A DNA stretch of 64,000 nt, taken from NCBI GenBank assembly GCA_047638595.1, contig JBLIMJ010000002.1, positions 640 to 64,639 on the forward strand, given 5' to 3'. Within the stretch, counting starts at the first letter, position 1, and each line of letters begins with the position of its first letter. Source of the DNA: Acidimicrobiales bacterium (lineage in GTDB: Bacteria > Patescibacteriota > Minisyncoccia > Phycocordibacterales > UBA918). The notes under the pieces were generated by a model, which worked only from the letters and a program-made list of their open reading frames with translations, searched no databases and was not told the origin of the DNA. This document shows positions 1 through 64,000 of this stretch, one piece after another. The position numbers and the translations under genes were made by a program.

Positions 1-2
1 AT

Positions 3-329
3 ATGGATGTCGCAACAGCTCGTATCTATAAAGATGCCATTAGCAACGAAGGTCGCGCGTATGGCGCCGGTATAGCGGGATCAATTGCTGAAGTGAAAAA
101 ACAAGTACAGGGTCGACTTGATGGAGAAACAAGGCGTTTTAAAGCAATGTACGGTGTTGACCCTTATCGCACATCAAATTTTGACCTTGTGATTAATACT
201 GCGCGCCATAGTCCTCAGACAGTCGCATTGACTGTGTTTGATACCTACAAAAAATGGTTAAAATCAGATGAATGGACACCGGTGCATTCGGAGGTGCCGA
301 TGGGCTTTTCCTACGACAACCGATATTAA
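3..329 (+). CDS. C-terminal fragment of a cytidylate (CMP) kinase-like protein (5-prime truncated by window edge) with a short extra C-terminal tail
   Basis: IAEVKKQ..RLDGETRR..DLVINTARHS..TV resembles Cmk C-terminus (LAEIKERD..ADALVLDSTTLSIEQV); ORF open to window start. Confidence 0.4.
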   Translation: MDVATARIYKDAISNEGRAYGAGIAGSIAEVKKQVQGRLDGETRRFKAMYGVDPYRTSNFDLVINTARHSPQTVALTVFDTYKKWLKSDEWTPVHSEVPMGFSYDNRY

Positions 330-581
330 TCTTCTGAATATACTCCATCTGCTTCGGCGAGCTTTCAGTTTTCTCGGTCATCGTATAGACATACGCCTCC
401 CTTCCAAACTTCACCTCTTCTCGTATCTCGAGCATCTCAACGCCTCTAACCCCGAGACATCTCAAAACCTAATATCATCTTGAAAGATAGGCTTTTAAAA
501 TCCTAGTTATCCTATACAAATGATAGTATCGCAAAGTCTCATAGCATCTAGAACTACAAAAAAGGTTACGCGACTAAGCTA

Positions 582-1028
582 TTAGGTAGTCTCTATGTTG
601 CTGGAATCAGTATCCTGCTTTACATATATATTGCTTGCAATAAAAAATACCAACACGTTCATTGCTATGGCGATAAGATTTAGAGACATTGCGGTGTCTA
701 TACTATTTCCATCTATAAAGAGATACGCCACAGCCCCAAAGGTAATTAATGGCAATACTAGGGCATACATCAATGACAACTTCACCACTTGAGCTGCATC
801 TTTCAGGGTATACTCCCTTTTTAAGAGATATACTGAACACATGACAGAGAGCCAGATACCCACAAATCCAACAATTCTCAAAAGAATAAGTTGCGATAAG
901 TTTTCAGGGTTATAATCAACAAAGTCCAAAAGAAACTCAATGCCTAAAGCAACAATAAAAGGCAGTGCCAAACCAGCTACAAAATAGTGCTGAACTGCAA
1001 TAAACCATGGAGCTGATTCTTTTTTCAT
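582..1028 (-). CDS. hypothetical polytopic membrane protein (148 aa)
   Basis: ORF with 4 hydrophobic helices; no recognisable family. Confidence 0.45.
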   Translation of the reverse strand: MKKESAPWFIAVQHYFVAGLALPFIVALGIEFLLDFVDYNPENLSQLILLRIVGFVGIWLSVMCSVYLLKREYTLKDAAQVVKLSLMYALVLPLITFGAVAYLFIDGNSIDTAMSLNLIAIAMNVLVFFIASNIYVKQDTDSSNIETT

Positions 1029-1090
1029 ACACGATTGATTACGTACCTAAAATAATACTCAATAATAACACCCTCCCTCAAAAATAAAAA

Positions 1091-1121
1091 CACGACACCT
1101 AAAGGGTGTCGTGTTTTTTCA
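1091..1121. terminator. intrinsic terminator hairpin ACACGACACC-TAAA-GGGTGTCGTGT followed by TTTTTT (A-run on other side, bidirectional)
   Basis: perfect 10-bp stem plus T-run read directly. Confidence 0.6.
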
Positions 1122-1129
1122 ATCTAATC

Positions 1130-1465
1130 CACCTAAGGTTCTAAAATCAATAGATGATTCTAGATACGAGGTGTGCAAGGAAGTGAGTGCGAGCCGTACT
1201 TGAGATACGGTGTGAGAAAGTGTTTAAACACTTTTGCAAGAGGTTGCCTGGTATTTTCTTTAGAAAATAATGACAACCTGTACAGCTTCTGTAAGAAGAG
1301 TTATTTCGCGAAACGTAACGAAGTTAATGAAGTGATGTTCAGAAATAAAAAGTGACTGTGGATACGAGGCGGGCAAGAAAAAAGGTCCAAGGCGTACTGA
1401 GTGGTACGGCGTCGGACCTTTTTTCGTAGCCTAACGAAGTAGACGTAGTGATTTTTTATTTCTGA
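1130..1465 (-). repeat. about 2.5 tandem copies of a terminator-associated structured module downstream of secY (hairpin-in-hairpin with GATACGAGG..GCAAG..CGTAC-loop-GTACGG core)
   Basis: repeated motifs gatacgagg(t/c)g(t/g)gcaag(g)aa and (g/c)cgtac..gtacgg at 1150-1213 and 1358-1420; repeated aacgaagt..agtgat at 1305-1335 and 1431-1458. Confidence 0.6.
1376..1426 (-). terminator. secY terminator: outer stem AAAAAAGGTCC/GGACCTTTTTT enclosing inner hairpin GGCGTAC-TGAGTG-GTACGGCG
   Basis: read from sequence immediately 3-prime of secY stop. Confidence 0.65.
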
Positions 1466-2740
1466 TTAGTACTCTCGTAGACTGACTTGTGCGTCGATCT
1501 TTCGGATTAGGTCAAGCACCACGTTCACCACAATAAGTAACGCAGTACCTCCAATAGCGAGCGAGGTTACTCCAGTGAACACTGTCATTCCTACTGGGAA
1601 TACTGCAATAAATCCAAGGAATCCAGCACCAACAAGTGTCAGACGTGTAATCACGTTACCAAGGTATTGTGCAGTGTGTGCTCCTGGTCGAATACCGGGA
1701 ACAAACGCTCCACTTCGTTGCAGGTTCTTCGAAATCTGTTCAGGATCGAACGTCACTGCTGTGTAGAAGAAGGTAAAGAGGAATACCAGTATAAAGTACG
1801 TAATTCCGTACATTACCTGATTGCTAATAAACCAATTTACTGCATCCAACGCCCCTGGTACCCAAGTAAAATTAAATGCTGAAAGAATATTCAGAATCAT
1901 CTGTGGGAATAGAAGGATTGAAAGTGCAAAAATGATTGGGATTACACCAGCTTGGTTCAAGCGCAATGGGAGGTATGACTGACTTCCGCCGTATGTCTTA
2001 GTCCCACGACTTTGTTTTGCGTAAGTAATCGGTATCGGACGCTCCGCTTCAGTCATCACTACAACGGCATAGATAATAGCGAGTCCTATAAAGACAAATC
2101 CTATATACAATGGAAGTTGTGATGGGTCAGTAAACGCAAATGCCAACTGACTCATGGTCTGAGGGATACTCGCAACAATTCCAGCAAAGATAATAATGGA
2201 TACACCATTACCAATACCAAATTCGGTGACCAATTCACCAACCCACATAAGAAGGAGTGACCCTGCAACAATCAGCATGACATTGACTCCAAATTCAAAT
2301 GAAGAAAGCCCTGAAATCACACCCTGGTTTTGCAAGAGTGAGAGAAATCCAAAACCTTGTAAAATTGCCAACGGTAATGTGAGCATACGCCCGTATTGTT
2401 GGAATTTTGCACGTCCTGATTCTCCGTCTTCTGAGTGCATCGCTTTCAGGCGTGGTGACATCACCGTTGAAAGCTGCATGATAATTGAGGCAGTAATGTA
2501 CGGCCCGACACCAAGCATTACAATCGAAAGGTTAGCCAATCCACCTCCAGAAAACATGTTCATCAAACCAAGGAATTCGTTATTTGAGAAGAACTGTTCC
2601 AAAACAGCTACGTCAACACCAGGAATTGGTATTGCGGCGAGTGCTCGAAAGATTATCAATGCACCGAGTACAAAAAAGATTCGGTTTCGAATTGTTTTCT
2701 CAGTGAAAGCTATCTTGAGCTTATGAATGAATTTCTGCAT
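1466..2740 (-). CDS. secY: preprotein translocase subunit SecY
   Basis: 424 aa, 10 TM helices, strong SecY similarity (GIGNGVSIIIFAGIV, plug and hinge regions). Confidence 0.95.
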   Translation of the reverse strand: MQKFIHKLKIAFTEKTIRNRIFFVLGALIIFRALAAIPIPGVDVAVLEQFFSNNEFLGLMNMFSGGGLANLSIVMLGVGPYITASIIMQLSTVMSPRLKAMHSEDGESGRAKFQQYGRMLTLPLAILQGFGFLSLLQNQGVISGLSSFEFGVNVMLIVAGSLLLMWVGELVTEFGIGNGVSIIIFAGIVASIPQTMSQLAFAFTDPSQLPLYIGFVFIGLAIIYAVVVMTEAERPIPITYAKQSRGTKTYGGSQSYLPLRLNQAGVIPIIFALSILLFPQMILNILSAFNFTWVPGALDAVNWFISNQVMYGITYFILVFLFTFFYTAVTFDPEQISKNLQRSGAFVPGIRPGAHTAQYLGNVITRLTLVGAGFLGFIAVFPVGMTVFTGVTSLAIGGTALLIVVNVVLDLIRKIDAQVSLREY

Positions 2741-2817
2741 TTTATAATTTCCGTATTAACTAATGTTTCGTATTTTAGCATGGAAAGAGCACCAGAGGTG
2801 CTCTTTACTCACTATTC

Positions 2818-3267
2818 TTACGCTACTGTTCCACCTGCTTTCTCAATCTTCGCTTTCGCTGAAGCAGATACTTCACATGCAGTAACAGTCAGTTTAAGAG
2901 AAAGTTCTCCTGTACCGAGTATTTTAACTGCAGGCGCTTTCTTGCGTCGTGATGAGATAAGACCTGAAGCAACAAGTGTTTTTGGATTTACCTCTGCACC
3001 TGCTTTAAATCCAGCTTCAAGTGCACTTACGTTAATCACTGTAGGCATTATCTTTTCAGCATTCACAGTCTTAGCACGGTTGATACCGTGACCTCGAAGC
3101 TTTGGAATCTTCTTGATAATCTCACGCATTTCTGGACGTGTACTGTTACCAGCACGAGCTGCTTGTCCTTTGTGCCCCCTTCCAGAGGTCTTACCACGCT
3201 TACCACCACGACCAATTCGTTTCTCAGTCTTTCGTGCGGTTGTTGGTTTTAATTCGTGTAATTGCAT
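2818..3267 (-). CDS. rplO: 50S ribosomal protein L15
   Basis: KRIGRGGKRGKTSGRGHKGQ motif; operon position before secY. Confidence 0.9.
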   Translation of the reverse strand: MQLHELKPTTARKTEKRIGRGGKRGKTSGRGHKGQAARAGNSTRPEMREIIKKIPKLRGHGINRAKTVNAEKIMPTVINVSALEAGFKAGAEVNPKTLVASGLISSRRKKAPAVKILGTGELSLKLTVTACEVSASAKAKIEKAGGTVA

Positions 3268-3268
3268 A

Positions 3269-3967
3269 TTATGAGCTTTTTAGTTGCTTAAGTGCTTCAA
3301 CAGCAGCCTTCGCGTTATTAAGCTTATTCTTCGACCGAGAAAAAATCTTTGCAGTAACGTCCTTTACTCCTGCGAGCTCAAGTACGGTACGTACTGATGA
3401 CCCCGCTACAAGTCCACGACCTGGTGCGGGCATCATCATCACTTCACTTGACGCATATTTTACATGTACATCATGAGGAATATGTTGATCTTTATTCATC
3501 GGTACGACAATCATATTCTTCTTCGCGTTACGTGCTGCTTTTTCAATAGCAAGTTGTGTATCTCCTGCTTTACCAACACCTACACCAACTTTTCCTTTCT
3601 TGTCACCAATAACCATTGAGACAGAGAATGAGAATCGTCGTCCACCAGCCATAACTCGAGTTACACGGCGGATACTTACAATTTTTTGTTCAAATTCTTG
3701 TCGAGGACGTTCAGTTCGTCGTCCACCACGTCGAGGACGTCGCGGATTACGCTGATTTCGTCGATCACCACTTGCGTGTGAGCTGCCAGAGCTTCGTCCA
3801 GGCGTAGCGCCTTTTGATTCTGTAGCATCAACAGCAGCGGGTGCATCGGTAGAAGCGGGTGTTTCCACAGGAGCAGATGCTTCTGTTTTCGTTTCTGTCG
3901 CTTCAGGTGCTGGGGTAGAGACTGTTGTCTCTTCCGTTGTAGCTTCCTGCTTTGTTTCTTCTGACAT
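3269..3967 (-). CDS. rpsE: 30S ribosomal protein S5 with about 90-aa N-terminal T/E/A/P- and Arg-rich extension
   Basis: C-terminal 150 aa match S5 (VTRVMAGGRRFSFSV..GDKKGKVGVGVGKA); N-terminal low complexity. Confidence 0.9.
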   Translation of the reverse strand: MSEETKQEATTEETTVSTPAPEATETKTEASAPVETPASTDAPAAVDATESKGATPGRSSGSSHASGDRRNQRNPRRPRRGGRRTERPRQEFEQKIVSIRRVTRVMAGGRRFSFSVSMVIGDKKGKVGVGVGKAGDTQLAIEKAARNAKKNMIVVPMNKDQHIPHDVHVKYASSEVMMMPAPGRGLVAGSSVRTVLELAGVKDVTAKIFSRSKNKLNNAKAAVEALKQLKSS

Positions 3968-3985
3968 ATATATTCAGATTAGTGA

Positions 3986-4336
3986 TTAAAATTTGAGACC
4001 AGCTTCACGGGCACCAGTTGCTAATGCAGCCACTGCTCCTTGATACTTGAAACCTCCTCGGTCAAATACTGCTGATTCTATACCTGCCTTCTTTGCTGCT
4101 TGCCCAAGGGTAGTTCCTACCTCTACTGCACGTTCTGAAAGTGTTCCCTTTCCTACCTTTCGTGAATCAGCTGATGCAAGTGTTGCATTAGTTTCATCAT
4201 TAATCAGTTGTGCATAGATGTATCGGTTACTACGAAATACCGCAAGACGAGGTGTAGTAGCAGATCCGATAACACGTGAACGAATGCGAGCATGTCGTCG
4301 TGTGCGTGTTTCTTTTTTGTGAATTGTTTTTTTCAT
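3986..4336 (-). CDS. rplR: 50S ribosomal protein L18
   Basis: RRHARIRSRV..PRLAVFRSNRYIYAQLIND typical L18. Confidence 0.9.
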   Translation of the reverse strand: MKKTIHKKETRTRRHARIRSRVIGSATTPRLAVFRSNRYIYAQLINDETNATLASADSRKVGKGTLSERAVEVGTTLGQAAKKAGIESAVFDRGGFKYQGAVAALATGAREAGLKF

Positions 4337-4371
4337 AATAGATCTTTAGATATGTAATGGTTTAAATTGCT

Positions 4372-4552
4372 TTAGATACGAGACGAGTGATGAAAATAAT
4401 TTGAGTCGTACACATGTTCCTTACAGGAACTGTACAGGTTGTCGATATTTCTAAAGAAATATCTGGCAACCTCTTGCGAAAGCCTCCCAGGCTTTCTCAC
4501 AACTAAAATTATTTTTTGAAACTCAACGACGTAGATGAAGTGATTTAAAGTA
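4372..4552 (-). repeat. structured intergenic module between rplR and rplF, same family as the secY/rpsG downstream modules
   Basis: contains agatacgag, gagtcgtaca..tgtacagg, and aacgacgtagatgaagtgat motifs shared with 1130-1465. Confidence 0.5.
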
Positions 4553-5086
4553 TTACACCGCTTTCTTACCTTGTTTACGGATGACATATTCCCCTTGATA
4601 CCGAATTCCTTTCCCTTTGTATGGTTCAGGTGGTTTAACCTTACGGATGTTTGCAGCAAACTGGCCGACTGCATGCTTATCAATACCTGAAACGGTAATG
4701 ACACTCTTTTCTACTGTTGTAGTCATGCCTTCTGGTACATCCATCAGTACAGGATGTGAGAATCCTACGCTGATAGTAAGTTTCTGTCCTTGTACTTCAG
4801 CACGGTACCCTACTCCTTCAATTTCAAGTACTTTACTGAACCCTTCAGTAACTCCTGTAACTAAGTTTCGTGCAAGTGCTGCGTAGGTACCCCAGAGAGC
4901 TTGTGCTGCCTTGGTTTCCTTTGCTGGTGCAAGAGTAATGACGCCATCTGCGACCACCACTGTTACATCTTCGCGCATATCTTGCGTCAACGTCCCTTTG
5001 GGACCTTTCACTGTAAGTACTCCGTCTGCAAATGTTACGTCAACACCTGCCGGAATAGTTACTGGAATTTTTCCTAATCGACTCAT
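4553..5086 (-). CDS. rplF: 50S ribosomal protein L6 (start taken at MSRLGKIPV; ORF extends 20 codons further upstream)
   Basis: MSRLGKIPVTIPAGVDV..; two repeated L6 domains. Confidence 0.9.
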   Translation of the reverse strand: MSRLGKIPVTIPAGVDVTFADGVLTVKGPKGTLTQDMREDVTVVVADGVITLAPAKETKAAQALWGTYAALARNLVTGVTEGFSKVLEIEGVGYRAEVQGQKLTISVGFSHPVLMDVPEGMTTTVEKSVITVSGIDKHAVGQFAANIRKVKPPEPYKGKGIRYQGEYVIRKQGKKAV

Positions 5087-5087
5087 A

Positions 5088-5483
5088 TTACCAGATGATA
5101 AAGAGTTGCTCTCCTCCAACGTTTGCCTTACGTGCATCTTCTCCATTGAGGATACCTACTGGCGTTGAAAGGATCATTTTCCCTTTACCGAACTTAACTG
5201 GATAAATTTCTGTAGCTTTTGTATAGACTCGACGACCTGGCTTTGAAACTCGTTTTACGCCACTGATTCGGTGTGAACCATTTGCGTCATACTGAAGCTT
5301 CATGTCCAAAGACTTAGCTACGCCTTCTCCTTTTGTTTCTGCTGTTACGAGATATCCTTCCTTTACAAGCTTATCTGCAATTGCATGCTTTAGCTTTGAA
5401 TACGGAAGTGATACTTCTTTGTTCCCTACCATTCCAGCGTTTTTCAACTGGATGATGAAATCTCCTACTGTATCGCCTACCAT
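5088..5483 (-). CDS. rpsH: 30S ribosomal protein S8
   Basis: MVGDTVGDFIIQLKNA..; conserved S8 C-terminus GGEQLFIIW. Confidence 0.9.
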   Translation of the reverse strand: MVGDTVGDFIIQLKNAGMVGNKEVSLPYSKLKHAIADKLVKEGYLVTAETKGEGVAKSLDMKLQYDANGSHRISGVKRVSKPGRRVYTKATEIYPVKFGKGKMILSTPVGILNGEDARKANVGGEQLFIIW

Positions 5484-5662
5484 GATGATTTCTTAATTCC
5501 TGGTATATGTCCTTCGTTTGCTTGCTCTCGGAAGCAGATTCGACAAAGGTCGAAGTCCCGCATGTATCCTCGTTTACGACCACACTGGTTGCAACGACGC
5601 ACTACACGAGATTTGAATTTCGGTACGCGTAGCGACCGAATAATTACTGACTTTCGTGCCAT
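5477..5662 (-). CDS. rpsZ: 30S ribosomal protein S14 type Z (zinc-binding)
   Basis: 61 aa, CNQCGRKRGYMRDFDLCRIC Cys4 motif. Confidence 0.9.
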   Translation of the reverse strand: MARKSVIIRSLRVPKFKSRVVRRCNQCGRKRGYMRDFDLCRICFREQANEGHIPGIKKSSW

Positions 5663-6333
5663 ATATTTATATTTTCTTAGGATAGTTTCATGAAGATGTC
5701 ATGACTTTCCTCTAATAATCCGGCTTGCTCACTTTCGCAAGTTCGCCTTCCACGTATACGTACTGCATGGTCACCCATAGCACAAAACACGCCTTCTGTT
5801 GCAAACTTTGAGAATCTTTCGATTATCCCGTTAGTTTGACTACAACAGAGCGGTCCTTCTTCACCTTCCTATTAAAGAATATGTGAGAGATGCGTATATC
5901 GCTTCGTGCACTAATATAGCAAAATACCCCATGAAGTCAATGGTAAAATCACTATTCTTACCCTTTTCAGGCGGTTGCTTTCTAAAGAAAACAACCGCCT
6001 GAAACACCTAGAAAGAGCTAAACACCCAAAATCAGGGCCATTTTGGGTGTTTATCTAAAATTCATATACAAAAACACGACAGCGAAGCTGTCGTGTTTTT
6101 GTATAGAGTTACCTCTTCGAACCGTTACGTTCTGTATCTGAGTTTTCAGTAATGTTTGACTTTCAACGGTACCGTCAAGTTTCTAAGTAAAATTTGTACT
6201 ACGTACAAATTCTACTAAGAACTTCCTGGCCGGACTCGACCGTTCTTTCTCTATGAAGAGAAAGAACATGTCTCCGACTTTTACCACTGAACGAAAGCAA
6301 AACTGTTTGCTTTCTAAAAACCAGAATCAGAAA
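5663..6333. other. 670-bp hairpin-rich noncoding spacer inside the spc cluster (between rplE and rpsZ); no ORF of 60 aa or more
   Basis: hairpins at 5964-6003, 6019-6051, 6070-6101, 6212-6236 and 6275-6375 (12-bp arms TTTACCACTGAA/TTCAGTGGTAAA enclosing the rplE 3-prime end). Confidence 0.6.
6070..6101. terminator. intrinsic terminator-like hairpin ACACGACAGC-GAAG-GCTGTCGTGT flanked by A-run/T-run, in the middle of the spc cluster
   Basis: perfect 10-bp stem; same ACACGACA stem motif as terminator at 1091. Confidence 0.55.
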
Positions 6334-6891
6334 CTATTTAGTTTCAGTTTCTGCTTTTTTCAGTGGTAAACCGATATGTCGTAAAAGCGCTTCAGCCTCC
6401 GCAGGAGTCTTTGCGGTTGTTACGATAGTTATCGCTAGACCAAACACATCTTTAATATCCTCGTTTACTGTTTCTGGGAAGATCGTATGGTCTTTCAGAC
6501 CAAGTGTGATGTTTCCCATTTCATCGATAGCTGTTGCATTTAACCCACGGAAGTCGCGAGTTTGTGGCAAAGCAACGTCGATAAGCTTATCGAGGAATGT
6601 TCGCATACGTTCGCCACGAAGTGTGACTTGGTATCCAACAATATCCCCTTCTCGTAGCTTGAAAGTCGCAATTGACATTCGAGCTGCTCGAGGTGACGCT
6701 TTCTGACCTGTAATCTGAGCAAGTCGATCTTGAATAAGAGCAATCTTATTTTTATCATCAATCTTACCAGTGCCCGTAGAAACGATAACCTTCTCAATAC
6801 GTGGTGCTTGCATTACGTTTGTGTATGCGAATGTATCCTTAAGAGAATCATACACGGCCGCAAGCTTTGTTTGCATATTTAATGTTGCCAT
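6334..6891 (-). CDS. rplE: 50S ribosomal protein L5
   Basis: 185 aa; KVIVSTGTG..; operon context. Confidence 0.9.
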   Translation of the reverse strand: MATLNMQTKLAAVYDSLKDTFAYTNVMQAPRIEKVIVSTGTGKIDDKNKIALIQDRLAQITGQKASPRAARMSIATFKLREGDIVGYQVTLRGERMRTFLDKLIDVALPQTRDFRGLNATAIDEMGNITLGLKDHTIFPETVNEDIKDVFGLAITIVTTAKTPAEAEALLRHIGLPLKKAETETK

Positions 6892-6893
6892 AA

Positions 6894-7205
6894 TTAGATT
6901 TTCTTACCTGAAGGTCGTGCAACACGAACCTTCGTAGTCTTATCACCATCTGTTTCGACCATGTATCCTACACGTACCGCCTTCTTACCTTCTAAGAGTG
7001 CTACGTTTGAAACATGAATGGGTGTACTTTTTTCAACAATTTGACCTGCTGATCGAGCACGTTTGTTCTTCTGGTGTCGTGTGACTACATTTACACCATC
7101 GATGAGTACTTTTTCAGTCTTTGGAAAAGCCTGTTCAACAATACCTGTCTTCCCTTTGCTTTTACCAGCGATCACGATGACGTTGTCTCCTTTTTTGATT
7201 TTCAT
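6894..7205 (-). CDS. rplX: 50S ribosomal protein L24
   Basis: MKIKKGDNVIVIAGKSKGKTG KOW motif. Confidence 0.9.
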   Translation of the reverse strand: MKIKKGDNVIVIAGKSKGKTGIVEQAFPKTEKVLIDGVNVVTRHQKNKRARSAGQIVEKSTPIHVSNVALLEGKKAVRVGYMVETDGDKTTKVRVARPSGKKI

Positions 7206-7222
7206 ACGAATTTCTATTTAGA

Positions 7223-7594
7223 TTAAACGACTTCGGGAGCCAGAGATACAATCTTCTGGAAACCAGCCTCTGATAATTCACGTGGGATAGGGCCAAACAC
7301 ACGGTTTGCCTTAGGTTCCTTCTTTTCTTTATCAATGAGGACAACAGCGTTGTCATCAAATGACACATACGAACCATCTTTTCGACGGTACGCTTTCCTC
7401 TGACGCACTACTACACCACACACGACGTCTTTCTTTTTAACGCCTTTACGTGGTTCAGCAGATTGTACTGAAAGAATTACCAACTCGCCTAGTTCAGCAT
7501 AACGCTTCTTAGAACCGCCAAGTACCTTAAATACTCGACCAATCTTACCTCCAGAGTTGTCAGTAATCTTTACAATTGTTTGTGGTTGTATCAT
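7223..7594 (-). CDS. rplN: 50S ribosomal protein L14
   Basis: MIQPQTIVKITDNSG typical L14 N-terminus. Confidence 0.92.
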   Translation of the reverse strand: MIQPQTIVKITDNSGGKIGRVFKVLGGSKKRYAELGELVILSVQSAEPRKGVKKKDVVCGVVVRQRKAYRRKDGSYVSFDDNAVVLIDKEKKEPKANRVFGPIPRELSEAGFQKIVSLAPEVV

Positions 7595-7598
7595 ACGC

Positions 7599-7874
7599 TT
7601 ATGCTTTTACGAGTTCAAAGTATTTTCGCTTTGAAACGGGACGAGTCTCCTTGATTTCGACCTTTTGACCTATAGTAGCTGTATTACCAGCATCATGCAC
7701 GAGATACTTCTTTGTACGTCGTTGATACTTCTTGTACTTTGGGTGCTTCACAAATCGTTCAACAGCCACTGTACAGGTATCTTGCATCTTCGCAGCAACA
7801 ACAGTTCCGCGTAGTACGCGTCCTCCTGTCTTTACTTCCGCTGTTGCTTCGGTTGTTTCTTTTTTACCAAACAT
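7599..7874 (-). CDS. rpsQ: 30S ribosomal protein S17
   Basis: GTVVAAKMQDTCTVAVERFVKHPKYKK typical S17. Confidence 0.9.
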   Translation of the reverse strand: MFGKKETTEATAEVKTGGRVLRGTVVAAKMQDTCTVAVERFVKHPKYKKYQRRTKKYLVHDAGNTATIGQKVEIKETRPVSKRKYFELVKA

Positions 7875-7879
7875 ACCAA

Positions 7880-8098
7880 TTATGCGTTTTTGTTAGACTG
7901 TTTTGCATTCCGTGCGTTGAGCTCCGTGAGGCTTCGTGCAACGTTTTTCTTGGCAGTACGAACTACCTTTACGTCACCCGTACCTGCACCAGCTGCACCA
8001 AAGCGAGATGAACGGAGTGCTTCTCGCTGTTCTTGAACAAAAGAAACAATCTCCGCATCACTCTTCTTTTGAATATCTTTATAGTTACTCATAGTCAC
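7880..8098 (-). CDS. rpmC: 50S ribosomal protein L29
   Basis: 72 aa, position between rplP and rpsQ. Confidence 0.85.
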   Translation of the reverse strand: MTMSNYKDIQKKSDAEIVSFVQEQREALRSSRFGAAGAGTGDVKVVRTAKKNVARSLTELNARNAKQSNKNA

Positions 8099-8103
8099 TT
8101 TGA

Positions 8104-8538
8104 TTACACACGAGTCTCTTCACGCTTCACAAACTTTGCTTTTACAGGGAGCTTACAAGCTGCCTTTCGCAATGCTTCTCGCGCGATTTCTTCAGAGACA
8201 CCGTCAATTTCGAATAATATACGACCGGGACGTACTTCAAACATGAAGTATTCAGGATCACCTTTACCTTTACCCATACCCATCTCGGCAGGTTTTTTGG
8301 TTACTGGCCGATCCGGAAAGATACGAATCCAAATCTTACCTGTTTTACCGAGTGTTCGTGAGATAACACGACGTGCAGCTTCAATCTGGTTTGATCGCAC
8401 ACGTGCTTGCGCAGTTGCTTTCAATCCGTATGAACCAAATGCTACGGTGACACCTCGTGTGTCAGGTCGCAATAGTTTTGCTGGACTTCTTCGCATCACT
8501 TGCCACTTACGGTGCTTTACCTTTTTTGGAAATAACAT
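8104..8538 (-). CDS. rplP: 50S ribosomal protein L16
   Basis: MLFPKKVKHRK..; GMGKGKGDPEY motif. Confidence 0.92.
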   Translation of the reverse strand: MLFPKKVKHRKWQVMRRSPAKLLRPDTRGVTVAFGSYGLKATAQARVRSNQIEAARRVISRTLGKTGKIWIRIFPDRPVTKKPAEMGMGKGKGDPEYFMFEVRPGRILFEIDGVSEEIAREALRKAACKLPVKAKFVKREETRV

Positions 8539-8549
8539 AACGTGGTTAC

Positions 8550-9263
8550 TTAAGCAGTACGATTAGTGTGTTGTGTCGCTTTCTTTTCCTCAGTACCTGT
8601 CTTGCGGTCTGCGAACACATCACCTCGATAAATCCAAACCTTAATACCAATCACACCATACGGTAGATTAGCGCGCTCTCGAGCATAGTCGATGTCAGCA
8701 CGAAGTGTTTGAAGCGGAATTCGACCTTTTTTAAGTTGTTCTTGTCGCGCCATGTCAGCACCACCAAGGCGGCCTGAAACACTGATACGAACTCCTTGAA
8801 CATCTCGGTTTGCCATAACTTTCTCAACAGTTTGTTTGAGTACACGTCGGAATGGCATTCGTTTTTCAAAACCTTCAACCACCATTTGAGCAACGATAGC
8901 TGCGCTTGTTTCAACAGAACGCACCTCTTCGATGTCAATTTTGATTTCTGGCTTTTCTGCAAGTTTCAATTTTCGTAAGAGCATATCGACATCATGTCGA
9001 AGTTTTGTTGCTCCTTCACCTGAACGACCGATGATAAGACCGGGACGTGCAGTTTTGATAAGAATACGTAGTGCCTTATCATCTCGCTCAATTTCAACAA
9101 CATCTACAGACATTCCCTTAAGCTTCTTTGCAAGAAGTTTACGGATTGCTGCATCAGTACGAAGATATTCGCGATACTTTGCTGGGTCAGTTGCGAACCA
9201 ACGACTCTTCCAGTCACGGTTGATACCCAGTCGTTGTACATATGGATGTGCTATGTGTGTCAT
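8550..9263 (-). CDS. rpsC: 30S ribosomal protein S3
   Basis: MTHIAHPYVQRLGINRDWKSRWFA; KH domain. Confidence 0.92.
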   Translation of the reverse strand: MTHIAHPYVQRLGINRDWKSRWFATDPAKYREYLRTDAAIRKLLAKKLKGMSVDVVEIERDDKALRILIKTARPGLIIGRSGEGATKLRHDVDMLLRKLKLAEKPEIKIDIEEVRSVETSAAIVAQMVVEGFEKRMPFRRVLKQTVEKVMANRDVQGVRISVSGRLGGADMARQEQLKKGRIPLQTLRADIDYARERANLPYGVIGIKVWIYRGDVFADRKTGTEEKKATQHTNRTA

Positions 9264-9275
9264 AGTATGTTCCTA

Positions 9276-9599
9276 TTACTTAGTACCGAGTTCAACGGCA
9301 ATGTGACTGTTTCGTTTGTTGATACGTGATGCACTTCCACGAGCTCGTGCTCGGAAACGCTTCAGTACAGTACCTTTGTTTACAGCCACCATTTTGATAA
9401 ATAGTGTATCTGCACTTTCGCCTGCTTGAATAGCATTTGCCTGTGCTGATTTGATAACCTTTGCAAATGGCTCTGCCGCTCGCTTTTCAGCAAACTTTAG
9501 TACTGCCAATGCTTCGTTAACTTTCTTCCCTCGAACAAGATCTGCGATAAGTCGAACCTTACGCGGAGACTGTCGGTAGTTTTTTAGAACTGCTTTCAT
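9276..9599 (-). CDS. rplV: 50S ribosomal protein L22
   Basis: MKAVLKNYRQSPRKVRLIADLVRGK. Confidence 0.9.
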   Translation of the reverse strand: MKAVLKNYRQSPRKVRLIADLVRGKKVNEALAVLKFAEKRAAEPFAKVIKSAQANAIQAGESADTLFIKMVAVNKGTVLKRFRARARGSASRINKRNSHIAVELGTK

Positions 9600-9615
9600 A
9601 GTTTCTTACGCAAGG

Positions 9616-9942
9616 TTATGAGGCTTTAGCAGCTTTAGCAGCTGCGATTTCAGCTTCTTTCTTCTTAACATCAAGTTCTTTCTGCATCTTTCCACCATGT
9701 CGGTAGAATTTTTTCGTGGGTGAGAATTCACCTAATCGATGACCTACCATATCTTCAGTTGCAAGAACTTCAATATGATCCTTTCCATTGTGTACTCCAA
9801 ATGTGAAGCCTACCATTTCAGGTGCAATCATCGAATCACGCGCCCATGTCTTGATTACTGCTGTTTCAACGCCTTTTTTACCAGCAATTTTTTTCAACAG
9901 TTTCTCGTCAACATAGGGACCTTTATATAGAGATCGTGACAT
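9616..9942 (-). CDS. rpsS: 30S ribosomal protein S19 (with Lys/Ala-rich C-terminal tail)
   Basis: [22 protein letters not shown].. Confidence 0.9.
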
Positions 9943-10448
9943 TGTATATATCTTAAAGAAGATGTTGCGAATATAGAAAACCGAACGGTTCGCTATATCC
10001 GCATACTTAATAATTATTCTGCCTCCCCTATCACATCGATAGGTTAGTGTAACGGTTTATTGTTAGGGATTGCCCTACCAGAGGCGAATCCAAAACGAGG
10101 TTAGAACGGGGCTATATTACGTGAAATATGTTGTAAAGTCAACACAATAATGGCCCCGGGAGGTCTCCCTGATCCATTGTACCAATTTGGTGTAAAATGC
10201 CGTTATCTCATAAGAAGTTAACAGATACAACTTGTATGAATGACTGATTCGCGGTACAAAGGGGTTAGGAGGTAAGAGATATGCCACAATTGTATGAAGA
10301 GTAGGCGATTTTGCCACCTGAACTACTTAAATCAGCCAAAAATGCGGAGCAGGAATTGAAAAACTTGCTAACTTGCTCTTAAAGGGCGTAACTGGCTTTG
10401 ATTCTGCGATTATAGCGCAATATCAAAGCACACAGGGAGAAACAAACG
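9943..10448. other. 500-bp structured noncoding region where rplB would normally abut rpsS; several nested hairpins
   Basis: hairpins at 9964-10010 (TGCGAATATAG..CTATATCCGCA with inner CGAACGGTTCG), 10030-10047, 10092-10141, 10142-10153. Confidence 0.5.
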
Positions 10449-10652
10449 ATGCCACACATGCTCACTGAACATGACCCGAAGCAAAGCGATGGGCAAGATG
10501 ACGGAAAAGCGATGGTCCTTAAGGTCCCACCGCTTGATTACGTCACAGAAGAAACAGATCCCCTGGGTAAGGCTAAAGGGCCTGCAGCAGAAGCAGTCGA
10601 CGTCGCAACAGAAGCTTTTGGGCCTGGGATTCTGGCTGGACTTAACCCCTAA
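10449..10652 (+). CDS. hypothetical small acidic protein (67 aa) encoded opposite to the ribosomal operon
   Basis: GGGAGA RBS 8 nt upstream; followed by hairpin plus T-run at 10672-10701. Confidence 0.4.
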   Translation: MPHMLTEHDPKQSDGQDDGKAMVLKVPPLDYVTEETDPLGKAKGPAAEAVDVATEAFGPGILAGLNP

Positions 10653-10671
10653 ACACCGCACACACTCAAAC

Positions 10672-10701
10672 TAAAGGCTGGGAAACCCGGCCTTTTCTTT
10701 T
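10672..10701 (+). terminator. hairpin GGCTGGG-AAA-CCCGGCC followed by TTTTCTTTTT
   Basis: read from sequence. Confidence 0.5.
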
Positions 10702-10722
10702 TATGTTATAGTCATTCTACAT

Positions 10723-11043
10723 ATGCCTAAACCCCGAGGAAAAGAACATACGACCCTTACGGAGACTGCTCAGGAGGTGGTTCGCATACTTAAAGGTATC
10801 TCCGGGGTAAAGATGATTGCTCCTGGCGAGATAAAAACTAACAGTCGTAAAGGTACAGGTGCACGCTTTGTGACCGCGGTATACACTACCGCGGGCATGG
10901 AACTCATTATCTCAGGACAAAGCGTACAGAAAGTAGCTATTCATACAGACGGAAATCCTAAAAATATATTTAAGCTACTTAAAGAACACAAGAAGATGAG
11001 AAATTTTGAGTTTAAACAGCGGGAGAGGAAGCCTGGAATTTAA
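10723..11043 (+). CDS. hypothetical protein (106 aa), basic C-terminus
   Basis: ORF; followed by perfect 13-bp-arm palindrome at 11042-11074. Confidence 0.4.
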   Translation: MPKPRGKEHTTLTETAQEVVRILKGISGVKMIAPGEIKTNSRKGTGARFVTAVYTTAGMELIISGQSVQKVAIHTDGNPKNIFKLLKEHKKMRNFEFKQRERKPGI

Positions 11044-11074
11044 ACAATACTACGTTTAACCGTAGTATTGTTTA
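11042..11074. terminator. perfect palindrome AAACAATACTACG-TTTAAAC-CGTAGTATTGTTT
   Basis: read from sequence. Confidence 0.45.
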
Positions 11075-11177
11075 AACTTCGATACAAAAGAATCTAATAT
11101 CTAACGAGCTTAGCTCCTTGCTTTTTTGTTTCTTTTGGGTATATTTCTTTAGGAAATCTTACACAAGGAAAAGAGCA

Positions 11178-11474
11178 ATGGCAAAAATTGGATTTAACGC
11201 TGTAAGTGAAGAACATAGCCACACTATCGATCAAGGCAACAAAATGAGGAAACTTTTTGCTGCCGTTGTACTCGCAGCATTTGATGATGCGATGGCTGAC
11301 GACAGGAAATACGGCAACGGTCCAGGAGTCATCGCACGCTGGGCTCGTTCACACGACGGTCGCGAAGTTCTGTTATGTGCAGGTATTGAACCAAGCGAAC
11401 GCGCTATAAGAGGAATGATGCAGTTTGTTGCTAATGGCGTGCCGACATCAAAAGCTCTGACAAGAAAAGAATAG
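11178..11474 (+). CDS. hypothetical protein (98 aa from MAKIGFNAV; ORF extends to 11118)
   Basis: AGGAAAAGAG RBS before ATG at 11178; convergent with rplB. Confidence 0.45.
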   Translation: MAKIGFNAVSEEHSHTIDQGNKMRKLFAAVVLAAFDDAMADDRKYGNGPGVIARWARSHDGREVLLCAGIEPSERAIRGMMQFVANGVPTSKALTRKE

Positions 11475-11579
11475 GTTGGGGGTATGTGAGTTACATACCC
11501 CTTTTTGTATTGTCTTTTTGACATTTACGGTGTTCGTCGCCAATCACTAAGTATATTTTTTTCGTCTTCGACTCCAAAC

Positions 11580-11734
11580 CTACTAAGTGTTCTCGACCCC
11601 ACCTCAACTGTCGCTAAAGCAACATGTTTCCGGCTTGGCAAGAGATCCGCAACTGCCTCAAGGCAGTTGTTAAAACAAAGAAAAACACTCCCTTTAAAGG
11701 GAGTGTTTTTCTTTGGTTTATCTCTTCCCACCCA
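11580..11734. repeat. tandem copy 1 of a 190-bp unit: degraded rplB 3-prime end (..IIIVSN-LGGKR*) plus three-stem structured bidirectional terminator
   Basis: P1 aagagat/atctctt, P2 caactgcc-tcaa-ggcagttg, P3 aaaacaaagaaaaac[ACTCCC-TTTAAA-GGGAGT]gtttttctttg. Confidence 0.75.
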
Positions 11735-11769
11735 AGTTACTAACTATAATTATTCGCTACCGCTCCAAT

Positions 11770-11925
11770 TCTAGTAAGTACTCGCGACCCCGACTCGTCT
11801 GTTGCTAAAGCAACATGACTCCGTCTTGGGAAGCGGTCACAACTGCCTCAAGGCAGTTGTTAAAACAAAGAAAAACCTCAGGCTTAAGCCTGGGGTTTTT
11901 CTTTGTTTTACCGCTTCCCACCCAT
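11770..11925. repeat. tandem copy 2 of the same unit, overlapping the true rplB stop
   Basis: P1 gaagcggt/accgcttc, identical P2, P3 apical stem CCTCAGGC-TTAA-GCCTGGGG: compensatory changes relative to copy 1. Confidence 0.75.
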
Positions 11926-12771
11926 CAGTGGTCCTGGCTTTCGTCTTGAAACAATCAATTTGTTTGAGTGTTTCTTCGGTGATCGAGTCTTTTGACCCTT
12001 TCCTGTTGGTCGACCTTGCTTTGTGCGAGATCGTTTGTGTCCTCGAGGAGATTTACCTTCACCACCTCCATGTGGGTGGTCAACTGCATTCTTCGCAGTA
12101 CCACGAGTCTTCGGTCGAAGTCCCATGTGTCGTGCGCGTCCTGCTTTACCGATTGATACCAGACGATGTTCTTCGTTTGATACTTCACCGACTGTTGCCC
12201 AACATGTTGAGAGTACCTTACGGATCTCAGTTGATGGCATTTTGAGTGTTGTGTATCCTGCATCGTGAGCGATCACTTCTGCGTGGATACCTGCAGCTCG
12301 AGCAATACGTGCTCCACCTTCAGGCTTCATCTCCACTGCATACACGAATGTACCAAGTGGGATGTTTGCGAGAGGAAGGCGGTTGGCTTTGGTTGGCTTT
12401 GCAGTTTCAGAAACTACAAATGTATCACCTTCCTTCATTCCTTGCTGTGAAAGAATGTACCGCCGTGCGCCGTCTGCATACAGAACTAAAGCAATGAAAC
12501 CAGTTCGGTACGGATCGTACTCGATAGTCTCTACTTTCGCAGGGACATCTTTCTTATCAAACTTAAAATCGATTTGTCGGTATTTTCGTTTATTACCAGC
12601 TCCTCGGTACCAGTTTGTGATACGTCCAGCGCTGTTACGTCCTCCTGTAGACTTCTTACCTTTTGTAAGTGCCTTTAGTGGTTTGCTTGCAGTTGAAGTA
12701 AGATACTTCTTGTACTCAATCACCGAGCCGTCACGACGGCCCGCTGATGTAGGTTTATATTTTTTTACCAT
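11908..12771 (-). CDS. rplB: 50S ribosomal protein L2 (start at MVKKYKPTSAGRR; ORF extends to 12834)
   Basis: KKYKPTSAGRR, VDHPHGGGEG motifs. Confidence 0.93.
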   Translation of the reverse strand: MVKKYKPTSAGRRDGSVIEYKKYLTSTASKPLKALTKGKKSTGGRNSAGRITNWYRGAGNKRKYRQIDFKFDKKDVPAKVETIEYDPYRTGFIALVLYADGARRYILSQQGMKEGDTFVVSETAKPTKANRLPLANIPLGTFVYAVEMKPEGGARIARAAGIHAEVIAHDAGYTTLKMPSTEIRKVLSTCWATVGEVSNEEHRLVSIGKAGRARHMGLRPKTRGTAKNAVDHPHGGGEGKSPRGHKRSRTKQGRPTGKGQKTRSPKKHSNKLIVSRRKPGPLMGGKR

Positions 12772-12840
12772 AATATCTGAGTGGTACCCAATAGTTAATT
12801 TCTGTGCTGTATGCTGCCACTGTATCAGTGACATTCATAC

Positions 12841-13242
12841 TTACACTAGGTTGATTGAATCTCCGTCTTTCAAATAGACGTATGCCTTCTTCACACCTTT
12901 TTCTGTTAATCGGCGTCCTTTTGTTTTCGACTTAAACTGTCGAGGAGTTTTGTTCACGATGTTGATTTTCACCGGCGTCACATTGTAGAGAGATTTAATT
13001 GCGTCGCGCACAAGGTACTTTGTAGCGTCAGGTCGAACGATAAATGTATGCACATTTCGTTCGCCCATACCTACTGCTTTTTCAGTAACGTGTGGCTTTA
13101 CAATTACACCCGCGAGATCGCGGTCAGTGGGAAATGAGTTACTTACTACAGGTTTTGTAGAGACTGTCTTTTCCGCTGTCTTCTCTCCAGTTTTTTTATC
13201 TGCTTTTGCAGATGTTTTTTTTGTTCGACTAAAGAGTGCCAT
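12841..13242 (-). CDS. rplW: 50S ribosomal protein L23 (N-terminal Lys/Thr-rich extension)
   Basis: C-terminal half matches L23; operon position. Confidence 0.85.
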   Translation of the reverse strand: MALFSRTKKTSAKADKKTGEKTAEKTVSTKPVVSNSFPTDRDLAGVIVKPHVTEKAVGMGERNVHTFIVRPDATKYLVRDAIKSLYNVTPVKINIVNKTPRQFKSKTKGRRLTEKGVKKAYVYLKDGDSINLV

Positions 13243-13264
13243 AATAATTTTTTATTGACTGTAA

Positions 13265-13957
13265 TTACGCTGTTGCCTTTTCATTCTTCTTAGCAGCTCG
13301 ATTTGCAAGTGCTTCGATAGAAACAGACGGGTCTGCGACAATCACATATTTGTAAGTAAGAAGATCAACAGTGTTGATGTCCTTAGCTTGTACAACTTCG
13401 ATATTACCGAAGTTTTGGAAACTTTTTTCAGTGTTCTCGTCACGCTTTGAAAGTACTACAAGTGCTGTATTCTTTCGCTTTGTTGCGAGTTCTTCAATAC
13501 CAGTTCCCTTTGCAAGTGCTACTACTGACGCTTTTGCTTCTGATGCTTTTGGAGCTTCAAATGCAAAGTTGTCGACGAAAATCATCTCACCATCAGCAAA
13601 TTTCTTTGAGAGTGTGATTGCGAAAGCTTTCGCTCGCAGATTTTTGTTAATTTTCTTTGAGTAGTCTTTTTCACTTCGAGGTCCGAAGGTAACACCACCA
13701 CCTGACCAGATCGGTGAACGTCGAGAACCGTGTCGCGCACGACCTGTTCCCTTTTGCTTCCATGGCTTTGCACCACCTCCGCGTACTTCACTTCGATCCT
13801 TTGTGTGTGCGGTACCTGCGCGTGCGTTGCTTTTCATTGACACAACAACCTCGTGTACAAGGTCAGCGTTCCAGTTTACACCGAATACTGATTCCGGAAG
13901 TGTTACCTTACCGTTTTCCTTTCCATCTTGAGTAAATATTTTTGTATCCATAAGCAT
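13265..13957 (-). CDS. rplD: 50S ribosomal protein L4
   Basis: KPWKQKGTGRARHGS motif. Confidence 0.9.
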   Translation of the reverse strand: MLMDTKIFTQDGKENGKVTLPESVFGVNWNADLVHEVVVSMKSNARAGTAHTKDRSEVRGGGAKPWKQKGTGRARHGSRRSPIWSGGGVTFGPRSEKDYSKKINKNLRAKAFAITLSKKFADGEMIFVDNFAFEAPKASEAKASVVALAKGTGIEELATKRKNTALVVLSKRDENTEKSFQNFGNIEVVQAKDINTVDLLTYKYVIVADPSVSIEALANRAAKKNEKATA

Positions 13958-14577
13958 TACACATTTCGTACCTCTACTAATGTTCCTTTTCGACCTGGTA
14001 CTGCTCCACTTACAAGAAGTAGATTTTCTGCAGCGTTTACTTGTAGTACGCGGAGATTTTTGACCGTTGTCTGGTCAGATCCCATACGTCCTGCCATTCG
14101 TGTTCCTTTAAATACACGTGCTGGCCCTGTAGCTCCAATTGAACCAGGTGCTCGCAACGTGTGTTTCTGTCCGTGAGTAGCTTTATTACCTTTAAAGTTA
14201 TATCGCTTTACTACACCTTGGAATCCTTTCCCTTTCGAGATTGCTGCAACAACAATGCTGTCTCCTGCTTCAAAAGTTGAAGCTTCAACTATTTGACCTT
14301 TTTCAAGACCATCCACTGATTCGTCGTAGTTTACTCGTGTTCGGAATTCCTTCACATGTCGGAAGTTTCCACCAGTGTGTCCACGTTCGGCCTTAGGCAC
14401 AAGACTCTCTCGTCGAGATCCTGTTGCTACCTGTACCGCACTATATCCGTCTTTCTCTTGCGTCTTCACTTGCGTGATGGTCGCTGGAGATACTCGGAGG
14501 ATAGTTGCTGCGTGACAAGTTCCGTCAGCGTCAAACACCTGCGTCATCCCTTCCTTCGTCCCTAAAATAAATTTCAT
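13957..14577 (-). CDS. rplC: 50S ribosomal protein L3
   Basis: MKFILGTKEGMTQVFD..; GKGFQGVVKR. Confidence 0.92.
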   Translation of the reverse strand: MKFILGTKEGMTQVFDADGTCHAATILRVSPATITQVKTQEKDGYSAVQVATGSRRESLVPKAERGHTGGNFRHVKEFRTRVNYDESVDGLEKGQIVEASTFEAGDSIVVAAISKGKGFQGVVKRYNFKGNKATHGQKHTLRAPGSIGATGPARVFKGTRMAGRMGSDQTTVKNLRVLQVNAAENLLLVSGAVPGRKGTLVEVRNV

Positions 14578-14627
14578 TTATTTAATTGAACTAGTCTAAT
14601 AATAGTAGCTTTGTTAGACCAACAAAT

Positions 14628-14697
14628 GAGAAATCGCACCGTTTTGGCGCGAGCAGAATGCTCACACAAAAACGGTGCGATTTCTGCCCATTGGTTC
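14628..14697. promoter_or_regulatory. 70-nt hairpin with perfect 17-bp outer stem (AGAAATCGCACCGTTTT/AAAACGGTGCGATTTCT) and inner hairpin GAGCA-GAA-TGCTC, upstream of rplC
   Basis: read from sequence; architecture like the other hairpin-in-hairpin modules. Confidence 0.5.
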
Positions 14698-15140
14698 TCA
14701 TGTCTGCAAGCAAACAATCATCGAACATAGGTCTTTTAAAGCTGGGAGTAGTATACGTATTTATACAATAATTGCAAGACATTCATGGTTACTTTTATTG
14801 GTACAAATTAACAAGCGCAGCGTTTAAAAAGGCGTGATGATTGCACATTTCGTAGTAATAACAATAGTGACGGTACCGCGACCACTCCAAAAGGTATAAG
14901 TTTTGCTACCTGCATCATTAATGAAGACAGAACGCCTCTTAAAGGTTACGAGGGTCATATCTGCCTGATGGATCATCCAGAACATTCAGAAGATTCCGAA
15001 CATTCAGGGACGTGGTGGTATCTATAAGAGGAGGAAAGGTAAGCATACCCCATCTCGGCGATATCTCTTCAAGATGTTGCGTTTGGCTAAAAGTGTAGTA
15101 CTGTTGCACTAAATTAGTACATCAACCATGGGAGATACCG

Positions 15141-15572
15141 ATGAGCAATTCAGATGGAAAAATAATAGTTGCAACAGCTGATGTTGGTGCTGTTCTTGCT
15201 CTGTTGAAACAGCTTGAGCTAGACACAAGTCTTATATTCACAACATCAGGTGAACCACTTGATGAAGGGGCGTTCGAGCGCCTCGGAGCAGAAGTCCGAG
15301 AAATATTAGCGACGCGTAACCTTCCTGTAGCAGATGTTTTGAGGCTTATGGAAAAGGTTGTGAGTGAAGAACCTCCAGTCCTTGCATTGCTGGATGAACT
15401 GTTCAGACCGCAGAAAGGACTCGAACTATTTGCTCCAATGGAAGCACATATGTTGTCAGACATTCCCATAATTCATCTGATTGAAGAGAAGCCGCACCGG
15501 GCATTCGACAATGGCGCAGAAATTCGTTCTGCAAAAGGAGCACGGAAAAAACAAACTCGTTTCAACACCTAG
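15141..15572 (+). CDS. hypothetical protein (143 aa) inserted between rpsJ and rplC on the opposite strand
   Basis: GGAGA RBS 6 nt before ATG; own terminator at 15627-15660; antisense ORF 15122-15469 is low complexity. Confidence 0.55.
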   Translation: MSNSDGKIIVATADVGAVLALLKQLELDTSLIFTTSGEPLDEGAFERLGAEVREILATRNLPVADVLRLMEKVVSEEPPVLALLDELFRPQKGLELFAPMEAHMLSDIPIIHLIEEKPHRAFDNGAEIRSAKGARKKQTRFNT

Positions 15573-15626
15573 CGCGGAAAGTACCCGAAGGCCACCTTGG
15601 TCTTCGGGAATTTTTATACATATAAC

Positions 15627-15660
15627 AAAAGACCGACAGCTTAGCTGTCGGTCTTTTGTT
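15627..15660 (+). terminator. AAAAGACCGACAGC-TTAG-GCTGTCGGTCTTTTGTT intrinsic terminator
   Basis: perfect 14-bp stem with T-run. Confidence 0.65.
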
Positions 15661-15795
15661 ATCCTCACGGACTATCAAATTTTCTTAAAATTGATGAGCT
15701 GCAAGGCGAGATGAAGTTTTATCGGGAGCGGTACATAGGTACCGTGACTGATAAAACTGAAATCTCAACGCCGCAGATCGCTCATTTAAGGAAAT

Positions 15796-16149
15796 TTAGA
15801 TCATTTTCACGTCGATGTTCACACCTGAGGGTAGTGACAAGTTCGTGAGTGCTTCAACCACTTTCGCATTCGGTTCCATGATGTCGATTACACGTTTGTG
15901 CATTCGCATTTCGAATTGTTCTCGCGCATCCTTGTGGACAAATGACGAACGGTTGACTGTGTATTTCTTGATTTCCGTTGGAAGCGGGATTGGTCCTACC
16001 ACTTTTGCGTCGAAACGCATTGCAGTATCGATAATCTGCTTTACAGATGCATCAAGAATCTTGTGCTCATATGCACGGACACGGATTCGAAGCTTTGGAG
16101 TTGCGTCCTTTGCTTCTTTCTTTGTGTCTTTTTTAGATGTTGTAGCCAT
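15796..16149 (-). CDS. rpsJ: 30S ribosomal protein S10 (ATG at MATTSK; ORF track start is TTG 7 codons upstream)
   Basis: RIRVRAYEHKILD..GPIPLPT.. Confidence 0.9.
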   Translation of the reverse strand: MATTSKKDTKKEAKDATPKLRIRVRAYEHKILDASVKQIIDTAMRFDAKVVGPIPLPTEIKKYTVNRSSFVHKDAREQFEMRMHKRVIDIMEPNAKVVEALTNLSLPSGVNIDVKMI

Positions 16150-16205
16150 AATAATTAATTGCTTTCGCAAACTTGCTAGATTGCTTTATATGCAAGACGT
16201 GTGAG

Positions 16206-16250
16206 GAATGAAACGCGAGGCGTACGTAAGGTACGATGAGCGTTTCATTA
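16206..16250 (-). terminator. tuf-rpsJ intergenic hairpin-in-hairpin: outer AATGAAACGC/GCGTTTCATT, inner GGCGTAC-GTAAG-GTACGATGA
   Basis: read from sequence; member of CGTAC..GTACG module family. Confidence 0.55.
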
Positions 16251-16290
16251 CCGAAACACAACGCAGCAGATGAAGTAATATGCGAGTTTG

Positions 16291-17481
16291 TTAGGCTACG
16301 ATTTTAGTAACTACGCCGGCTCCTACTGTCTTACCACCCTCACGGATAGCAAAGTTTGTCTGTTCTTCCATAGCTACAGGAGCTACAAGCTTCACTTTGA
16401 AAGTTGCAGTTTGTCCAGGCATAACCATTTCAGTACCTTCAGCAAGTGTTACGTCACCAGTTACGTCCGTTGTTCGGATGTAAAACTGTGGTTTGTAACC
16501 TGAGAAAAATGGAGTGTGACGCCCACCTTCTTCCTTACCAAGTACGTATACTTCAGCTTCGAACTCAGTGTGAGGAGTTACAGACCCCTTAGCAGCAAGC
16601 ACTTGACCTCGGTGTACCTCTTCTTTCTTAGTACCTCGTAGAAGGATACCTGCATTGTCTCCAGCTTGTGCTCGATCCAGTTGCTTGTTGAACATCTCAA
16701 CACCTGTAACAGTAGTTGTTGCAGTGTCTTTCATTCCAACAATTTCAATTTCCTCTCCAACCTTTACAGCTCCTCGTTCTACACGACCAGTTACCACAGT
16801 ACCACGTCCTTCAATTGAGAAAATGTCCTCAACTGGCATAAGGAATGGCTTATCAAGATCTCGTTCTGGAATCGGGAAGAAGTCATCCATTGCTTGCGTA
16901 AGCTCAAGAACTTTCTTACCCCATTCTCCAGCAGGATCTTCAAGAGCCTTAAGTGCTGAACCTTTAATGATAGGTGCGTTTTCGCCATCAAATCCGTTTT
17001 TTGTAAGCATTTCTCGAAGCTCTTCTTCAACGAGCTCAAGCATTTCTTCATCATCAACCATATCGCACTTGTTCATAAATACGATCATGTTTGGTACACC
17101 AACTTGCTTTGCAAGAAGTACGTGCTCACGAGTTTGTGGCATCGCACCATCCGTTGCAGCAACTACAAGTACCGCACCGTCCATCTGCGCTGCACCAGTA
17201 ATCATGTTCTTAATGTAGTCCGCGTGACCTGGCGCATCAATGTGTGCGTAGTGTCGATTTGGAGTCTCATACTCAGAGTGAGAAAGAGAAATAGTGATAC
17301 CTCGCGCCTTTTCCTCTGGCGCTTTGTCAATATCCTCTACAGCTTTAAGGTTTGCTGTGTAACCTTCACCAGCTTGTGCTAGTACGTTTAGAATTGCAGC
17401 TGTAAGTGTAGTCTTACCGTGGTCTACGTGACCAATAGTTCCTACGTTTACGTGCGGCTTAGTTCGATCGAAATCTGCCAT
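16291..17481 (-). CDS. tuf: elongation factor Tu
   Basis: 396 aa; [22 protein letters not shown] motifs. Confidence 0.97.
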
Positions 17482-17717
17482 AATAATAGCTTAACTTTAA
17501 TAAATATATACCGCACACGGCTGCTTCCTAATTTTAATATAAAAATAAAAAGCTTCTCCAGTGCAAATGTAGGGCCGCGAGAACATCGCGCCACATTTCC
17601 ACTGCAGGTATGACAATGAGCAGTATAGTTTCCCCGACACAGTATAAGTCGTATCGGTGCGGCAATAGTACCAGAATCGACCTTTTTTGCAAGCGATATT
17701 CTGGACCAGAATACAAA

Positions 17718-17757
17718 CAAACCGCACAATCTCGCGCATGCGATTTGATTGTGCGGT
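17718..17757 (-). terminator. AACCGCACAATC..ATTGTGCGGTT 12-bp stem with palindromic CGCATGCG loop, 3-prime of hypothetical gene
   Basis: read from sequence. Confidence 0.5.
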
Positions 17758-17764
17758 TATTACT

Positions 17765-18364
17765 TTATGGCGGTTTTCTATTTGAATTTGCTGCCAACGC
17801 CTGGCCCGGGTGAGTCACAATCTGACCATAGGTTTCGGGCACAGAGGCCCACACACTATCATCCGGTTGTGTTAACACTTCAGTCAGCTTGCTTTCAATG
17901 CGTTTCAGAAAAGCATGTTGCGCGTAACAAGCTTTATCAGCTGAAGCTACATATAGTTCATAAGGGCTACAGAGCATGTAGGTATGACCAACCCAAATGT
18001 TACTCACTGAAATCTGGGCTAGTTTATTTTCTTTGAACCAAAACGTTGACATTTTTTTAATCAACGGTTCATCACGAAAAAAATCAACTGAGCATTCCTC
18101 GAGCAAACCAAGCCGACTCAGAATAGTTTCGTCTGAGGCACTAGTTTCTAGTTGTAACACTAGAGACGCAGCTGTAGAGACCCACAAATCATCTGCTTCA
18201 GTCATGCCTCCTCTAACTTCACAACCAAAGGAGCAGTCATCGTACTCTTTCAAAAAGACTAACTTATCATCAGTATGTCCAGCTTCCCAGTCATAAGCTT
18301 CAAATATTGGGTTTAAAGGATCAAACATTTGCGTAACTCCATGGTTGCAAAATTTCTTCTTCAC
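17765..18364 (-). CDS. hypothetical cytoplasmic protein (199 aa) located between tuf and fusA
   Basis: ORF, no recognisable family. Confidence 0.5.
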   Translation of the reverse strand: MKKKFCNHGVTQMFDPLNPIFEAYDWEAGHTDDKLVFLKEYDDCSFGCEVRGGMTEADDLWVSTAASLVLQLETSASDETILSRLGLLEECSVDFFRDEPLIKKMSTFWFKENKLAQISVSNIWVGHTYMLCSPYELYVASADKACYAQHAFLKRIESKLTEVLTQPDDSVWASVPETYGQIVTHPGQALAANSNRKPP

Positions 18365-18585
18365 GGTCGAGTATGCATAATTTTAATGAATATGTAAAGC
18401 AAAAGACCAGCCAGTGCCGGTCCTTTGCTTTATTGGTCTTCAGTCATTAGGGTCAAGTTTCTAATTAGCTAATCGGTATATAGAGAGAGTAAATCATCAA
18501 CTTTTAATCCTTACTTTCACAAACGAATGATATCGTAAAAGTTTACTTTTATGATTCATGAGTGCAGGGAAAGAAAATTTATTTA

Positions 18586-18662
18586 CAGGATCTGTTCAGG
18601 TTATCGCTATTTTTACTAAGGTAAAAATAGCTGGTAACCTTCATTAAGACCTCACGAAGAAT
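18586..18662. repeat. copy A of 77-bp structured element (contains GCTATTTTTAC-TAAG-GTAAAAATAGC hairpin) downstream of fusA
   Basis: identical to 18694-18771. Confidence 0.8.
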
Positions 18663-18693
18663 ACTCCTCTGTTTCTTCGGTCTTTTAATCCTT
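18663..18693 (-). pseudogene. duplicated, frameshifted remnant of the fusA 3-prime end
   Basis: ctcctctgtttcttcggtcttttaatcc versus the true 3-prime end at 18807-18833 (cttctgtttcttcggtcttaatgcc). Confidence 0.6.
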
Positions 18694-18771
18694 ACAGGAT
18701 CTGTTCAGGTTATCGCTATTTTTACTAAGGTAAAAATAGCTGGTAACCTTCATTAAGACCTCACGAAGAAT
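18694..18771. repeat. copy B of the 77-bp element
   Basis: identical to copy A. Confidence 0.8.
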
Positions 18772-18806
18772 AAAAATAAGGCACCCTGCGGGGTGCCTTA
18801 TTTTTA
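18772..18806 (-). terminator. fusA intrinsic terminator AAGGCACCC-TGCG-GGGTGCCTT with flanking A/T runs (bidirectional)
   Basis: abuts fusA stop codon. Confidence 0.7.
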
Positions 18807-20993
18807 TTCTTCTGTTTCTTCGGTCTTAATGCCTCTCGCTGCTTTAATTTCGGCAGCGACATTTGGTGGTACTACTTCGTAGTGGTCAAATTCCATAGTC
18901 ATTGAGGCGCGTCCTTGTGTCATAGATCGTAGTGAGTTTGTGTATCCGAACATTTCAGAGAGTGGTACTTTCGCATTTACGATAGTCTTTCCTCCGAGTT
19001 CTTCAGAACCTTCAACCTGTCCACGCTTAGAAGAAATGTTTCCATTTACGTCTCCTAAGTATTCTTCTGGTGTTCGTACTTCAACCTTCATCACCGGTTC
19101 AAGGAGTACTGCGCTTGCACGCTTGGAAGCTTCTTTAAATGCATTGATTCCTGCAAGTTTGAAGGCGATTTCACTTGAGTCCACGTCATGGTATGAACCA
19201 TCGTAAAGCTCAATTGATACATCTTCCATCTTGTATCCAGCAACCTGCCCTCTCGCCATAGCTTCCTTACACCCTTTCATTACTGGAACAATGTATTCCT
19301 GTGGAATCACACCTCCCTTAATACTATTGATGAATTCGAAATGGTCTTCTCGCGTTACATTCTTTGCAAGCTTCTTTGGTTCACCATCCTCATCTAACTC
19401 TAGTGCTTCAAGCGGCTTGATTCGAATCTTCACGTGACCGTATTGCCCACGTCCACCTGACTGCTTGATGTACTTGTGTTCTGCTTCGGCCTCTCGTTGG
19501 ATTGTTTCTCGGTATGCTACTTGTGGCTTACCAATATCCGCTTCAACACCAAACTCTCGTTTCATTCGGTCAACAAGAATGTCGAGGTGAAGCTCACCCA
19601 TACCAGCAATAATAGTTTCAAGTGTTTCAGGATCAGAAGATACCTTAAATGTAGGGTCTTCATCAGAAAGTCGTTTAAGTGCCATTCCCATTTTTTCCTG
19701 GTCTTGCTTTGTTTTAGGCTCTACACGCACTGCAACCACTGGTTCAGGGAACGTAATAGTTTCAAGGAGCATCGGTGCATCCACATCACAAAGTGTATGT
19801 GAAGTTTTTACTTCTTTAATTCCTACCGCTGCAGCAATCTCTCCTGCGTACACTTCATCCACCTCTTCTCGTTTGTCTGCCATAAGTCGTACGATTCGTC
19901 CTACTCGTTCTTTGTTTCCAGTAGATGAGTTCATGATGTATGTCCCAGACTTCATCGTACCTGAATACACACGGAAGAATGCAAGTTGCCCCACAAACTT
20001 ATCGTCTTGTAGTTTGAACACAAGAGCGCTCAATGGTTCATCATCAGAAGGTTTCCGTGTGATGACAGTTTCTTCATCTTTGATGTCAGTTCCTTGAATA
20101 TCAGGAAGATCAAGTGGAGACGGGAGGTAGTCAACCACAGCATCAAGTACAAGTTGTACACCGATGTTCTGCAATGCAGTACCGGCCATAACAGGGAAGA
20201 TTTCATTTGCGAGCACCGCAACACGAAGTACTCGTTTCAAGTCTTCGTTTGAAGGTTCATTTCCTTCAAGAAAAGCTTCCATAAGCGCATCATCATGCTC
20301 CACAACTCGTTCAACAAGTTCCGCTCGACGTGCTACTGCTTCTGCAACAAACTCTTCAGGAATGTCCGCTTCAGTAACATCTGTTCCCATTTCTCCTGAA
20401 AAAGAGTACGATTTCATAGTGATAAGGTCTACCACTCCACGCATGTCATTTTCTGCCCCCATAGGAATCTGGATTCGGCACGCTTTCTTTGAAAGACGTT
20501 CTTCGATAGATTTAACCGCAGCATCGTAGTCAGCTCCCATTTTGTCCATCTTGTTTACAAAACAGATTCGTGGCACTGCAGCTTCGTCAGCATACCCCCA
20601 GTTTGTTTCAGTCTGTGGCTCTACACCAGCAGCACCATCAAATACCACAACCGCACCATCAAGTACACGCATAGAACGCTTTACCTCTGCAGTAAAGTCG
20701 ATGTGACCTGGAGTATCAATAATGTTAAAGGTGAACTTTTTATCGTTATTGTCTCGATCTGTTTCTAGTGTTTTTGACCAGTTACAAGAAATAGCAGCAG
20801 AAGTAATAGTAATACCACGCTCTCGTTCTTGGTCCATCCAGTCAGTGACTGTTTCACCGTCGTGAACTTCACCAATCTTATGACTCATTCCTGTATAGAA
20901 AAGAATTCGTTCAGATGTAGTTGTTTTACCAGCATCAACGTGCGCAACAATACCGAAGTTACGTAGTCGATCTAGTGGAAATGCTCGTGCCAT
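18804..20993 (-). CDS. fusA: elongation factor G
   Basis: 729 aa; AHVDAGKTTT, DTPGHIDF, NKMD. Confidence 0.97.
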   Translation of the reverse strand: MARAFPLDRLRNFGIVAHVDAGKTTTSERILFYTGMSHKIGEVHDGETVTDWMDQERERGITITSAAISCNWSKTLETDRDNNDKKFTFNIIDTPGHIDFTAEVKRSMRVLDGAVVVFDGAAGVEPQTETNWGYADEAAVPRICFVNKMDKMGADYDAAVKSIEERLSKKACRIQIPMGAENDMRGVVDLITMKSYSFSGEMGTDVTEADIPEEFVAEAVARRAELVERVVEHDDALMEAFLEGNEPSNEDLKRVLRVAVLANEIFPVMAGTALQNIGVQLVLDAVVDYLPSPLDLPDIQGTDIKDEETVITRKPSDDEPLSALVFKLQDDKFVGQLAFFRVYSGTMKSGTYIMNSSTGNKERVGRIVRLMADKREEVDEVYAGEIAAAVGIKEVKTSHTLCDVDAPMLLETITFPEPVVAVRVEPKTKQDQEKMGMALKRLSDEDPTFKVSSDPETLETIIAGMGELHLDILVDRMKREFGVEADIGKPQVAYRETIQREAEAEHKYIKQSGGRGQYGHVKIRIKPLEALELDEDGEPKKLAKNVTREDHFEFINSIKGGVIPQEYIVPVMKGCKEAMARGQVAGYKMEDVSIELYDGSYHDVDSSEIAFKLAGINAFKEASKRASAVLLEPVMKVEVRTPEEYLGDVNGNISSKRGQVEGSEELGGKTIVNAKVPLSEMFGYTNSLRSMTQGRASMTMEFDHYEVVPPNVAAEIKAARGIKTEETEE

Positions 20994-21338
20994 AATAATG
21001 TTAAATATGTGTGTAAATAATAAATCACGTAAAAAATAACTCTTACGCGCCTCCCTTCACCTTTTCATATACATATATATGTATTTCGTCGGAGAAAGTA
21101 ATTGTCCAAGGACAAAGTGCGAGTACTATACGGCATTTATCCCATTTAAGCAACGAAATAATACCCTTAAATGACCACTTAAAGCGAAGCTTTTAAGTGG
21201 TCAATTATGTGCAACATACATCCCAATACCTTTGGTTTAGGATGAATATTGACTTTTATACTAAAATATGATATAATACAAATAGGTTAAGGGAACGAAT
21301 ATTCACTTCGTTTTCACCCCGAGCAACAGGAGATCATC

Positions 21339-21779
21339 ATGATTCGCTCAATTGTACTTTCTATCACTATCTTCCTTGGCCTGTCTGGCCAGACTTACGC
21401 ACAGAGCATATCTGAAGCAGACATGGAAACGTCTTTCAACACCGGAAAGATGGTCGACAGCCGTATCGTCGATCAAGAATTTACTCGCATTGGTGGCACG
21501 GTGCCGCTCATGCTGGTCATGTTCGAAGATCCGAACGTAGCAGAACTCGAAAAGCTTTGTCTCGATGTCTGCATTTTTGAATTCACTGCCGTTGAGGGCG
21601 ATATGATGCTATCAGGCATCAAGGCAAATCCCGACGACATGCTGGATCTTCACATCTACAAAGCGTACATGGCCCTGCGTCACGTCGAGGCTCATGACAC
21701 AGGTAGTTTTTTCCACCAAGTGAGGAAGATTGCGAGGGGAAACCCTAGCATCCTTGTCGTGCGAGAGCCAAACAGCTAA
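21339..21779 (+). CDS. hypothetical secreted protein (signal peptide)
   Basis: MIRSIVLSITIFLGLSGQTYAQ. Confidence 0.5.
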   Translation: MIRSIVLSITIFLGLSGQTYAQSISEADMETSFNTGKMVDSRIVDQEFTRIGGTVPLMLVMFEDPNVAELEKLCLDVCIFEFTAVEGDMMLSGIKANPDDMLDLHIYKAYMALRHVEAHDTGSFFHQVRKIARGNPSILVVREPNS

Positions 21780-21933
21780 ATAATTGACAGGGCGGCCAGC
21801 GGCCGTTCTGTCACAACACGCGCTGTGTTTTCTAAAAAGAAAACCTCTGCGTGTTTTCTTTTAGATATGACATCGCATACCTTGACTTTATATAAAAATA
21901 TGTTATTGTATTCTTCTCAAATAGAGAAACGTT

Positions 21934-22512
21934 ATGAAACACATCATCAATCCCTTCACTTATTTACGTGAGGCATACACAGCTGCCCTCCAATCCTTTG
22001 AGTCAGAAGTTTCTCGAAGTTTTGCAGTGACTGCAACAGTGCTTATCCCTGTTTTTGTCGTACTCTTATTCTCTTCAACACTCACTAGTGCCGCACTCTA
22101 TGTATTCCCTGCGAAAACCGTAGACATCCAAGCGATACAAATTGATGTAAATACAGTTGAAATTACCCTCCAAGGTAATCAAACACTTTTAAATGCTGCA
22201 GAAGTAGAGTTTTATTTTGACCCGACATACGTACATGTATATGACGTGAGGCTATCGGAAAGCCTTTGCGAAGAACAATTTATCATTACAAAAGAAGTCG
22301 ACAACATTACTGGTCGTATCTTCTACCAGTGTGGGACAGTGACTCCATTTGCGGGACAAGATACAACCATTGCAACACTGAAAGTTATTCCGCTAAAAGT
22401 TGGTACTTCACCACTTTCATTTGGAAGCAATACAAACGTACTTGCACATGACGGATATGGCTCAAACGTCACCAAAGATCGTCTTGCAAGCATCTTCCAG
22501 TTCTCTGACTAA
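21934..22512 (+). CDS. hypothetical membrane-anchored protein
   Basis: N-terminal TM helix; ORF. Confidence 0.5.
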   Translation: MKHIINPFTYLREAYTAALQSFESEVSRSFAVTATVLIPVFVVLLFSSTLTSAALYVFPAKTVDIQAIQIDVNTVEITLQGNQTLLNAAEVEFYFDPTYVHVYDVRLSESLCEEQFIITKEVDNITGRIFYQCGTVTPFAGQDTTIATLKVIPLKVGTSPLSFGSNTNVLAHDGYGSNVTKDRLASIFQFSD

Positions 22513-22686
22513 AGAAAGCATGCAAAAACTTAAACACGTAACGGATTGCTCCGTTACGTGTTTTTTGACATCAGAAGCTTTTATTACTAGTCACAGCAAT
22601 CATCCATTCTCTGAAGTAACCAAGGTAAGATATATAAATGAGGAGTTGATGCTCCAATAAGTTCATCAAACCTGGGAGGTTTTATA

Positions 22687-23073
22687 ATGCGACATATACT
22701 TACTGCCCTTTGCTTAATGACATTTTCGTTTAGCCAGGCACACGCTGGCTCTGTGGATGAAGAATACATTTGGCTGCCAAAGGAACATACTGTGTGCATG
22801 ACACTCACTGGTCTTGAAGACACAGTCACGGAAGTGAGTTTTGCTGATTGCGGTACCATACCGTACGAAATGCGATTTAGGGTTGCGAACAAAACTGATG
22901 GGAATAATGGATTCAAACTTCTGAGTCTGGAATATATTTTTGTCGCCATTACCGAAGATGGCACAAGTATCGCATCAACAGAGATTCAAGTTCTGTACAG
23001 CATGGATCCACAACCAACTGATGATACAAGCGTATCAAAAGTATTTGTTGGTACCAAAAATATAAATCCTTAA
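22687..23073 (+). CDS. hypothetical secreted protein
   Basis: signal peptide MRHILTALCLMTFSFSQAHA. Confidence 0.5.
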   Translation: MRHILTALCLMTFSFSQAHAGSVDEEYIWLPKEHTVCMTLTGLEDTVTEVSFADCGTIPYEMRFRVANKTDGNNGFKLLSLEYIFVAITEDGTSIASTEIQVLYSMDPQPTDDTSVSKVFVGTKNINP

Positions 23074-23077
23074 ACAC

Positions 23078-23150
23078 GGAAGTGACCAAAGTAAAAATGA
23101 ATTTTTACTTTGGTCACTTCCCCTCCGCGCTTAAGCGCGGTTTTTGTTTG
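23078..23150 (+). terminator. two consecutive hairpins (21-bp stem GGAAGTGACCAAAGTAAAAAT.., then CGCGCTTAAGCGCG plus T-run)
   Basis: read from sequence. Confidence 0.65.
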
Positions 23151-23206
23151 AAAGAAATATCCCTCTCCTCCCGTATAATGAAAGTAATACTTAGTAACAA
23201 TTCTTT

Positions 23207-25288
23207 ATGAAGCAGAGCTTATACGACATAGTAGTAATCGGCGCAGGCTCAGGAGGTCTTACTACCGCAGTTGGTTTTTCCAAAGTTGGAAAGAAAGTTC
23301 TTCTTGTGGAACGTGAACATATCGGTGGAGAGTGCACTAACTCAGGGTGTATTCCAAGTAAAGCGCTTCTGCATCATGCGAAGAGTTATCATGCTGCCAA
23401 ACAGATTTCAGGACAGAGTAAAGAAGGTGAAACCTACCGTACAGAAGCATTCAACTACGTGCGAGACAAAGTAAATAGTATCCTTGAAGAAGAAACGCCT
23501 GAAACATTTGAAAAACTGGGTATTGATGTAGTCATGGGGGAAGCCGTGTTTCATACAAAGTGTTCAATCAAGGTAAATGGCACAACCTACGGGTATAAAA
23601 AAGCTATCATCGCCACCGGCTCCTCCCCACAAATGATCAAAGTCGAAGGACTTAAGACATCGGATGTCTTAAGTAATCAAAATATCTTTGAGTTGGACGA
23701 TGTGCCGAAGAAACTCCTTATCATCGGTTCAGGACCAATCGGAATGGAGATGGGGCAAGCTTTTGCAATGCTCGGAAGTAAGGTGACTATTGCAAGTATC
23801 GATAGTCGTTTCGCACGACTTGAAGATGATTCTATTTCACCAATCATTCAAGCTGAGTTTGAAAAACTTGGTATAGATATTCATCTTAATGCATTTATTC
23901 AAAAGGTGGAAAGTGACGAGGCTGTTTTCGAGCTGAAAGAGAACGATGAAGTAACTGGTGAAGTTACAGTGCCATTCGATAAAGTACTTATCGCCATCGG
24001 CCGAGTGCCGAACCTCCCAGAAGGCTTGGAGATTGCTGGAATCAAGTCAGAGTCGTACGGTATAGTCGTCGACAAGCAACACCGTACCAGCAATAAACAT
24101 GTCTATGCGGTAGGTGACGTCGCGCAGAAACTGAAATTCACTCACACTGCTGACGACATTGGGAGACAGGTGGTCATGCATGTCCTTAGTAAAGGATGGG
24201 TACGTTTAAATACTAAAAAAGCAGTACCTAAAGTTACCTACACAAAACCCGAGATGGCCCAAGTCGGTCTTTCTCACACAGCAGCGTTAGAAAAATATTC
24301 TGCGCAAGAAATAATGCGTATCGAAGTACCGTACACAGCAAACCATCGCGCAAACACCGACAATGAGACTGATGGTCTAATGATTGTCATCGCACGGCGA
24401 TTGAATGGTGCCGTACTTGGAGCACATATCATCGGCGTATCTTCCGGAGAAATGATTTCTGTTTTTACACTCGCTATCGACCGCAAGATTTCCATGTGGC
24501 AACTACGGCGAATTATCTTCGCCTACCCTACCTACTGCCTTCTGATTAAAAAAGCAGGTGACTATTTCTTTGCACAACAAATTGCATCACTGAAAAATGA
24601 TTTATTATATCAATTCAAAAAACATGCACCAAAAATAATTGCACTCATCTTTTGGGGAACTATCCTCTATACATTCCAACAGTATCGAATCGATAACAAT
24701 CTTTCATATCAAGCCATACTATTGCAAGGGCTTCACTTCTTTACGAGCACCATGTACGGACCGTTGGTATACATGGGACTCTACGCCATTCGTCCAATCA
24801 TCCTCTTCCCTGCAACACTTCTCACCGCACTCTCTGGGGCACTGTTTGGTTTCTGGTGGGGTATCGCGTACACCATCTTGGGAGAAAATGCTTCCGCAAA
24901 CTTCGCATACTGGATTGGTCGTTTCTTCGGCAAAGACTTACGCCTTGAAGACTCACTCATTGGCAACTGGGTAGAAGCACTACGAAAAAATGGTTTTGGG
25001 ACAGTGCTCCTTATGCGTCTTTTTTATGTGCCATTTGATCTGACTAACTATGGTTCTGGTATTGTGAAAGTGAAATGGAGTAAATATGCATTAGCAACTG
25101 TCATCGGCATCATGCCAGGACTCACAACCTTTGTTGCACTTGGTGCTGCTGTCGATATAGAAGAGTTTCAAATGAATGGTCTCACCTTCGATGCCCTTGA
25201 CCCAAAATTCCTCGCTCTTTCAGCAACAATATTCATCGTTTCGTTGCTACTTTCAAAATTCTTAAAGTATTGGAGAGCAAAACTATAA
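23207..25288 (+). CDS. bifunctional protein: N-terminal class-I FAD-dependent pyridine nucleotide-disulfide oxidoreductase (about 450 aa, CTNSGC redox disulfide, dihydrolipoamide dehydrogenase/mercuric-reductase-like) fused to C-terminal DedA/TVP38-TMEM64 membrane domain
   Basis: GAGSGGLT, GGECTNSGCIPSK, NADH-binding GSGPIGME, dimerisation domain; C-terminal 6 TM with DedA-like signature. Confidence 0.8.
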   Translation: MKQSLYDIVVIGAGSGGLTTAVGFSKVGKKVLLVEREHIGGECTNSGCIPSKALLHHAKSYHAAKQISGQSKEGETYRTEAFNYVRDKVNSILEEETPETFEKLGIDVVMGEAVFHTKCSIKVNGTTYGYKKAIIATGSSPQMIKVEGLKTSDVLSNQNIFELDDVPKKLLIIGSGPIGMEMGQAFAMLGSKVTIASIDSRFARLEDDSISPIIQAEFEKLGIDIHLNAFIQKVESDEAVFELKENDEVTGEVTVPFDKVLIAIGRVPNLPEGLEIAGIKSESYGIVVDKQHRTSNKHVYAVGDVAQKLKFTHTADDIGRQVVMHVLSKGWVRLNTKKAVPKVTYTKPEMAQVGLSHTAALEKYSAQEIMRIEVPYTANHRANTDNETDGLMIVIARRLNGAVLGAHIIGVSSGEMISVFTLAIDRKISMWQLRRIIFAYPTYCLLIKKAGDYFFAQQIASLKNDLLYQFKKHAPKIIALIFWGTILYTFQQYRIDNNLSYQAILLQGLHFFTSTMYGPLVYMGLYAIRPIILFPATLLTALSGALFGFWWGIAYTILGENASANFAYWIGRFFGKDLRLEDSLIGNWVEALRKNGFGTVLLMRLFYVPFDLTNYGSGIVKVKWSKYALATVIGIMPGLTTFVALGAAVDIEEFQMNGLTFDALDPKFLALSATIFIVSLLLSKFLKYWRAKL

Positions 25289-25352
25289 ACACAACATATA
25301 CCATAAAGGACGGAGAACACATCTCCGTCCTTTATTTTCAGAAACTGCTCAA

Positions 25353-25715
25353 TTAAGCAACTGGCCAGACTTTCCCTGAAATAACCCAAAAAGTACCTCC
25401 GATAATTCCTAGGATTAATATAAAACCTATAACTGCAAGTGTTATTCCTAAAACACTATGCTTTCTTTTTTTAGGTTCAGACTGTGCACTTTTAATGTCA
25501 CCTCCCTCAACAGTTTTTTCTGCTTCATTTTCTGTCTGTGCAGGTGCAGAGGTATCGGCCTCTACAGCAAAATCGTTACACGCTGTATACACGAGTTTAA
25601 TTTCTTCATCGGAATAGCCGGCTTCATGAAGTTCAGCTTGTATTTTTTCGTACGGGTATCCTATTTCGATACGTTCACGTACAGCATTTAATAATTGTGG
25701 ATCCAAGTCATTCAT
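25353..25715 (-). CDS. hypothetical protein with C-terminal TM anchor
   Basis: ORF. Confidence 0.45.
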   Translation of the reverse strand: MNDLDPQLLNAVRERIEIGYPYEKIQAELHEAGYSDEEIKLVYTACNDFAVEADTSAPAQTENEAEKTVEGGDIKSAQSEPKKRKHSVLGITLAVIGFILILGIIGGTFWVISGKVWPVA

Positions 25716-25784
25716 ATCTAATATTATGCCACACTAATGTACTGAGCTTCTATTTTATAAACAGAAACATAACCATCTAATCCT

Positions 25785-25816
25785 CAATGACAATTCTTTC
25801 TCGTTTTTCATCGACA
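25785..25816 (-). repeat. remote duplicate of the 3-prime end (last 12 codons and stop) of the AbrB-like gene at 26703-26888
   Basis: tcaatgacaattctttCtcgtttttcatcgac versus tcaatgacaattctttTtcgtttttcatcgac at 26719-26750; encodes VDEKRERIVIED*. Confidence 0.75.
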
Positions 25817-25924
25817 CTCTATTATTCTTCATAGCACTCAAGCCTGGGCAGACAGGCTATAATCCTTGACAATATTCATTTTGATTATATATTAGATTTG
25901 GAAGTATCATAGAAAGGAACTCCG

Positions 25925-26524
25925 ATGGGAACAGATCACAGCAACAGACCAAACATTCTCGACAACTTGATGGATCGCAGGACAATTGTGCTTGCCGATA
26001 AGATTACAAGTAAATCAATCGGCGAGATCTGCAATCAAATTCTGACTTTGCAGACAATCTCAAATGATGAAATATTTCTAATCATCCAAAGTGGTGGTGG
26101 TAATACGCACTCAGCACTGACCATGTGCGATATGATGACACATCTCATCACTGCACCGATTACTGGTATTGCACTTGGTGATTGCCACTCGGCTGCAACT
26201 TTCATCATGTTACATTGCGATACACGTATCGCTTTACCGCATGCAAAATTCATTATCCATTCTGGCACAATTAGTGGCGTCTCAACCCGCATGGATGATG
26301 CCGCGGAAGAAGAAGTGAAACATCTTCTTCAAGACATCCAGAGAACCTCAAAGGAGGTTGTGAAGGTTTATATGGATAGGCTTGGCAAAAGTAAGGCCCA
26401 AGTCGAAGCAATCATTGCTCGAGGTGACCAATCCTTCGACAACGCCCTTTCTGCAGAAGATGCCATGAAAATTGGTCTTGTTCAAAAAATCCAGACGGGG
26501 AAACTTCCCATATTTGGTAAATGA
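25925..26524 (+). CDS. ClpP-family serine protease paralog (divergent; Ser/His/Asp positions appear conserved)
   Basis: aligns with canonical ClpP at 60571: GDCHSAATF versus [15 protein letters not shown] versus MIHQPS; RTIVLAD..I..QIL..L. Confidence 0.65.
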   Translation: MGTDHSNRPNILDNLMDRRTIVLADKITSKSIGEICNQILTLQTISNDEIFLIIQSGGGNTHSALTMCDMMTHLITAPITGIALGDCHSAATFIMLHCDTRIALPHAKFIIHSGTISGVSTRMDDAAEEEVKHLLQDIQRTSKEVVKVYMDRLGKSKAQVEAIIARGDQSFDNALSAEDAMKIGLVQKIQTGKLPIFGK

Positions 26525-26544
26525 TTCTACCGAGGATTGAGAAT

Positions 26545-26570
26545 CCCGCGTTAAAGGCGGGGTTTTTTCT
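26545..26570 (+). terminator. CCCGCG-TTAAAG-GCGGGG plus TTTTTTCTTTT
   Basis: read from sequence. Confidence 0.65.
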
Positions 26571-26650
26571 TTTCCCTATCAAAGATACTAAAAGGATTGG
26601 GATTTATGCATACGTTTAGAAAATCATATAAGCACAATACATAATATCTC

Positions 26651-26688
26651 AAATACCTATCATACGATTAATCGTATGATAGGTATTT
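26651..26688. promoter_or_regulatory. perfect 17-bp-arm palindrome AAATACCTATCATACGA-TTAA-TCGTATGATAGGTATTT just 3-prime of the AbrB-like gene
   Basis: read from sequence; terminator or operator. Confidence 0.5.
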
Positions 26689-26702
26689 GTCTTTAAATAT
26701 CT

Positions 26703-26888
26703 TTACCCTACCCAATCTTCAATGACAATTCTTTTTCGTTTTTCATCGACGGTAATCTGCAGCTTTTGTTTTGACTGCCAGCGAAATAGACGCACTGCTT
26801 CTAAGGGGAGTGTGACGCTATAACTTTTTCCATTTGAAATTTTATTTAAAGACCGCACATTCTCTTCCCCTACCTTTCTTCGCGCCAT
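26703..26888 (-). CDS. AbrB/MazE/SpoVT-family swapped-hairpin DNA-binding protein (antitoxin-like, 61 aa)
   Basis: KSYSVTLPLEAVRLF..KLQITVDEKRKRIVIE pattern. Confidence 0.55.
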   Translation of the reverse strand: MARRKVGEENVRSLNKISNGKSYSVTLPLEAVRLFRWQSKQKLQITVDEKRKRIVIEDWVG

Positions 26889-27091
26889 AATAGTTTCATT
26901 ACACTTAATACATACATAGTATACCGTATCTTATAGAGAATCCTTGCTTTTATCCTTGTATTAAAGCAAGGATTCTTCTTAATATGATGACACATGTAGT
27001 TGTAAAAATATCAAGAGTGCTCTTTTGGCTATCACCAGGAGCTTGCTGAATACAAACCAAATACAAGAAACTGACCAACGGACCAGACAAA

Positions 27092-27119
27092 AAGGCGCGC
27101 AAGGAATCTTGCGCGCCTT
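27092..27119 (-). terminator. AAGGCGCGCAAG-GAAT-CTTGCGCGCCTT, T-run on minus strand
   Basis: perfect 12-bp stem. Confidence 0.55.
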
Positions 27120-27716
27120 ATCTATATCTACACCTGTGCCTTCTTGTCTTTCTTCGGTTTTTTTACTTCTTTTTTCCGGTCGTTGCCTTTTGCCATATTT
27201 AATTAATTATTTTTTACTTTGATAAGTATACTGCATCGGTGTTTCCAACAATTTCTCCTAGGAAAGGGAGGAATTGGGAAGAAAATTCACAATATGTCTT
27301 CCAGACATTTGCTCATTTCTCTTTTGTCATAACGTTGTACTTAGTACTAATAATGTATTCCCACTATTCTACTATAAATTTTTACATTATAAAATTAAGT
27401 TGTTTTCAGAAGTTCTTCAGACACCACATCCACTTCTCCAACACAGGTCTGAATCAGATATCCTGTTCTTTATCAAAAGTAATAACCTTCGCACAAAATC
27501 TATATTCTGTGCATTTAAAAACTGTAGTGTACGATAAGCATTACCTGAGTCTCAACCGCTATCCCTATCTCCACGACCGAGATGTGCTATGTATTTTTAT
27601 ATCTTCATTTTCTATAAGATACACATCGTGATTATGACCATGTTTAATAAGCGTTATTTTAAGTTTAAGAAATATCCCGCCTGGGATATAAAAGTATTGA
27701 GTTTATTCTCCGCAAT

Positions 27717-28136
27717 CTATAGCTTACATTCTCCTCGTGTATATGAAACGACACTACCTTGCGCACATGCACTACATGCATTGCCAAAAGTTTTTGGTAT
27801 CGGGTCACAGGGGGTGTTAACACATTGAACCTCCAGAAAACCACACACAGGTGCATACTCCATAGTGCACATCTCTGCACGTTTTTGTTTATCCGTGCAA
27901 ACAACCCCAAAAGTATCTGTCTTTACAGGAGGAATCTTATCATCGGTAACAATATCAATATCCTCAACGAGTGTTGAGGTTGAGTTGGGTGCTGATGCCG
28001 GGGTTGAAGTTGAAATTGGTTCCAGTATGGAATCTGGGGATGGCATCGAGGCTGGAGATGGTGCGAAAAAGATGACTGCCAATAGTGTCAGAAAAATACC
28101 TAACACAACAATTTTCTGTAGATTTTCCATATGCAC
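27717..28136 (-). CDS. secreted/anchored small protein with C-terminal Kazal-type serine protease inhibitor-like domain
   Basis: N-terminal TM; CTMEYAPVCG..C.NTPC....TFGNACSACAQGSVVSYTRGEC cysteine spacing. Confidence 0.55.
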   Translation of the reverse strand: MHMENLQKIVVLGIFLTLLAVIFFAPSPASMPSPDSILEPISTSTPASAPNSTSTLVEDIDIVTDDKIPPVKTDTFGVVCTDKQKRAEMCTMEYAPVCGFLEVQCVNTPCDPIPKTFGNACSACAQGSVVSYTRGECKL

Positions 28137-28544
28137 AAATTATCCTCTTTTATTTTAAAAAAGCAACATGCAAAAAGGCCACAGAAATTCCGTGACCTTC
28201 TACCTAAATCGCAAATTATTAAAATTTAAAATTTAATGTGACGCAAAATAGCATCATTTATCGATAGCCTACCTCAGCTTCAATACAAGCTGTTCTGGTG
28301 AAATACACCATACCGTAACTATCTACATAATATACTTTTTGGTTAATAATCCTTGTGGTCATCTTGACTCCTTATATAGTTTGAATTATAGAAAGCCAAG
28401 GGAATCATTCCCCTATAATGAACTTTCTACTTCCTACATTACCTCTATTATTTATTTTTATCAAGCAAAACTCGTGTCAAGGGGAACCCGTGACACTCTG
28501 ATAGACAACTCAGGATGCTCTCTAGATGGATCTTGTACAGGGTG

Positions 28545-30032
28545 TTACTTCTTATCTAAATCAAGAGTCTCATCAACATGAATCTGATCTACAAAGTCTG
28601 GCACATGGGATACAAGCATCATCGCTCCTTCATAGTCATGAAGTGCTTTTGCGATTACGGGAATATGGCGGAAGTTAATATGGTTGGTTGGCTCATCAAG
28701 AATCAACAGTCCAGGTTTCAGTAGCACTAAACGTGCAAATGCTACCAATCCTTTTTGCCCTTCAGAAAGAAGTCCGATGCGTGTTTTGATAATATCTCGA
28801 TTGATTAAAAAACCAGCAGCAACTGAACGCATGTCTTCTTCAATCTTCTTGTCCATAACCTCCATCAAACAGTCAAACACCGTCTGGTCAAAGTCGAGGT
28901 TTGAGAAGTCTTGACGGTAGTACCCGATAGTAACTCCAGGGGTTACTTCCTCACCAGTTGCATGCCCTGACGCTAGTGACTCAAGTAGTGTTGTTTTTCC
29001 AATACCATTGGGACCGACTATTTGTAAGTGACGCCCGCGCTTAAGCACGAGGTCACAGGGTACATCTTTAGGGTTGTGATTACGGATTACTTTATATGAA
29101 GTAAGTTTGAGTATATCCGTAGGGATATCTGTTTGTACAGGAATAGTAAAAGAACGAATAGTTTTATCTTCTTTTCGGACGTCTACTTTATTCTCTTCAA
29201 AGTCATCAACCTTTTCACGCATACGCTTTGCGACCATACGCATACCTCCCCCCTTGTTTGCAAAGAAGTTTGCCTTGTCTTTGTTTGCCTGAATCTCTTT
29301 TTCAAGTTGTGCATTTTTTCGTTTTTCCTTGTCCACCCGTAGCGCAATCTCTTTGATTACGTCATTGTAGTTTCCATCATACTGTTCAACCGTTCTATTT
29401 TGTGTATTTAAGTACAACACTCCCTGTGTGAAAGCATTAAGGAAAGCGGAATCGTGAGAAATAACAATAACGGTCTTCCTATATTCTCGAAGGAATTCTG
29501 TAAGGTGCTCAATCCCCTCTGTATCAAGGTTGTTGGTCGGCTCATCAAGAAGAAGTACGTCTGGATTTTGAATAAGTGCAGATGCCAGGAGGAGTCGTGC
29601 TTGCTGACCGCCGGAAAAACTTCCGATGATACGCTCCTTAAATGGCGCAACCATTTCAGGGTTCTTTGGAGCAAGATTTACCACCTCAAGAATATCGTCA
29701 ATCTTTGGGTCGATATCGTACACCTTTTCCTCAAAACACTTTTCAAAAAAAGCTCGGAGTGTTAACTCTAACTCGTCACGGGGGATTGTCTGACGTGAGA
29801 TAGCAATACTTGTTCGCGGCATGATGTTGATGTCTCCCAAGTCAGGCTTAAGAACGCCGGTGATAAGCGCAAAGAGTGTACTCTTCCCTGCACCGTTTTG
29901 GCCCATGAGTGTAAATTTCGCTCCTCGGCGAACAGAAAAACTCGACTCGATAAGAATCGGCTTTGTAGCATCGTGTTCATACGATACGTCATTGAATGAT
30001 ATGAGTCCTGCAGCTTTTGACATAGTGGGCAT
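28545..30032 (-). CDS. ABC-F family ATPase (two tandem ABC domains, no TMD)
   Basis: two Walker A (GQNGAGKST, GPNGIGKTT), two LSGGQ-type signatures (FSGGQQ, LSEGQK). Confidence 0.85.
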   Translation of the reverse strand: MPTMSKAAGLISFNDVSYEHDATKPILIESSFSVRRGAKFTLMGQNGAGKSTLFALITGVLKPDLGDINIMPRTSIAISRQTIPRDELELTLRAFFEKCFEEKVYDIDPKIDDILEVVNLAPKNPEMVAPFKERIIGSFSGGQQARLLLASALIQNPDVLLLDEPTNNLDTEGIEHLTEFLREYRKTVIVISHDSAFLNAFTQGVLYLNTQNRTVEQYDGNYNDVIKEIALRVDKEKRKNAQLEKEIQANKDKANFFANKGGGMRMVAKRMREKVDDFEENKVDVRKEDKTIRSFTIPVQTDIPTDILKLTSYKVIRNHNPKDVPCDLVLKRGRHLQIVGPNGIGKTTLLESLASGHATGEEVTPGVTIGYYRQDFSNLDFDQTVFDCLMEVMDKKIEEDMRSVAAGFLINRDIIKTRIGLLSEGQKGLVAFARLVLLKPGLLILDEPTNHINFRHIPVIAKALHDYEGAMMLVSHVPDFVDQIHVDETLDLDKK

Positions 30033-30114
30033 TATCCTACCTTATTCTGATAGAAAAGAAAGGTGGCCCGCCGGAAATGTCCGGACGGGCCACAAATGTG
30101 CATGCACGCAATAA

Positions 30115-30480
30115 TTATAGTTCGGCATACGAATCTTTTTCAAGTCGTATGTAGCTACCTGTCTGATGATCAAAATCAGAAATCTCTTTATCTGAAATCC
30201 TCTCATCGGGACTGAGATCGCGCAATGCACGTATCAACAACCCTTTTGCGACAGCGACATCATCATCACCCCAGACATAGTCGATTGCATGTTGTTGAAC
30301 CTCATTTTTATCCAAGATACGGACTTCAGAGCCAACCAATGCATCGCCAACAACGCTCGAGAGACCTTCTGGTGCGGCCACAATACGGGCGTGTCTGAAA
30401 CAGACATCTACCTGAGATTCTTCAGTAGACCTAACCGCTAAGTCATCATTGGTACTGTTCGGAACTTCGGTAAAATTCAT
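30115..30480 (-). CDS. hypothetical protein
   Basis: ORF only. Confidence 0.4.
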   Translation of the reverse strand: MNFTEVPNSTNDDLAVRSTEESQVDVCFRHARIVAAPEGLSSVVGDALVGSEVRILDKNEVQQHAIDYVWGDDDVAVAKGLLIRALRDLSPDERISDKEISDFDHQTGSYIRLEKDSYAEL

Positions 30481-30542
30481 CTTACTTCCTCCCTGTGCAA
30501 ATCAGTCTGACTATACCACATATATGTCTAAAGAAAAGAGTT

Positions 30543-31010
30543 TTAACCTTCTGAAGTAATCGCGTTGATAATATCAGTAATGGTTCCGTCGGTTGATAAA
30601 TCAACGCCAATACGTTTTGAGGTATTTAGTAAGAGTGTTTCAATGCCTGCTCGAGTCACTGCACCTGCTGCACTGTGAATCAACTTTGTCTCATCGAGTT
30701 TGTGTTCAAGCTGACCTTCGATGACTATATATTCCCCAATACTTGCTTCCACTCCATCAAAGTCAGTTTCGACTAACCCCGGCAATACTTTCAGGAACAT
30801 TGCAGGCTCATACCCTTCAATAGGCATACCGATTTTTTTACGTACCTCATCTTCAAGTGTGAAGCGAAATACATCTACAACATCAGCGTTAATTCTTTCA
30901 GGCGCTTCAGCCTGCTGTTCGGTCTTCACGAGCAAATCTAACCCACCAGAAAATACAAAAATTGCATTAAAAACAATAACAAGCGCTACGACAATGAGAA
31001 CATTCTTCAT
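30543..31010 (-). CDS. hypothetical membrane-anchored/secreted protein
   Basis: N-terminal hydrophobic segment. Confidence 0.45.
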   Translation of the reverse strand: MKNVLIVVALVIVFNAIFVFSGGLDLLVKTEQQAEAPERINADVVDVFRFTLEDEVRKKIGMPIEGYEPAMFLKVLPGLVETDFDGVEASIGEYIVIEGQLEHKLDETKLIHSAAGAVTRAGIETLLLNTSKRIGVDLSTDGTITDIINAITSEG

Positions 31011-31074
31011 GCCAAAAGTATACCACTTTATAAAAAGTCACCACAGAGCGCGCCTGACAGTATATAATGTAGGT

Positions 31075-32079
31075 ATGAAATGGATGTTTTCTATTTTTTT
31101 ATTTGGTGCTTTCATATTACCTGTTTTTGCGCAGGAGTTTAATGCTGGGTTTGTCCAAGGGCTATGGTACTCAGAGGAAAACGTTTTTGCAGATAAGACA
31201 GTCCGTGTGTACGTTGCTATACGAAACAATACTGGAAGTGATCTAACAGGAACTGTTAACTTCTATGATAATGACAAAAAAATTGGGAGTTCTGAAGTAT
31301 CGGCACTTGACGGCCGTATTATTGAAAGTTGGATTGACTGGACACCAACCGCAGGAGAACATACTGTATCAGCCTCTCTTTCTCGAACAAAACTTCATGC
31401 AGTGGGCGAGAGCGCTGAAGTAGTAACGGTCACTGACTCTCTTGCTAAAGATGCGCTTATTGTAGACTTTGATACTGATGACGATGGTGTCGGGAACGAA
31501 GAAGATGTTGACGATGACGGTGACGGCATTAGTGACGCAGTAGAAAAAAGAAACGGCACTGACCCTCTTGAGTTTAATGCACCAGAGCCCGAAGCTGTTT
31601 CCACTACCGAAGAAGCTGGTTCTACTGAAGATACACAAACTAGCACAAGTACCACAGTAGCTGAGGGTATCGAACATTATCTCACCCCTTCACGAGCAGA
31701 CTCAATGCTTGGAGGAATCACCCAGTTTGTAAATACAAAGAAAAAAGACTTAGACGAATACCGTCAGTCACGCGCGGTAGCAAGAGGAACTCAAACAGAA
31801 CCAGTCCCCGAAATAACTGTAAATGAAGATGGTTTTGGTGAAATCGTCCGCTCTACTGAACAGCTTGAAAAAGAACCCCCAAAAGTCGAAAAGCCCGGAG
31901 GATTTCTCGGTGATATCATCACCTTCATCGGCACTATCTTAGGAGGTATCTACACTGGTGTCCTTGCAGCCCTCTCCTTCTACCTCGGCCACCCCGTAAT
32001 CGTCCAACTCTCTCTCCTTTTCCTTATTCTTTTCGCAATGTTCAAAGTGGCCCAAAAACTCAGCGCTCGACCACAGTAA
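31075..32079 (+). CDS. secreted, C-terminally membrane-anchored protein with thrombospondin-type-3-like Asp-rich calcium-binding repeats
   Basis: signal peptide MKWMFSIFLFGAFILPVFAQE; DTDDDGVGNEEDVDDDGDGISD; C-terminal TM. Confidence 0.6.
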   Translation: MKWMFSIFLFGAFILPVFAQEFNAGFVQGLWYSEENVFADKTVRVYVAIRNNTGSDLTGTVNFYDNDKKIGSSEVSALDGRIIESWIDWTPTAGEHTVSASLSRTKLHAVGESAEVVTVTDSLAKDALIVDFDTDDDGVGNEEDVDDDGDGISDAVEKRNGTDPLEFNAPEPEAVSTTEEAGSTEDTQTSTSTTVAEGIEHYLTPSRADSMLGGITQFVNTKKKDLDEYRQSRAVARGTQTEPVPEITVNEDGFGEIVRSTEQLEKEPPKVEKPGGFLGDIITFIGTILGGIYTGVLAALSFYLGHPVIVQLSLLFLILFAMFKVAQKLSARPQ

Positions 32080-32088
32080 TATCTAATT

Positions 32089-32691
32089 ATGAACAAATCA
32101 TTGATACAATTTATTGTAAATTTGCTGATTGTTTTTTCATTAATATTCTCCAGTGAAAATAATCTTGCTTGGATACTATATGCACTGTTTGCTGAATGGC
32201 TAGTCTTAGTTGCGATAAGTCTCCATAAAGTATATTACGTAAATGCAAACAGGCACTCATTCTTATCAGCAGACGACCATGCAAGAGTATTTTGGGCAGC
32301 AGTGGGACTTGTTAACCTATTTAGTCTTTATGCCTTCATGATTCTTTCTGCACAGTTTGCACCGTTTAATATAGGTTATCTAACATATTTGTTACCCATC
32401 AGTATCTATCTGAGACAATACTGGACATACAAAAAATATTTTATAAAGGAAGGAAAGTGGCAAGACATAACCACAGGTAGTCTCATAAAAACATTTTACC
32501 TAAACATGTTTCCATTCTGTCTGCTAGGTGTATATACAATGTTATCAGAAATGACCACGTTACCCATATTAAATATTGAACTACTCTACTTTTTGATATT
32601 TATATACTTACTGAAGTTACTAATTGAGTTACTGGAAATAAACACCACTAGCAAACCAGGACCAGTGATCATGAATAGTAAGTTACATTAA
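32089..32691 (+). CDS. hypothetical polytopic membrane protein
   Basis: 5-6 TM helices. Confidence 0.5.
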   Translation: MNKSLIQFIVNLLIVFSLIFSSENNLAWILYALFAEWLVLVAISLHKVYYVNANRHSFLSADDHARVFWAAVGLVNLFSLYAFMILSAQFAPFNIGYLTYLLPISIYLRQYWTYKKYFIKEGKWQDITTGSLIKTFYLNMFPFCLLGVYTMLSEMTTLPILNIELLYFLIFIYLLKLLIELLEINTTSKPGPVIMNSKLH

Positions 32692-32771
32692 AATAATAGT
32701 GTCGGATTTTAGTACCACAACCGCCCCTTGCAAAAGTTTTATTTCCTAAGAGAGGCTTATATTTCCACCAA

Positions 32772-33302
32772 TTATAGCGGCTGCAGAGCAGCAAATATAG
32801 TAACTGCAAACGTTCCCATAAAAATTGCCAGATATATCCATTTCCAGCTTTTCTTTGAGAACTGCTCAGGTGAGTCTTTCAAGCTTTCGTACTCACCTTC
32901 CACCTGGATACCTTGGGCAATAAGTTTTTTAAGAAATTGCACTGCAAGATAACGCTCGTTTGACACAGTCTTAAGTGCAGAAAACTGATATCTATTGTCG
33001 CTGTATTTAATAGCCAGCAACTTAGGATTAGGGTTCCACGTTGTCATCTTCCGATCAAAATCAATTTTTTTATCATAAAATGCAGAATTTCTTTTAAGAT
33101 TCTTATAGTCTTCATATACTTCAGAAAATTCTGAAGTATTAAGTAGCTTAGTTTGACCACCAATAAAAGCTGCCTTTATCTCATGAGTATCACTGCTATC
33201 AATAATTGATTCAATAGTAGTAAGTGCTGGCTGTACATATTTTTGTGGATCAGGCTTATTGTTCATCATGTCTATTCTTACAGAACTTACACAAATTGTC
33301 AC
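32772..33302 (-). CDS. hypothetical protein with C-terminal TM
   Basis: ORF. Confidence 0.45.
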   Translation of the reverse strand: MTICVSSVRIDMMNNKPDPQKYVQPALTTIESIIDSSDTHEIKAAFIGGQTKLLNTSEFSEVYEDYKNLKRNSAFYDKKIDFDRKMTTWNPNPKLLAIKYSDNRYQFSALKTVSNERYLAVQFLKKLIAQGIQVEGEYESLKDSPEQFSKKSWKWIYLAIFMGTFAVTIFAALQPL

Positions 33303-33438
33303 TATCTACCCAGACTGTCTCACTCCACCCAAACAGCTTCCTCTTAAACCAATACCCTTCAGGTTGTCTTTAAGATACTTTATATAATTAGTGAACCATT
33401 TTTTCATATTTATAGTCTGTCGAAAATTAAAAGTTTTA

Positions 33439-33657
33439 CTGGGAACTGAGATTTTTTAAACGGGACAAGGTGAGCTGGACACAGCTCAAGACCTTTTGAG
33501 GTATTTTGAAGAATGAAAAATATCCAAAATATGTACAGTTTCTGTAAGAAAAAGGCCTAGAAATTTGTGAGTCGTACTTTGGGTACGGTGAACAAATTTT
33601 TGGACCTTTTAACGTCGTCTGGTGCAGAAAATGTCTGTTACCAATGGTAAATTTCAT
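33439..33657 (-). repeat. distal copy of rpsG-downstream module (includes degraded rpsG 3-prime end HW* and hairpin-in-hairpin with GAGTCGTAC..GTACGGTGAAC)
   Basis: aligns with 33763-33900 with a 90-bp insertion. Confidence 0.7.
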
Positions 33658-33762
33658 TTTGAAATGCACCCCAGGAGTATTTCCATTTTTATAGTCACCT
33701 CGTTCCTTAAAAATTGGGCAAATAAGAGGTAGCGAACAAAAAAAACATACAGTCAAATAGTA

Positions 33763-33900
33763 AGAATGCAACCTGGGAACTGAGATTTTCAAAAGCAGAC
33801 AAGGCAAAAGGCCCAAAAATTTGCGAGCCGTACATTGGTACGGTGAACAAATTTTTGGGCCTTTTAACGCCGTCTGGTGCAGAAAATGTCTGTTACCAGG
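33763..33900 (-). repeat. proximal copy of rpsG-downstream module overlapping true rpsG stop; contains perfect 18-bp outer stem AAAAGGCCCAAAAATTTG/CAAATTTTTGGGCCTTTT (33806-33865) with inner CCGTAC-ATTG-GTACGG
   Basis: read from sequence. Confidence 0.7.
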
Positions 33901-34366
33901 CGAAGTGGGCAAATGCTCGGTTAGCCTCTGCCATCTTGTGCGTATCCTCCTTCTTCTTCACTGCAGCTCCTTCTTCTTTAGCTGCAAGCATGAGTTCTGA
34001 AGCGAGTGCCTTGAACATTGGTACGCCCTTCTGACTTCGAGAAGCCTTGATGAGTGCACGTAGTGCAAGTGCGAGTCGTCGTTCGAGACGAACTTCGCGA
34101 GGTACTTGGTAGTTTGCACCACCAACACGTCGTGACCGTACTTCCATCTGCGGACCAGCGTTTCGAACTGCTGTATCAAAGATTTCAATTGGATCACCAC
34201 CACCTTCTTTTGCATCCTTTATTACATCGAATGCTCCATACACGATTTTTCGTGCAGTTTCTTTTTGACCGTTAAGCATCACGTAGTTGATGAGTCGTTC
34301 AACATCTACTGAACCAAACTTCATGTCTGGCTTGACGATTGGTCGTTTCTTTATTGGTCGTCGCAT
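33893..34366 (-). CDS. rpsG: 30S ribosomal protein S7
   Basis: [14 protein letters not shown].. Confidence 0.93.
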
Positions 34367-34552
34367 ATTGTTATTAATTAATGCGAATGAGAAATTGGCA
34401 TAAACCTATTTTCATTCTTCGCATAGTTTGGCTCCGAACCCTTGGGAGGTTGAACCGCGTCTACTATCTGTAGCGAATATAAACTATTTGTAATTGGCCC
34501 CGGGGACACCGTCCCCCTTCTAAATCTGAAAGAAATTGTTTTCTAGCGCGGC

Positions 34553-34632
34553 AGGCAAGAAATTTTTCATGAGTCGTACGTATAGTACGGTGAATGAAAA
34601 ATTATCGAAGCCTAACAAAGCTAGGAAGCAAT
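34553..34632 (-). promoter_or_regulatory. rpsL-rpsG intercistronic structured module (ggcaggcaagaaa plus AATTTTTCAT[GAGTCGTAC-GTATA-GTACGGTGA]ATGAAAAATT)
   Basis: same family as secY/rpsG terminator modules; position matches the known S7 autoregulatory site of str operons. Confidence 0.5.
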
Positions 34633-35046
34633 TTATTCAGATTTAGGCATTTTAGCTCCGTATCGTGACCGCCCTCGTCTCCGCGCATCCACACCTGTAG
34701 CGTCGTACTTTCCTCGTACAACAGTGTAGTTCACACCAATGTCCTTCACACGTCCACCTCGTACAAGTACCACAGAGTGTTCTTGTAGAGTGTGACCAAT
34801 ACCTGGGATGTACGCTGTAATTTCCTGACCGTTTGAAAGTCGTACTCGAGCAATCTTTCGAATCGCAGAGTTCGGCTTACGCGGAGTCTTTGTAGTTACA
34901 CGTGTACACACCCCTCGCTTAAATGGCGAGTTGTATGCGGTTGGTTTGTTCTCAATTGAGTTAAAACCAGACTGAAGAGCACCAGTTTTTGACTTGGTTG
35001 CTTTATCACGTCGTCGCTTTCTTGTTAATTGATTTATTGTTGCCAT
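34633..35046 (-). CDS. rpsL: 30S ribosomal protein S12
   Basis: [10 protein letters not shown]..; PKKPNSA-like region. Confidence 0.95.
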
Positions 35047-35189
35047 ATTAGCCCCGATACAATACTACATATACAATAATTTGCAACGAAAAAACCCGCA
35101 CGCACGCACAGGTTTTCCTTTTCTTGATCGTGATAAGCTTTCTTACTTCAACATTCGCTATAACAACATGTCTTGTTTCCTTATATGTA

Positions 35190-35828
35190 CTAAAAGGCTC
35201 GTACTCCTGTAAAGAGTTCGAGTAACATACCTACTAACGTTGAAAATGGCCCCCAAAGTACTTGAATGAAGATAAAAATGAAGATAAATGTCACAAAAAA
35301 GCCAAATTTTTCAATATAAGCAGTCATTTGACGATATTTCTGTTGAGCGTGAAATGGAAGTACTGCAAGAAGTATTTTTGATCCATCAAGTGGTGGTAAA
35401 GGAAGCATATTGAAACAGGCAAGCAGGAGGTTTATATAGACAATGGTCAGAGATAAATCAATGAACGCTGGGGAGAGTTCAAGGTATCCTGACATGCGTA
35501 TAATTATCGAGAAAATAAAAGCCAGGAGTATGTTCACCGCAGGTCCTGCCGCAGCAACTAGTGCCTCTCCCCACTTTTGATTACTCAGGTTATAAGGATT
35601 ATACGGAACTGGCTTTGCCCATCCAAATAAGATTCCGGCGTTACTAAAAAACAACAATGCGGGGATAATAATTGACCCTAAAGGATCCAAGTGTACCAAC
35701 GGATTACCTGAAAGGCGCCCCTGCAGGCGCGCAGTTGGGTCACCAAGAGCGTTCGCTGCATACGCGTGGGCCATCTCGTGTAAGACAATTGAAAGTATAA
35801 GTGCTGCAATAATTGCTATCTGTTCCAT
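35190..35828 (-). CDS. M50-family (site-2 protease-like) membrane metalloprotease
   Basis: LHEMAHAY HExxH in TM helix; 212 aa polytopic. Confidence 0.75.
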   Translation of the reverse strand: MEQIAIIAALILSIVLHEMAHAYAANALGDPTARLQGRLSGNPLVHLDPLGSIIIPALLFFSNAGILFGWAKPVPYNPYNLSNQKWGEALVAAAGPAVNILLAFIFSIIIRMSGYLELSPAFIDLSLTIVYINLLLACFNMLPLPPLDGSKILLAVLPFHAQQKYRQMTAYIEKFGFFVTFIFIFIFIQVLWGPFSTLVGMLLELFTGVRAF

Positions 35829-35919
35829 ATATATGTAGTTATGTGTGCCTTATACTACGTATTTATGCTTGCAATATCAAGTTGACATGGTAGTATAGCG
35901 CCACTAAACAACGATTTAT

Positions 35920-36162
35920 ATGGCAAAAGTATGCGCAATCACAGGGAAAAAAACCCAAATAGGGGGACGATATAGTAACCGCACTCGTGCGACGCAATTT
36001 AACCCTTGCGGGAAAGTAGCTCGACAACCAAACCTCCAGAAGAAACGAATCTTCGTACCAGAACTTGATACACACGTAGTGGTCAAAGTATCTACCAAAG
36101 CTTTACGAACTATCGCAAAGAACGGAGCGTACGTTACACTCAAGAAAGCAAAGCTTATCTAA
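35920..36162 (+). CDS. rpmB: 50S ribosomal protein L28
   Basis: MAKVCAITGKKTQIGGRYSNRTRATQ. Confidence 0.85.
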   Translation: MAKVCAITGKKTQIGGRYSNRTRATQFNPCGKVARQPNLQKKRIFVPELDTHVVVKVSTKALRTIAKNGAYVTLKKAKLI

Positions 36163-36198
36163 ACCTCTAAAATCAAAGTATCTACTTTGGCACAGAGT

Positions 36199-36240
36199 AA
36201 AAAACTCTCATCTTACCTGCAGGTAAGATGAGAGTTTTTT
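36199..36240 (+). terminator. 19-bp perfect stem AAAAAACTCTCATCTTACC-TGCA-GGTAAGATGAGAGTTTTTT
   Basis: read from sequence. Confidence 0.7.
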
Positions 36241-36274
36241 CATTATGGAATAATTCTGATGTAACATGCTGAAT

Positions 36275-37138
36275 TTATTGCTTCCAAATCTGCGTTCCGT
36301 CACTCTCAAGTGTAACTGTTCCCTCCTCTGCCGTGCTGTATGTCTCAACTCCATGATTAAACAACATGTCAGTAACCTCTACATGTGGATGTCCATAGCG
36401 ACTATCTTTTTCGGCAGAGACTATCGCAAGCTGTGGATCAACGGTTGTGAGGAATAACTCTGATGTAGAGGTGCGAGAGCCATGATGCCCCACTTTCAGA
36501 ACATCACTTTGCAGTGAACTTCCGATACTCTCCACTAAGTATTCTTCAATATTTTTAGGTGAATCACCTGTAAGAAGTACTGCAGTATCTCCGTAGATCA
36601 ATTGTAGAACAATAGACGATGTATTACTCTCCATATTTGACGCATCATTCACCGGAAAAAGAACCTGTAGTGTGACAGAGTCTCCCAATGTGAACATTTG
36701 CCCACTTCTGGCAAAAATAATCTCAGCCCCCTCTTCATCAATTGCAGTTCTATATACCGCAGCGGTTCCGCTATTACCTTCATTTTCAGTAGTCAGAACT
36801 GTGTCTACTTCGTACCTCTCTAATACGTCTATCAAACCGCCAATATGATCGGTGTCTGGATGAGTACCAATAACCATATCTATATTTCTATCGAAAAATG
36901 ACATCCGCTGTGATAATGCGCGCAAAACACTACTATTGGAACCACCATCAATGAGCACCTCTACCCCATCAGGAGTTTGTATAAAAATTGCATCCCCTTG
37001 TCCAACATCCAGAAAGTGAACTTTGAGATTCTGCCCGGTATGAGCTTCGCTCATACCGGGCAGAATCCATACTACCGGTACACACAAACCCAGAATTAAA
37101 AGTACCATTATTCGTATGCGCACAACCGTATCATTCAT
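36275..37138 (-). CDS. metallo-beta-lactamase-fold protein corresponding to the ComEC C-terminal domain, with N-terminal TM/signal
   Basis: HFLDVGQGDAIFI..IDMVIGTHPDTDHIGGL. Confidence 0.75.
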   Translation of the reverse strand: MNDTVVRIRIMVLLILGLCVPVVWILPGMSEAHTGQNLKVHFLDVGQGDAIFIQTPDGVEVLIDGGSNSSVLRALSQRMSFFDRNIDMVIGTHPDTDHIGGLIDVLERYEVDTVLTTENEGNSGTAAVYRTAIDEEGAEIIFARSGQMFTLGDSVTLQVLFPVNDASNMESNTSSIVLQLIYGDTAVLLTGDSPKNIEEYLVESIGSSLQSDVLKVGHHGSRTSTSELFLTTVDPQLAIVSAEKDSRYGHPHVEVTDMLFNHGVETYSTAEEGTVTLESDGTQIWKQ

Positions 37139-37188
37139 TATCTGCCATGATACACTACAAGGTAATTACACATTACAATTTATATATC

Positions 37189-37761
37189 ATGTACGAAGCA
37201 AAAACATTTACCATTCCCGTCATGGACGGGATTTCAGAAAGAACAATCAAAGAGCACCTTGGTCTCTACGCAGGGTACGTGAAACACGTCAATCTTATCC
37301 ATGAAAAAATTGCTGTATACAAGAACGAAGCGGAGGCAAATGGCTATGCAATAGCAGAAATGCAGCGACGCCTTGGATTTGAGTTTGGAGGAATGCGTAA
37401 CCATGAATACTACTTCACACAGTTTGAAGGAGGTGCCCAGGAAATCCCTGAAGGTGATTTTAGAACACTTGTTGAAACTCAATTTGATTCAACTGATGCA
37501 TTCGTTGAACACTTTAGAAATATCGCAATGACACGTGGTGTCGGATGGGCAATGGCATACGTTGACCGTCAAACTAACCAGTTGGTATGTACCTGGGTTG
37601 ATGAGCAGCACCTTGGACAGCTCGCAGACCTCGACATTGTCCTTGCTCTAGATATGTGGGAGCACTCATACATGCTTGACTATGCACCATCAGAAAAGAA
37701 ATCATATGTAGATGCATTCTTTGCAAACCTCAACTGGGAAGTTGTCGCTAATCGAGTTTAA
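37189..37761 (+). CDS. Fe/Mn superoxide dismutase family protein (divergent N-terminal His motif); start at MYEAKTF, ORF opens at 37147
   Basis: NHEYYF, GVGWAMAY, DMWEHSYMLDY match SOD ligand regions; HHxKHH motif degenerate (EHLGLY). Confidence 0.6.
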   Translation: MYEAKTFTIPVMDGISERTIKEHLGLYAGYVKHVNLIHEKIAVYKNEAEANGYAIAEMQRRLGFEFGGMRNHEYYFTQFEGGAQEIPEGDFRTLVETQFDSTDAFVEHFRNIAMTRGVGWAMAYVDRQTNQLVCTWVDEQHLGQLADLDIVLALDMWEHSYMLDYAPSEKKSYVDAFFANLNWEVVANRV

Positions 37762-39398
37762 CGAAAAGATATAGATGTATGATTGGCTGCAGAAGAGCTT
37801 TGCTCTTCTGCAGCCAATCTTTTTTCTACCTCCTGCTCTTCTTCAATCACCCATCCTGAAACTACAGGAGACGAACTAGAAGTTGTTTTTGGCTTCTTCT
37901 GCAATCGATACAACACATACCCTAGAAAAGCATACCCAATTATCACCACCCAAAATGGAAAGGTTGGCACAGCAAACGATGCAAACGGTACCCCTGCAAA
38001 GAAAGTTGCCACAATCAAAATATACGAAAGAGATATATGTGTCACAAACCCTATGAGCACTGCCACTGGTACTGAGACAAGTCCAACGAGTCCGGTGATG
38101 AATGTCAGTAACATAGCAATGGGTACCATCGGTAACACCAATACATTTACAATGACCGACACTATAGATAGTTCACCAATCTGATACAACAAAATAGGCA
38201 TTACGAAAATCTGCGTTGCGAGCGTTGCAGTAAGAAACTCTCGCATGCCTAATAAGGTTGGCATAAATTGCAAACGCTGTTCAATGTGAGTCGCTAGAAA
38301 AATAAGGCCTAAGGTCGCAAGGAATGACAATTGGAACCCGACGTCATACACCAGCAAATACGGATTGATGAGAATCATAATAATCCCTGCAAAGCACAGA
38401 GCACGCATGACTGCATAGGTACGCCCGGTAGATCGCGCAAAGAGTATCAGTGCAGCCATAATACTTGCTCGTACAACAGTCGCCGACAAACCAACAAGTA
38501 CTGCGAAACAGATTATTGAAGCAATACCAAATGGAACCCGAGCTTTATACGGAAGGATGTATGAAAGGACATAGGTAATGAAGATCACCACCAACATCAC
38601 GTTGTACCCCGAGAGCACCACAATATGAATAATGCCTGTCTTACGAAAGACTTCCTCAAGTTCGTCGCCGAGCGCTTGCTTGACTCCAAGAAGTAATCCT
38701 TCAGCAAGTCCTACCTGCGGTTCAGGTAATACTTCTTCAATGCTTTGCATAAACAGTTGTTTCACTTTAAGGATTTTTGATATGAAAATGTTACCTGCAT
38801 CTTTTTCTAAAGTCGCCACCTCTGCAAAAGAGACAACGTAGGAAACACCTCGAGCATGTAAGTAACCAGGATAATTGAACGTACGACTAAGATCAGTTTC
38901 AAACACACCCGGTTTTTTAAGATGTCCTTCAATAATAATTCTGTCTCCGTAAGAGACGTCTGTATAACGGTGTGTGGTAACTAGAAGTAGTTCATCTTCA
39001 ACTCGCACATACAAATGAATGGTCTTTTCACGAATATCGGGCTCACGTACAACCACCCCTTCAAGAATCACTTCTTGGTCAATCTGTGTTTCATATATCT
39101 GACTGATTTCATCAATAGCAGCAAATTCGAAACGAATCATCCCTAACACGCACGTAACAAGAAAAATTGAGACGAACGCAAGATTGCCCGAGCAAGGGGC
39201 TTCGCCCCTTGCTCGGGCAATTAACCCAAACGCCCCCGCAAACATCACCATCCAGGCAACATACGCAAATCCAATGTCAAACAACGATGCGGCAGCAACA
39301 CCTACTGCAAAACCAATGATTCCTATATAAAAACAAAAACTGCTCACTTTTTTAGTGTAGCAGAAACGATGCTGGTGTGATTCCGAAAATGGAAACAC
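37758..39398 (-). CDS. comEC: ComEC/Rec2-family DNA uptake channel protein (DUF4131 plus competence domain), lacking the MBL domain
   Basis: 546 aa polytopic; competence-domain helices; MBL domain encoded separately at 36275-37138. Confidence 0.75.
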   Translation of the reverse strand: MFPFSESHQHRFCYTKKVSSFCFYIGIIGFAVGVAAASLFDIGFAYVAWMVMFAGAFGLIARARGEAPCSGNLAFVSIFLVTCVLGMIRFEFAAIDEISQIYETQIDQEVILEGVVVREPDIREKTIHLYVRVEDELLLVTTHRYTDVSYGDRIIIEGHLKKPGVFETDLSRTFNYPGYLHARGVSYVVSFAEVATLEKDAGNIFISKILKVKQLFMQSIEEVLPEPQVGLAEGLLLGVKQALGDELEEVFRKTGIIHIVVLSGYNVMLVVIFITYVLSYILPYKARVPFGIASIICFAVLVGLSATVVRASIMAALILFARSTGRTYAVMRALCFAGIIMILINPYLLVYDVGFQLSFLATLGLIFLATHIEQRLQFMPTLLGMREFLTATLATQIFVMPILLYQIGELSIVSVIVNVLVLPMVPIAMLLTFITGLVGLVSVPVAVLIGFVTHISLSYILIVATFFAGVPFASFAVPTFPFWVVIIGYAFLGYVLYRLQKKPKTTSSSSPVVSGWVIEEEQEVEKRLAAEEQSSSAANHTSISFR

Positions 39399-39919
39399 AC
39401 CGGATTGAATGAGACTTGTATCACCCCAGTTCCTCCGACGCCTCAGGCTAGACTATAGGGTGACCGTTTTCGACACAAAGAAACAAGGCAATGGAAGCAA
39501 ATGAAATTATTAATCCGAAACCCAAAGTTTTCAGGAGGTTAAAAAACCAAAAAGTTATGGCTATATCCCTATTTTTGTACCGAGTTTTAGGAATTCAGCA
39601 AATCCCCTCGGGAAGAACGTGCTAATCTCAAAATACCCTCAAGGTAGTGAGTGGTCAATCTGTCTAGTGCATAAATAAAAAACCGTCCACAACATTTGTT
39701 GCGACGGTGACAAAGGGTAGTAATCTACCCTTTGTCTTTGAAGTCAGCGACCGCCCTGCGGGGATTTGGTAGATGACGGTTTTGGGGAACCATACTGACC
39801 CATGATAGGACCAAGACCCAGCGGCAAACTATTTTTTGATTTCAATGTTATTACTCCCTTTTCTGTGTCAAATTACAAATTTGTAACACAAGCAAATATA
39901 CTACTTGTCATAAAAATAA
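39399..39919. other. 520-bp noncoding region with several strong hairpins; ncRNA candidate or promoter region
   Basis: GACAAAGGGTAG-TAAT-CTACCCTTTGTC (39707-39736), CCGTCCACAACATTTGTTGCGACGG (39683-39705). Confidence 0.3.
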
Positions 39920-40336
39920 TCAAGCCTGTGCGTCTAGTGCTTCGTTTACCAAACGATCTGCTTCTTTGTTCTCAGCACGTAACACGTGGGTGTAAGATAC
40001 TGAAGCAAATTGGTTTTCTAATGCTTTAATGGCATCAACGTACGTTTTCAGGTTTGTATCCTTTACCTTATACGCTTCATTAAGTTGTCTCTCTACAAGT
40101 TGACTATCAAGTTTAAAATCTACCTGTAGTGCCTTTGAGTCAGGGAAAAATGTCTGCATGTGTTCAAGCGCTCGTTTGACCGCAGTATATTCAGCAACAT
40201 TGTTCGTAGCCTCACCAATATATTCGGAAAGTTCACATAAAACTGCATTTTTTTCGTCAAGTATCTGTACTCCAATACCAGAAGGTCCCGGATTTCCTCG
40301 GGCTCCCCCATCTGTAAATACTGTTACCTTTTTCAT
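39920..40336 (-). CDS. rnhA: ribonuclease HI
   Basis: TDGGARGNPGPSG..; DEDD-type catalytic residues. Confidence 0.85.
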   Translation of the reverse strand: MKKVTVFTDGGARGNPGPSGIGVQILDEKNAVLCELSEYIGEATNNVAEYTAVKRALEHMQTFFPDSKALQVDFKLDSQLVERQLNEAYKVKDTNLKTYVDAIKALENQFASVSYTHVLRAENKEADRLVNEALDAQA

Positions 40337-40485
40337 ATGTCATGTGTATTACTTAAAAAATAAATCTCCTTTTTAAAATCTGAAGCGCCAACTATACCAC
40401 ACCCACGTCACAACAGCGCATTGTATTATAAATACTACGGATAACCGTAGTACATCATACGTAATAAATGTTGATAGTGTGATGG

Positions 40486-42204
40486 TTACTCAACGATATC
40501 AACTATGCGCAGACGGGTTTGAAGGCGACCCATGAAGTATGACTGTTCAAGGTGAGCTAATAGTGTAAGCTCTGCCCCTACCTCGGGAACTACGGTGAAG
40601 TCTTCTGGTTTTTTAAAGAATGCGATCGCTTCACGTGCATACCCTTTAGTATCAAACTGTAACTTCGTATGCTCTTTTGTTTTTCCAAAAATAGCGACTT
40701 CTCTAGCTTTCACGTTTGTAAATTTATACAATGGCTTTGGATTATCCATACCAAACGGTGCTAGAGACTTCTGTTCTTCTATGACTTTGCTTGTAATATC
40801 ATCAAGGGTTAGCTCCGCATCGACCACTAATTGTGTATCAATATCAGCTGCATTTCCGAGCTTCTTGAAGACATCATTCATTGCCTGTGGCAGTGTGTGA
40901 ATATGTTCTTCTTGAACACCGAAACCTCCTGCCATATGGTGCCCTCCAAATTCATGAAGTAAGTCCGAGACACCCTCCATTATAGCAATAACACTACTGG
41001 CTCCATTTGACCGGCATGATCCCTTAATCTTCCCATTACCATCACGTCCCCAGACAAATGCGGGGCAGTTGTATTCTTCAGCAAGTTTATTTGCAGTTAA
41101 CCCTACAAGGGATGGTCTCCAATCTGGATTACCTAACACCAACACATCAGGAATTTCAACCATTGCTTTCATGCGTTTATGGACCTCTTTGGTCATCATC
41201 GATACCTTTCCTTTTCGTTCGTTGTTTAGTTTTTCAAGATGTTCCACAGCCGCTCCCGCTTCACCTTCATCAGTGGTTGCAAGCATACTAAACGCATCTT
41301 CGGGAGTATCCATACGGGACGCTGCATTGATACGCGGACCAATAGTAAATCCAATATCGTCTTCCGTGAGATACCGTTGATCTGCTTTTTGTTTTCTTAG
41401 TAACATTTGCAGACCAGGACGTCGTGACTTACGTAGAACCTGTAAACCATAATGCGCAAGAGCACGATTTTCATCACGCAGTGGCACCATATCGGCAATA
41501 GTGGCGATAGCGACCATATCCAACCACCATTTCTCCCATCCTACAGTTAAATTAAAGTCGCCCTTGGCAATCAATGCTTGCACTACTTTAAAAATCACTC
41601 CCGCCCCGCACAATCCTTTAAACGGATACGTATCACCTAGTTGTGGATTTACTATCGCGACTGCCTCAGGTAATAATTCCTTTGCTTGGTGATGGTCAGT
41701 AATGATGACGTCGACTCCCAACTCATTTGCTCTTGCAACCGACTCTATATCAGTGGTTCCACAGTCGATAGTAATAATCAACTCTGCGCCTTCTGTGGCA
41801 AGCTTTTCTACAGCAGAAACATTTAAACCAAATCCATCATAGTGCCGATGAGGAATGTGATTTTTAAAATTTTTATATGTGATTGCCTTAAAAAAATCGT
41901 GCAGTACGACCGCACCAGGAATACCGTCACAGTCATAATCACTATAAATAACAATCTGTTCATTGTTTGTCACTGCTTTCAAGATACGTTCCACTGCCAC
42001 ATCCATATCATGCAGGAGAAACGGGTCATGCAAGTCATCAACATATGAGGGGTTGAGAAAAGATTGTGCTGCTGCCTGTGTTTTTATACCTCGAGTATAA
42101 AGAAGCTGTTGTAAAAAGGGAGAATAGGACTGTAATTCTTTCTTTACAGTATCATCGTGTGTATCTGCCATACGGTAGGAAGTCATAATTCCGTATGATA
42201 CCAT
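40486..42204 (-). CDS. recJ: single-stranded-DNA-specific exonuclease RecJ
   Basis: DHH (DYDCDG, DHH) and DHHA1 motifs; 572 aa. Confidence 0.85.
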   Translation of the reverse strand: MVSYGIMTSYRMADTHDDTVKKELQSYSPFLQQLLYTRGIKTQAAAQSFLNPSYVDDLHDPFLLHDMDVAVERILKAVTNNEQIVIYSDYDCDGIPGAVVLHDFFKAITYKNFKNHIPHRHYDGFGLNVSAVEKLATEGAELIITIDCGTTDIESVARANELGVDVIITDHHQAKELLPEAVAIVNPQLGDTYPFKGLCGAGVIFKVVQALIAKGDFNLTVGWEKWWLDMVAIATIADMVPLRDENRALAHYGLQVLRKSRRPGLQMLLRKQKADQRYLTEDDIGFTIGPRINAASRMDTPEDAFSMLATTDEGEAGAAVEHLEKLNNERKGKVSMMTKEVHKRMKAMVEIPDVLVLGNPDWRPSLVGLTANKLAEEYNCPAFVWGRDGNGKIKGSCRSNGASSVIAIMEGVSDLLHEFGGHHMAGGFGVQEEHIHTLPQAMNDVFKKLGNAADIDTQLVVDAELTLDDITSKVIEEQKSLAPFGMDNPKPLYKFTNVKAREVAIFGKTKEHTKLQFDTKGYAREAIAFFKKPEDFTVVPEVGAELTLLAHLEQSYFMGRLQTRLRIVDIVE

Positions 42205-42233
42205 TACCCGGAAGATAATAATATTTCCGAACT

Positions 42234-42650
42234 ATGTCGACATCAATTTTCACCAAAATAATTAATCGAGAAATTCCGGCACACTTTATATACGAAGATG
42301 AACACTGTGTGGTAATTCTAGATAAATTCCCTGCAGTAAGGGGACAATCCTTGGTAATTCCAAAGAAACACGTCGACTACGCATTTGACTTAGACGATGA
42401 CACTTACATTCATTTATTCAAAGCAGCAAAGATGATTGCCAAAGCTTCGGACAAAGCACTTGCAGCTGAGCGTACCTGTTTAGTAGTGGAAGGATTTGAT
42501 GTGCCACATGTGCATATTAAAATTTACCCAATGCAGAGTACAAAGAAAGCACTTGGGTCTATTATGCCTGAAGGAAATGAAGCTACTGAAGAAGACTTGG
42601 CAATAGTTGCTACACAACTTATTGCAGCAATAGACCAGAAGATTGAATAA
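42234..42650 (+). CDS. HIT-family (histidine triad) hydrolase
   Basis: HVHIKIYP His-triad motif. Confidence 0.8.
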   Translation: MSTSIFTKIINREIPAHFIYEDEHCVVILDKFPAVRGQSLVIPKKHVDYAFDLDDDTYIHLFKAAKMIAKASDKALAAERTCLVVEGFDVPHVHIKIYPMQSTKKALGSIMPEGNEATEEDLAIVATQLIAAIDQKIE

Positions 42651-42655
42651 AACTT

Positions 42656-42690
42656 GGCCGGTAACAATATAATTGTTACCGGCCTTTTTT
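42656..42690 (+). terminator. GGCCGGTAACAAT-ATA-ATTGTTACCGGCC plus TTTTTT
   Basis: read from sequence. Confidence 0.7.
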
Positions 42691-42920
42691 CTATTTTGGT
42701 TGTAGGCGTCTAAGCACTGTTCCATGTATAGGACCACATGCCAGACTGCCTATAAGCCGAACGAAATTAGCTTTTGCGACACCTTGGGAATCTGACGGTT
42801 CACCAATTGGATTCCTGCGCCTAGGTTTTTCTTGAAACCGTTTCAGTGTGTTGGATTTTGGTTTTTTTAACATTCTGCACCTCCTTTATTACGGTACCAT
42901 ACAGAGTATCTGATGCAACT

Positions 42921-42964
42921 AGAAAGAATCACTGCTTTAATAACGTTATTAAAGCAGTGATTCT
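42921..42964. terminator. perfect 20-bp-arm palindrome AAAGAATCACTGCTTTAATAACG/CGTTATTAAAGCAGTGATTCTTT downstream of ybaK
   Basis: read from sequence. Confidence 0.5.
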
Positions 42965-43141
42965 TTATTGAATGATCTCAACTATATTTGGCTCTACTGC
43001 TCTTACATAATCTGACGACAACATAGCGATGCAATACTCGCTGTCGCCAGCACTGAAAATTAAATGAAGAAAGGAACGTAGTGTCTATTCTGAATTTACG
43101 TCTCAATTCCTTCCTTCCCTAGAAGGAATTGCTAGACGCAA

Positions 43142-43645
43142 TTACACGATGGATACGACGTTTGGTTTTACTACTTTAAGATAGTCTTCCGACTTCATCG
43201 CTATGGAACAACTCCGATCACCTGCATTAAATATTATCTCCTGATTTTCTAGAAGAGTTTTATCAACATATACTTCCAAACCAAATATATTTCCAAAAGG
43301 TGGAACACCTCCTGGTTGCACACCATCTGTAACTCTTTCAACTTCCTCAGGTAATGCGAAACGAATATCTGTAGCATGAAGAGCATGTCGTGCCTTTTTT
43401 GGGTCAAACTTTGCATCCCCTGGGACCACAATCTGAACAAATTGTTTTTGTTCTTCTTTGGGAACCTCCTTCTTTTTTATGCGTAAAATGAGTGCTTTGG
43501 CTCCTTGTGAGATAGAGTACTCAGGGCGTAGTGAGGCCGCCTCTTCACTAGTACGCACTGGGTCATGCTCAAAGCACTTATACTCCAGACTTGACTGGGT
43601 AAGTAGATCCTTGATTTGTTGTACTACGGGATGATAGCTAGACAT
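43142..43645 (-). CDS. YbaK/ProX-type aminoacyl-tRNA deacylase (trans-editing domain protein)
   Basis: FEHDPVRTSEEAA..GAKALIL pattern. Confidence 0.65.
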   Translation of the reverse strand: MSSYHPVVQQIKDLLTQSSLEYKCFEHDPVRTSEEAASLRPEYSISQGAKALILRIKKKEVPKEEQKQFVQIVVPGDAKFDPKKARHALHATDIRFALPEEVERVTDGVQPGGVPPFGNIFGLEVYVDKTLLENQEIIFNAGDRSCSIAMKSEDYLKVVKPNVVSIV

Positions 43646-43895
43646 ACAGGTGCTTTTGCTTCTTACAGTAGCTGTTCAGGTTATCAATATTTCTTTTCGG
43701 TACCTCAAGAAATATCTGGTCACCTCTTGTGACAGTCCCCCGGACTGTCTCACCTTGTGCGAGGGAGTATTCGGAACGTAATGCTGCTGCTTCCTCACTG
43801 ATACGGACTGCTTCATGTTCAAAGCATTGATAGTGACAATTCGCACTATCTAAAAGTTGCTTAATTTTCTGTACTGTTTGATTATACTCAGACAT
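43638..43895 (-). pseudogene. truncated/frameshifted tandem paralog of the YbaK-like gene (first 45 aa conserved, then frameshift)
   Basis: MSEYNQTVQKIKQLLDSANCHYQCFEHEAVRISEEAAALRSEYSLAQG versus MSSYHPVVQQIKDLLTQSSLEYKCFEHDPVRTSEEAASLRPEYSISQG; alternative frame gives RYFLRYRKE versus LILRIKKKE. Confidence 0.55.
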
Positions 43896-43899
43896 ACAT

Positions 43900-45051
43900 T
43901 TATTTCTTCAACGCTGGTGATTTTTGCAATGCATCAATTGCAGGTAATGTGCCATGTTCAAGAAACGTTAACATTGCGCCACCAGCAGTTGAAAGGAAAT
44001 TATATTTCTCCTGACAACACAATGCTTCTATAGATGCAACTGTATCTCCACCTCCAATAACTGAATACCCTTTCGCATCAGCAATAAACTTTGCTGTAGC
44101 AACAGTCTGTTCATCAAATCCATTTTCGTAATCTCCAAAAGGACCATTCCAGAGAACCATTTGTGCGTTTTTAATGTATTCTTTAAGCATGGCAGATGTG
44201 TCCGGACCCGCATCCATAATACGTTCGTCCTTGCGTACATCTTCAGGGATAGTGATACGTGTAACACCATCTTTTTGAACAATCACATCTATCGGGAGTA
44301 AAATTTTTGTATGGGTGAGCAATGGGCTGTCTACAAGACTTGCATCTGAAACAAGTGACGCACCCGTTTCAAAACCCTTAGCTTTAAAAAAATCATTTGC
44401 CAATGCGCCACCAATAAACAGATGATCATACACATCTAAAAACTTTTCAACTAACGGCATCTTTGTATCAAACTTGGCACCACCAATTAAAAAAAGTGAG
44501 GGTGATTTAGGTTGTAGTGCCTTAGAGAGTTCTTGGTACTCATGTACGAAGTTCAAGCCAGCGAACGAAGGGAGGAACTGTGTGATTGCTGAAAGTGATG
44601 CATGTTCTCTATGTGAAGCTGAAAATGCATCGTTTACATATATATCAACTAAGTCCGCGAGTTCTTTTGCATACTCAATATCATTTTCCTTTTCTCTTTC
44701 ATCACTACGAAGATTCTCGAGCATCAACACCTCTCCATCTTTCATTTCATCACGTAATTGTGTAGTAGTGTCACCTATAACTTCTTTAGAGAAAGAAACA
44801 GGAATGTAATGGGAAAGCACCTTTGCAATCGGTGCTACCGAAACGGTAGCATCGCGTCCTAAGTGACCTGCCATAATCACACGTGCACCACGCGAGGAGA
44901 GATACTGGATGGTTGCAATGCCACGAGTAATTCGAAATTGATTTTTCACTTCCCCGTCAACAATCGGTACGTTAATAGAGGCACGTAAAAAAACATACTT
45001 CCCCTGTAAGTTAGTACAGGTGGTAATACTTTTAAACAACTTTTTTTGCAT
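43900..45051 (-). CDS. pgk: phosphoglycerate kinase
   Basis: GKYVFLRASINVP; hinge and nucleotide-binding motifs. Confidence 0.9.
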   Translation of the reverse strand: MQKKLFKSITTCTNLQGKYVFLRASINVPIVDGEVKNQFRITRGIATIQYLSSRGARVIMAGHLGRDATVSVAPIAKVLSHYIPVSFSKEVIGDTTTQLRDEMKDGEVLMLENLRSDEREKENDIEYAKELADLVDIYVNDAFSASHREHASLSAITQFLPSFAGLNFVHEYQELSKALQPKSPSLFLIGGAKFDTKMPLVEKFLDVYDHLFIGGALANDFFKAKGFETGASLVSDASLVDSPLLTHTKILLPIDVIVQKDGVTRITIPEDVRKDERIMDAGPDTSAMLKEYIKNAQMVLWNGPFGDYENGFDEQTVATAKFIADAKGYSVIGGGDTVASIEALCCQEKYNFLSTAGGAMLTFLEHGTLPAIDALQKSPALKK

Positions 45052-45814
45052 ATGTTTCGGCAATATGTATAATCTCTGCGAATTCTTTTGGCTTTAAACT
45101 TGCTCCTCCAATCAAAAATCCGTCAACTTGTCCCACCTCGAATAATTCCTGTGCATTTTTACTCTTCACTGAACCACCATACAGTACCCGTACTTTTTTA
45201 ATTGCTTTACGTCCAAATTGGTCCGCAATAATTTTTTGAATAAAGAGTTTCATTTCATGCACATCTTCTGGTGTTGCGTGATTACCAGTGCCAATAGCCC
45301 ATACCGGTTCATATGCAATAACTAATTGTGCAAGTTTTGTTTTTGGGACATCGCGTAATGCTGAACGCATCTGCGCTTCAACAATACCAAAGTAATTTCC
45401 ATGTTCATCACGTGCTTTTTCACCCACACATACAATTGCGGTGATACCACTTTTGAAAACAGCCTGTACATCTTTATAGATTTCTTCATCAGTCTCTCCG
45501 GCAGCACGGCGCTCGGAATGTCCAATGATGACTGAGGTAACCCCAACACTTTTAAGCATTGGTAATGATACCTCTCCAGTATGTGCGCCGATACTTTCAA
45601 AAAAGACATCTTGTGCTGAAAGACCAATACGCTGTGAAGGTGAAAGTCGTTCCATCTCTGAAAGAAATGGAAAAGGGGGAGCAACTGCCACTAGACTCAC
45701 CAATTTCTTCCGACCAATAGCCTTACGAGTATCTAAAAATAACTTCCGTGCGTTACCAAGTGTCGCTGGATTCATTTTCCAGTTACCTATAATCAGTGGT
45801 GTATGTACTTTCAT
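45032..45814 (-). CDS. tpiA: triosephosphate isomerase (start at MKVHTPLIIGNWKMN)
   Basis: IGNWKMN, IGHSERR, AYEPVWAIGTG. Confidence 0.92.
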   Translation of the reverse strand: MKVHTPLIIGNWKMNPATLGNARKLFLDTRKAIGRKKLVSLVAVAPPFPFLSEMERLSPSQRIGLSAQDVFFESIGAHTGEVSLPMLKSVGVTSVIIGHSERRAAGETDEEIYKDVQAVFKSGITAIVCVGEKARDEHGNYFGIVEAQMRSALRDVPKTKLAQLVIAYEPVWAIGTGNHATPEDVHEMKLFIQKIIADQFGRKAIKKVRVLYGGSVKSKNAQELFEVGQVDGFLIGGASLKPKEFAEIIHIAETYAKKVV

Positions 45815-45948
45815 AATAAGGAAATTGTAGCACATGAAAATGTGTTTATTAGTCCAGGGAAATTTTAAGAGCACTGGAGTTCGTCCCACCTATTGTCTGG
45901 TAAACATCGGCCATTCCCTATGGTGCAAGAACCGGAGGGAAGTGGGCA

Positions 45949-47367
45949 TTAGTCCTCTTCCCTCCACTCTACAAACTTAAAGTCATCTGAAGTTTCAGGG
46001 GCGAGCGGCGGAGGATTATTTACCAAATCTCTATCATACGAATTATATCGAGTTTCAAACCCAGAACAATATGACCCGCCACAGCTCCATTTAGTACCAA
46101 CACGTCCATTAGAAACAATGGTGCCATTTATGGTTAATGAATTTCTTTTTGTGTATGAATCATGTATAGAAAATACACCTGATGTACTGTAATAGTTCCT
46201 TCCAAAATGGCCATTTTGAGCTACAAAAATACCGTTGAGTTCCATATCGTCAGGAACTACCAGCCCTACAAGCACTTCCTCTTCTGCAACAGCAAGTAAC
46301 CCAGAAGAAGCATTCGCATAGGTGATGTTATCATTAATGATTATAGAAGGGTCCACGCCGGGTGAGTCAGTATCAGCAGCTGCAAGAGTCACCTTAGTAT
46401 CGACAACACCTTCAAGCCACACTTTATCTTCTACAAAAATAAGGGGGCATTCTTCATTAATGGTATAGGTCGCATATGGATCATCATTATAAATTACATG
46501 TCGCTCAGTCTGCCAACCATTTTGGCTTGAGTACCCCCAATAATTATAGGTACTATCAACTACACGTACTTGCACATCCCCATTCCCCAAGAAAGTCACT
46601 CTATACCCATAATCGCCTGACGGTGGTATGTAGATACCTCCACTGTTCTCAGCTTTATCACGCATAATTGCTAAGTCAACAGTCAGGCCAGTAAAGTTAA
46701 TAGGCGTTGAGGGGAACGTCCATAAATCACCATTAGGGCCATCGCCATACACTGCATCTAAAGTAGTCCCGTTAGAATCTGGTGCACAAGATAGTGAACC
46801 GTCACATACCCAGTCTTCTTGACCACTTGTTACCGTAGAGTTATTTGTCCCATCCATACGAATAATACCATTGGAGTGATAGGGACCAATGATAGTTCGG
46901 TCACTGCCTGCCCATACGTTTGAATTAATAATATATGCGAACTCGGCAACTGTCGGACGAGCATAGCGAGCATAGACAGTTCGTTGTAAGGTAGGTTCTT
47001 CATAGGTTGAACCTGTAGAAGTAATATCTATTGATGAAACATCCCCACAAAAAGTATTACTGGCAATTTCAAGTGAATACTCTCCAATAGTTCCCAATTC
47101 TGGGTCATCGTACGTAAATACATATGGCCCTGGAAGCCCTGTTCCGTTAGTGACATCATCTGGGTTGTGCGCAAGATACCATTTATAATAATTGATTCCC
47201 GCTTCAGCAATTTGTCGTGCTTGTTCTTGTTGGTATTTAGATTCTTGAACACGTACTTGAGTGACTACAAACCCCATAAAACTTGCCATCATCGTAAAAA
47301 ATATTGCACCGAAGACAAGTACTAAGACAAGTAACGCACCCTTTTGCTGTAATGATGTGTGTTTCAT
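45949..47367 (-). CDS. pilus-associated protein with PilX-like N-terminal hydrophobic domain (472 aa)
   Basis: QQKGALLVLVLVFGAIFF N-terminus; cluster context. Confidence 0.5.
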   Translation of the reverse strand: MKHTSLQQKGALLVLVLVFGAIFFTMMASFMGFVVTQVRVQESKYQQEQARQIAEAGINYYKWYLAHNPDDVTNGTGLPGPYVFTYDDPELGTIGEYSLEIASNTFCGDVSSIDITSTGSTYEEPTLQRTVYARYARPTVAEFAYIINSNVWAGSDRTIIGPYHSNGIIRMDGTNNSTVTSGQEDWVCDGSLSCAPDSNGTTLDAVYGDGPNGDLWTFPSTPINFTGLTVDLAIMRDKAENSGGIYIPPSGDYGYRVTFLGNGDVQVRVVDSTYNYWGYSSQNGWQTERHVIYNDDPYATYTINEECPLIFVEDKVWLEGVVDTKVTLAAADTDSPGVDPSIIINDNITYANASSGLLAVAEEEVLVGLVVPDDMELNGIFVAQNGHFGRNYYSTSGVFSIHDSYTKRNSLTINGTIVSNGRVGTKWSCGGSYCSGFETRYNSYDRDLVNNPPPLAPETSDDFKFVEWREED

Positions 47368-47972
47368 ATGTTATCAATGACGTTACGTAATGCGGCGCTG
47401 GACCGTAACATAAACTGACCAGGTTCACGCACAGGGTCAATGTTCACAATGGACTTCATTTGTACGTACCGTATGTCTGTAACAGAACTCGTTGCAGTTG
47501 CAAGGACACCATTAGTATCGAAGTATGAAAATGTTGATGTCCCTTGAATAAGGTTCTGTACATATTCTGAAAGGATGTGCGTTTCGTCAGGTAACGAGGT
47601 GTCATATATCGGACTAGTAGCATTTGCATTATATATTCGTTTTGTGAGGACTGTTGAAGTCGCCAGTTCATACTCGACATACTCGACACTATCATCTCTA
47701 TCGATATCACTATAGAAACCAATGATATGATCTTCCATACGTGCAAGGGGAAAAGTACCATCATCCGCAAACGTCATTTCTCGCACATCTTGTGTCAGCT
47801 GTTGTACACCTATACGTGCATTATACACTTGATACGATTGTGCAATCGTATATGCATTAACTTTATAAAAAGAAGCAATGCTATTACTCACTGCTAACAT
47901 CAATATCGTATACAAAGAAACTACCACTATCATTTCTACAAACGTCATTCCTTTTTTGGTATGAGTATACAT
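47364..47972 (-). CDS. type IV pilin-like protein (prepilin N-terminal methylation motif)
   Basis: KKGMTFVEMIVVVSL. Confidence 0.65.
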   Translation of the reverse strand: MYTHTKKGMTFVEMIVVVSLYTILMLAVSNSIASFYKVNAYTIAQSYQVYNARIGVQQLTQDVREMTFADDGTFPLARMEDHIIGFYSDIDRDDSVEYVEYELATSTVLTKRIYNANATSPIYDTSLPDETHILSEYVQNLIQGTSTFSYFDTNGVLATATSSVTDIRYVQMKSIVNIDPVREPGQFMLRSSAALRNVIDNI

Positions 47973-47973
47973 A

Positions 47974-49764
47974 TTAATTAAGAATCACTGTCACTGTACT
48001 ACTACTGTTTATCGTAGTGCTTGCAGTTACTTCTGTAGTGTAACCAGTAGCATCAACGGTTAGAGTGTAGTCGTCAGCGTCATACAAGCCACTACTAAAG
48101 TACGTTTGGCCACATAACGAAGTGGTATCTGTTTGATCAACACTAGTATTTTCTAACCGCACGGTTGCATCTGGGATAGGTGTCCCATCTATTTCCTGTA
48201 CTAAAACACGTAATAATTGTGGAGTCGCTGCGCTGAGTGTGAACTGTACCGTCTCTGATGTATCAGGATTGAGATATAATGGCGAAGGAGCGCATACCTC
48301 CAGTACGTTATATCCTTCAGTAAGTACCTCAATATCATAGATGTCCCATTCAATATCAGAAACATTCCATTCTCCATCACCATCAGTTACACCTGTATTT
48401 TGATATTTTAAAATAGGTTTTGCAGTAGCATCAGTTCCGATAATTTTATCTCCAGCAATACTCAGTTGTATGTCACTGATTGAAGACTGTGCTTGCACAT
48501 ACGACAATGCCCACTGATGAAGCTGGGGTGTGTATGCAGTATCTGTTGTACTCAAAGTAGTCTGTAATGCAAGCGTATTGTAGGTCGCTACTGAAAGACC
48601 AGTCAGGTCCACAGGCGAATATGTGAAACCAATACTATTACCTGGCAAGTCCACATCAGGAACAAATGCTAAGCCACCTCCATTGTCATACAGGAGTGAT
48701 ACAGTTGCTGTAGTGGATGCTGAAGTGCTTGCTTGGAATGTGGCTGCGTACCATGATGTAATAGCGCCGGGAGCTGTACTGGTGCTCACTGCAGTCCCTG
48801 GTGTCCGATAGACACCTACATCATCACTCAATACTAATGAACCTCCAGAGACGGTGGTGCTTGGTACACTTGTTAAAAGTGAGGCGTCAGTAAAAATATC
48901 AATAAACGAACCATATGTAGGGAGCCCTACGGTCGTCACCAGTATGTCACTCAACTCATCAATCTGAAAGTTCATCGTTGATATCTGACTTTCAAGTACT
49001 GCAACAGGTAATGTGACAGGATTTGGGTTTGATGTTGTCGCTACATAAGTTCCATCTGTTGAATACCCACTATCAGTAACGGTGATTTGGTAGTTTGCAG
49101 CGGCAGGTGCTCCTGATAAATATGTGATGCCATTCAGATCCGTATAACGAAGCGTATCTATGGTAGACGTAGTAGTATCATTAAAAAATCGAACTTCCGC
49201 TCCTGACAGTGGCAATACGTTTGCATTAAACACATTCACACGAATGGTTCCTCCACCTGCAGTGGTCTCAATACTGGGAGGAACAATATTTGACACTAAT
49301 GCAGCAGTATCATTTTTCCCACGAAGGTCCCATGAATATTCAACTTTAATTTGTTTATAGTCAGCTAAAATACCGTTGCTATCAGCACCACCTATACCAT
49401 CAGCAACATCGTCAACATATTGAATCAAGATACGTTCGTTATACACGATACCATTGAGTGTTGTGGTGCTCGTTTGTGCAATATTCCCATTTGGCACCCC
49501 AGCAATGGTCCCGACATTGTTGTACGGCAAAGAACGAATATATTCCATCTTTTCAGACATAAGTGCCAATGCCCCAGCCTGCGCCTTCGACTTCCCAATC
49601 AGCTGCAGCATAAGTTGAAAACCTCCAAACAGCCCTCCAAACACAAGGGTAAAGATTGCAATAGTGACCAGTATTTCTACAAATGTGAAGCCTCTGTGTT
49701 GTGCACGTCCATAAAGAGAAAAATATCCCTTTTTTTCCTTACTAAAATACCCAACATTTTTCAT
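47974..49764 (-). CDS. large (596 aa) Thr/Ser-rich pilin-like protein with prepilin-type N-terminus
   Basis: RGFTFVEILVTIAIF; long T/S-rich repetitive body. Confidence 0.65.
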   Translation of the reverse strand: MKNVGYFSKEKKGYFSLYGRAQHRGFTFVEILVTIAIFTLVFGGLFGGFQLMLQLIGKSKAQAGALALMSEKMEYIRSLPYNNVGTIAGVPNGNIAQTSTTTLNGIVYNERILIQYVDDVADGIGGADSNGILADYKQIKVEYSWDLRGKNDTAALVSNIVPPSIETTAGGGTIRVNVFNANVLPLSGAEVRFFNDTTTSTIDTLRYTDLNGITYLSGAPAAANYQITVTDSGYSTDGTYVATTSNPNPVTLPVAVLESQISTMNFQIDELSDILVTTVGLPTYGSFIDIFTDASLLTSVPSTTVSGGSLVLSDDVGVYRTPGTAVSTSTAPGAITSWYAATFQASTSASTTATVSLLYDNGGGLAFVPDVDLPGNSIGFTYSPVDLTGLSVATYNTLALQTTLSTTDTAYTPQLHQWALSYVQAQSSISDIQLSIAGDKIIGTDATAKPILKYQNTGVTDGDGEWNVSDIEWDIYDIEVLTEGYNVLEVCAPSPLYLNPDTSETVQFTLSAATPQLLRVLVQEIDGTPIPDATVRLENTSVDQTDTTSLCGQTYFSSGLYDADDYTLTVDATGYTTEVTASTTINSSSTVTVILN

Positions 49765-49768
49765 GATG

Positions 49769-50995
49769 TTAAATACTGTCTCCTATTGAATAAATTGGTG
49801 CAATCATCGCCAATGCAAAGAAACCAACTGAGGCTCCAATAAACACCATTAGGACTGGTTCAATAATAGTTGAGAGATCTTTTGTTTTTTGTTCGACCTC
49901 TGTCTCATAAAAAATCGCAAGTTCCTTGAGCATTTTTGAAATACCTCCCGTTTCTTCTCCAACTAAAATCATCTCGCCCATAAGTACCGGGTATAAATCA
50001 TCTCGTTCGATAAACACTTCCGAAAGTGCGGTACCTTTTTCAACTCGCTTCGCAGCTTCAGCGATAATCTGTTTGTAAAAATGATTCTGTACGACTTCTT
50101 GCGTAATAGTTAACGCTCGAATTACATCAACCCCTGCGGATAAAAGTGAGGAGAGTGTACGCGCAGTACGTGCAGCATTTGTTTCTTTTGCCATAGTCCC
50201 AATAATCGGCAAACGCGGTATTATCCACGAGGTAGTAATCCTCCCGTAGCGAGTTCGTAGTGCATATATAAAGCCAACAATAAACGACACCATACCCACG
50301 AGTACAAGTACTGTATGGGCCACCATAAATTTACTTATAGCCATCAACGCCTGAGTAGTCGCCGGTAAATCCGTCTCTAGACTTTCGAAGGTTCCCGTAA
50401 TTGAAGGCATAACATAAATCATCATCAGGATTCCAATGATAACCAGAATGGTAATCACTATAATTGGATAAATCATTGCCCCTTTGATTCTTTTCCGTAA
50501 AGAGGATGATCGTTCCATTTGCACACTCAATGTCTGCAATGCTTCTGACATACCGCCACTCTCTTCACCTGCGCGAATCATCGCAACATATAGGTTATTA
50601 AATATTTTCGGATGTCGTGCGAGCGCAGCGTTAAACTGTTCCCCCTTATTGATCTGAGCAGACACATCTTTCATAACACCTTTCAAACGAGGGTTCTTAC
50701 TTTGTCGTTCTATCACAGATAACGATCGCGACAGGGGGAGACCTGCCACGAGCATCGAACCGAGATTACGTGTCACCATAACCAGTTCATCATCTTTTAC
50801 TCGACTGATTGCGTACTCAATTTTCTCGATATTAAGTAACGTCTTAATATCGAATTTTTTTGTTTCACCAATAGATGCAACGGTATGTCCCGCGACACGT
50901 GCTACCTCGTACACTGAAAACCTATCTGCCGCGTCAACAGTCTTGGTGACTTTTGTTCCATCTTTATCTTCTGCTGTGTAAGTAAACTTTGGCAT
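49769..50995 (-). CDS. pilC: type IV pilus assembly platform protein PilC/GspF family (start at MPKFTYTAEDKDG)
   Basis: two GspF domains, 3 TM. Confidence 0.85.
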   Translation of the reverse strand: MPKFTYTAEDKDGTKVTKTVDAADRFSVYEVARVAGHTVASIGETKKFDIKTLLNIEKIEYAISRVKDDELVMVTRNLGSMLVAGLPLSRSLSVIERQSKNPRLKGVMKDVSAQINKGEQFNAALARHPKIFNNLYVAMIRAGEESGGMSEALQTLSVQMERSSSLRKRIKGAMIYPIIVITILVIIGILMMIYVMPSITGTFESLETDLPATTQALMAISKFMVAHTVLVLVGMVSFIVGFIYALRTRYGRITTSWIIPRLPIIGTMAKETNAARTARTLSSLLSAGVDVIRALTITQEVVQNHFYKQIIAEAAKRVEKGTALSEVFIERDDLYPVLMGEMILVGEETGGISKMLKELAIFYETEVEQKTKDLSTIIEPVLMVFIGASVGFFALAMIAPIYSIGDSI

Positions 50996-50996
50996 A

Positions 50997-52751
50997 TTAT
51001 TCATTAATGACACGTAAGACTTCCTCGATGGTTGTGATACCCAAAGCTGCTTTATAGATACCATCTTCCAACATCGTCAACATTCCCTCTTTCTTTGCTT
51101 GTTCCTCGATTTGATCAGAGGTTCCTTTTGCCATAACAAGCTCTTTTATAGTTGGGGTAAAGGGAAGTATTTCATGAATACCCACACGCCCTTTATATCC
51201 TTCCTCCGCACCTACACTTTCCCCTGCATGATAAAATGGCACACTGTTCCAAGTCGAACGTGATTTAATAATCTTTTCTTCTTTCAATACATCTAAAATT
51301 TTATCGAGATCTACATGTTTGGATAGTTCAGCTTTTTCATTGGAGGAAAGGGTATAAGGTTCCTTGAGATTATCATTTACCTTTCGTACAAGTCGTTGTC
51401 CTACTGCAACACGAAGTGTGGAAACCATAAGAAATGATTCCACCCCCATATCCACTAAGCGAGCGACTGTTCCTGAAGCGGAGTTCGTATGCACTGTTGC
51501 TAAAACCAAGTGTCCTGTGAGTGCAGCGTTAATCGCAAGACTCGCGGTTTCTTGATCACGAATTTCCCCCACCATAATAATGTCGGGGTCTTGCCGCATC
51601 AGCGATCGTAAACCAGAAGAGAAGGTAAATCCTATTTCAGACTTTACCTGTGTTTGGTTAATTCGCGGCATCTGATACTCAATCGGGTCCTCAATAGTTG
51701 AAATATTTACCTCAGGAGTATTAAGGAGATCAAGAACGGTATACAAAGTAGTAGTCTTACCTGACCCTGTTGGTCCGGTAACCAGAATAATTCCTGTGGT
51801 TTGTCGCATTGTGTCTTGCAGTCGCTCTAGTGTCGAACCGTGAAAACCAACACCTTCAAGTGAGTACCCCGAACGATTCTCTCGCAACAGACGAGTCACA
51901 ATCTTTTCTCCATAGAAAATAGGAAGTACCGAAACTCGGAATGATACTTTCTGACCATCCATTTCCATTTTAAAACGTCCATCTTGCGGAAGACGTTTCT
52001 CGTCAAGCTTCAAGTTTGAAAGTACTTTGATACGTGCAGCAATCGTCGGCGCTGCATGCTTTGGTAATGTCATTGCATCGTGCAAAATACCATCGATACG
52101 ATACCGGACCAGCACTTGTTCCTCCATCGGCTCAATATGGATATCCGATGCTCCTTGAATTATGGCATGTCGTAAAAGTGTATCCACAATACGCACTACA
52201 GGAAGATCTTCTGCCATCTTTTTGAGATCCTCCTCACTGACGTCATCACCTCCTTCATCAGCAATGACCTTCAATGATGAAGACTCTTTGGCAATAATAT
52301 CGCCAAATTCATCTTTGAGTGTTTTCTGGTACTGGAGCAACGCATGACGCATTGAGTCTGTGTCAGTCAGACGAGGAAGAATTTTTAATCCTACTTTTTT
52401 CTTTATAAAATCAATAGCAGGGAGATCGGCAGTATCAAGCATTGCGACCTCAAGAGAAGTCTCGCTTTTCTTAAAAGCAATGATGTTGTGGTTGCGGGCA
52501 ACAGGTTCAGGGATAAGCGAAAGAATATCAAAGTTAATTTTTGTGTCTTTAAGAGACACAAAAGGTATACCAAGTACATACGACTCGACTCGACGTAGGT
52601 CGTCTTCAGTCATGTATCCTCCAGCAATAAGAGCCTCAGCAAGAGTTCGTTTTTCTTCAACCGCAATCTTTGAAGCTGCCACAAGGTCCTTTTTAGGCAC
52701 CAAGCCAGCATCAGTCACGAATCGTTTTAATTGATCATCTTGTATGCGCAT
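50997..52751 (-). CDS. pilB: type IV pilus assembly ATPase PilB/GspE family
   Basis: GPTGSGKTTTLY Walker A, Asp box, His box; N-terminal GSPII domain. Confidence 0.9.
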   Translation of the reverse strand: MRIQDDQLKRFVTDAGLVPKKDLVAASKIAVEEKRTLAEALIAGGYMTEDDLRRVESYVLGIPFVSLKDTKINFDILSLIPEPVARNHNIIAFKKSETSLEVAMLDTADLPAIDFIKKKVGLKILPRLTDTDSMRHALLQYQKTLKDEFGDIIAKESSSLKVIADEGGDDVSEEDLKKMAEDLPVVRIVDTLLRHAIIQGASDIHIEPMEEQVLVRYRIDGILHDAMTLPKHAAPTIAARIKVLSNLKLDEKRLPQDGRFKMEMDGQKVSFRVSVLPIFYGEKIVTRLLRENRSGYSLEGVGFHGSTLERLQDTMRQTTGIILVTGPTGSGKTTTLYTVLDLLNTPEVNISTIEDPIEYQMPRINQTQVKSEIGFTFSSGLRSLMRQDPDIIMVGEIRDQETASLAINAALTGHLVLATVHTNSASGTVARLVDMGVESFLMVSTLRVAVGQRLVRKVNDNLKEPYTLSSNEKAELSKHVDLDKILDVLKEEKIIKSRSTWNSVPFYHAGESVGAEEGYKGRVGIHEILPFTPTIKELVMAKGTSDQIEEQAKKEGMLTMLEDGIYKAALGITTIEEVLRVINE

Positions 52752-53022
52752 ATCTAGACGTGATTACATAAAACACACTGATAAAAAGAAGAATACCCAT
52801 CCCGACCCGTCGATAACCAAAATCCATCAAAAAAACTGCTAAAATTCTTTACCATACTAATGTACAGATCATAATTTATATCAGTTTTTTTACTCATATT
52901 TTGCATATCTTTATGTGTCGGGTTTTTGTAACCACATCTAAAAAGAACCTCCAAACATATCCCGTTCTTGCTATTTATTATACCGCACGCCCCTCGAGAA
53001 ATACCTCTCACCAATACACATA

Positions 53023-53052
53023 ATAAAACCCCCGGGAATAGTTCCGGGGGTT
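53023..53052 (-). terminator. AAAACCCCCGG-GAATAGTT-CCGGGGGTTTTT
   Basis: read from sequence. Confidence 0.65.
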
Positions 53053-53069
53053 TTTGCGCATACGGCGCT

Positions 53070-53963
53070 TTATTGTTCGGCGACGGCTTGTGCAACAAGC
53101 CGATCAATCTGCTGTTCAACCTGCTCGGTGAGAACAATAGATTGTCTGAAGTGTGCAGGTCGTGCCCGTGGGCGAGGTGACTGCTTTAGTGCAGATTCTG
53201 TACCTCTTGAAGGACGAGCCTTCGGACGAGGTGAAACATACACCGCAGTCATGTTTTTGGTTGATACAACAACACGTTGTGCATGATGATCACCATAGAA
53301 TACATGGTTGCCAATTTTCCCAATTTGTGTCAAACGTCCAAAATATCCTTTTTGACGTTCGCATGCTTCGGGAACACAGTATGAATGAGCGCCTCGTGCT
53401 TCTTTAGGAGCACGGAAGATACCCATCTGGTACTGCGCGTACCACCACGTAGTGCGCCACAGAATTGCTTGACCTCCTTCTGTTGAGAGGTCTTCAACAT
53501 ACTCATCCCCCATTGCGTTGTATTGGAACAACTTTGGGTTTTTAGGGTATGGCTGCCATGCAACTGCATGAATGGTCGAAGGAAAGCGCTTGTCTGCAAT
53601 TCTCTGCAAGAGCGTTGCAAACACTGCTTTTTGTCCCTGTACCGATTCACCTCGTGACTCGCCATCGATAAGCTTTGCAACAGAGTATACGTTGTGCACA
53701 TGTGGCATAACCATATACATAGTCGCAAGCGCAATGGCGATTGTTGCGAACACCGCAAACGTCCATGCCCGAATATCAACACTCCACTTCGCCAAATTGA
53801 CAAAGAGTCGAACGATTTCATGACCAAGCGGGATAAGAATCCCTTTGATTATAAATCGTCCAAGACGATATCCAGCAATTCCGATACCGCGGAGCGATAT
53901 ATGATTTGCCGTAGTTTGAAGTGTGTGACGGCTCACCGTCATCATTTTTTGAACCAATTTCAT
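53070..53963 (-). CDS. membrane-anchored cell-wall hydrolase (SleB/CwlJ Hydrolase_2-like domain) with C-terminal SPRPxARP repeats
   Basis: GESRGESVQGQKAVFATLLQRIADKRFPSTIHAVAWQPYP..QYNAM. Confidence 0.55.
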   Translation of the reverse strand: MKLVQKMMTVSRHTLQTTANHISLRGIGIAGYRLGRFIIKGILIPLGHEIVRLFVNLAKWSVDIRAWTFAVFATIAIALATMYMVMPHVHNVYSVAKLIDGESRGESVQGQKAVFATLLQRIADKRFPSTIHAVAWQPYPKNPKLFQYNAMGDEYVEDLSTEGGQAILWRTTWWYAQYQMGIFRAPKEARGAHSYCVPEACERQKGYFGRLTQIGKIGNHVFYGDHHAQRVVVSTKNMTAVYVSPRPKARPSRGTESALKQSPRPRARPAHFRQSIVLTEQVEQQIDRLVAQAVAEQ

Positions 53964-54222
53964 CGGTTTCTTCCTTTTTCTGCCTCAGGTTTAATTTTCT
54001 TAGAACATTACCTCTTTGGGTAACTCTTTATATAATAGCATAAATATACACTTTTGTCAATGTATTTACACCAAAATACGGCTTATTTACTGTGTTTAGT
54101 GCTTAAAATATCTATTAATTTACTGGAATTCTCCACATTACATTATTCGATGATAGCTAATAGTGTGCGTCTGGTATCCTACTTCATACAGTTCATTTCA
54201 GAAAAAATAATCTATACACTCT

Positions 54223-54293
54223 TTGACATCGCCTATATATAGGTATAAAGTAAGAGCATTGACTGATACGCGTGGTTCGAAAGAACCGCGCGT
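54223..54293 (+). promoter_or_regulatory. candidate promoter (TTGACA, 15 nt, TATAAA) and leader hairpin upstream of nusA
   Basis: read from sequence; spacing short. Confidence 0.35.
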
Positions 54294-54351
54294 TCTCCGT
54301 CTACATTAAAAATAACAGGGCTTGTCCTGTTCATAAATACAATTAAATAAT

Positions 54352-55848
54352 ATGTTTGACCTTAAAGTAATCCACTCCGTGTTAGGAGAGATGGAAGAAG
54401 AGCGTGGTGTTTCACGCGAAAAGATGATGGAGGCCATTGAACAGGCGCTTGCAACTGCATACAAGAAAGAATACGGAAAACGTGGACAAATCATCCGCGC
54501 TGCATTTGACCTAGATTCTGGTACAACAAATTTTGAACAATTGAAAACAGTGCTAGACGAGAGCATGTTGAAGCCTGATCTGGAAGATGGTGAAGAACCT
54601 GATCCAGAAGAAGAAGAGGCCCCTTCATTAGAGGATGGCGAGGTGCGTAAAGTACGATTTGACGCGGAAAAACACATCATGATCGACAATGCACGACTTA
54701 TTAAAAAAGATGTGGAACTTGCTGAGGAACTTATCTTCCCCCTAGAAGGAAAGGATGATTTCGGACGAATTGCAGCTCAAACTGCAAAGCAGGTAATCAT
54801 CCAGAAAATTCGTGAAGCTGAAAAGGAATCAGCAATGACTGAATTTGGACAAAAGGAGGGAGAAATCATCATGGGCCACACACAGCGATTCGAACGAGGT
54901 AATCTCTATGTTGATCTTGGTCGAGTAACTGCTGTAATGCCGTACGACGAACAAATTCCTGGAGAACGATTTCGACCAGGAGAACGAGTGCGTGCGACAC
55001 TTTTAAAAGTAGACGAAACTTCACGTGGTATTTTCCTTAAACTCTCACGAGCACATCCTGACTTTCTTGAAGGACTCTTTGCAGTAGAGACGCCTGAACT
55101 CCAAACGGGGGTAGTGGAAATCAAGGCAATTGCACGAGAAGCCGGAGCACGATCTAAGGTTGCAGTATACGCACATGATGACCACATTGATCCCGTTGGA
55201 TCACTTGTAGGACAGCGTGGTGTTCGTGTTTCAACTGTTATGAGTGAACTCGGGGGTGAAAAAATTGACATCATCGAATGGTCAGAGGACCCTATTTCAT
55301 TTATTGAAGATGCACTCTCACCAGCACAAGTACTTTCAGTAACTATTGAAAAAGAACCAACTGATGATGCTGACTTAGAGGATAATCGAGGGCACGCTAT
55401 TGTAGAAGTACAGCCTGACCAGCAATCTCTTGCTATCGGACGCGGCGGACAAAACGTACGTCTTGCAGCAAAACTTACTGGATGGAAGCTCGACATCATC
55501 TCTAACGCAGGTGAAGAACTAGCTGAAGCTGATGCTAGTGGAAAGGTGGATATTAAAGCTCCAGTGACTACAGAAGTCGGGGCCGACATCGATGCACTGG
55601 AAAGTGAAGACGCGACGACGACAAAACCAGAACTTCCGGAAGAAGATGAGGCTACAAACGACCGAGACCTTACCGATGAGAATCAAACAGAAGAAATCAA
55701 CGAAATTGATACTCCAGAGGAAGCTGAGGAACTAGTGGCGGAAGAAGCTAAAGCTGCTGAAGAAGAAATTGAGGCTGAAGTAGAGACAGGTGAAAAGAAA
55801 GAAGACGAAGAAGCTTCTGACGAAACTGTAGAAGAGACGAAGGAATAA
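54352..55848 (+). CDS. nusA: transcription termination/antitermination factor NusA with acidic insertion and long acidic C-terminal tail
   Basis: N-terminal domain, S1, two KH (GRGGQNVRLAAKLTGWKLDI). Confidence 0.9.
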   Translation: MFDLKVIHSVLGEMEEERGVSREKMMEAIEQALATAYKKEYGKRGQIIRAAFDLDSGTTNFEQLKTVLDESMLKPDLEDGEEPDPEEEEAPSLEDGEVRKVRFDAEKHIMIDNARLIKKDVELAEELIFPLEGKDDFGRIAAQTAKQVIIQKIREAEKESAMTEFGQKEGEIIMGHTQRFERGNLYVDLGRVTAVMPYDEQIPGERFRPGERVRATLLKVDETSRGIFLKLSRAHPDFLEGLFAVETPELQTGVVEIKAIAREAGARSKVAVYAHDDHIDPVGSLVGQRGVRVSTVMSELGGEKIDIIEWSEDPISFIEDALSPAQVLSVTIEKEPTDDADLEDNRGHAIVEVQPDQQSLAIGRGGQNVRLAAKLTGWKLDIISNAGEELAEADASGKVDIKAPVTTEVGADIDALESEDATTTKPELPEEDEATNDRDLTDENQTEEINEIDTPEEAEELVAEEAKAAEEEIEAEVETGEKKEDEEASDETVEETKE

Positions 55849-55913
55849 TACTTATCATCCTAATGCATAAAACACGTCATCCTTTAGGTGCCGTGTTTTA
55901 TGTCATGTGAATT

Positions 55914-55960
55914 AAACAGGTATATACCATAGTATATACTATGGTATATACCTGTTTTTA
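55914..55960 (+). terminator. perfect 21-bp-arm palindrome AAACAGGTATATACCATAGTATA/TACTATGGTATATACCTGTTT plus TTTT
   Basis: read from sequence. Confidence 0.7.
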
Positions 55961-56077
55961 AACTCTGTAATACAGAAAAGGCGCTCTATACTATCGCACA
56001 CAGTGCCTTTATTATGCGACTTCACGCACACGCGAAAATACGTTACGATATGCTCACTATAAGTATATACATTCACT

Positions 56078-56998
56078 ATGACTAAAGTTTTTGGACATCT
56101 ATCACCTGATACTGACGCAACATGCTCTGCGATTATTTGGACATGGTACTTAAACGAACACACCTCACAAGATGCAACAGCATATGTGCTGGGTGAACTC
56201 AATACTGAGACAGCATTTGTGCTCAATCACTGGAACGTAGCCGCTCCAGGAATCCTTGAAGATCTGACTGAAGGTGACGAAGTGGTAGTGGTAGATACAA
56301 ACAATCCGCAAGAACTTCCTGAAAATATTGCAGATGCTCAGATTGTGCAGATTATCGATCACCACAAACTCGTCGGGGGTCTTGCCACTTCCGGACCAGT
56401 AGATATTACGATGCGACCACTAGCATGTACCGCAACTGTCATGTACGACCTTATGGGAGAACATGCACAAACTATGCCAAAAGAAATTGTTGGTCTGATG
56501 CTCTCATGTATTCTTTCTGACACACTTGAATTCCGATCACCGACAACCACCCCTCATGATAAAGACGTGGCAGAAAAACTTGCAACAACTCTTGAAATAG
56601 ACCTTAGCTCATACGCAAGTGAGATGTTTGCAGCAAAATCTGATGTGTCTGAATTCTCTGATATTGGATTGGTTAAAATGGACAGCAAGAAATACGACGT
56701 CGGTGACAAAAATTTCCGAGTATCAGTGCTTGAAACAACAACTCCTGAAACTATCCTTACTCGAAAAGAAGGACTCATTGCTGCAATACAAGAATGTATC
56801 GCCACTGAAAACGATGTAGATGAAGTACTTCTCTTTGTAATTGACATCCTTAAAGAAGAAGCAACGGTGCTTACATACAATGATGTAACCAAGCAGGTCA
56901 TCGAAGCATCTTTCGGAGTTACCGTTGAAGGCGATACTGAGGTACTGCCAGGTATCATGTCTCGAAAGAAACAGATTCTCCCTTCTTTGAAAATGTAA
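56078..56998 (+). CDS. ppaC: manganese-dependent inorganic pyrophosphatase (family II, DHH-DHHA2)
   Basis: SPDTDATCSAI, DTNN, IIDHHK motifs; 306 aa. Confidence 0.8.
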   Translation: MTKVFGHLSPDTDATCSAIIWTWYLNEHTSQDATAYVLGELNTETAFVLNHWNVAAPGILEDLTEGDEVVVVDTNNPQELPENIADAQIVQIIDHHKLVGGLATSGPVDITMRPLACTATVMYDLMGEHAQTMPKEIVGLMLSCILSDTLEFRSPTTTPHDKDVAEKLATTLEIDLSSYASEMFAAKSDVSEFSDIGLVKMDSKKYDVGDKNFRVSVLETTTPETILTRKEGLIAAIQECIATENDVDEVLLFVIDILKEEATVLTYNDVTKQVIEASFGVTVEGDTEVLPGIMSRKKQILPSLKM

Positions 56999-57101
56999 TC
57001 TATCAACCTGCTGTGTATAGCCCGTCTTCCCCGAGGGAGGACGGGCTATACTATATATATGTAGGCGATGCCTCCACAATAAAATTTTTAACTAAAAAAG
57101 T

Positions 57102-57878
57102 ATGAATAATATAGGTACATCATTTTCAATTGTCAGTCTTGCTCTTTTGCTCACTTTCACAGGCTTTATCTTTGTTGCGCAAGCGCAAGAGACAGATACT
57201 GGCACAACACCGCAACAGCGTTACCAAGAACTCCGCGGTGGTGCAGAAGAAAAAAAAGCTAGTTTTGAAGCAAAACAAGTGGAACGAAAAGAAGAATTCC
57301 AAGCGAAAAAAGAGGAGAAACGCGCTGAGTTTGCCTCAAGCAGTGAGGATCGTAAAGAAGAAATGAAAGCTAAGAAAGAGGAGCGAAGAGCTGCCCTGAA
57401 TGAACGAGCTCAAGAACGAATTACAAAACTAGCAGCGAATGTTTCAAATAGAATGGAGGCTGCAGTGGCACGGATTCGTCAAATTATCACCAGGTTTGAA
57501 TCACGGGTTGATTCACTTTCTGAAAAGGGCATTGATACTGCCGCAGCACAAGCGGAGATAGACTCAGCTTCTGCATACCTAAATGCCGCAGAAGCTGCGC
57601 TTGCGGATATTGATAGTATGGTAGCTGAAGTTACTTCTTCAGAATCACCACGTGAAGCATGGGGAACTGCTCGAGAAACATACAAAGCAATCAAAGAAGA
57701 CTTAAAGGCAGCTCACCAAGCATTACGAAACTCAGTTACTCTACTGAAAGAAGCGGTGAGAGCAGCAGGTCTAGAACGAGGGTCAGGTGGTGCAGTACGA
57801 AACGAACGTAGTGACCGAAATGACAGTACGGAAGATTCAGACATCGATACTGTAGACGATGACACAACCACAGAATAA
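57102..57878 (+). CDS. secreted coiled-coil protein with KEE/RAE repeats
   Basis: signal peptide; repeated K(K/E)EE(K/R)RA motifs. Confidence 0.5.
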   Translation: MNNIGTSFSIVSLALLLTFTGFIFVAQAQETDTGTTPQQRYQELRGGAEEKKASFEAKQVERKEEFQAKKEEKRAEFASSSEDRKEEMKAKKEERRAALNERAQERITKLAANVSNRMEAAVARIRQIITRFESRVDSLSEKGIDTAAAQAEIDSASAYLNAAEAALADIDSMVAEVTSSESPREAWGTARETYKAIKEDLKAAHQALRNSVTLLKEAVRAAGLERGSGGAVRNERSDRNDSTEDSDIDTVDDDTTTE

Positions 57879-57904
57879 TTAATTAAAAATATAATAATAT
57901 AATT

Positions 57905-58330
57905 ATGGAACAAGAAAACCAAAACTCACAAGAACCAGTTGTAACTCCTAATGAGATGAAGATGCCGGAGGAGGCATTTGGAGGTTCATCTATCACTACA
58001 GAAGAGCCGACGACGCATCTTGGTATTATATTGGGAGTGCTCATTGTATTGCTTATCCTTATTCTGAGTGGTCTGTACCTCTGGACGACAACACTCACTT
58101 CAGAAGCCCCCATTGTGAATACTCCTGTAGTTGAACGACCAACTGCGGAAGAAAACAACGAACCAGAGAGCACTAAAGCTGAAGCTGAGGTGGAAACACT
58201 CCAAGCAGTCAGTACTTCAGACGAAATCGATGCAATAGAAGCTGACATTGAAAGCACCAACTTTGATGAGCTTGATGCTGAAATGGAAGCGATTACCGCT
58301 GAGCTTGATGCAGCACTTGAAGAATTTTAA
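57905..58330 (+). CDS. hypothetical single-pass membrane protein with acidic C-terminus
   Basis: ORF plus TM helix. Confidence 0.5.
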   Translation: MEQENQNSQEPVVTPNEMKMPEEAFGGSSITTEEPTTHLGIILGVLIVLLILILSGLYLWTTTLTSEAPIVNTPVVERPTAEENNEPESTKAEAEVETLQAVSTSDEIDAIEADIESTNFDELDAEMEAITAELDAALEEF

Positions 58331-58335
58331 TTGAC

Positions 58336-58387
58336 AACAAGGAACTAAAAAACGGCAGCTATAGCTGCCGTTTTTTAGTTCCTTGTT
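58336..58387 (+). terminator. perfect 24-bp-arm palindrome AACAAGGAACTAAAAAACGGCAGC-TATA-GCTGCCGTTTTTTAGTTCCTTGTT
   Basis: read from sequence. Confidence 0.7.
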
Positions 58388-58524
58388 ACTATACAATGTG
58401 AAACCTCGAATCTTCTCTGCACATTTAGTGGAAAAAAGTATCTCAATATGGTTTAATGCCCGAACTTTGAAGTGAGACGTTTATAAGAACTTTCTCTCCT
58501 CATTATTAATTTTGTATTTATATT

Positions 58525-59772
58525 ATGGATTTTGTTAAAGATTTTACAGTCACCAAAGAAGAGAATTCCCAAGTTAAAATTGAAGGAGAAATTCCTTTTG
58601 ACGTACTTGAAAAGCACCGAGCGAAGGCTATTAAAAACTACGGGAAGGACATGGAGATCGATGGTTTTAGAAAGGGTCACGTACCTGAAGCTGAAGTGGT
58701 AAAAAGAGTAGGAGAAATGGGTATTCTTACAGAAATGGCTGAACGAGCAATCGCCGAAGCATATCCTGAGGCATGTAAGCATCACGAAATAGATGCTATT
58801 GGGTACCCACAATTACAAATCACAAAAATTGCAGAAGGTAACCCACTTGGGTTCACTGCAACGGTTGCAGTTATGCCTGAAATTACTCTTCCGGACTATA
58901 AAGAAATTGCTGCAGAGGTAAATAAAGAAAAAGCTTCTATTGAAGTAACTGACGAAGAAATTGAAACACAAGTAAAAGACATCCTCCGGCAAAAAACTGC
59001 ATACGAGCGAATGCAGTCAGCCGCAGCAAAGAAAGATGAGTCTGAAACAACAACTGAAGATATGGGAGACACAACTGAGCTCCCTACCCCAGAGACTGTC
59101 GAGGCAGATACACATACCCATGATGATGGTACTGTTCATGAAGGTGCTGAACATGATGAAACACAGACACACACGCATGAAGACGGTACTGTGCACGAAG
59201 GTCCAGCACACGACGATGAAGAATTAAAAGCGGTGACTGATGATGAACTTCCAGAGCTTACCGATGAGTATGTAAAAACTCTTGGAGAGCCAGGACAGTT
59301 TGAAACAGTCAAAGGTTTCAAAGATAAAATAAAGGAGCATCTTGCTATTGAAAAAGAGAAAGAGGTGCACGCGGCACATCGTGCAAAAATCACTGATAAA
59401 ATTGTCGATGAAACAGTCATGAACCTTCCGCGTATACTCATTGACTCAGAGATTGAACAAATGTTTGCTCAAATGAATGAAGACCTCAAACGAGCAAATC
59501 TTGAAATGGACGACTACCTTGGACATATCAAGAAAACCAAAGAGGACCTCATCACCGAATGGGAGCCTGCTGCAGAAAAACGAGCAAAGCTTCAATTGGT
59601 ACTAAATGAAGTTGCTAAGAAAGAAGAAACAAAGCCTGACCAAGCACAAGTTGACACACAAGTTGACCAACTTCTCGAACAGTATAAAGACGCAGACGAA
59701 ACACGCGTGCGTGTATATGTTGCGTCTGTCATGACTAACGAAGCAGTCATGAAGATGCTTGAGGAAGCGTAA
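58525..59772 (+). CDS. tig: trigger factor with inserted His/Thr/Asp-rich tandem repeat
   Basis: N-terminal ribosome-binding GFRKGHVP motif; repeat THTHDDGTVHEG(A/P)xHD(E/D) x2 at about 59095-59215. Confidence 0.85.
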   Translation: MDFVKDFTVTKEENSQVKIEGEIPFDVLEKHRAKAIKNYGKDMEIDGFRKGHVPEAEVVKRVGEMGILTEMAERAIAEAYPEACKHHEIDAIGYPQLQITKIAEGNPLGFTATVAVMPEITLPDYKEIAAEVNKEKASIEVTDEEIETQVKDILRQKTAYERMQSAAAKKDESETTTEDMGDTTELPTPETVEADTHTHDDGTVHEGAEHDETQTHTHEDGTVHEGPAHDDEELKAVTDDELPELTDEYVKTLGEPGQFETVKGFKDKIKEHLAIEKEKEVHAAHRAKITDKIVDETVMNLPRILIDSEIEQMFAQMNEDLKRANLEMDDYLGHIKKTKEDLITEWEPAAEKRAKLQLVLNEVAKKEETKPDQAQVDTQVDQLLEQYKDADETRVRVYVASVMTNEAVMKMLEEA

Positions 59773-59795
59773 GCCTTCTCGCAGAGAGACAATCA

Positions 59796-59865
59796 AAACC
59801 CACTATCACATATGTTAGTGGGTTTTGTTTATGTATCAAAAAAGCCCGGCGTGCAGCCGGGCTTT
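59796..59865 (+). terminator. two consecutive hairpins after tig (AAAACCCACTA..TAGTGGGTTTT; AGCCCGGC-GTGCA-GCCGGGCT)
   Basis: read from sequence. Confidence 0.65.
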
Positions 59866-60183
59866 CCGTATTATTATGTGGCTTGAAGAGCACTATTAAC
59901 TGCAAATGAAAGAGATAAAACAAGACCGACAATAGACCTCCTCAACCGTCCATCATCCTTTACCAACATCCACAAGCGTTTCGTGATAGTTGCATGTAAA
60001 TACTGAAGTGGCGGATGTTGCATTACTTTTTCATGATGAGTAACCACTCGTAAGTATACAAGCACTGCCGCAAACACGCTTAGGATTGTAAAATTCCACA
60101 TTTGCCTATCCTCCAAAATGTATATATCCAAAAGCACTGTACACTTCATGAGTACGTAAGTAAAGATGACTTCCTTTTTTTAA

Positions 60184-60219
60184 TCTATCTTCATATCATT
60201 AATGATATGAAGATAGATA
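60184..60219. promoter_or_regulatory. perfect 16-bp-arm palindrome ATCTATCTTCATATCA-TTAA-TGATATGAAGATAGAT, 70 bp upstream of a small ORF (operator candidate)
   Basis: read from sequence. Confidence 0.45.
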
Positions 60220-60290
60220 CGTTTGTCGGTTGACAGAAAATTAATATATATATCATAAAAATATCCAAAATATTTCTGAAAGGAAAATGA

Positions 60291-60440
60291 TATGTTTAGG
60301 ATTAACCTGCAGAAACCTATCTGCATCGAAGGTGACGGTGGTACTGCAATAATTTCCAGAACCGGTTGCATCACTGACGGAGCGCCGGTGCATAAACCTG
60401 AAGGTGACGGCATCAACAATTTGGTCGACACCACAATTTA
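60291..60440 (+). CDS. small ORF, 49 aa (MFRINLQKPICIEGDGGTAIISRTGCITDGAPVHKPEGDGINNLVDTTI), below ORF-track cutoff
   Basis: AGGAAA RBS 7 nt upstream; own terminator at 60463-60492. Confidence 0.35.
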
Positions 60441-60462
60441 GGATCATCATCCTGATCCGACC

Positions 60463-60492
60463 ACGACGCTTCTTACTTGAAGCGTCGTTTTT
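60463..60492 (+). terminator. ACGACGCTTC-TTACTT-GAAGCGTCGT plus TTTTTC
   Basis: read from sequence. Confidence 0.65.
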
Positions 60493-60570
60493 CATTTCCA
60501 ACCCGCCCACTTTCTGGTACAGTACCACCATACTGATACGAAATATTAATTGAAATTATTGAAACCTTAT

Positions 60571-61170
60571 ATGAATGAACATACACAAGAAACGGGACAG
60601 TTGGTCCCAATGGTGATTGAAAAAACTCCTGGTGGAGAACGGGCGTTTGATATTTACTCACGGCTTTTAAAAGAAAGGATTATCTTTATTACTGGTGGTA
60701 TAGAAGACCATATGGCCAATCTAGTAGTAGCACAACTTCTATTCCTCGAAGCAGAAGATCCTAAGAAAGACATCTTCATATATGTAAACTCTCCTGGAGG
60801 AAGTGTGACTGCTGGACTGTCTATTATAGACACAATGAACCACATTAAGCCTGACATCGCCACTGTGTGTGTAGGGATGGCAGCGTCAATGGGATCACTC
60901 ATTCTTTCACAGGGAACCAAAGGTAAACGGGCAGTACTGCCAAACGCAGAAGTAATGATTCATCAGCCCAGTGGTGGTGCATACGGACAAGCTTCCGATA
61001 TCGATATAACTGCAAAGCACATCCTAAAGACTCGAGACCGTCTGAATAAAATGCTTGCAAAAGCGACAGGAAAACCACTTGCTCAGGTTGAAAAAGACGT
61101 AGACCGAGATTTCTTCATGGATGCACAAGAAGCAAAAAAATATGGCATCATTGATTCAATTTATAAATAA
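60571..61170 (+). CDS. clpP: ATP-dependent Clp protease proteolytic subunit (ATG at MNEHT; ORF track start is TTG)
   Basis: [11 protein letters not shown] Ser, MIHQPSGG His; 199 aa. Confidence 0.92.
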
Positions 61171-61284
61171 ATTAATCAATGATGAGCCGGAGCGTGAAAA
61201 GTGACTCAATGTCACTTTGCAAGACTCATTGAGACCTTAGTCCAATGAGTGGACAGTTCCTGTAAGGAATTAGAAACCTGACGC
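61171..61284. mobile_element. 115-bp insert-like structured segment between the clpP stop and a duplicated copy of the clpP 3-prime end
   Basis: flanked by catcattgattcaatttataaataa (clpP end, 61144-61170) and gctcattgattcaatttataaatag (61285-61309); internal CAATGA/TCATTG inverted repeats and GTGAC-TCAAT-GTCAC hairpin. Confidence 0.45.
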
Positions 61285-61311
61285 TCATTGATTCAATTTA
61301 TAAATAGAGTT

Positions 61312-61338
61312 AAAAGCGCACCCGTAGGGTGCGCTTTT
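61312..61338 (+). terminator. AAAAGCGCACCC-GTA-GGGTGCGCTTTT
   Basis: read from sequence. Confidence 0.7.
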
Positions 61339-61430
61339 ATCGACAATACCTACTAATTCTGCTATGTTTTGTAGTATCGGTAAACTACAGAGATGTCAGA
61401 AACGACTGATTATTAATTTATACATACCCT

Positions 61431-62960
61431 ATGCCCCCAGTAATACTACTGTCTGCAGTTGCTGCAGCACTCGCATTCGGCATAGCTTCTGGATACTATC
61501 TTCGACACCTGCACGCATTGTCAAAGAAATCTTCATTTGAACTCAATCTAAAAGAGAGAGAGCTTAATGCTGAAGAGAAAGCACTCAAAGTTCTTGAAAG
61601 AGCTGAGGAGAAAGCTGGAAAGATAGAAGCTGAAGCTAAAGCCGAAATTAAAGAAAAGGAAGAAGCAATCAAACATAAAGAAACCCGCCTTGAAAAAAAA
61701 GAGGAGCTTCTTGATGATAGACAAATAACTCTCGACTCTGAAAAAGAAGCAGTCCGTGCAAAAATTGATGAAGTAAAGGAAATCAAAGGACGTCTCGACG
61801 ACCGTAAAGGCGAGCTCGACACAAAGCTTGAAGAAGTTGCAAGTCTTACCCAAGAAGATGCATTTGAACAAGTGGTAACGCGAATGGAGAAAGAACGTGC
61901 TGAAGACCTCAGCGGACGAATAGTAAAACTTGAACGTGCCGGTGACGAGGCGTACGAAACTCAAGCACAAAACCTACTTCTGGCAGCTATTCATCGCATG
62001 GGTAACAACATGCATACCAGTGTAATGACTTCTAACGTGGAAATCCCAAGTGATGACATGAAGGGTAAGGTCATTGGAAGAGAAGGTCGGAATGTCCGCA
62101 CCTTTGAACGCCTCACTGGAGTTGATGTTCTTATCGATGATACTCCTGGCTACATTACACTCTCTTCATTCGATCCTATTCGAAGAGAAATTGCCCGAGT
62201 AGCACTTGAGGCACTTATGAAAGATGGTCGCATTCAACCTGCAAAAATTGAAGAAATAGTAGACGTATCACGAAAGGAGGTAGCTACAATGGTCCGAAAA
62301 ATGGGTGACAAAGCTGCATTTGAAGCAGGTGTGCCAAATCTTCATCCTGATCTGCTTACTATTCTCGGTCGTCTCCACTTCCGTACCAGTTACGGGCAAA
62401 ATGTACTCTGGCACTCCGTAGAAATGGCACAGATGGCCGGTGTCATTGCTGAAGAAATCGGAGCAGATGTTGCAGTTGCCCAAGCAGGTGCACTCTTACA
62501 CGATATCGGTAAGACCGTCAGTCATGAAGTGCAAGGAACACATGTCGAGATTGGTATTCGTATACTCCAGAAGTATGAAGTGGACGAGAAAGTAATTCTC
62601 GCAATGCGCGCGCACCATGAAGAATATCCATACGAAACACCTGAATCTATTATCGTACAAGTGGTTGATTCTCTTTCAGGAGCACGCCCTGGTGCACGTC
62701 GTGATTCTATTGAGAACTACATTAAGCGCTTAACCGAACTCGAAGCAATTGCTACTGAACTCGAAGGAGTAGATAAAGCATTTGCCATCTCTGCAGGGCG
62801 AGAGATACGCGTTATTGTAAACCCTGAAAAACTTTCTGACCTTGAGAGTAATACGCTTGCTCGCACTATCGCTACAACTATTGAAGCACAACTTCGATAC
62901 CCTGGTGAGATTAAGGTGCATGTTATACGTGAGACTCGCGTCATCTCCTACGCTCGTTAG
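61431..62960 (+). CDS. rny: ribonuclease Y (N-terminal TM, coiled-coil, KH, HD domains)
   Basis: GKVIGREGRNVRTFERLTGVDVLIDDTPG KH; LLHDIGK HD. Confidence 0.88.
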   Translation: MPPVILLSAVAAALAFGIASGYYLRHLHALSKKSSFELNLKERELNAEEKALKVLERAEEKAGKIEAEAKAEIKEKEEAIKHKETRLEKKEELLDDRQITLDSEKEAVRAKIDEVKEIKGRLDDRKGELDTKLEEVASLTQEDAFEQVVTRMEKERAEDLSGRIVKLERAGDEAYETQAQNLLLAAIHRMGNNMHTSVMTSNVEIPSDDMKGKVIGREGRNVRTFERLTGVDVLIDDTPGYITLSSFDPIRREIARVALEALMKDGRIQPAKIEEIVDVSRKEVATMVRKMGDKAAFEAGVPNLHPDLLTILGRLHFRTSYGQNVLWHSVEMAQMAGVIAEEIGADVAVAQAGALLHDIGKTVSHEVQGTHVEIGIRILQKYEVDEKVILAMRAHHEEYPYETPESIIVQVVDSLSGARPGARRDSIENYIKRLTELEAIATELEGVDKAFAISAGREIRVIVNPEKLSDLESNTLARTIATTIEAQLRYPGEIKVHVIRETRVISYAR

Positions 62961-63097
62961 TATTATTTTAATACCTAGCTTTGTTGAGCTTCAAAAAATA
63001 TTATTCACCGTATGTTCATACGACTCATGATATTTTTATCACTCGCCTCGCTATGTATTAAAAATAATACTAACGACATACAGATACGTAATAAAAC

Positions 63098-63132
63098 AAA
63101 ACACCGCGGACCATTTGAGTCCGCGGTGTTTT
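63098..63132. terminator. AAAACACCGCGGAC-CATTTGA-GTCCGCGGTGTTTT bidirectional terminator between rny and the PDT gene
   Basis: read from sequence. Confidence 0.7.
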
Positions 63133-63139
63133 ATGTTCC

Positions 63140-63706
63140 TTACTCCTCAAGCTTCACTGCAACCACAAACGCCGTATAGTTAAACTTTAAATCTTGAATT
63201 GATTCTTCCAATATCTCTAAGTCATAGAGTTCGGCACAACGTCGTGGAGCGATAACTGCAGTCGTGTCAGCCAATGTACCGTTACCTAAATCTTCTGCCG
63301 CTTTAGCAGTATCAGCATACTGAGAAATCTCCGCGTCAGGCCATACGCGTTGCAAATACATACGACACTGTTTGATTGCTTGATCATGTGAAGTAACGGC
63401 AGTAATGTGTGAAGAAGTCATGCCTGGCTTCACTAAAAGCATGTGGTGTACATCAATCTCAAACATCCGTTCTACGGAAAAGCGATGTTTCGCCATGGCA
63501 TGTACTGCTTCTATTACGATGCCACCATTACTATTTTCAATCGGGAAAATTCCTCGATCAATTTCACCTGCTTCAAGTGCTGTCAGTACTGTTTCAGCAC
63601 TAATAAGTGGGAGTATTACTGCGTTTTTTATAAAATGCTGTGCGACATAATCTTCACCTGCTTTTTCAGAGAAACTCCCTTTGGCTCCCATAATTCCAAT
63701 TTTCAT
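63140..63706 (-). CDS. prephenate dehydratase domain protein (no ACT domain; start at MKIGIMGAKGSF)
   Basis: PDT-domain N-terminus KIGIMGAKGSFSE, TAVIAP.. Confidence 0.65.
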   Translation of the reverse strand: MKIGIMGAKGSFSEKAGEDYVAQHFIKNAVILPLISAETVLTALEAGEIDRGIFPIENSNGGIVIEAVHAMAKHRFSVERMFEIDVHHMLLVKPGMTSSHITAVTSHDQAIKQCRMYLQRVWPDAEISQYADTAKAAEDLGNGTLADTTAVIAPRRCAELYDLEILEESIQDLKFNYTAFVVAVKLEE

Positions 63707-63887
63707 CACGACAGAATACCACAGTGTAAAAATGTGGAAAACATTACAACACACAAAATGCTCATTACTAGACGTTGCAGGGAAATAACCTTGCTATATA
63801 ATGTTTTACAAGCCATTAGGGCACCGTGTCAGGGTTATAAGCCGACACACAAATGTTTTACTCGCCATTAGTTAATATTCAGACAAT

Positions 63888-64000
63888 ATGAATAAGGCAG
63901 ACATCATTAATAGAGTACACGAAGAGCTTGGTATCACTAAAGCTGATGCAGAACGAGCAATCGAGACAGTAATGTCTAGCATCGTGGAAACATTAGCAGC
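63888..64000 (+). CDS. HU/IHF-family DNA-binding protein, 3-prime truncated by window edge
   Basis: MNKADIINRVHEELGITKADAERAIETVMSSIVETLA. Confidence 0.7.
   Translation, partial: MNKADIINRVHEELGITKADAERAIETVMSSIVETLA

Follow-up and report, generated by a model that had tools for sequence, protein, structure and literature searches.

The two tandem units that follow rplB in the genome studied here are members of a large, strongly covarying and apparently undescribed family of structured non-coding elements in Patescibacteria. The stretch analysed, referred to as the window, comprises 64,000 nt of Acidimicrobiales bacterium GCA_047638595.1 (contig JBLIMJ010000002.1, positions 640-64,639 of the forward strand), whose GTDB lineage is Bacteria; Patescibacteriota; Minisyncoccia; Phycocordibacterales; UBA918. 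The family is recognised by its common structure, its strict polarity and position behind certain genes, the pairing of one of its arms with the end of the gene in front, and duplicated copies of that gene end. The preferred reading is that the units are non-autonomous, structured integrative elements of Paceibacteria, 150-200 nt long, that replace gene 3' ends and carry a target-complementary arm. Its probability is judged to be about even. Within it, non-autonomous integration with replacement of gene 3' ends and accretion in arrays is held with moderate confidence, and the proposals that the arm guides targeting and that the core is a recombination or catalytic scaffold are speculative.

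rplB is a gene of the S10 operon located at 12771-11908 (-), and its product carries the Pfam domains Ribosomal_L2_N and L2_C. Two units lie head to tail behind it with a period of 190-191 bp, unit 1 at 11924-11732 (-) and unit 2 at 11735-11537 (-). The original prediction was correct in describing tandem copies, but the limits it gave (11580-11734 and 11770-11925) are not those of the units. Pairwise alignment of units 1 and 2 shows 83% identity, with repeat blocks of 76 nt at 78%, 37 nt at 100% (11650-11686 and 11840-11876) and 30 nt at 90% identity. The hairpin CAACTGCC-TCAA-GGCAGTTG, claimed to be identical in both copies, indeed occurs exactly twice in 64 kb, where 0 occurrences are expected. 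It was also rightly stated that one copy overlaps the true rplB stop codon, which lies at 11908-11910 within the gene-proximal unit. A third member is found behind rplE, where the gene-end segment T (the P1 5' strand) lies inside the last codons of L5 and a degenerate T copy is present at 6154-6138. A covariance model of the P3-P5 part recovers exactly three copies in the window, all sense to ribosomal protein genes, with the rplE-linked match at 6318-6172. No further copy was found in an 8-kb extension of the genome beyond the window, and no further rplB-end copies were found bracketing ORFs in the rplB-rpsS gap. The features in the window are as follows.

11908-11924 (-): T1, the last 5 codons and stop of rplB, TGGGTGGGAAGCGGTAA; 11919-11910 is the 5' strand of unit 1 P1, and 10/10 P1 pairs covary in 19 homologues.
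11862-11909 (-): unit 1 P2, an A-tract, GC apex hairpin and U-tract; terminator-like in both directions, 11/13 helix pairs covarying.
11839-11860 (-): unit 1 P3, hairpin ACAACUGCC-UUGA-GGCAGUUGU; 9/9 pairs covary.
11828-11837 (-): unit 1 anti-T arm ACCGCUUCCC, the P1 3' strand, complementary to the rplB end.
11792-11825 (-): unit 1 P4, with the 3-bp P4a, a conserved internal loop G(G/C)A / GA and the P4b hairpin, as defined by the covariation alignments.
11732-11791 (-): conserved GGGG junction and long P5 hairpin of unit 1, with ACUUAnUA and UUAGUnA, also from the covariation alignments.
11718-11735 (-): T2, a second rplB-end copy TTGGGTGGGAAGAGATAA, reading LGGKR* with an Arg codon synonymous to that of T1; it is the 5' strand of unit 2 P1.
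11537-11719 (-): unit 2, with P2 at 11719-11672, P3 at 11669-11650, anti-T at 11646-11637, P4 at 11634-11601, GGGG at 11600-11597 and P5 at 11596-11537; 110.6 bits.
11523-11541 (-): T3, a probable decayed third gene-end copy GGCGACGAACACCGTAAAT, identified by comparison with the internal-unit consensus GTGACGAAAGnGnTAA.
6172-6369 (-): third family member, 3' of rplE, with T at 6369-6359, P3 at 6315-6293, anti-T at 6291-6281, P4 at 6278-6233 and P5 at 6229-6172; 113.3 bits, E 1.6e-27.

Single-strand folding returned a three-way junction in all four folds (z = -6.2 to -10.7), and both units fold alike on either strand. The last codons of rplB GGGAAGCGGU, or in unit 2 their copy GGGAAGAGAU, pair with a downstream arm to give P1. 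Inside P1 lie P2, whose long A/U stem is capped by a GC apex, and the CAACUGCC hairpin P3; the helices that come after them are P4 and the long P5. The original prediction held that two helices differ in sequence between the copies and keep their pairing, and folding of both copies bears this out, the differing segments being paired. The P1 arms TGGGAAGCGGT/ACCGCTTCCCA are complementary at 11/11 positions and TGGCAAGAGAT/ATCTCTTCCCA at 10/11, with two true compensatory changes between the units, A-T to G-C and A-T to C-G. The P2 apexes of units 1 and 2 are unrelated in sequence and both are paired.

The homologues in related genomes, where support for covariation had been expected, supply it. 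Eighty rplB loci were retrieved with the window L2 protein from Patescibacteria MAGs labelled Paceibacteria, Kaiserbacteria or Nomurabacteria. The element lies directly behind rplB in 27 of them, and the other 53 are without it at rplB. RNAalifold analysis of 19 full rplB-linked units predicted 58 pairs, 50 of which show double compensatory changes, the signature of a selected structure that had been proposed from the two copies. Paired cells make up 95.7% of this alignment, against 73% in shuffled controls and 37-44% when partners are slid. A degenerate core pattern retrieved at least 120 metagenome contigs, and the covariance model confirmed 111 copies among the matches listed. In the 87 independent metagenome copies among the matches listed, 96.3% of cells are paired (72% shuffled, about 33% slid) and 708 cells carry double changes. 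In the same 87 copies, G.U and U.G pairs number 167 (89 without one conserved G.U at the base of P5, kept in 78/87) and A.C and C.A combinations 23. Since G.U is far above A.C, the selected structure is that of a gene-sense single strand tolerating wobble pairs. The functional form is probably such a strand, either RNA or sense-strand ssDNA, with RNA favoured by the wobble pattern. The structure is under selection and its covariation is far beyond chance. The P4/P5 core is always present in the family; P2 and P3 are optional inserts inside the helix of arm and gene end, and P2 is missing in some members (L181, L151, L134 and the ftsZ sites).

The original prediction explained the unit as a bidirectional intrinsic terminator for rplB and the convergent ORF 11178-11474 (+). 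On both strands P2 does fit the consensus for intrinsic terminators, with matches at 11676-11715 (+) and 11892-11879 (-), a fit limited to the P2 module, and the P2 of unit 1 is predicted to act also as the rplB terminator. However, the convergent ORF has a terminator of its own at 11478-11502, and therefore the units are not needed for it. Nor does a terminator explain the unit as a whole: P2 is a single module that is optional in relatives, and the conserved P4/P5 core is left unexplained.

For 56 of the 87 metagenome copies among the matches listed, a co-oriented tRNA or tmRNA gene lies at most 200 nt upstream; no copy has an opposite-strand tRNA or tmRNA gene in that position. The tRNA genes concerned cover at least 25 isoacceptors. 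Other targets in metagenome contigs are ftsZ and ORFs that resemble ddl and miaA by their C-terminal sequence. The elements keep strictly to one orientation and position, behind tRNA, tmRNA and a few essential protein genes.

The stretch immediately 5' of P4 complements the end of the gene in front, over 9-14 bp in about 55 of 78 copies among the matches listed, and the mean arm-gene pairing score is 10.3, compared with 7.2 for shuffled arms. The tRNA sites fall into two classes. In class 1 the partners of the arm are the T-loop/T-stem and the acceptor 3' strand, and in class 2 the last ~5 nt of the tRNA and ~6 nt beyond. At ftsZ sites the arm mirrors about 30 nt of coding sequence imperfectly, with the stop codon in the loop. 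Behind rplB, P1 tracks the coding sequence despite differing L2 C-termini, such as GSKQ* (L065), GATL* (L072), SGK* (L041 and L042) and GNK* (L012). P1 is composed of the last nucleotides of the upstream gene and an arm of the element, and it changes with the gene; it is not an internal helix of a free-standing RNA. An anti-T helix with the downstream T2 is possible in some loci (L015, L075) and is not conserved.

A second copy of the gene end is found on the far side of the unit. The unit ends in a conserved YGUGAC, whose UGA pairs with the UCG after the conserved GGGG; unit 1 of the window has CUUGG in its place. At six tRNA sites a second gene-end copy of 13-24 nt, running from the T-loop, begins exactly after GTGAC. 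At many other tRNA sites the repeat consists of the last ~3 nt only (CAC, CGC or GAC, tracking the tRNA); a permutation test of this ~3-nt repeat gave 17 observed against 11 expected with a maximum of 19, which is weakly significant alone. The internal units behind rplB start with GTGAC-GAAAGnGnTAA, which equals the genome's own rplB end in L019, L005 and L060. The order in the window is T1 (11924-11908), unit 1, T2 (11735-11718), unit 2 and the decayed T3. The original prediction read a degraded L2 C-terminus in one copy, and this is half right. The 18-nt LGGKR* segment does copy the L2 end, but RIIIVSN is the conserved P5 3' strand, which is present in all members including those linked to tRNA, so its likeness to L2 is coincidental.

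The duplication is clearest at the ftsZ sites. Four contigs contain two complete 36-nt ends, each the last 11 codons, VPAFLRRSKL(K/R)*. By hand count over the four contigs, the copies show about 40 nucleotide differences and 0 amino-acid differences. The first 12-14 nt of both ends are identical in L175 and L199, and three other contigs have a decayed second end. The partner of the arm is the first gene-end copy and not the second, which indicates that both copies evolved as working gene ends. The simplest account would be an element that arrives with a gene end co-adapted with the arm and pushes the native end aside. Integrative elements with surrogate gene ends, such as phage 21 and e14 in icd, leave this pattern, and the tRNA and tmRNA sub-locations seen here are the classical ones.

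The units behind rplB vary in number. Among the 80 relatives the gap between rplB and rpsS measures anything from 24 nt to over 4 kb and contains variable genes. The first units of L001, L003 and L004 are orthologues of unit 1 of the window, with 84-87% identity that continues from rplB into the unit, and unit 2 has no orthologue in these three loci, of which L003 and L004 are the closest relatives. Copy number thus varies between close relatives. The arrays hold decayed and truncated units, including a recurrent short unit without P2 and the 5' half of P3 (L004, L005, L021, L029, L060). Gene-proximal units are intact and gene-distal units decay. In L060, the arm of the gene-proximal unit matches the rplB end of another species, and the arm of the next unit matches the resident end. 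Copies on the same contig, copies at the same target type and copies sharing neither all show about 70% core identity, which indicates that there was no recent burst and that copies are individually maintained. Comparison of within- and between-contig similarity gave no signal of recent intragenomic transposition, and no pair of empty and filled sites was found among otherwise identical genomes.

Together with these data, the following mechanism can be hypothesized. A unit would comprise a surrogate 3' end of the target gene (T1), usually an intrinsic terminator (P2), the hairpin P3, an arm complementary to T1, and a core made of P4 with its internal loop, the GGGG junction and a long P5 ending in YGUGAC. 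Integration would take place at the 5' edge of the target segment, after which the copy on the element completes the gene and T2, the displaced native end, comes to lie immediately behind the element. Further rounds of integration would create T-E-T-E-T arrays in which the gene-distal units decay. Site-specific integration and excision would be carried out by a factor encoded elsewhere. The conserved core may be the scaffold for this factor in a single-stranded, gene-sense form, most likely RNA, and the anti-T arm may select or present the target by base pairing. A bolder version is rather unlikely, namely that the P4/P5 core is the scaffold or catalytic part of a programmable homing system, in which the anti-T arm is a 9-30-nt guide, a single-stranded mover of ~190 nt (RNA or ssDNA, possibly circular) inserts a replacement gene end with its terminator, and any protein partner is encoded elsewhere. 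Several observations weigh against the integrative reading: no recombinase, transposase or reverse transcriptase was recognised at the loci inspected, the even core identity gives no sign of a recent burst, the ~3-nt repeat at many tRNA sites is weakly significant, no pair of empty and filled sites was found, and no terminal inverted repeats were noticed by eye. In addition, transcription of the core should be limited by the P2 that precedes it, and the gene-proximal copies look kept by selection, which fits a host function too.

The main rival is a cis-acting host module, a possible though fairly unlikely explanation. According to it, the units are transcribed as 3'-trailer or 3'-UTR RNA that defines, processes or protects 3' ends or disposes of read-through past P2; P1 clamps the upstream RNA end, copies spread by duplication, transformation and recombination, and the duplicated ends are by-products. 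The strict polarity behind tRNA, tmRNA, rplB, rplE and ftsZ agrees with such a role, and the excess of G.U over A.C indicates a sense-strand RNA. The intact state of gene-proximal units beside decayed distal ones points the same way, as does the finding that copies are about equally diverged and still 96% paired, so that each is under purifying selection. The lack of a mobility gene nearby and the presence of the competence gene ComEC in the window are also compatible with it. In contrast, a host module leaves unexplained why a second gene-end copy starts exactly at GTGAC at unrelated genes, why the arm at ftsZ imperfectly mirrors a stretch of about 30 nt of coding sequence, and why the first unit in L060 has an arm matching a foreign rplB end. 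The 53 related species without the element at rplB also argue against it, and P2 should stop most transcripts before the core.

Two further explanations were considered. The units could be scars of integrase-encoding islands or prophages, attL/attR-proximal remnants that persist after loss of cargo and integrase. The target spectrum and the duplicated gene ends are those of tyrosine-integrase elements, which, as Williams reportedly described in 2002, target sub-locations of tRNA and tmRNA genes and gene 3' ends; the hypervariable rplB-rpsS gap with its variable genes would fit as well. This explanation is nevertheless improbable, given that the second gene-end copy lies no more than ~190 nt from the first in essentially all cases with only the structured unit between, that no integrase was present at the loci inspected (80 to ~200), and that phage, plasmid and viral-contig collections gave no match. 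Moreover, neither helix covariation nor a strand-asymmetric excess of G.U nor an inverted copy of the core would be expected of att arms. The origin favoured by the original prediction, local tandem duplication of the rplB end with a bidirectional intrinsic terminator followed by compensatory drift, is highly improbable. It draws on the terminator-like P2 on both strands, the identical 37-nt and near-identical 30-nt blocks of units 1 and 2, and the lineage-specific extra unit, and a copy of the rplB end does open the distal unit. However, the same element forms a dispersed family, found behind rplE in the window and behind tRNA, tmRNA and ftsZ in at least 120 contigs, its most conserved part (P4/P5) is not a terminator, and the convergent ORF is served by its own. 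The covariation claim is right, and the duplicated-terminator explanation covers only a small part of what is seen.

Known families and candidate partners were sought by several routes. Rfam 15 gave 0 matches in the whole window at the gathering threshold, and by E-value the region and seven related loci gave only sub-threshold terminator-like matches, for example psRNA14 and psbA 3'UTR. Hammerhead, twister, twister-sister, hatchet, pistol, HDV and hairpin ribozymes were not detected at E<=10 (9500-13000) or at E<=0.1 (seven loci). A hammerhead-like junction and a retron were considered and rejected. No recombinase, transposase or reverse transcriptase was recognised near the 80 metagenome loci, where 393 ORFs within 2.5 kb were grouped and the 25 largest clusters inspected by sequence; the recurrent neighbour clusters near metagenome copies were housekeeping only (FtsZ, FtsA, MiaA-like). 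Pfam scans of 30 ORFs in the 64-kb window also revealed no recombinase, transposase or reverse transcriptase. The machinery of integration is therefore hypothetical. The phage collection had no match and plasmids had chance matches of 40-58 nt only. Viral contigs gave 0 matches with the strict pattern and three with the loose pattern, which the covariance model did not confirm. A full-text literature search found no description of the element. The paper on Patescibacteria tRNA group I introns concerns anticodon-loop introns, unrelated to the element. TIGR arrays are reported to consist of short guide RNAs and are unlike structured units of ~190 nt.

Other classes of element were also rejected. 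Group I introns have a P3-P9 core, a U.G at the 5' splice site and a terminal G. There is no RF00028 match here, the element ends in ...GUGAC and not in G, and the upstream tRNA or ORF is complete unspliced. Group II introns of the terminator-targeting class C have domains V/VI, a 5' GUGYG, a length above 400 nt and usually a reverse transcriptase. The present units of ~190 nt have no RF00029 match and no reverse transcriptase nearby. Group II introns went undetected in a survey of 95 complete Patescibacteria genomes (PMC13011429). Integron attC sites, defined by R''/R' boxes (GTTRRRY) with cassette ORFs between sites, are rejected because the conserved GTTAGTR motif misfits GTTRRRY, the units adjoin each other, and the ORFs in the gap are not flanked by units. 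A diversity-generating retroelement (DGR) was also rejected, the repeats being 10-36 nt without a reverse transcriptase and the other arrays lacking an adenine-specific pattern. DGRs are defined by a TR/VR pair of ~100 bp differing at adenines with a reverse transcriptase nearby. T2 in the window has A where T1 has C/G at two sites. Priming of the PBS type was rejected, since pairing of the arm extends past the mature tRNA end. Inspection of the unit ends by eye showed no terminal inverted repeats.

If the integrative reading is right, the ultra-small genomes of Patescibacteria contain a very compact selfish or domesticated element that enters essential genes (tRNA, tmRNA, rplB, rplE, ftsZ) harmlessly. 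The harmlessness would come from the surrogate gene end and terminator, and the target would apparently be written in a short complementary arm, making the family a naturally occurring case of a 190-nt non-coding unit that inserts specifically at gene ends and can be reprogrammed. It would also account for the broken, hypervariable S10/spc operon after rplB in this clade and for the variable last residues of L2. The covarying RNA family itself is new, with more than 100 members and no Rfam model. Even under the host-module rival, a conserved 3'-end RNA module common to tRNAs, tmRNA and mRNAs would represent a type of 3'-end element new to bacteria.

Among known systems, the intrinsic terminator resembles P2, in which an A-tract and a U-tract flank a GC-rich hairpin on either strand and which follows the stop codon or tRNA end directly. 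P2 covers only ~48 of 190 nt, however, and is absent in some members, whereas the core is always present. REP/BIME, Correia/NEMIS and IS200/IS605-derived PATEs are likewise small, non-coding, hairpin-forming, dispersed and sometimes tandem sequences located after genes, which may supply terminators. These structured repeats and MITEs differ in having terminal inverted repeats or palindromic units and fixed short targets (2-5 nt), and they neither pair with nor duplicate the upstream gene end. Co-orientation with the upstream gene (56 vs 0 among the matches listed) and a covarying core of 36 pairs are features of the present family and not of those repeats. Its targets are variable gene ends with duplications of 3-36 nt, and membership in the PATE, REP/BIME or MITE groups was rejected.

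The 5' HDV-like ribozyme of R2 retrotransposons forms its P1 partly with 28S rRNA target sequence. The present units may be compared with it as promoterless inserts in highly transcribed genes with an RNA helix shared with the host target; unlike R2, they are bacterial, have no reverse transcriptase and match neither HDV nor any other ribozyme model. The bridge RNA (seekRNA) of IS110/IS1111 elements offers a further possible analogy, as it combines a conserved non-coding scaffold with short variable target-complementary segments, so that the target is reprogrammable. In the present units the predicted anti-T arm complements the target within a different architecture, and the element end is base-paired inside the scaffold in both systems, here GGUCG with UGACC. 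Membership in IS110/IS1111 is not supported: no DEDD (RuvC-like) recombinase ORF lies in or next to any unit, the fold is a three-way junction instead of two internal-loop hairpins, the guide is long (9-30 nt), and the target duplications are long compared with a 2-nt core.

In their targets the units resemble tyrosine-integrase islands and prophages, which use the T-loop, the extreme 3' end of tRNA and tmRNA genes, or the last codons of a protein gene. P4-like islands and phage 21 and e14 in icd are examples with surrogate ends. In these elements too, an element-borne copy completes the gene and the native end, once displaced, is left as a direct repeat on the other side of the element, copies of coding ends differ synonymously, and tandem accretion occurs. 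The direct repeat of the target gene 3' end is present at the tRNA, ftsZ and rplB sites of the present family, and between the repeats there is no integrase but only the non-coding unit. In contrast to these islands and prophages, the present units are 150-200 nt long, carry neither integrase nor cargo, and combine a single conserved core with more than 25 targets, an inverted target copy (anti-T), RNA-type helix covariation and a G.U excess.

The final three to four residues of L2 are variable at the rplB 3' ends of 80 related Paceibacteria loci (L001-L080), where GGKR, RSGK, GGGR, GSKQ, GATL, and RGNK are found, and the element arm that pairs with the gene end varies together with them. Many element-linked rplB ends share ...GGTAA or GATAA. 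Taken together, these two patterns suggest that the final codons and the stop of L2 may be supplied by the element.

Recurrent "short units" were also found: they lack P2, and of P3 they keep only the loop and the 3' half, to which a gene-end copy is joined directly.

Short units among the related rplB loci
L004:3004-3094
L060:5051-5142
L021:5490-5560
L029:3290-3360
L005:5051-5110

The recurrence of fusions at this loop suggests that it contains a preferred recombination point. Some units, in L010, L021, L029, L037, L060, and L065, carry an optional insertion of 90-250 nt between the conserved GGG and UCG (for example, L029:3134-3233). This insertion, which resembles a second structured domain, contains covarying hairpins and conserved motifs of its own (UGAGAA...UUCGCAAGA...GUGGACAG...CUGUAAG).

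The third element copy in the window lies directly behind the L5 gene, rplE, and the 5' strand of its P1, TTACCACTGAA, falls within the final codons of that gene.

Features at the rplE end
6369-6172, minus strand: third element copy, directly 3' of rplE
6154-6138, minus strand: degenerate second copy of the rplE-end segment TTACCACTGAA, 3' of the rplE-linked unit

Downstream, at 6123-6065 (minus strand), GGTTCGAAGAGGTAA is followed by a terminator-like hairpin. The pair resembles an rplB-type gene end with P2 (compare locus L065), although it lies 3' of the rplE-linked copy, and may be the leftover of a unit from another target. The spc operon, too, is interrupted here, by a rplE-rpsN spacer of about 670 nt (5663-6333, minus strand). 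Within this spacer are several terminator-like hairpins and a TTGACT...TATATT promoter-like site, and the S14 gene (rpsN) is preceded by a 5' UTR some 250 nt long.

Usually closely joined, rplB and rpsS are separated in the window by 1.97 kb (9943-11907); in the 80 related genomes this gap ranges from 24 nt to >4 kb. In the window it contains three ORFs, all antisense to the operon; the DUF2103 gene recurs in the same gap of relatives, whereas DUF6280 does not. The S10 operon is broken again upstream of rplC (14578-15795).

ORFs in the two interruptions
10449-10652, antisense to the operon: 67 aa, no Pfam match
10723-11043, antisense to the operon: DUF2103
11178-11474, antisense to the operon: DUF6280
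15141-15572, plus strand: 143 aa, no Pfam match, upstream of rplC

In front of rpsS, within 10142-9943 (minus strand), are a promoter-like site of its own, TTGACT-17-TAATAT, and a leader about 170 nt long. The leader has no Rfam match and is 82-85% conserved in L003, L005, L007, and L012; it is a candidate ribosomal-protein leader.

Follow-up and report, generated by a model that had tools for sequence, protein, structure and literature searches.

A candidate ribosomal-protein leader RNA and a slot of changing gene content between rpsJ and rplC in Patescibacteria

The 1218-bp gap that separates rpsJ from rplC (positions 14578-15795 of the window, by which we mean the whole 64,000-nucleotide stretch of DNA analysed here) is composite, being made up of a terminator-promoter-leader module found clade-wide, a lineage-specific cassette and a repeated hairpin element (Table 1). 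The leader RNA of rplC is the more valuable of the results presented below: it is clade-wide, supported by covariation and previously undescribed, and it constitutes a new candidate ribosomal-protein leader (r-leader), while orf143, the gene on the opposite strand for which the region was originally singled out, is an ordinary orphan for CPR genomes.

Taken as a whole, the region is in our judgement likely to be explained as follows. One Paceibacteria (Patescibacteria) clade would have its S10 operon split after rpsJ, which would end in an intrinsic terminator, and rplC and the genes after it would restart from their own sigma-70-like promoter on a transcript that opens with the 145-nt structured leader. 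The stretch between the rpsJ terminator and the rplC promoter would then form an open slot, in which different lineages have gained different genes. In the lineage of the window, the slot holds a cassette of ~840 bp transcribed away from rplC, consisting of orf63 (frameshifted) and orf143 with its own Shine-Dalgarno (SD) motif and terminator, and a repeated hairpin element would also have landed in the rpsJ 3'UTR. Within this account, the regional anatomy, the conserved and covarying leader, the conserved promoter, the exchange of cargo between relatives and the coding status of the two ORFs are all shown by the data below.

Anatomy of the junction and its content in relatives

Both flanking genes lie on the minus strand, which in the window also carries fusA, tuf, rplD, rplW, rplB and the genes after them. 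The host is labelled "Acidimicrobiales bacterium" at NCBI, yet the uL3 of the window is 60-83% identical to uL3 of Patescibacteria MAGs that bear the names Paceibacteria, Kaiserbacteria or Nomurabacteria, and for the closest Patescibacteria MAG sequences the identity is 83-93%. The G+C content of the gap (0.42-0.48) is the same as that of its flanks, and SD motifs precede 5 of the 31 window genes, the genome being largely SD-less. No tRNA, tmRNA or known ncRNA was found in the gap, nor any tRNA or Rfam 15 family (at gathering score) anywhere in the 64 kb, and a search of 14300-16000 at E up to 10 returned only chance hairpin-like matches to miRNA/sRNA families.

Table 1 Features of the rpsJ-rplC junction, in window coordinates.
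Feature	Position	Strand	Remarks
rplC (uL3)	13957-14577	-	Pfam Ribosomal_L3, E = 5e-20; first gene of downstream transcription unit
Leader 3' tail and rplC initiation region	14578-14603	-	UUAUUAGACUAGUUCAAUUAAAUAA-AUG; similar sequence in relatives; no Shine-Dalgarno motif
rplC leader RNA, 145 nt	14604-14746	-	CM match 143-147 bits, E about 1e-38 to 1e-42
Helix P3 of leader	14629-14685	-	inverted repeat I1; candidate attenuator stem
rplC promoter	14750-14777	-	TTGCAA-16 nt-TATACT; sole promoter-like site in scan of 14400-16300
Putative cassette extended -10 promoter	14799-14807	+	TGgTACAAA; read by eye, not called by promoter scan
orf63 pseudogene	14837-15027	+	63-codon small acidic protein; 1-nt deletion near 14860 (after codon 7); weakened SD
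Intercistronic hairpin	15051-15086	+	CAUCU.../...AGAUG, U-rich tail; between orf63 and orf143; possible terminator or attenuator
orf143, 143 aa	15141-15572	+	SD GGGAGA at 15130-15135, 5 nt before ATG; orphan
orf143 intrinsic terminator	15584-15618 (hairpin 15584-15608)	+	11-bp stem, 7 GC pairs, then AATTTTTAT / AATTTTTATA
rpsJ terminator	15622-15662	.	perfect palindrome, 20-nt arms; inverted repeat I2, 100% complementary; bidirectional in form
Long imperfect hairpin, rpsJ 3'UTR	15690-15795	-	~105 nt; repeated element
rpsJ (uS10)	15796-16170	-	Pfam Ribosomal_S10, E = 8e-33; last gene of tuf-rpsJ unit

The original prediction of a 1.2-kb rpsJ-rplC gap containing an opposite-strand gene for 143 amino acids was borne out, with Pfam-confirmed genes on both sides, but its reading of the whole 1.2 kb as a single insertion was not. 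About 270 bp, at most about a third of the gap, is an ancestral clade-wide module (rpsJ terminator, rplC promoter and rplC leader), and one metagenome locus (L140) displays the "empty" minimal site. The lineage-specific segment extends over approximately 14778-15620 (~840 bp), since homology to a relative with different content (L005) reaches no further than the -35 hexamer of the rplC promoter at one end and the rpsJ terminator at the opposite end. The accompanying statement that this junction normally measures a few bp is correct for most bacteria, but in this clade it measures from ~270 bp to more than 8 kb.

The rpsJ-rplC distance was measured in 80 genome loci fetched with uL3. Of the 20 closest genomes (L3 at least 62% identical), 13 have a locus that spans both genes, and in these the gap is 352-3718 bp, while it is mostly 5-500 bp in more distant genomes; in metagenome loci, 112 to 8055 nt lie between the rpsJ stop and the leader. 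Two loci are free of cargo (L007, 352 bp, and L140, about 270 bp), reading simply rpsJ stop, terminator, TTGCAA-17-TATACT, leader and rplC. The cargo of other relatives includes a pirin (three genomes), a pair of SpoU and SAM methyltransferases, an alpha/beta hydrolase, a beta-helix/discoidin protein, a DDE transposase (L053), MazF (L072), a sigma-70 region-4 protein, pilin-like secreted proteins and many orphans. Even L092, whose L3 is 92-93% identical to that of the window, has a pilin-like gene just upstream of the leader.

A conserved leader RNA upstream of rplC

Upstream regions of rplC in relatives have in common the blocks AGACCUAYGUWC and GRACCAAUGGGCA, together with a promoter and two hairpins of variable sequence, and in a comparison of the window with its relatives L002 and L003 the segment 14578-14835 is better conserved than the ORF. 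We built a CM from a seed of four sequences with the structure specified by hand, followed by CM iteration; a leader alignment made with MAFFT only had recovered just the base of P3. The model finds a single leader copy in the 64 kb, on the operon strand, and exactly one operon-strand leader before rplC in all testable relatives (20-21 genomes) as well as the window, with a rebuilt model in agreement, while the CM search of more distant genomes gave nothing comparable. An exact-pattern scan of metagenome contigs for the leader gave at least 120 matches. In 75 of the 80 metagenome loci that were fetched, rplC follows the leader on the same strand at a distance of 69-340 nt (median about 107 nt), and the remaining five end at contig edges. 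The promoter is conserved alongside: of 93 distinct loci, 91 have a TTGNNN-16..18-TANNNT element whose end lies 12-19 nt upstream of the leader, versus 3 of 93 when shuffled. SD-like motifs are present in 3 of 82 rplC start regions.

The leader consists of a helix P0 (AGCUUU/AAAGCU), a helix P1 (AGACC/GGUCU), P2a (GUUC/GAAC), a P2 hairpin with a CUUG loop, the conserved single strand GAGAACCAAUGGGCA and, in its 3' part, the long hairpin P3, after which comes a U-rich tract. The folding of the leader region is much more stable than that of shuffled sequences (z = -6.6). Covariation was assessed over 89 distinct sequences in an alignment fitted to the model, a dependence that is mitigated by controls with slid pairing partners and by independent MFE folds: 93.2% of cells are paired, versus 76% after shuffling and at most 44% with partners slid. 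Both sides have changed in 34 of the 42 leader pairs, and the double-change cells number 597, against 169 expected from shuffling. One position pair in P2a is A.G in 54 sequences and U-A in 28, with zero exceptions, and the MFE folds of single leaders agree with the covariation structure.

P3 has arms of 27 nt each (14629-14655 and 14659-14685) that are 89% complementary, the outer 17 bp being perfect, so that the 70-nt hairpin with a 17-bp perfect stem described in the original prediction is present. Its sequence varies among the window, L002 and L003 while the pairing is kept; 14 of the 15 basal pairs covary, whereas the AAA/UUU pairs are nearly invariant. Downstream, the 10 nt from UUU onward average 6.6 U, and P3 is without a classic uninterrupted U-run. 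The assignment of this structured noncoding stretch to the inserted gene did not hold up, as the hairpin is P3 of the operon-strand leader and covaries in about 90 distinct sequences. Similarly, the 560 bp that had been described as structured and noncoding are mainly the rplC leader, and much of what remains is a 63-codon gene that carries a frameshift here and of which L003 has an intact copy (see below).

The pattern of a long P3 followed by a U-rich tract resembles an attenuator, and we judge that the leader is probably an attenuator or operator for its operon that responds to an r-protein. Autoregulation by an r-protein encoded in the operon would be expected from where the leader lies, from its being found with rplC and nothing else, and from the precedents; the E. 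coli system suggests uL4 as the candidate ligand, and adjacency suggests uL3. Under this reading, the GC-rich P3 and the U-tract could form an attenuator stabilised by the bound protein, and/or the closed P0/P1 junction could occlude the start region. Consistent same-strand placement in the 5'UTR of an r-protein gene (21 of 21 genomes plus the window, and 75 of 80 metagenome loci) and a secondary structure supported by covariation are two of the features by which r-leaders are recognised. That the 145-nt RNA represents a new r-protein-sensing class in the Paceibacteria clade and, with the terminator and the promoter, uncoupled rplC from tuf-rpsJ and so opened a gene-gain slot for orphans is a more demanding proposal, for and against which we hold the balance to be even.

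Two more specific readings were considered and set aside as unsupported. Pairing of the leader segment M1 with the rplC start region amounts to just 4 bp with no covariation. By eye, the motif CCUA(U)GUACG...GGACC seemed like the sarcin-ricin loop (23S domain VI) and CCAAUGGGCAC seemed like the tip of E. coli H96, but local-alignment tests were negative in both cases: the best matches of the leader segments within the E. coli rrn operon (16S, 23S and 5S) lie elsewhere, with p = 0.11-0.89 versus shuffled sequences. In addition, the subclade of the window has GUUC/GAAC where the mimicry reading needs GUAC/GGAC.

The alternative is that the leader is no r-protein sensor at all, and instead a small-molecule riboswitch or a constitutive 5'UTR structure (a stabiliser, an RNase processing site or, given that SD motifs are largely missing, a translation enhancer). 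Structured start regions could indeed serve initiation in an organism that dispenses with SD motifs, no rRNA mimicry was seen against E. coli rRNA, and the highly conserved single-stranded ACCAAUGGGCA together with the strict A.G/U-A position would suit a ligand pocket. However, the leader is tied exclusively to the rplC operon and occurs once per locus, which is the known r-leader pattern (PMC7247131; PMC3616713), riboswitches usually target metabolic or transport genes, and P3 with its U-tract is attenuator-like, so that we think this alternative rather unlikely and retain the r-protein-responsive reading.

The cassette, its genes and its boundaries

The cassette is bounded towards rpsJ by two adjacent hairpins. 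The one nearer to orf143 is the sole plus-strand terminator that our scan called and is kept in L002 and L003, while the palindrome beyond it, which the scan passed over, has CTTTTGTTAT at its end on both strands. The counterpart of this palindrome in L005, a relative without the ORF and with different cargo, is the homologous hairpin downstream of rpsJ. Both hairpins of the window show the GC-rich stem-loop and T-run after a stop codon that characterise intrinsic terminators. The claim of a terminator for the ORF, with a perfect 14-bp stem, was borne out in part: there are two terminators, the arms of the palindrome measure 20 nt, and the palindrome is by ancestry that of rpsJ and not of the ORF, whose own terminator lies nearer to its stop codon. 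Between the palindrome and rpsJ lies the long imperfect hairpin of the rpsJ 3'UTR, which folds together with the terminator at z = -8.2 and displays compensatory changes relative to L003. A second copy, about 70% identical and in opposite orientation, is located at window positions 347-417, and the element is absent from the cargo-free L007 and L140.

At the other end, the putative cassette promoter has the counterparts TGgTACATT in L003 and TGgTATATT in L002, within a highly conserved block. The first gene, orf63, is intact in L003, L004 and L085-87 (with the SD motif AAGGAG in L003 and L004), mostly deleted in L002 and absent from all 80 metagenome loci; no homologue was found outside the rpsJ-rplC locus, and there is no Pfam match. 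Between the window and L003, its omega is 0.17 and the differences by codon position are 8/7/17, and this low omega despite the frameshift identifies it as a real gene that has recently decayed. The short repeats gaacattcag x2 noted upstream of orf143 do exist, though as three copies of 9 nt (14975-15007) that form an in-frame triplication inside the decayed orf63. Downstream of orf63, the intercistronic hairpin takes the form CATCCCG/CGGGATG followed by TTGCTTTT in L002 and L003, relative to which the window has one compensatory and one disrupting change. Trp-type attenuation through a small ORF containing WW was set aside, as orf63 evolves like any normal protein-coding gene (omega 0.17) and is dispensable. 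Equally, orf63 and orf143 do not make a type II toxin-antitoxin pair: neither Pfam nor PADLOC gave a match, they are separated by a 113-nt spacer with a hairpin, and orf63 is frameshifted in the window and deleted in L002 while orf143 is intact.

As originally described, orf143 is a plus-strand ORF of 143 codons with a strong ribosome-binding site. Only three versions of its protein exist among 5.8e9 proteins, all at the rpsJ-rplC junction on the opposite strand, and these orthologues are 67-69% identical and all 143 aa long with no indels. The ATG, the SD motif, the length and the stop position are identical in the three lineages, which are about 21% diverged in DNA, and omega is 0.32-0.43. 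The gene is absent from all 80 metagenome loci, including those with L3 92-93% identical, and the comparison of S10 operons among relatives thus confirmed a lineage-specific gene. The expectation that the protein would have no obvious family also survived: Pfam, PHROGs, PADLOC and NCBIfam contained nothing, an exhaustive HMM search of 1.84e9 representatives gave only a spurious repeat-protein match, the profile had no match to PDB sequences below E = 0.87, and Foldseek with the AF2 model had none to the PDB at E up to 0.001. A seeming HYR domain (PF02494) was discarded, since the match to an HYR-repeat adhesin (P0004, E = 2e-17) owes its score to 12 weak and almost identical repeats added together, the best of which scores 25.8 bits; no Pfam HYR appeared at E up to 1, and for the matched part the prediction is helical, where HYR would be a beta-sandwich. 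In the AF2 (AlphaFold) model, which is of low confidence (pLDDT 52.6), helices dominate the N-terminal part alongside a single short strand, and confidence is lost at the C-terminus. Acidic elsewhere, the protein ends in a basic C-terminal tail; of its final 23 residues, 19 do not vary among the orthologues, and the basic character of the tail suggests nucleic-acid binding. In summary, orf143 is a typical CPR orphan in a variable slot, and we infer that it is an accessory, dispensable cytoplasmic protein with no functional tie to the ribosomal genes.

Where the cassette came from is a separate matter. It could be the remnant of horizontally acquired DNA (from a phage, plasmid or other mobile element) that integrated at the junction, a scenario compatible with a gene-turnover hot spot. 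SD motifs precede both orf143 (GGGAGA) and orf63 as found in L003 (AAGGAG), which is a weak hint of foreign origin in a genome that mostly does without them (5 of 31 genes); both genes are orphans, and relatives have the DDE transposase and MazF at the same junction. On the other hand, the G+C content matches that of the flanks, PHROG and PADLOC gave no matches, no integrase, transposase, terminal inverted repeats or target-site duplication was detected within 14560-15810 (nor integrase, att sites or target-site duplications in the window at large), the cassette has no similarity elsewhere in the window, and no donor was identified. We therefore consider a foreign origin doubtful and describe the cassette simply as one filling of the open slot.

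It is less probable still that orf143, together with orf63, is functionally linked to the r-protein operon, as a ribosome-associated or r-protein-regulating factor acting on the neighbouring leader or genes. The gene adjoins the rplC promoter and leader with promoters back to back (the cassette promoter being putative), it is under purifying selection, and its basic C-terminal tail is nearly invariant; against this, about 100 loci without orf143 share this leader and operon, including those with L3 92-93% identical, unrelated genes fill the slot elsewhere, and just three orthologues exist. Finally, it is very improbable that the 143-codon ORF is not a gene and owes its conservation to a noncoding function or to an operon-strand ORF antisense to it: the antisense -1 frame is open for 110-142 codons with an omega (0.47-0.51) only somewhat above that of the sense frame, but in all three comparisons omega is lowest for the sense frame among the six, and third-position changes are most numerous there; in addition, its start, SD, length and stop are kept in three lineages with a terminator following, and the antisense frame has varying stops, no conserved start and a Ser-rich low-complexity product.

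Significance and relation to known systems

The leader, known from about 90 distinct sequences and well supported by covariation and by its conserved promoter, adds a candidate r-leader for the Patescibacteria. In this very large uncultured group, no ribosomal-protein leader is described in Rfam 15 or in the literature that we searched, and the present one can be tested directly in vitro with recombinant uL3 and uL4. If our model is right, transcription of the "universal" S10 operon is divided in two throughout a clade, at a point that is a gene-turnover hot spot, and both matter for the r-protein synteny used in CPR binning or phylogeny.

Like other orphan small proteins of CPR/Patescibacteria, orf143 is short, fast-evolving, without a family and narrowly distributed, although its strictly syntenic position and near-invariant basic C-terminal tail set it apart from them. 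The junction that hosts it compares with variable gene slots (genomic islets or hot spots) in having constant flanks and unrelated content that includes a transposase, a toxin, surface proteins and orphans, but it differs from these in lying inside one of the most conserved operons of bacteria, with no integrase or att evident.

For the leader, the closest functional precedent is the S10 leader of E. coli, through which uL4 exerts autogenous control by NusA-dependent attenuation and translational repression (PMC3616713). Both are structured 5' leaders before an rplC-rplD-rplW-rplB block, with a hairpin and a U-rich tract near the first cistron. However, the E. coli element precedes rpsJ and is confined to Gammaproteobacteria, whereas the leader described here precedes rplC after the split; the two have no similarity in sequence or structure, and neither the E. 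coli S10 leader nor any other Rfam 15 r-leader family matches in the 64 kb. A second point of comparison is the L4-Archaeoglobi r-leader candidate, which lies upstream of rplC, rplD, rplW and rplB, was identified by comparative genomics and had its ligand assumed from precedent (Eckert & Weinberg 2020, PMC7247131). That candidate is archaeal and, like any Rfam 15 r-leader, gives no match in this region even at E = 10, whereas the RNA reported here is built as a multistem junction with a long P3; the two are nevertheless alike in being comparative-genomics motifs placed directly before rplC-rplD-rplW-rplB, each with a ligand assumed from precedent.

Helix P2a and the placement of the rplC leader

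Within the structured leader RNA that precedes rplC, helix P2a adjoins the invariant ACCAAUGGGCA and contains one position pair that follows a strict, co-varying alternation between a non-canonical and a canonical form. This pair is A.G in 54 distinct sequences, where GUAC faces GGAC or AGAC, and U-A in 28, where GUUC faces GAAC, with zero cases in which the two states are mixed. Searches of the whole 64 kb returned no tRNA genes and no Rfam families at gathering score.

In two metagenome loci (L107 and L133) no rpsJ lies upstream of the leader and rplC, and the tuf-rpsJ genes, encoded on the same strand, follow ~3 kb downstream; since the leader still stands before rplC in this arrangement, it travels with rplC and not with rpsJ. 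One of the more distant genomes (L033), in which the rpsJ-rplC gap is short, gives a weak match to the covariance model of the leader (E about 3e-4) in the tuf-rpsJ interval, at positions 2603-2736 of that locus. This match could be due to chance, or could represent a distant leader relative at the ancestral position.

The fusA-tuf junction and a repeated element

The expanded junction between fusA and tuf looks like a second variable slot of the str/S10 cluster; across five relatives its length lies between 299 and 3490 nt. For the orphan ORF that it holds in the window, no match was found in Pfam, PHROG, PADLOC or NCBIfam, nor by tblastn against all fetched loci.

An element of ~80 nt (layout GAAGUUU..GGGAG-hairpin-UGAC..AAAACUGAAA) occurs in two window copies that share about 70% identity. 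Its hairpin is kept despite differences between the window and L003, the locus of a relative, and the two window copies can also be aligned at the peptide level (KF-RE-Y--T-T-KTE-S--Q).

Coordinates of the features in the window
Feature	Position	Orientation	Remarks
Element copy A	347-417	minus	between convergent genes close to window start
Leader helix P2a	14722-14725 paired with 14693-14696		leader alignment (A7) columns 43/110
Element copy B	15690-15790	plus	rpsJ 3'UTR
Expanded fusA-tuf junction	17482-18803		1.3 kb
Orphan ORF in fusA-tuf gap	17765-18364	minus, operon direction	199 aa

Source label and Shine-Dalgarno usage

The source MAG is labeled 'Acidimicrobiales bacterium' at NCBI (locus tag ACI92I_000096). 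The contig was probably misclassified or mis-binned, because the nearest relatives of all ribosomal proteins in the window are Patescibacteria (Paceibacteria) MAGs.

Judging from its start regions, the organism appears largely independent of Shine-Dalgarno (SD) pairing, as an SD-like motif at -20 to -4 was detected for 5 of the 31 genes in the window, and for 3 of 82 rplC start regions of the clade. Two cassette genes of the rpsJ-rplC gap are exceptions to this scarcity: orf143 and, in its L003 copy, orf63.

Follow-up and report, generated by a model that had tools for sequence, protein, structure and literature searches.

A stacked, hairpin-rich repeat that encodes the end of fusA belongs to a dispersed, putatively mobile element family of Patescibacteria

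The 3' end of fusA, which encodes EF-G, was analyzed within a window of 64,000 nucleotides (the whole stretch of DNA under study, from whose first base all positions are counted). The fusA product shares 91% identity with EF-G of Paceibacteria, and its homologues there led us to discard a cyanobacterial origin; look-ups of EF-G and EF-Tu as exact proteins gave no match. The features at this gene end are as follows.

18804 to 20993, minus strand: fusA (EF-G, 729 aa), assigned from the open reading frame and its translation, EF-G Pfam domains and comparison of the tail with those in loci L117, L022, L039 and L113
18765 to 18812: terminator-like 22-bp perfect palindrome (arms 18765 to 18786 and 18791 to 18812, loop 18787 to 18790), an inverted repeat with 100% complementarity, also seen in the fold
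18686 to 18831, minus strand: proximal unit u1, containing b2, from the family model (CM) match, inverted repeats I2 and I12, the fold and homologues in L022, L039 and L113
18577 to 18691, minus strand: distal unit u2, containing b1, from the CM match, the exact 81-nt repeat and the fold
18692 to 18772, plus strand: copy 2 of the 81-nt repeat (repeat family D1, 100% identity), the b2 core plus GAAGAATA
18583 to 18663, plus strand: copy 1 of the 81-nt repeat (repeat family D1, 100% identity), the b1 core plus GAAGAATA
18556 to 18582, plus strand: flank after u2, reading ATAAATTTTCTTTCCCTGCACTC on the minus strand, from sequence comparison
18501 to 18514, plus strand: 14-nt repeat CTTTTAATCCTTAC (repeat family D3), identical to the u1/u2 junction at 18682 to 18695

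Using a repeat search of the window, it was found that the two 81-nt copies form an exact direct repeat, 109 nt apart from start to start. The sequence-only reading had recorded an identical 77-bp element present twice; the duplication stands, but the repeat is longer and its coordinates are those given above. The perfect hairpin with a TAAG loop described within each copy, GCTATTTTTAC-TAAG-GTAAAAATAGC, was recovered at 18606 to 18631 and 18715 to 18740, where none is expected by chance (100 shuffles). Between the copies lies a 28-nt spacer (18664 to 18691) similar to the fusA 3' end: positions 18662 to 18684 match 18805 to 18827 at 21 of 23 bases, with a 2-nt insertion (AAAA versus AA) further along. 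This spacer had been taken for a frameshifted remnant of the last fusA codons, and while the likeness and the frameshift are real, it is the 5' arm of the basal hairpin of u2. The sequence CATTAAGACC, present in each unit (18642 to 18651 and 18751 to 18760), is the perfect complement of fusA codons at 18822 to 18831. For the whole 271-nt region, the folding z score was -13.7 for RNA and -16 for DNA.

On the minus strand, u1 opens with a tail arm (CATTAAGACC-GAAGAAACA-GAAGAATAA), followed by the terminator, TTATTCTTC-GTGA-GGTCTTAATG, hairpin P_B (GCTATTTTTAC/GTAAAAATAGC within AGGTTAcC/GgTAACCT) and hairpin P_C (ATCC-TGTAA-GGAT). The last nine codons of fusA (IKTEETEE*) lie inside the basal hairpin of u1, so the proximal unit, read in frame, gives EF-G its acidic tail, its stop codon and its terminator; as the fusA tail and the basal-hairpin arm are one and the same, the element encodes the gene end and is not merely downstream of it. 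At the tip of the basal hairpin, the palindrome covers the last three fusA codons, including the stop codon (18804 to 18806), and has T/A runs on both sides. Its 22-bp stem, its GGCACCC/GGGTGCC core and TTATTTTTATT on both strands agree with a Rho-independent terminator, and it is predicted from sequence to be a bidirectional intrinsic-terminator-like hairpin. A terminator hairpin had already been noticed at the true fusA end, at 18772 to 18806. A homologous terminator (GCACCC..GGGTGC) is present in the displaced unit of L113.

The distal unit u2 begins at AAGACC, directly after P_C and the TAA of u1. Its tail arm is frameshifted (TTAAAAGACC GAAGAAACA GAGGAGTAT) and in the predicted fold pairs with u2's own GGTCTT; both the terminator and the 3' arm of P_C are missing from it. 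The repeat spans 1.74 units, with identical cores and with tail segments that differ by indels, substitutions and the 32-nt terminator. The 14-nt repeat CTTTTAATCCTTAC (score of 28 versus a shuffle maximum of 25) could be left over from a junction or from microhomology; its equivalent, GTAAGGATTAA, is present three times in L022. The flank after u2 is orthologous to that after the last unit in L022 and L113.

The unit containing the 81-nt repeat is a member of a dispersed, previously undescribed Patescibacteria (CPR) repeat family, here named E. Membership was defined as a significant CM match, comprising P_C with a TTACA loop, the CTGTWCA junction, P_B, the TCTTG junction and the TCAC end. 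The matches of u1 (b2; 18686 to 18764, 52.8 bits, E = 1.4e-9) and u2 (b1; 18577 to 18655, 41 bits, E = 4.7e-7) place both in the family, together with five other copies in the window scoring 37 to 94 bits. In the CM alignment, b1 and b2 have TCATTAAGACC in place of a self-contained P_A between TCTTG and TCAC; P_A at fusA is built with the fusA tail segment, outside the CM match, in a locus-specific variant common to L022, L039 and L113. The motif TTACAGNNNCTGTWCA occurs seven times in the window (0.24 expected), and the CM matches are exactly these seven copies (E <= 3e-6), with nothing else below E = 0.35, giving a density of roughly one per 9 kb. In loci from at least 51 Patescibacteria assemblies, 175 copies were found. 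The CM identified 150 further copies in the 99 loci searched alongside the window, and another 16 loci yielded 18. A genome scan returned more than 112 matches from at least 51 assemblies and, among the matches listed, nearly all were from Patescibacteria. The two tandem units of gene end plus structured element had been seen correctly, but the element is neither local nor confined to the downstream side of the gene. The five other copies in the window are listed below.

1212 to 1300, minus strand: copy e, downstream of secY (CM 69.5 bits; Pfam SecY), with duplicated flanks of about 65 nt and roughly 70% identity (score of 35 versus a shuffle maximum of 24)
4415 to 4500, plus strand: copy a, canonical, in the spc operon between rplF and rplR (CM 94.4 bits; Pfam L6 and L18), its GTGAG strand being the gene strand
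33470 to 33553, minus strand: copy d, downstream of rpsG (CM 37.4 bits; repeat family D4; Pfam S7), in one copy of a 62-nt, 97%-identical duplication whose other copy is an empty site
43657 to 43753, plus strand: copy c, upstream of a tRNA-editing-domain gene (CM 72.4 bits; codon analysis; Pfam tRNA_edit), with a flank score of 59 versus 29
61194 to 61271, minus strand: copy f, directly downstream of clpP at 60550 to 61170 (CM 45.3 bits; Pfam CLP_protease), with a flank score of 46 versus 27

Copy c lies inside a 5' remnant (codons 1 to 47 plus 13 nt) of the tRNA-editing-domain gene, and the intact gene (43142 to 43645) adjoins it; the remnant is stop-free over its 47 codons and differs from the intact gene at 18, 8 and 25 first, second and third codon positions. 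At clpP the order is the clpP end (IIDSIYK*), an inverted copy of its codons, copy f, and a displaced end (LIDSIYK*) with a terminator. The sequence-only reading had likened fusA to rpsG, clpP and rplB, and at the first two there are indeed family E elements with duplicated gene ends. The rplB duplication (11572 to 11876) resembles fusA in architecture but has a different sequence, which the CM, at only 7 to 8 bits, does not recognize as E. ComEC and type IV pilus genes (DNA uptake) are encoded in the same window.

Elements of family E are about 72 to 111 nt long and consist of three simple hairpins, which on the strand that more often matches the neighboring genes have the order 5'-GTGA(G/A) - P_A - GCAAGAGG - P_B - TGAACAG - P_C (NNNC-TGTAA-GNNN)-3'. 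Loops and junctions are conserved and hairpin sequences differ between copies, with 95.4% of pair cells standard-paired, compared to 71.5% in shuffles and 35 to 48% in slid controls. Compensatory double changes occur in all 24 pairs, and the hairpins share a conserved bulge and a conserved U.G pair. Counts of G.U versus A.C wobbles singled out neither strand, nor RNA over single-stranded DNA, as the folding form. Searching the whole window against Rfam 15 gave no match at gathering thresholds, and a relaxed search gave only weak, far sub-threshold matches centered on the terminator; ARAGORN found no tRNA in the window. An IMG/VR search for phage carriage of E gave no matches, and searches of the open-access literature, using both concepts and motif sequences, found no description of it. 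On visual inspection, the junction motifs match neither group II domain V nor the cores of hammerhead, twister or pistol ribozymes.

Copies of E have inserted at varied sites, including within each other. In addition to the filled and empty sites of the rpsG duplication, E is nested in E in L037, L042 and L052, interrupts tRNA-Val and tRNA-Asn copies at an identical D-arm position, and is found in tRNA T-loops, in a 5S rRNA fragment and, in one case, in frame within an IleRS-like open reading frame. No terminal inverted repeats are present, the ends TTACAG... and ...TCAC being noncomplementary and the inverted repeats being internal hairpins. Comparisons of filled and empty sites (the rpsG duplicate, tRNA-Val, tRNA-Asn, tRNA T-loops and 5S) showed no target-site duplication and a loss of 2 to 3 nt. 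TTAC is absent from the intact tRNA targets and is brought in by E. A Pfam scan of 40 open reading frames in the window identified no transposase, integrase, reverse transcriptase, HUH nuclease or recombinase, and no autonomous partner was found, so mobility is argued here from distribution alone.

Several routes to these sites were considered and set aside. An IS608-like role for the flank upstream of P_C as guide or target does not fit the tRNA and 5S cases, in which E brings both arms of P_C with it. Simple tandem duplication of tRNA loci fails on the spacer before the intact tRNA, which is unrelated to sequence upstream of the remnant, and retro-copy rescue is unsupported, as the spacers are not local leaders. 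A diversity-generating (DGR) template/variable repeat system is at odds with housekeeping targets, the lack of a reverse transcriptase and mismatches that, by inspection, are not adenine specific.

Partial gene duplicates are associated with E across the family. Similarity between left and right flanks exceeded the 99th percentile of controls (447 matched control positions) in 49 of 137 copies, and a partial duplicate of the neighboring gene adjoins 36% of copies compared to 1% of control positions, directly abutting the TCAC end in about half of those 49. The DNA between duplicates is noncoding and 109 to 430 nt long. Displaced and functional gene ends differ at first, second and third codon positions in pooled counts of 5/4/27 (P = 8e-7); at L065, three tail copies each encode (V)KDVEEEA*, with all differences synonymous. 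This bias could in part reflect arrays in which each unit is periodically functional, or import from other lineages, readings that the data do not separate.

Stacking of units at the fusA end was found in several lineages. The loci of relatives form a series, from no element (L117) to one to three stacked units (L115, L113, L039, L022 and L065), and at least six further genomes, each assembled independently (L022, L039, L065, L078, L113/L114 and L115), have stacked, diverged units, which argues against an assembly artefact. In the 91%-identical relative L117, fusA ends in VSDED* followed by a plain terminator. In L039, GTGAAG of E supplies Val-Lys codons, the P_A loop contains the stop codon, and the next unit is a displaced one encoding KTEETEA*; in L022 that KTEETEA* unit is the functional one. 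L113, L078 and L115 have another functional tail, with the KTEETEE* unit displaced. Displaced units start at AAGACC in the window, L113, L078 and L039. Covariation links the tail arm with its complement, CATTAAGACC/GGTCTTAATG in the window corresponding to GTGAAGACC/GGTCTTCAC in L022.

Taken together, the fusA feature is probably (we put this at about 60%) a two-unit stack of E, a small, nonautonomous, structure-dependent mobile element specific to Patescibacteria and found chiefly in Paceibacteria-type genomes. Such an element would insert into intergenic DNA and gene ends without terminal inverted repeats or target-site duplication, at a cost of 2 to 3 target bases, and would presumably be mobilized in trans by an enzyme. 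At fusA, the variant of E has its 5' boundary within the last codons of the gene, its P_A formed by the sequence coding for the acidic tail of EF-G and the inverted complement of that sequence. At its tip P_A holds the stop codon, joined in this genome by a predicted strong terminator, so that u1 is translated as the EF-G C terminus and would end the transcript. New units would join at the same boundary between host and element, through reinsertion or through recombination (unequal or illegitimate) in which DNA of related lineages could also take part; older units would be shifted downstream and persist as displaced gene ends, u2 being such a copy. Both this route and the order of addition are our inference. 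That u1 and u2 are identical over 81 nt suggests either that the duplication is very recent or that gene conversion has acted on the core alone. A single clean duplication is insufficient, because about five differences lie in the adjacent 28 nt and none in the 81-nt core (100% identity); the contrast between core and spacer needs gene conversion or a second event.

A bolder form of this proposal, which we hold only tentatively, is that E is a new gene-end-targeting mobile cassette of ~100 nt, inserted at the host-element boundary by an enzyme or at the RNA level. Its basal hairpin would consist of replacement terminal codons, a stop codon and a terminator, and its insertions would stack in an integron-like manner with displaced ends remaining coding competent. 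As E would carry a replacement gene end, essential and highly expressed genes (those for EF-G, ClpP, ribosomal proteins, tRNAs and 5S rRNA) would survive its invasion. More extreme still would be removal of the unit at the RNA level (5' GUGA ... CUGUAAGNNN 3'), joining the gene in frame to the next tail; were this so, L039 would yield a product in which ...MRG is joined to KTEETEA*.

It is also conceivable, though unlikely, that E is primarily a host-beneficial cis-acting RNA module cotranscribed with highly expressed genes, possibly a 3'-end stabilizer or terminator, a processing signal or an antisense regulator, with spread and duplications as side effects of recombination. Strong covariation agrees with this, as do the location of 92% of copies in intergenic DNA, a 5-fold enrichment beside tRNA genes and, where both neighbors are codirected, an orientation toward the gene strand of 50:19 (~72%). 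Flanking motifs recurring across genomes suggest putative conserved positions, the hairpins formed by gene-end codons and their inverted copies are kept by compensatory changes (L113 versus L115 and the window versus L022), and the unit in the window bears the fusA terminator. Conservation of position, as in the rplF-rplR spacer, and strong purifying selection on structure would likewise suit an RNA function of this kind. However, the same family is found within itself, in defunct tRNA and 5S fragments and, in frame, within a gene for an aminoacyl-tRNA synthetase; 28% of copies have the opposite orientation, fusA of L117 does without E, and no Rfam family matches. An RNA function and mobility are not mutually exclusive.

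Less plausible is a scheme of miniature, site-specific integrative cassettes, in which a recombinase would act on E in its folded form and insert small circles (tail plus core, 110 to 430 nt) at the host-element boundary, much as cassettes enter an integron at attI or as phages bring a replacement gene end in attP. The scheme draws on the proximal position of the newest unit and the start of displaced units at AAGACC in three lineages, on repeats longer than one unit (1.74 here and 1.62 in L097), and on variable sequence within a maintained structure that, as in attC, has a conserved bulge and a conserved U.G pair. The synonymous differences between duplicated gene ends, like those of e14/icd, and the 2 to 3 nt lost on insertion are also in keeping with it, but the window and the tiny inserts encode no recombinase, no common core unites the sites of insertion across the family, attC R/L boxes are lacking, and no circles were observed.

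One-off tandem duplication by replication slippage of the fusA 3' end and a private hairpin, without wider significance, would account for two head-to-tail units with an exact 81-nt repeat, and duplication of this type does occur around E, as in L097, where a 191-nt unit is repeated 1.6 times at 100% identity and the junction shows microhomology. It is nevertheless a very improbable explanation, largely refuted by the family-wide data: the unit has seven copies in the window and 175 elsewhere, diverged stacks are found at fusA in at least six other genomes, the tails of u1 and u2 differ while their cores do not, and displaced ends have diverged under coding constraint. Assembly artefact, with strain alleles of the fusA end joined through a repeat node or the repeat expanded, is unlikely in the extreme: all sequence data are metagenome assemblies, displaced and functional ends differ mostly synonymously as alleles do, duplicates often abut the repeat exactly, and in L113 and L114 the contig stops within a few hundred bases after fusA, but diverged stacks with orthologous junctions and flanks recur in independent assemblies from different pipelines (the window, L022, L039, L078, L113, L115 and L065), a tRNA-Asn remnant and its element are conserved in L005, L014, L031, L032 and L034, elements lie within contigs of 400 to 650 kb, and the junctions of remnants and intact copies have no common repeat k-mer.

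CPR genomes are streamlined, at about 1 Mb, yet in this window E is present at the density given above and in the ends of the most essential and most highly expressed genes. The family accounts for puzzling partial duplicates of tRNA, 5S rRNA, ribosomal-protein, EF-G and ClpP genes in CPR assemblies and for contig breaks beside them, which is relevant to annotation and binning. Under the mobile-element reading, a selfish or semidomesticated repeat rewrites the C terminus of a universal translation factor, and strong covariation outside any known family indicates a new structured nucleic acid motif. If units are added site specifically, or exchanged between lineages together with a gene end, this would be a new recombination-driven route of gene-end turnover; DNA-uptake genes lie in the same window.

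Like MITEs (Correia, ERIC and RUP), E is short, nonautonomous, multicopy, often cotranscribed and able to supply terminators, but it differs from them in lacking terminal inverted repeats and target-site duplications, both defining features of MITEs, and in losing 2 to 3 target nucleotides. The absence of these features is shared with REP/REPIN sequences and the PATEs of IS200/IS605, which are mobilized by HUH Y1 enzymes, as are precise ends, hairpins that matter more than sequence, an orientation bias and dispersal in intergenic DNA. In those systems the target is a preexisting tetra- or pentanucleotide and the hairpins are family specific, being recognized by TnpA and RAYT, whereas the conserved TTAC of E is inside the inserted DNA in the tRNA comparisons and its hairpin sequences vary freely; no TnpA or RAYT was found among the 40 open reading frames scanned, and partial duplication of host genes is not a known PATE/REP feature. 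The GTGAG start of E has only a superficial resemblance to that of group II introns, which begin 5' GUGYG and have six domains, including domain V, in at least 400 nt; E, with three hairpins, is far shorter and has no Rfam intron match.

With integron attC sites E shares the conservation of structure rather than sequence and arrays with the newest unit proximal. Unlike them, it has no R''/L''-L'/R' boxes and no IntI, carries gene ends rather than whole genes, and is dispersed; the attC pattern RYYYAAC ... GTTRRRY is not matched, as the consensus GGTTGTC...GGCAACC does not fit GTTRRRY, and no integrase Pfam match was found in the window. Cyanobacterial small dispersed repeats, reportedly described by Elhai et al. 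in 2008, are said to be 21 to 27 nt long, without an obvious transposase and in hairpin contexts. E is likewise very small, putatively mobile and without an obvious transposase, in another size class and another phylum. We know of no report of gene-end duplication for the cyanobacterial repeats.

Rickettsia palindromic elements (RPEs) are highly structured, noncoding repeats of ~100 nt in a reduced genome that occupy intergenic DNA, RNA genes and, translated in frame, protein genes, and whose mobilizing enzyme is unknown. By description E resembles them, being small and structured, with one copy in frame in an IleRS-like gene and units that encode the EF-G tail, although no relationship in sequence would be expected. 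It differs in its three hairpins with conserved single-stranded motifs, its host phylum, its preference for gene ends, and its partial host-gene duplicates and stacks, which to our knowledge have not been described for RPEs. A further parallel is provided by e14 or phage 21 in icd and by islands in tRNA 3' ends, where incoming DNA supplies a new gene end and the old end is left as a remnant. The inserts at E sites differ from these in spanning 109 to 430 nt without a recombinase gene, in targeting both 5' and 3' ends of many genes and in stacking repeatedly at one site. The outcome is nonetheless alike: the gene is intact and its old end lies nearby, with mainly synonymous differences, as in the pooled codon-position counts and at L065.

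At the 3' end of fusA in the window lie two units of a fusA-linked variant of family E, the structured repeat of Patescibacteria that spans 80 to 110 bases and has three hairpins, P_A (basal), P_B, and P_C. The features at this end are the following:

18804-20993, minus strand, open reading frame of fusA
18583-18663 and 18692-18772, exact direct repeat of 81 nt (100% identity, spacing 109 nt)
18765-18786 and 18791-18812, perfect 22-bp palindrome overlapping the last three fusA codons and the stop codon
About 18686-18831, proximal unit u1: in-frame end of fusA (IKTEETEE-stop), stop codon and terminator at the tip of the basal hairpin
18577-18691, distal unit u2: displaced, with a frameshifted tail arm and without a terminator

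The best homologues of fusA are EF-G proteins of Candidatus Paceibacteria/Patescibacteria (91% identity). The hairpin GCTATTTTTAC-TAAG-GTAAAAATAGC, which the sequence-only reading had placed in both repeat copies, is indeed perfect in each (two seen, none expected by chance). Both 81-nt copies also contain CATTAAGACC, the complement of fusA codons at 18822-18831, and folding of the 271-nt region relative to shuffled sequence gave z = -13.7 (RNA, gene strand) and z = -16 (DNA). The 28-nt spacer between the copies had been taken for a frameshifted remnant of fusA codons. It does resemble the fusA end (18662-18684 matches 18805-18827 at 21 of 23 bases, plus a 2-nt insertion) and is frameshifted; however, as u1 is in frame and u2 is displaced with a frameshifted tail arm, the supposed remnant is the 5' arm of the u2 basal hairpin. 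Perfect identity over 81 nt beside approximately five differences in the adjoining 28 nt requires either a recent event after which the dead tail arm decayed or gene conversion that affected only the core.

A 40-nt core of the repeat was found again at two other sites in the window, where the motif TTACAGNNNCTGTWCA occurs seven times (0.24 expected). Searching species-representative genomes with a 23-nt motif identified more than 112 loci in at least 51 assemblies, the matches listed being nearly all Patescibacteria MAGs; family E motif matches include contigs of 400 to 650 kb. Matches in Peptacetobacter and Clostridiales were set aside as chance, the remainder of the element being absent there. 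None of the viral contigs searched carried the motif, and no family in Rfam matches family E. Using model R1, a covariance model built from 22 canonical copies, exactly seven copies were identified in the window (37 to 94 bits; no other match below E = 0.35); the 99 loci searched along with it yielded another 150, and 16 more loci yielded 18. In the 150-sequence alignment, standard pairs filled 95.4% of pair cells versus 71.5% in shuffles and 35 to 48% in slid controls, with compensatory double changes at 24 of 24 pairs. Read on the TTACAG strand, the layout is nnnC-TTACA-Gnnn (P_C), CTGTTCA, P_B, TCTTGC, P_A, and TCAC, and P_B has a conserved U.G pair and a bulged T; counts of G.U versus A.C did not discriminate which strand folds. 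A degenerate relative of the 3' part, AAGGTGTACTGGCCGCTGTAAG(C/T)GG, is located downstream of fusA in two loci from other genomes (L039, 3790-3830; L065, 4840-4880), and model R1 gives these sites no full-copy score.

The fusA loci of other Patescibacteria genomes, with EF-G identity, are arranged as follows:

L117 (91%), no element; tail ARGVSDED-stop, then an ordinary terminator
L039 (95%, the closest relative), element whose 5' GTGAAG forms Val-Lys codons
L022 (93%), KTEETEA-stop unit, the second unit in L039, as the functional end
L113, L114, and L078 (91%), functional tail VKIEEDEV-stop, unlike KTEETEE-stop, and the ARGVK codons again in inverted form
L115 (90%), arrangement of L113, its inverted copy bearing compensatory changes
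L065 (75%), three tail copies (4750-5100), one functional and two displaced, all encoding (V)KDVEEEA-stop

In L039 the tail VKVDETEA-stop and its stop codon, located in a GTAA loop, form the basal hairpin of the element together with their inverted complement, and after P_C a second unit begins, AAGACCGAAGAAACAGAAGCGTAAGCTTTGTGAGGTCTTCAC..., without its first codon. L022 has further units after the functional one, each followed by a copy of the upstream region of the next gene. The inverted copy in L113, L114, and L078 is followed by a canonical E, a displaced KTEETEE-stop unit with a terminator and the GTGAGGTCTTAATG core, and then the downstream flank seen in the window; in L115 the displaced AAGACCGAAGAAACAGAAGAATAA with terminator lies ~320 nt downstream. 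The tail copies of L065 differ at synonymous third positions only, and displaced gene ends therefore remain coding competent. Changes in the tail arm are matched in its complement (CATTAAGACC/GGTCTTAATG in the window versus GTGAAGACC/GGTCTTCAC in L022). The displaced unit begins at AAGACC, directly after the proximal P_C, in L113, L078, and L039 as well as in the window. Because they share the terminator core and downstream flank, the displaced unit of L113 is orthologous to u1; thus, the window lineage gained u2, or re-duplicated, relative to the L113 state. Two independent assemblies break soon after the fusA-linked elements (L113 ends 494 nt and L114 152 nt past fusA), suggesting that E-type repeats fragment Patescibacteria assemblies.

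The str operon is split in the window, with rpsL and rpsG at 33.9 to 35.0 kb (33893-35046) and fusA, tuf, and rpsJ at 21.0 to 15.8 kb (15796-21000). A 199-amino-acid open reading frame (17765-18364) with no Pfam match lies between fusA and tuf; the same spacer in relatives holds other frames without a Pfam match (325 and 117 amino acids in L115, 171 in L117), and that of L022 has frames of 244 and 357 amino acids.

Across the family, 92% of E copies are intergenic, with a 5-fold enrichment within 250 nt of tRNA genes. Among copies whose two neighbors run in the same direction, the genes follow the GTGAG...CTGTAA strand in 50 and the other strand in 19. Copies associated with RNA or coding sequence include the following:

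L017 1237-1476, L031 2757-3003, and L034 6941-7160, truncated 5' tRNA-Val or tRNA-Asn copies with E (also in L005, L014, and L032)
L080 about 7170-7290, minus strand, 5S rRNA gene
L081 2773-2864, in-frame E copy with no stop codon in an apparently intact IleRS-like gene (818-codon open frame)

In the truncated copies of tRNA-Val (L017) and tRNA-Asn (L031 and L034), E follows GGTAGA(G) with 2 to 3 nt replaced, giving remnants of positions 1-24, E, and positions 27-38, with E at a constant D-arm position. These remnants retain the conserved upstream sequence CCTCYTTCAT, and the intact tRNA is located 40 to 70 nt downstream (27 to 70 nt with L005, L014, and L032 included). Other copies split the T-loops of tRNA fragments and one 5S rRNA fragment. 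The 5S rRNA gene of L080 is preceded by two partial copies of the 5S 3' end with terminator and by a 5S fragment split by E (6790-6887); five E copies lie inside 1.1 kb of this region (5900-7300). The IleRS-like frame reads ...WYLRRSRDRFKG, ~30 E-encoded codons, and EDEADKKLALSTLRYVL..., adding ~30 residues between ...RDRFKG and EDEADKKLALSTLRYVL, and no duplicate of the gene was found near this copy. Downstream of rpsG in the window, a 62-nt duplication (97% identical) carries E in one copy and not in the other, without a target-site duplication. E is also nested within E in L037 (about 3300-3460), L042, and L052; in these loci the nested copy is of the 'CTGTCCAC' subtype and lies inside P_B of the host E. 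A different insert of ~55 nt is present within E in L059 and L110.

Partial gene duplicates accompany many copies. Flank similarity exceeded all 200 shuffles in five of the seven window copies, and family-wide 49 of 137 copies were above the 99th percentile of 447 matched control positions, the duplicate directly abutting the TCAC (GTGA) end in about half of those 49. In gene orientation, the 3'-end type begins with the intact gene, in many cases followed by its last codons in inverted form, and continues with E and the displaced 3' end; the 5'-end type consists of a 5' remnant with E inside, a spacer, and the intact gene, the remnant running only 7 to 18 nt (often 12) beyond E. The differences between displaced and functional copies resemble those of alleles under coding constraint: pooled over gene ends, they numbered 5/4/27 by codon position (144 sites each; p = 8e-7). 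These counts also deviate from the 1:1:2 that in situ duplication and subsequent neutral decay should give (chi-square about 9, p about 0.01, by hand arithmetic on the pooled counts). For window copy c (43657-43753), in the 5' remnant of a tRNA-editing-domain gene, the differences were 18/8/25, with 47 open codons and ~64% nucleotide identity. One 3'-end duplicate forms an exact repeat:

L097 3704-4023, 1.62 copies (100% identical) of a 191-nt unit: final 94 nt of a 508-amino-acid gene and its 3' UTR, then E

The host sequence at its outer junction, TTTCTCAGAC, resembles the E end TTTCTCAC, indicating microhomology at the junction. At this locus the second E breaks off after 24 nt, where the stop codon of a convergent gene lies.

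The pattern at rplB had been equated with that at fusA:

11572-11876, minus strand, 190-nt tandem duplication downstream of rplB (11908-12834)

The architecture is alike, in the order gene end (GGTGGGAAGCGGTAA), terminator hairpin, inverted gene-end copy (ACCGCTTCCC), 76-nt structured segment, and displaced end, but the repeated segment is another sequence, scoring only 7 to 8 bits with model R1. Its motif GTCGAGAACACTTAGTAG is also present in L010 and L087, adjoining an E copy in the latter. Elsewhere in the window, two copies of a 37-nt repeat, 935 nt apart and 95% identical (25779-25815 and 26714-26750), flank a divergent second ClpP-like gene (25925-26524; Pfam CLP_protease, 2.8e-26).

Family E is thus a structured, dispersed element with precise ends and without terminal inverted repeats or target-site duplication. 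It inserts into many kinds of site, associates with gene-end duplicates, and at fusA has a coding role and has stacked repeatedly at one boundary. New units may be added at the host-element boundary through re-insertion or through recombination, unequal or illegitimate, part of it probably with DNA of related lineages, since the copies diverge in a synonymous fashion. Only insertions leaving the gene complete would survive, which would account for the presence of a gene end in every duplicate. No candidate mobilizing enzyme was found among the 40 window open reading frames scanned with Pfam. Genes for DNA uptake and processing are clustered in the window (37758-42204 and 47974-52751), among them ComEC, RecJ, and a type IV pilus set, and bear on recombination with imported DNA:

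37758-39398, ComEC
40486-42204, RecJ
47974-52751, pilin-like, PilC-like T2SSF, and PilB-like T2SSE genes

A possible host-beneficial RNA role for E, with hairpins that may act as a terminator or stabilizer, and a possible site-specific cassette mechanism are each partly compatible with this reading. In independent assemblies, orthologous stacks are both conserved and diverged; these stacks and the family-wide data contradict both a one-off slippage duplication of the fusA end, the local tandem duplication of the sequence-only reading, and an assembly artifact.

Searches of the open-access literature by concept and by motif sequence found no description of family E itself, which we rate as belonging among the small structured interspersed repeats. 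Most similar to it are Rickettsia palindromic elements, REP/REPIN and PATE elements, and MITEs, together with integron attC cassette arrays and integrative elements that bring a replacement end for their target gene. Every analogue shares some behavior with E, but for each analogue tested E lacks at least one defining feature. An unusual property of E is that it codes for the ends of essential genes and replaces them repeatedly.
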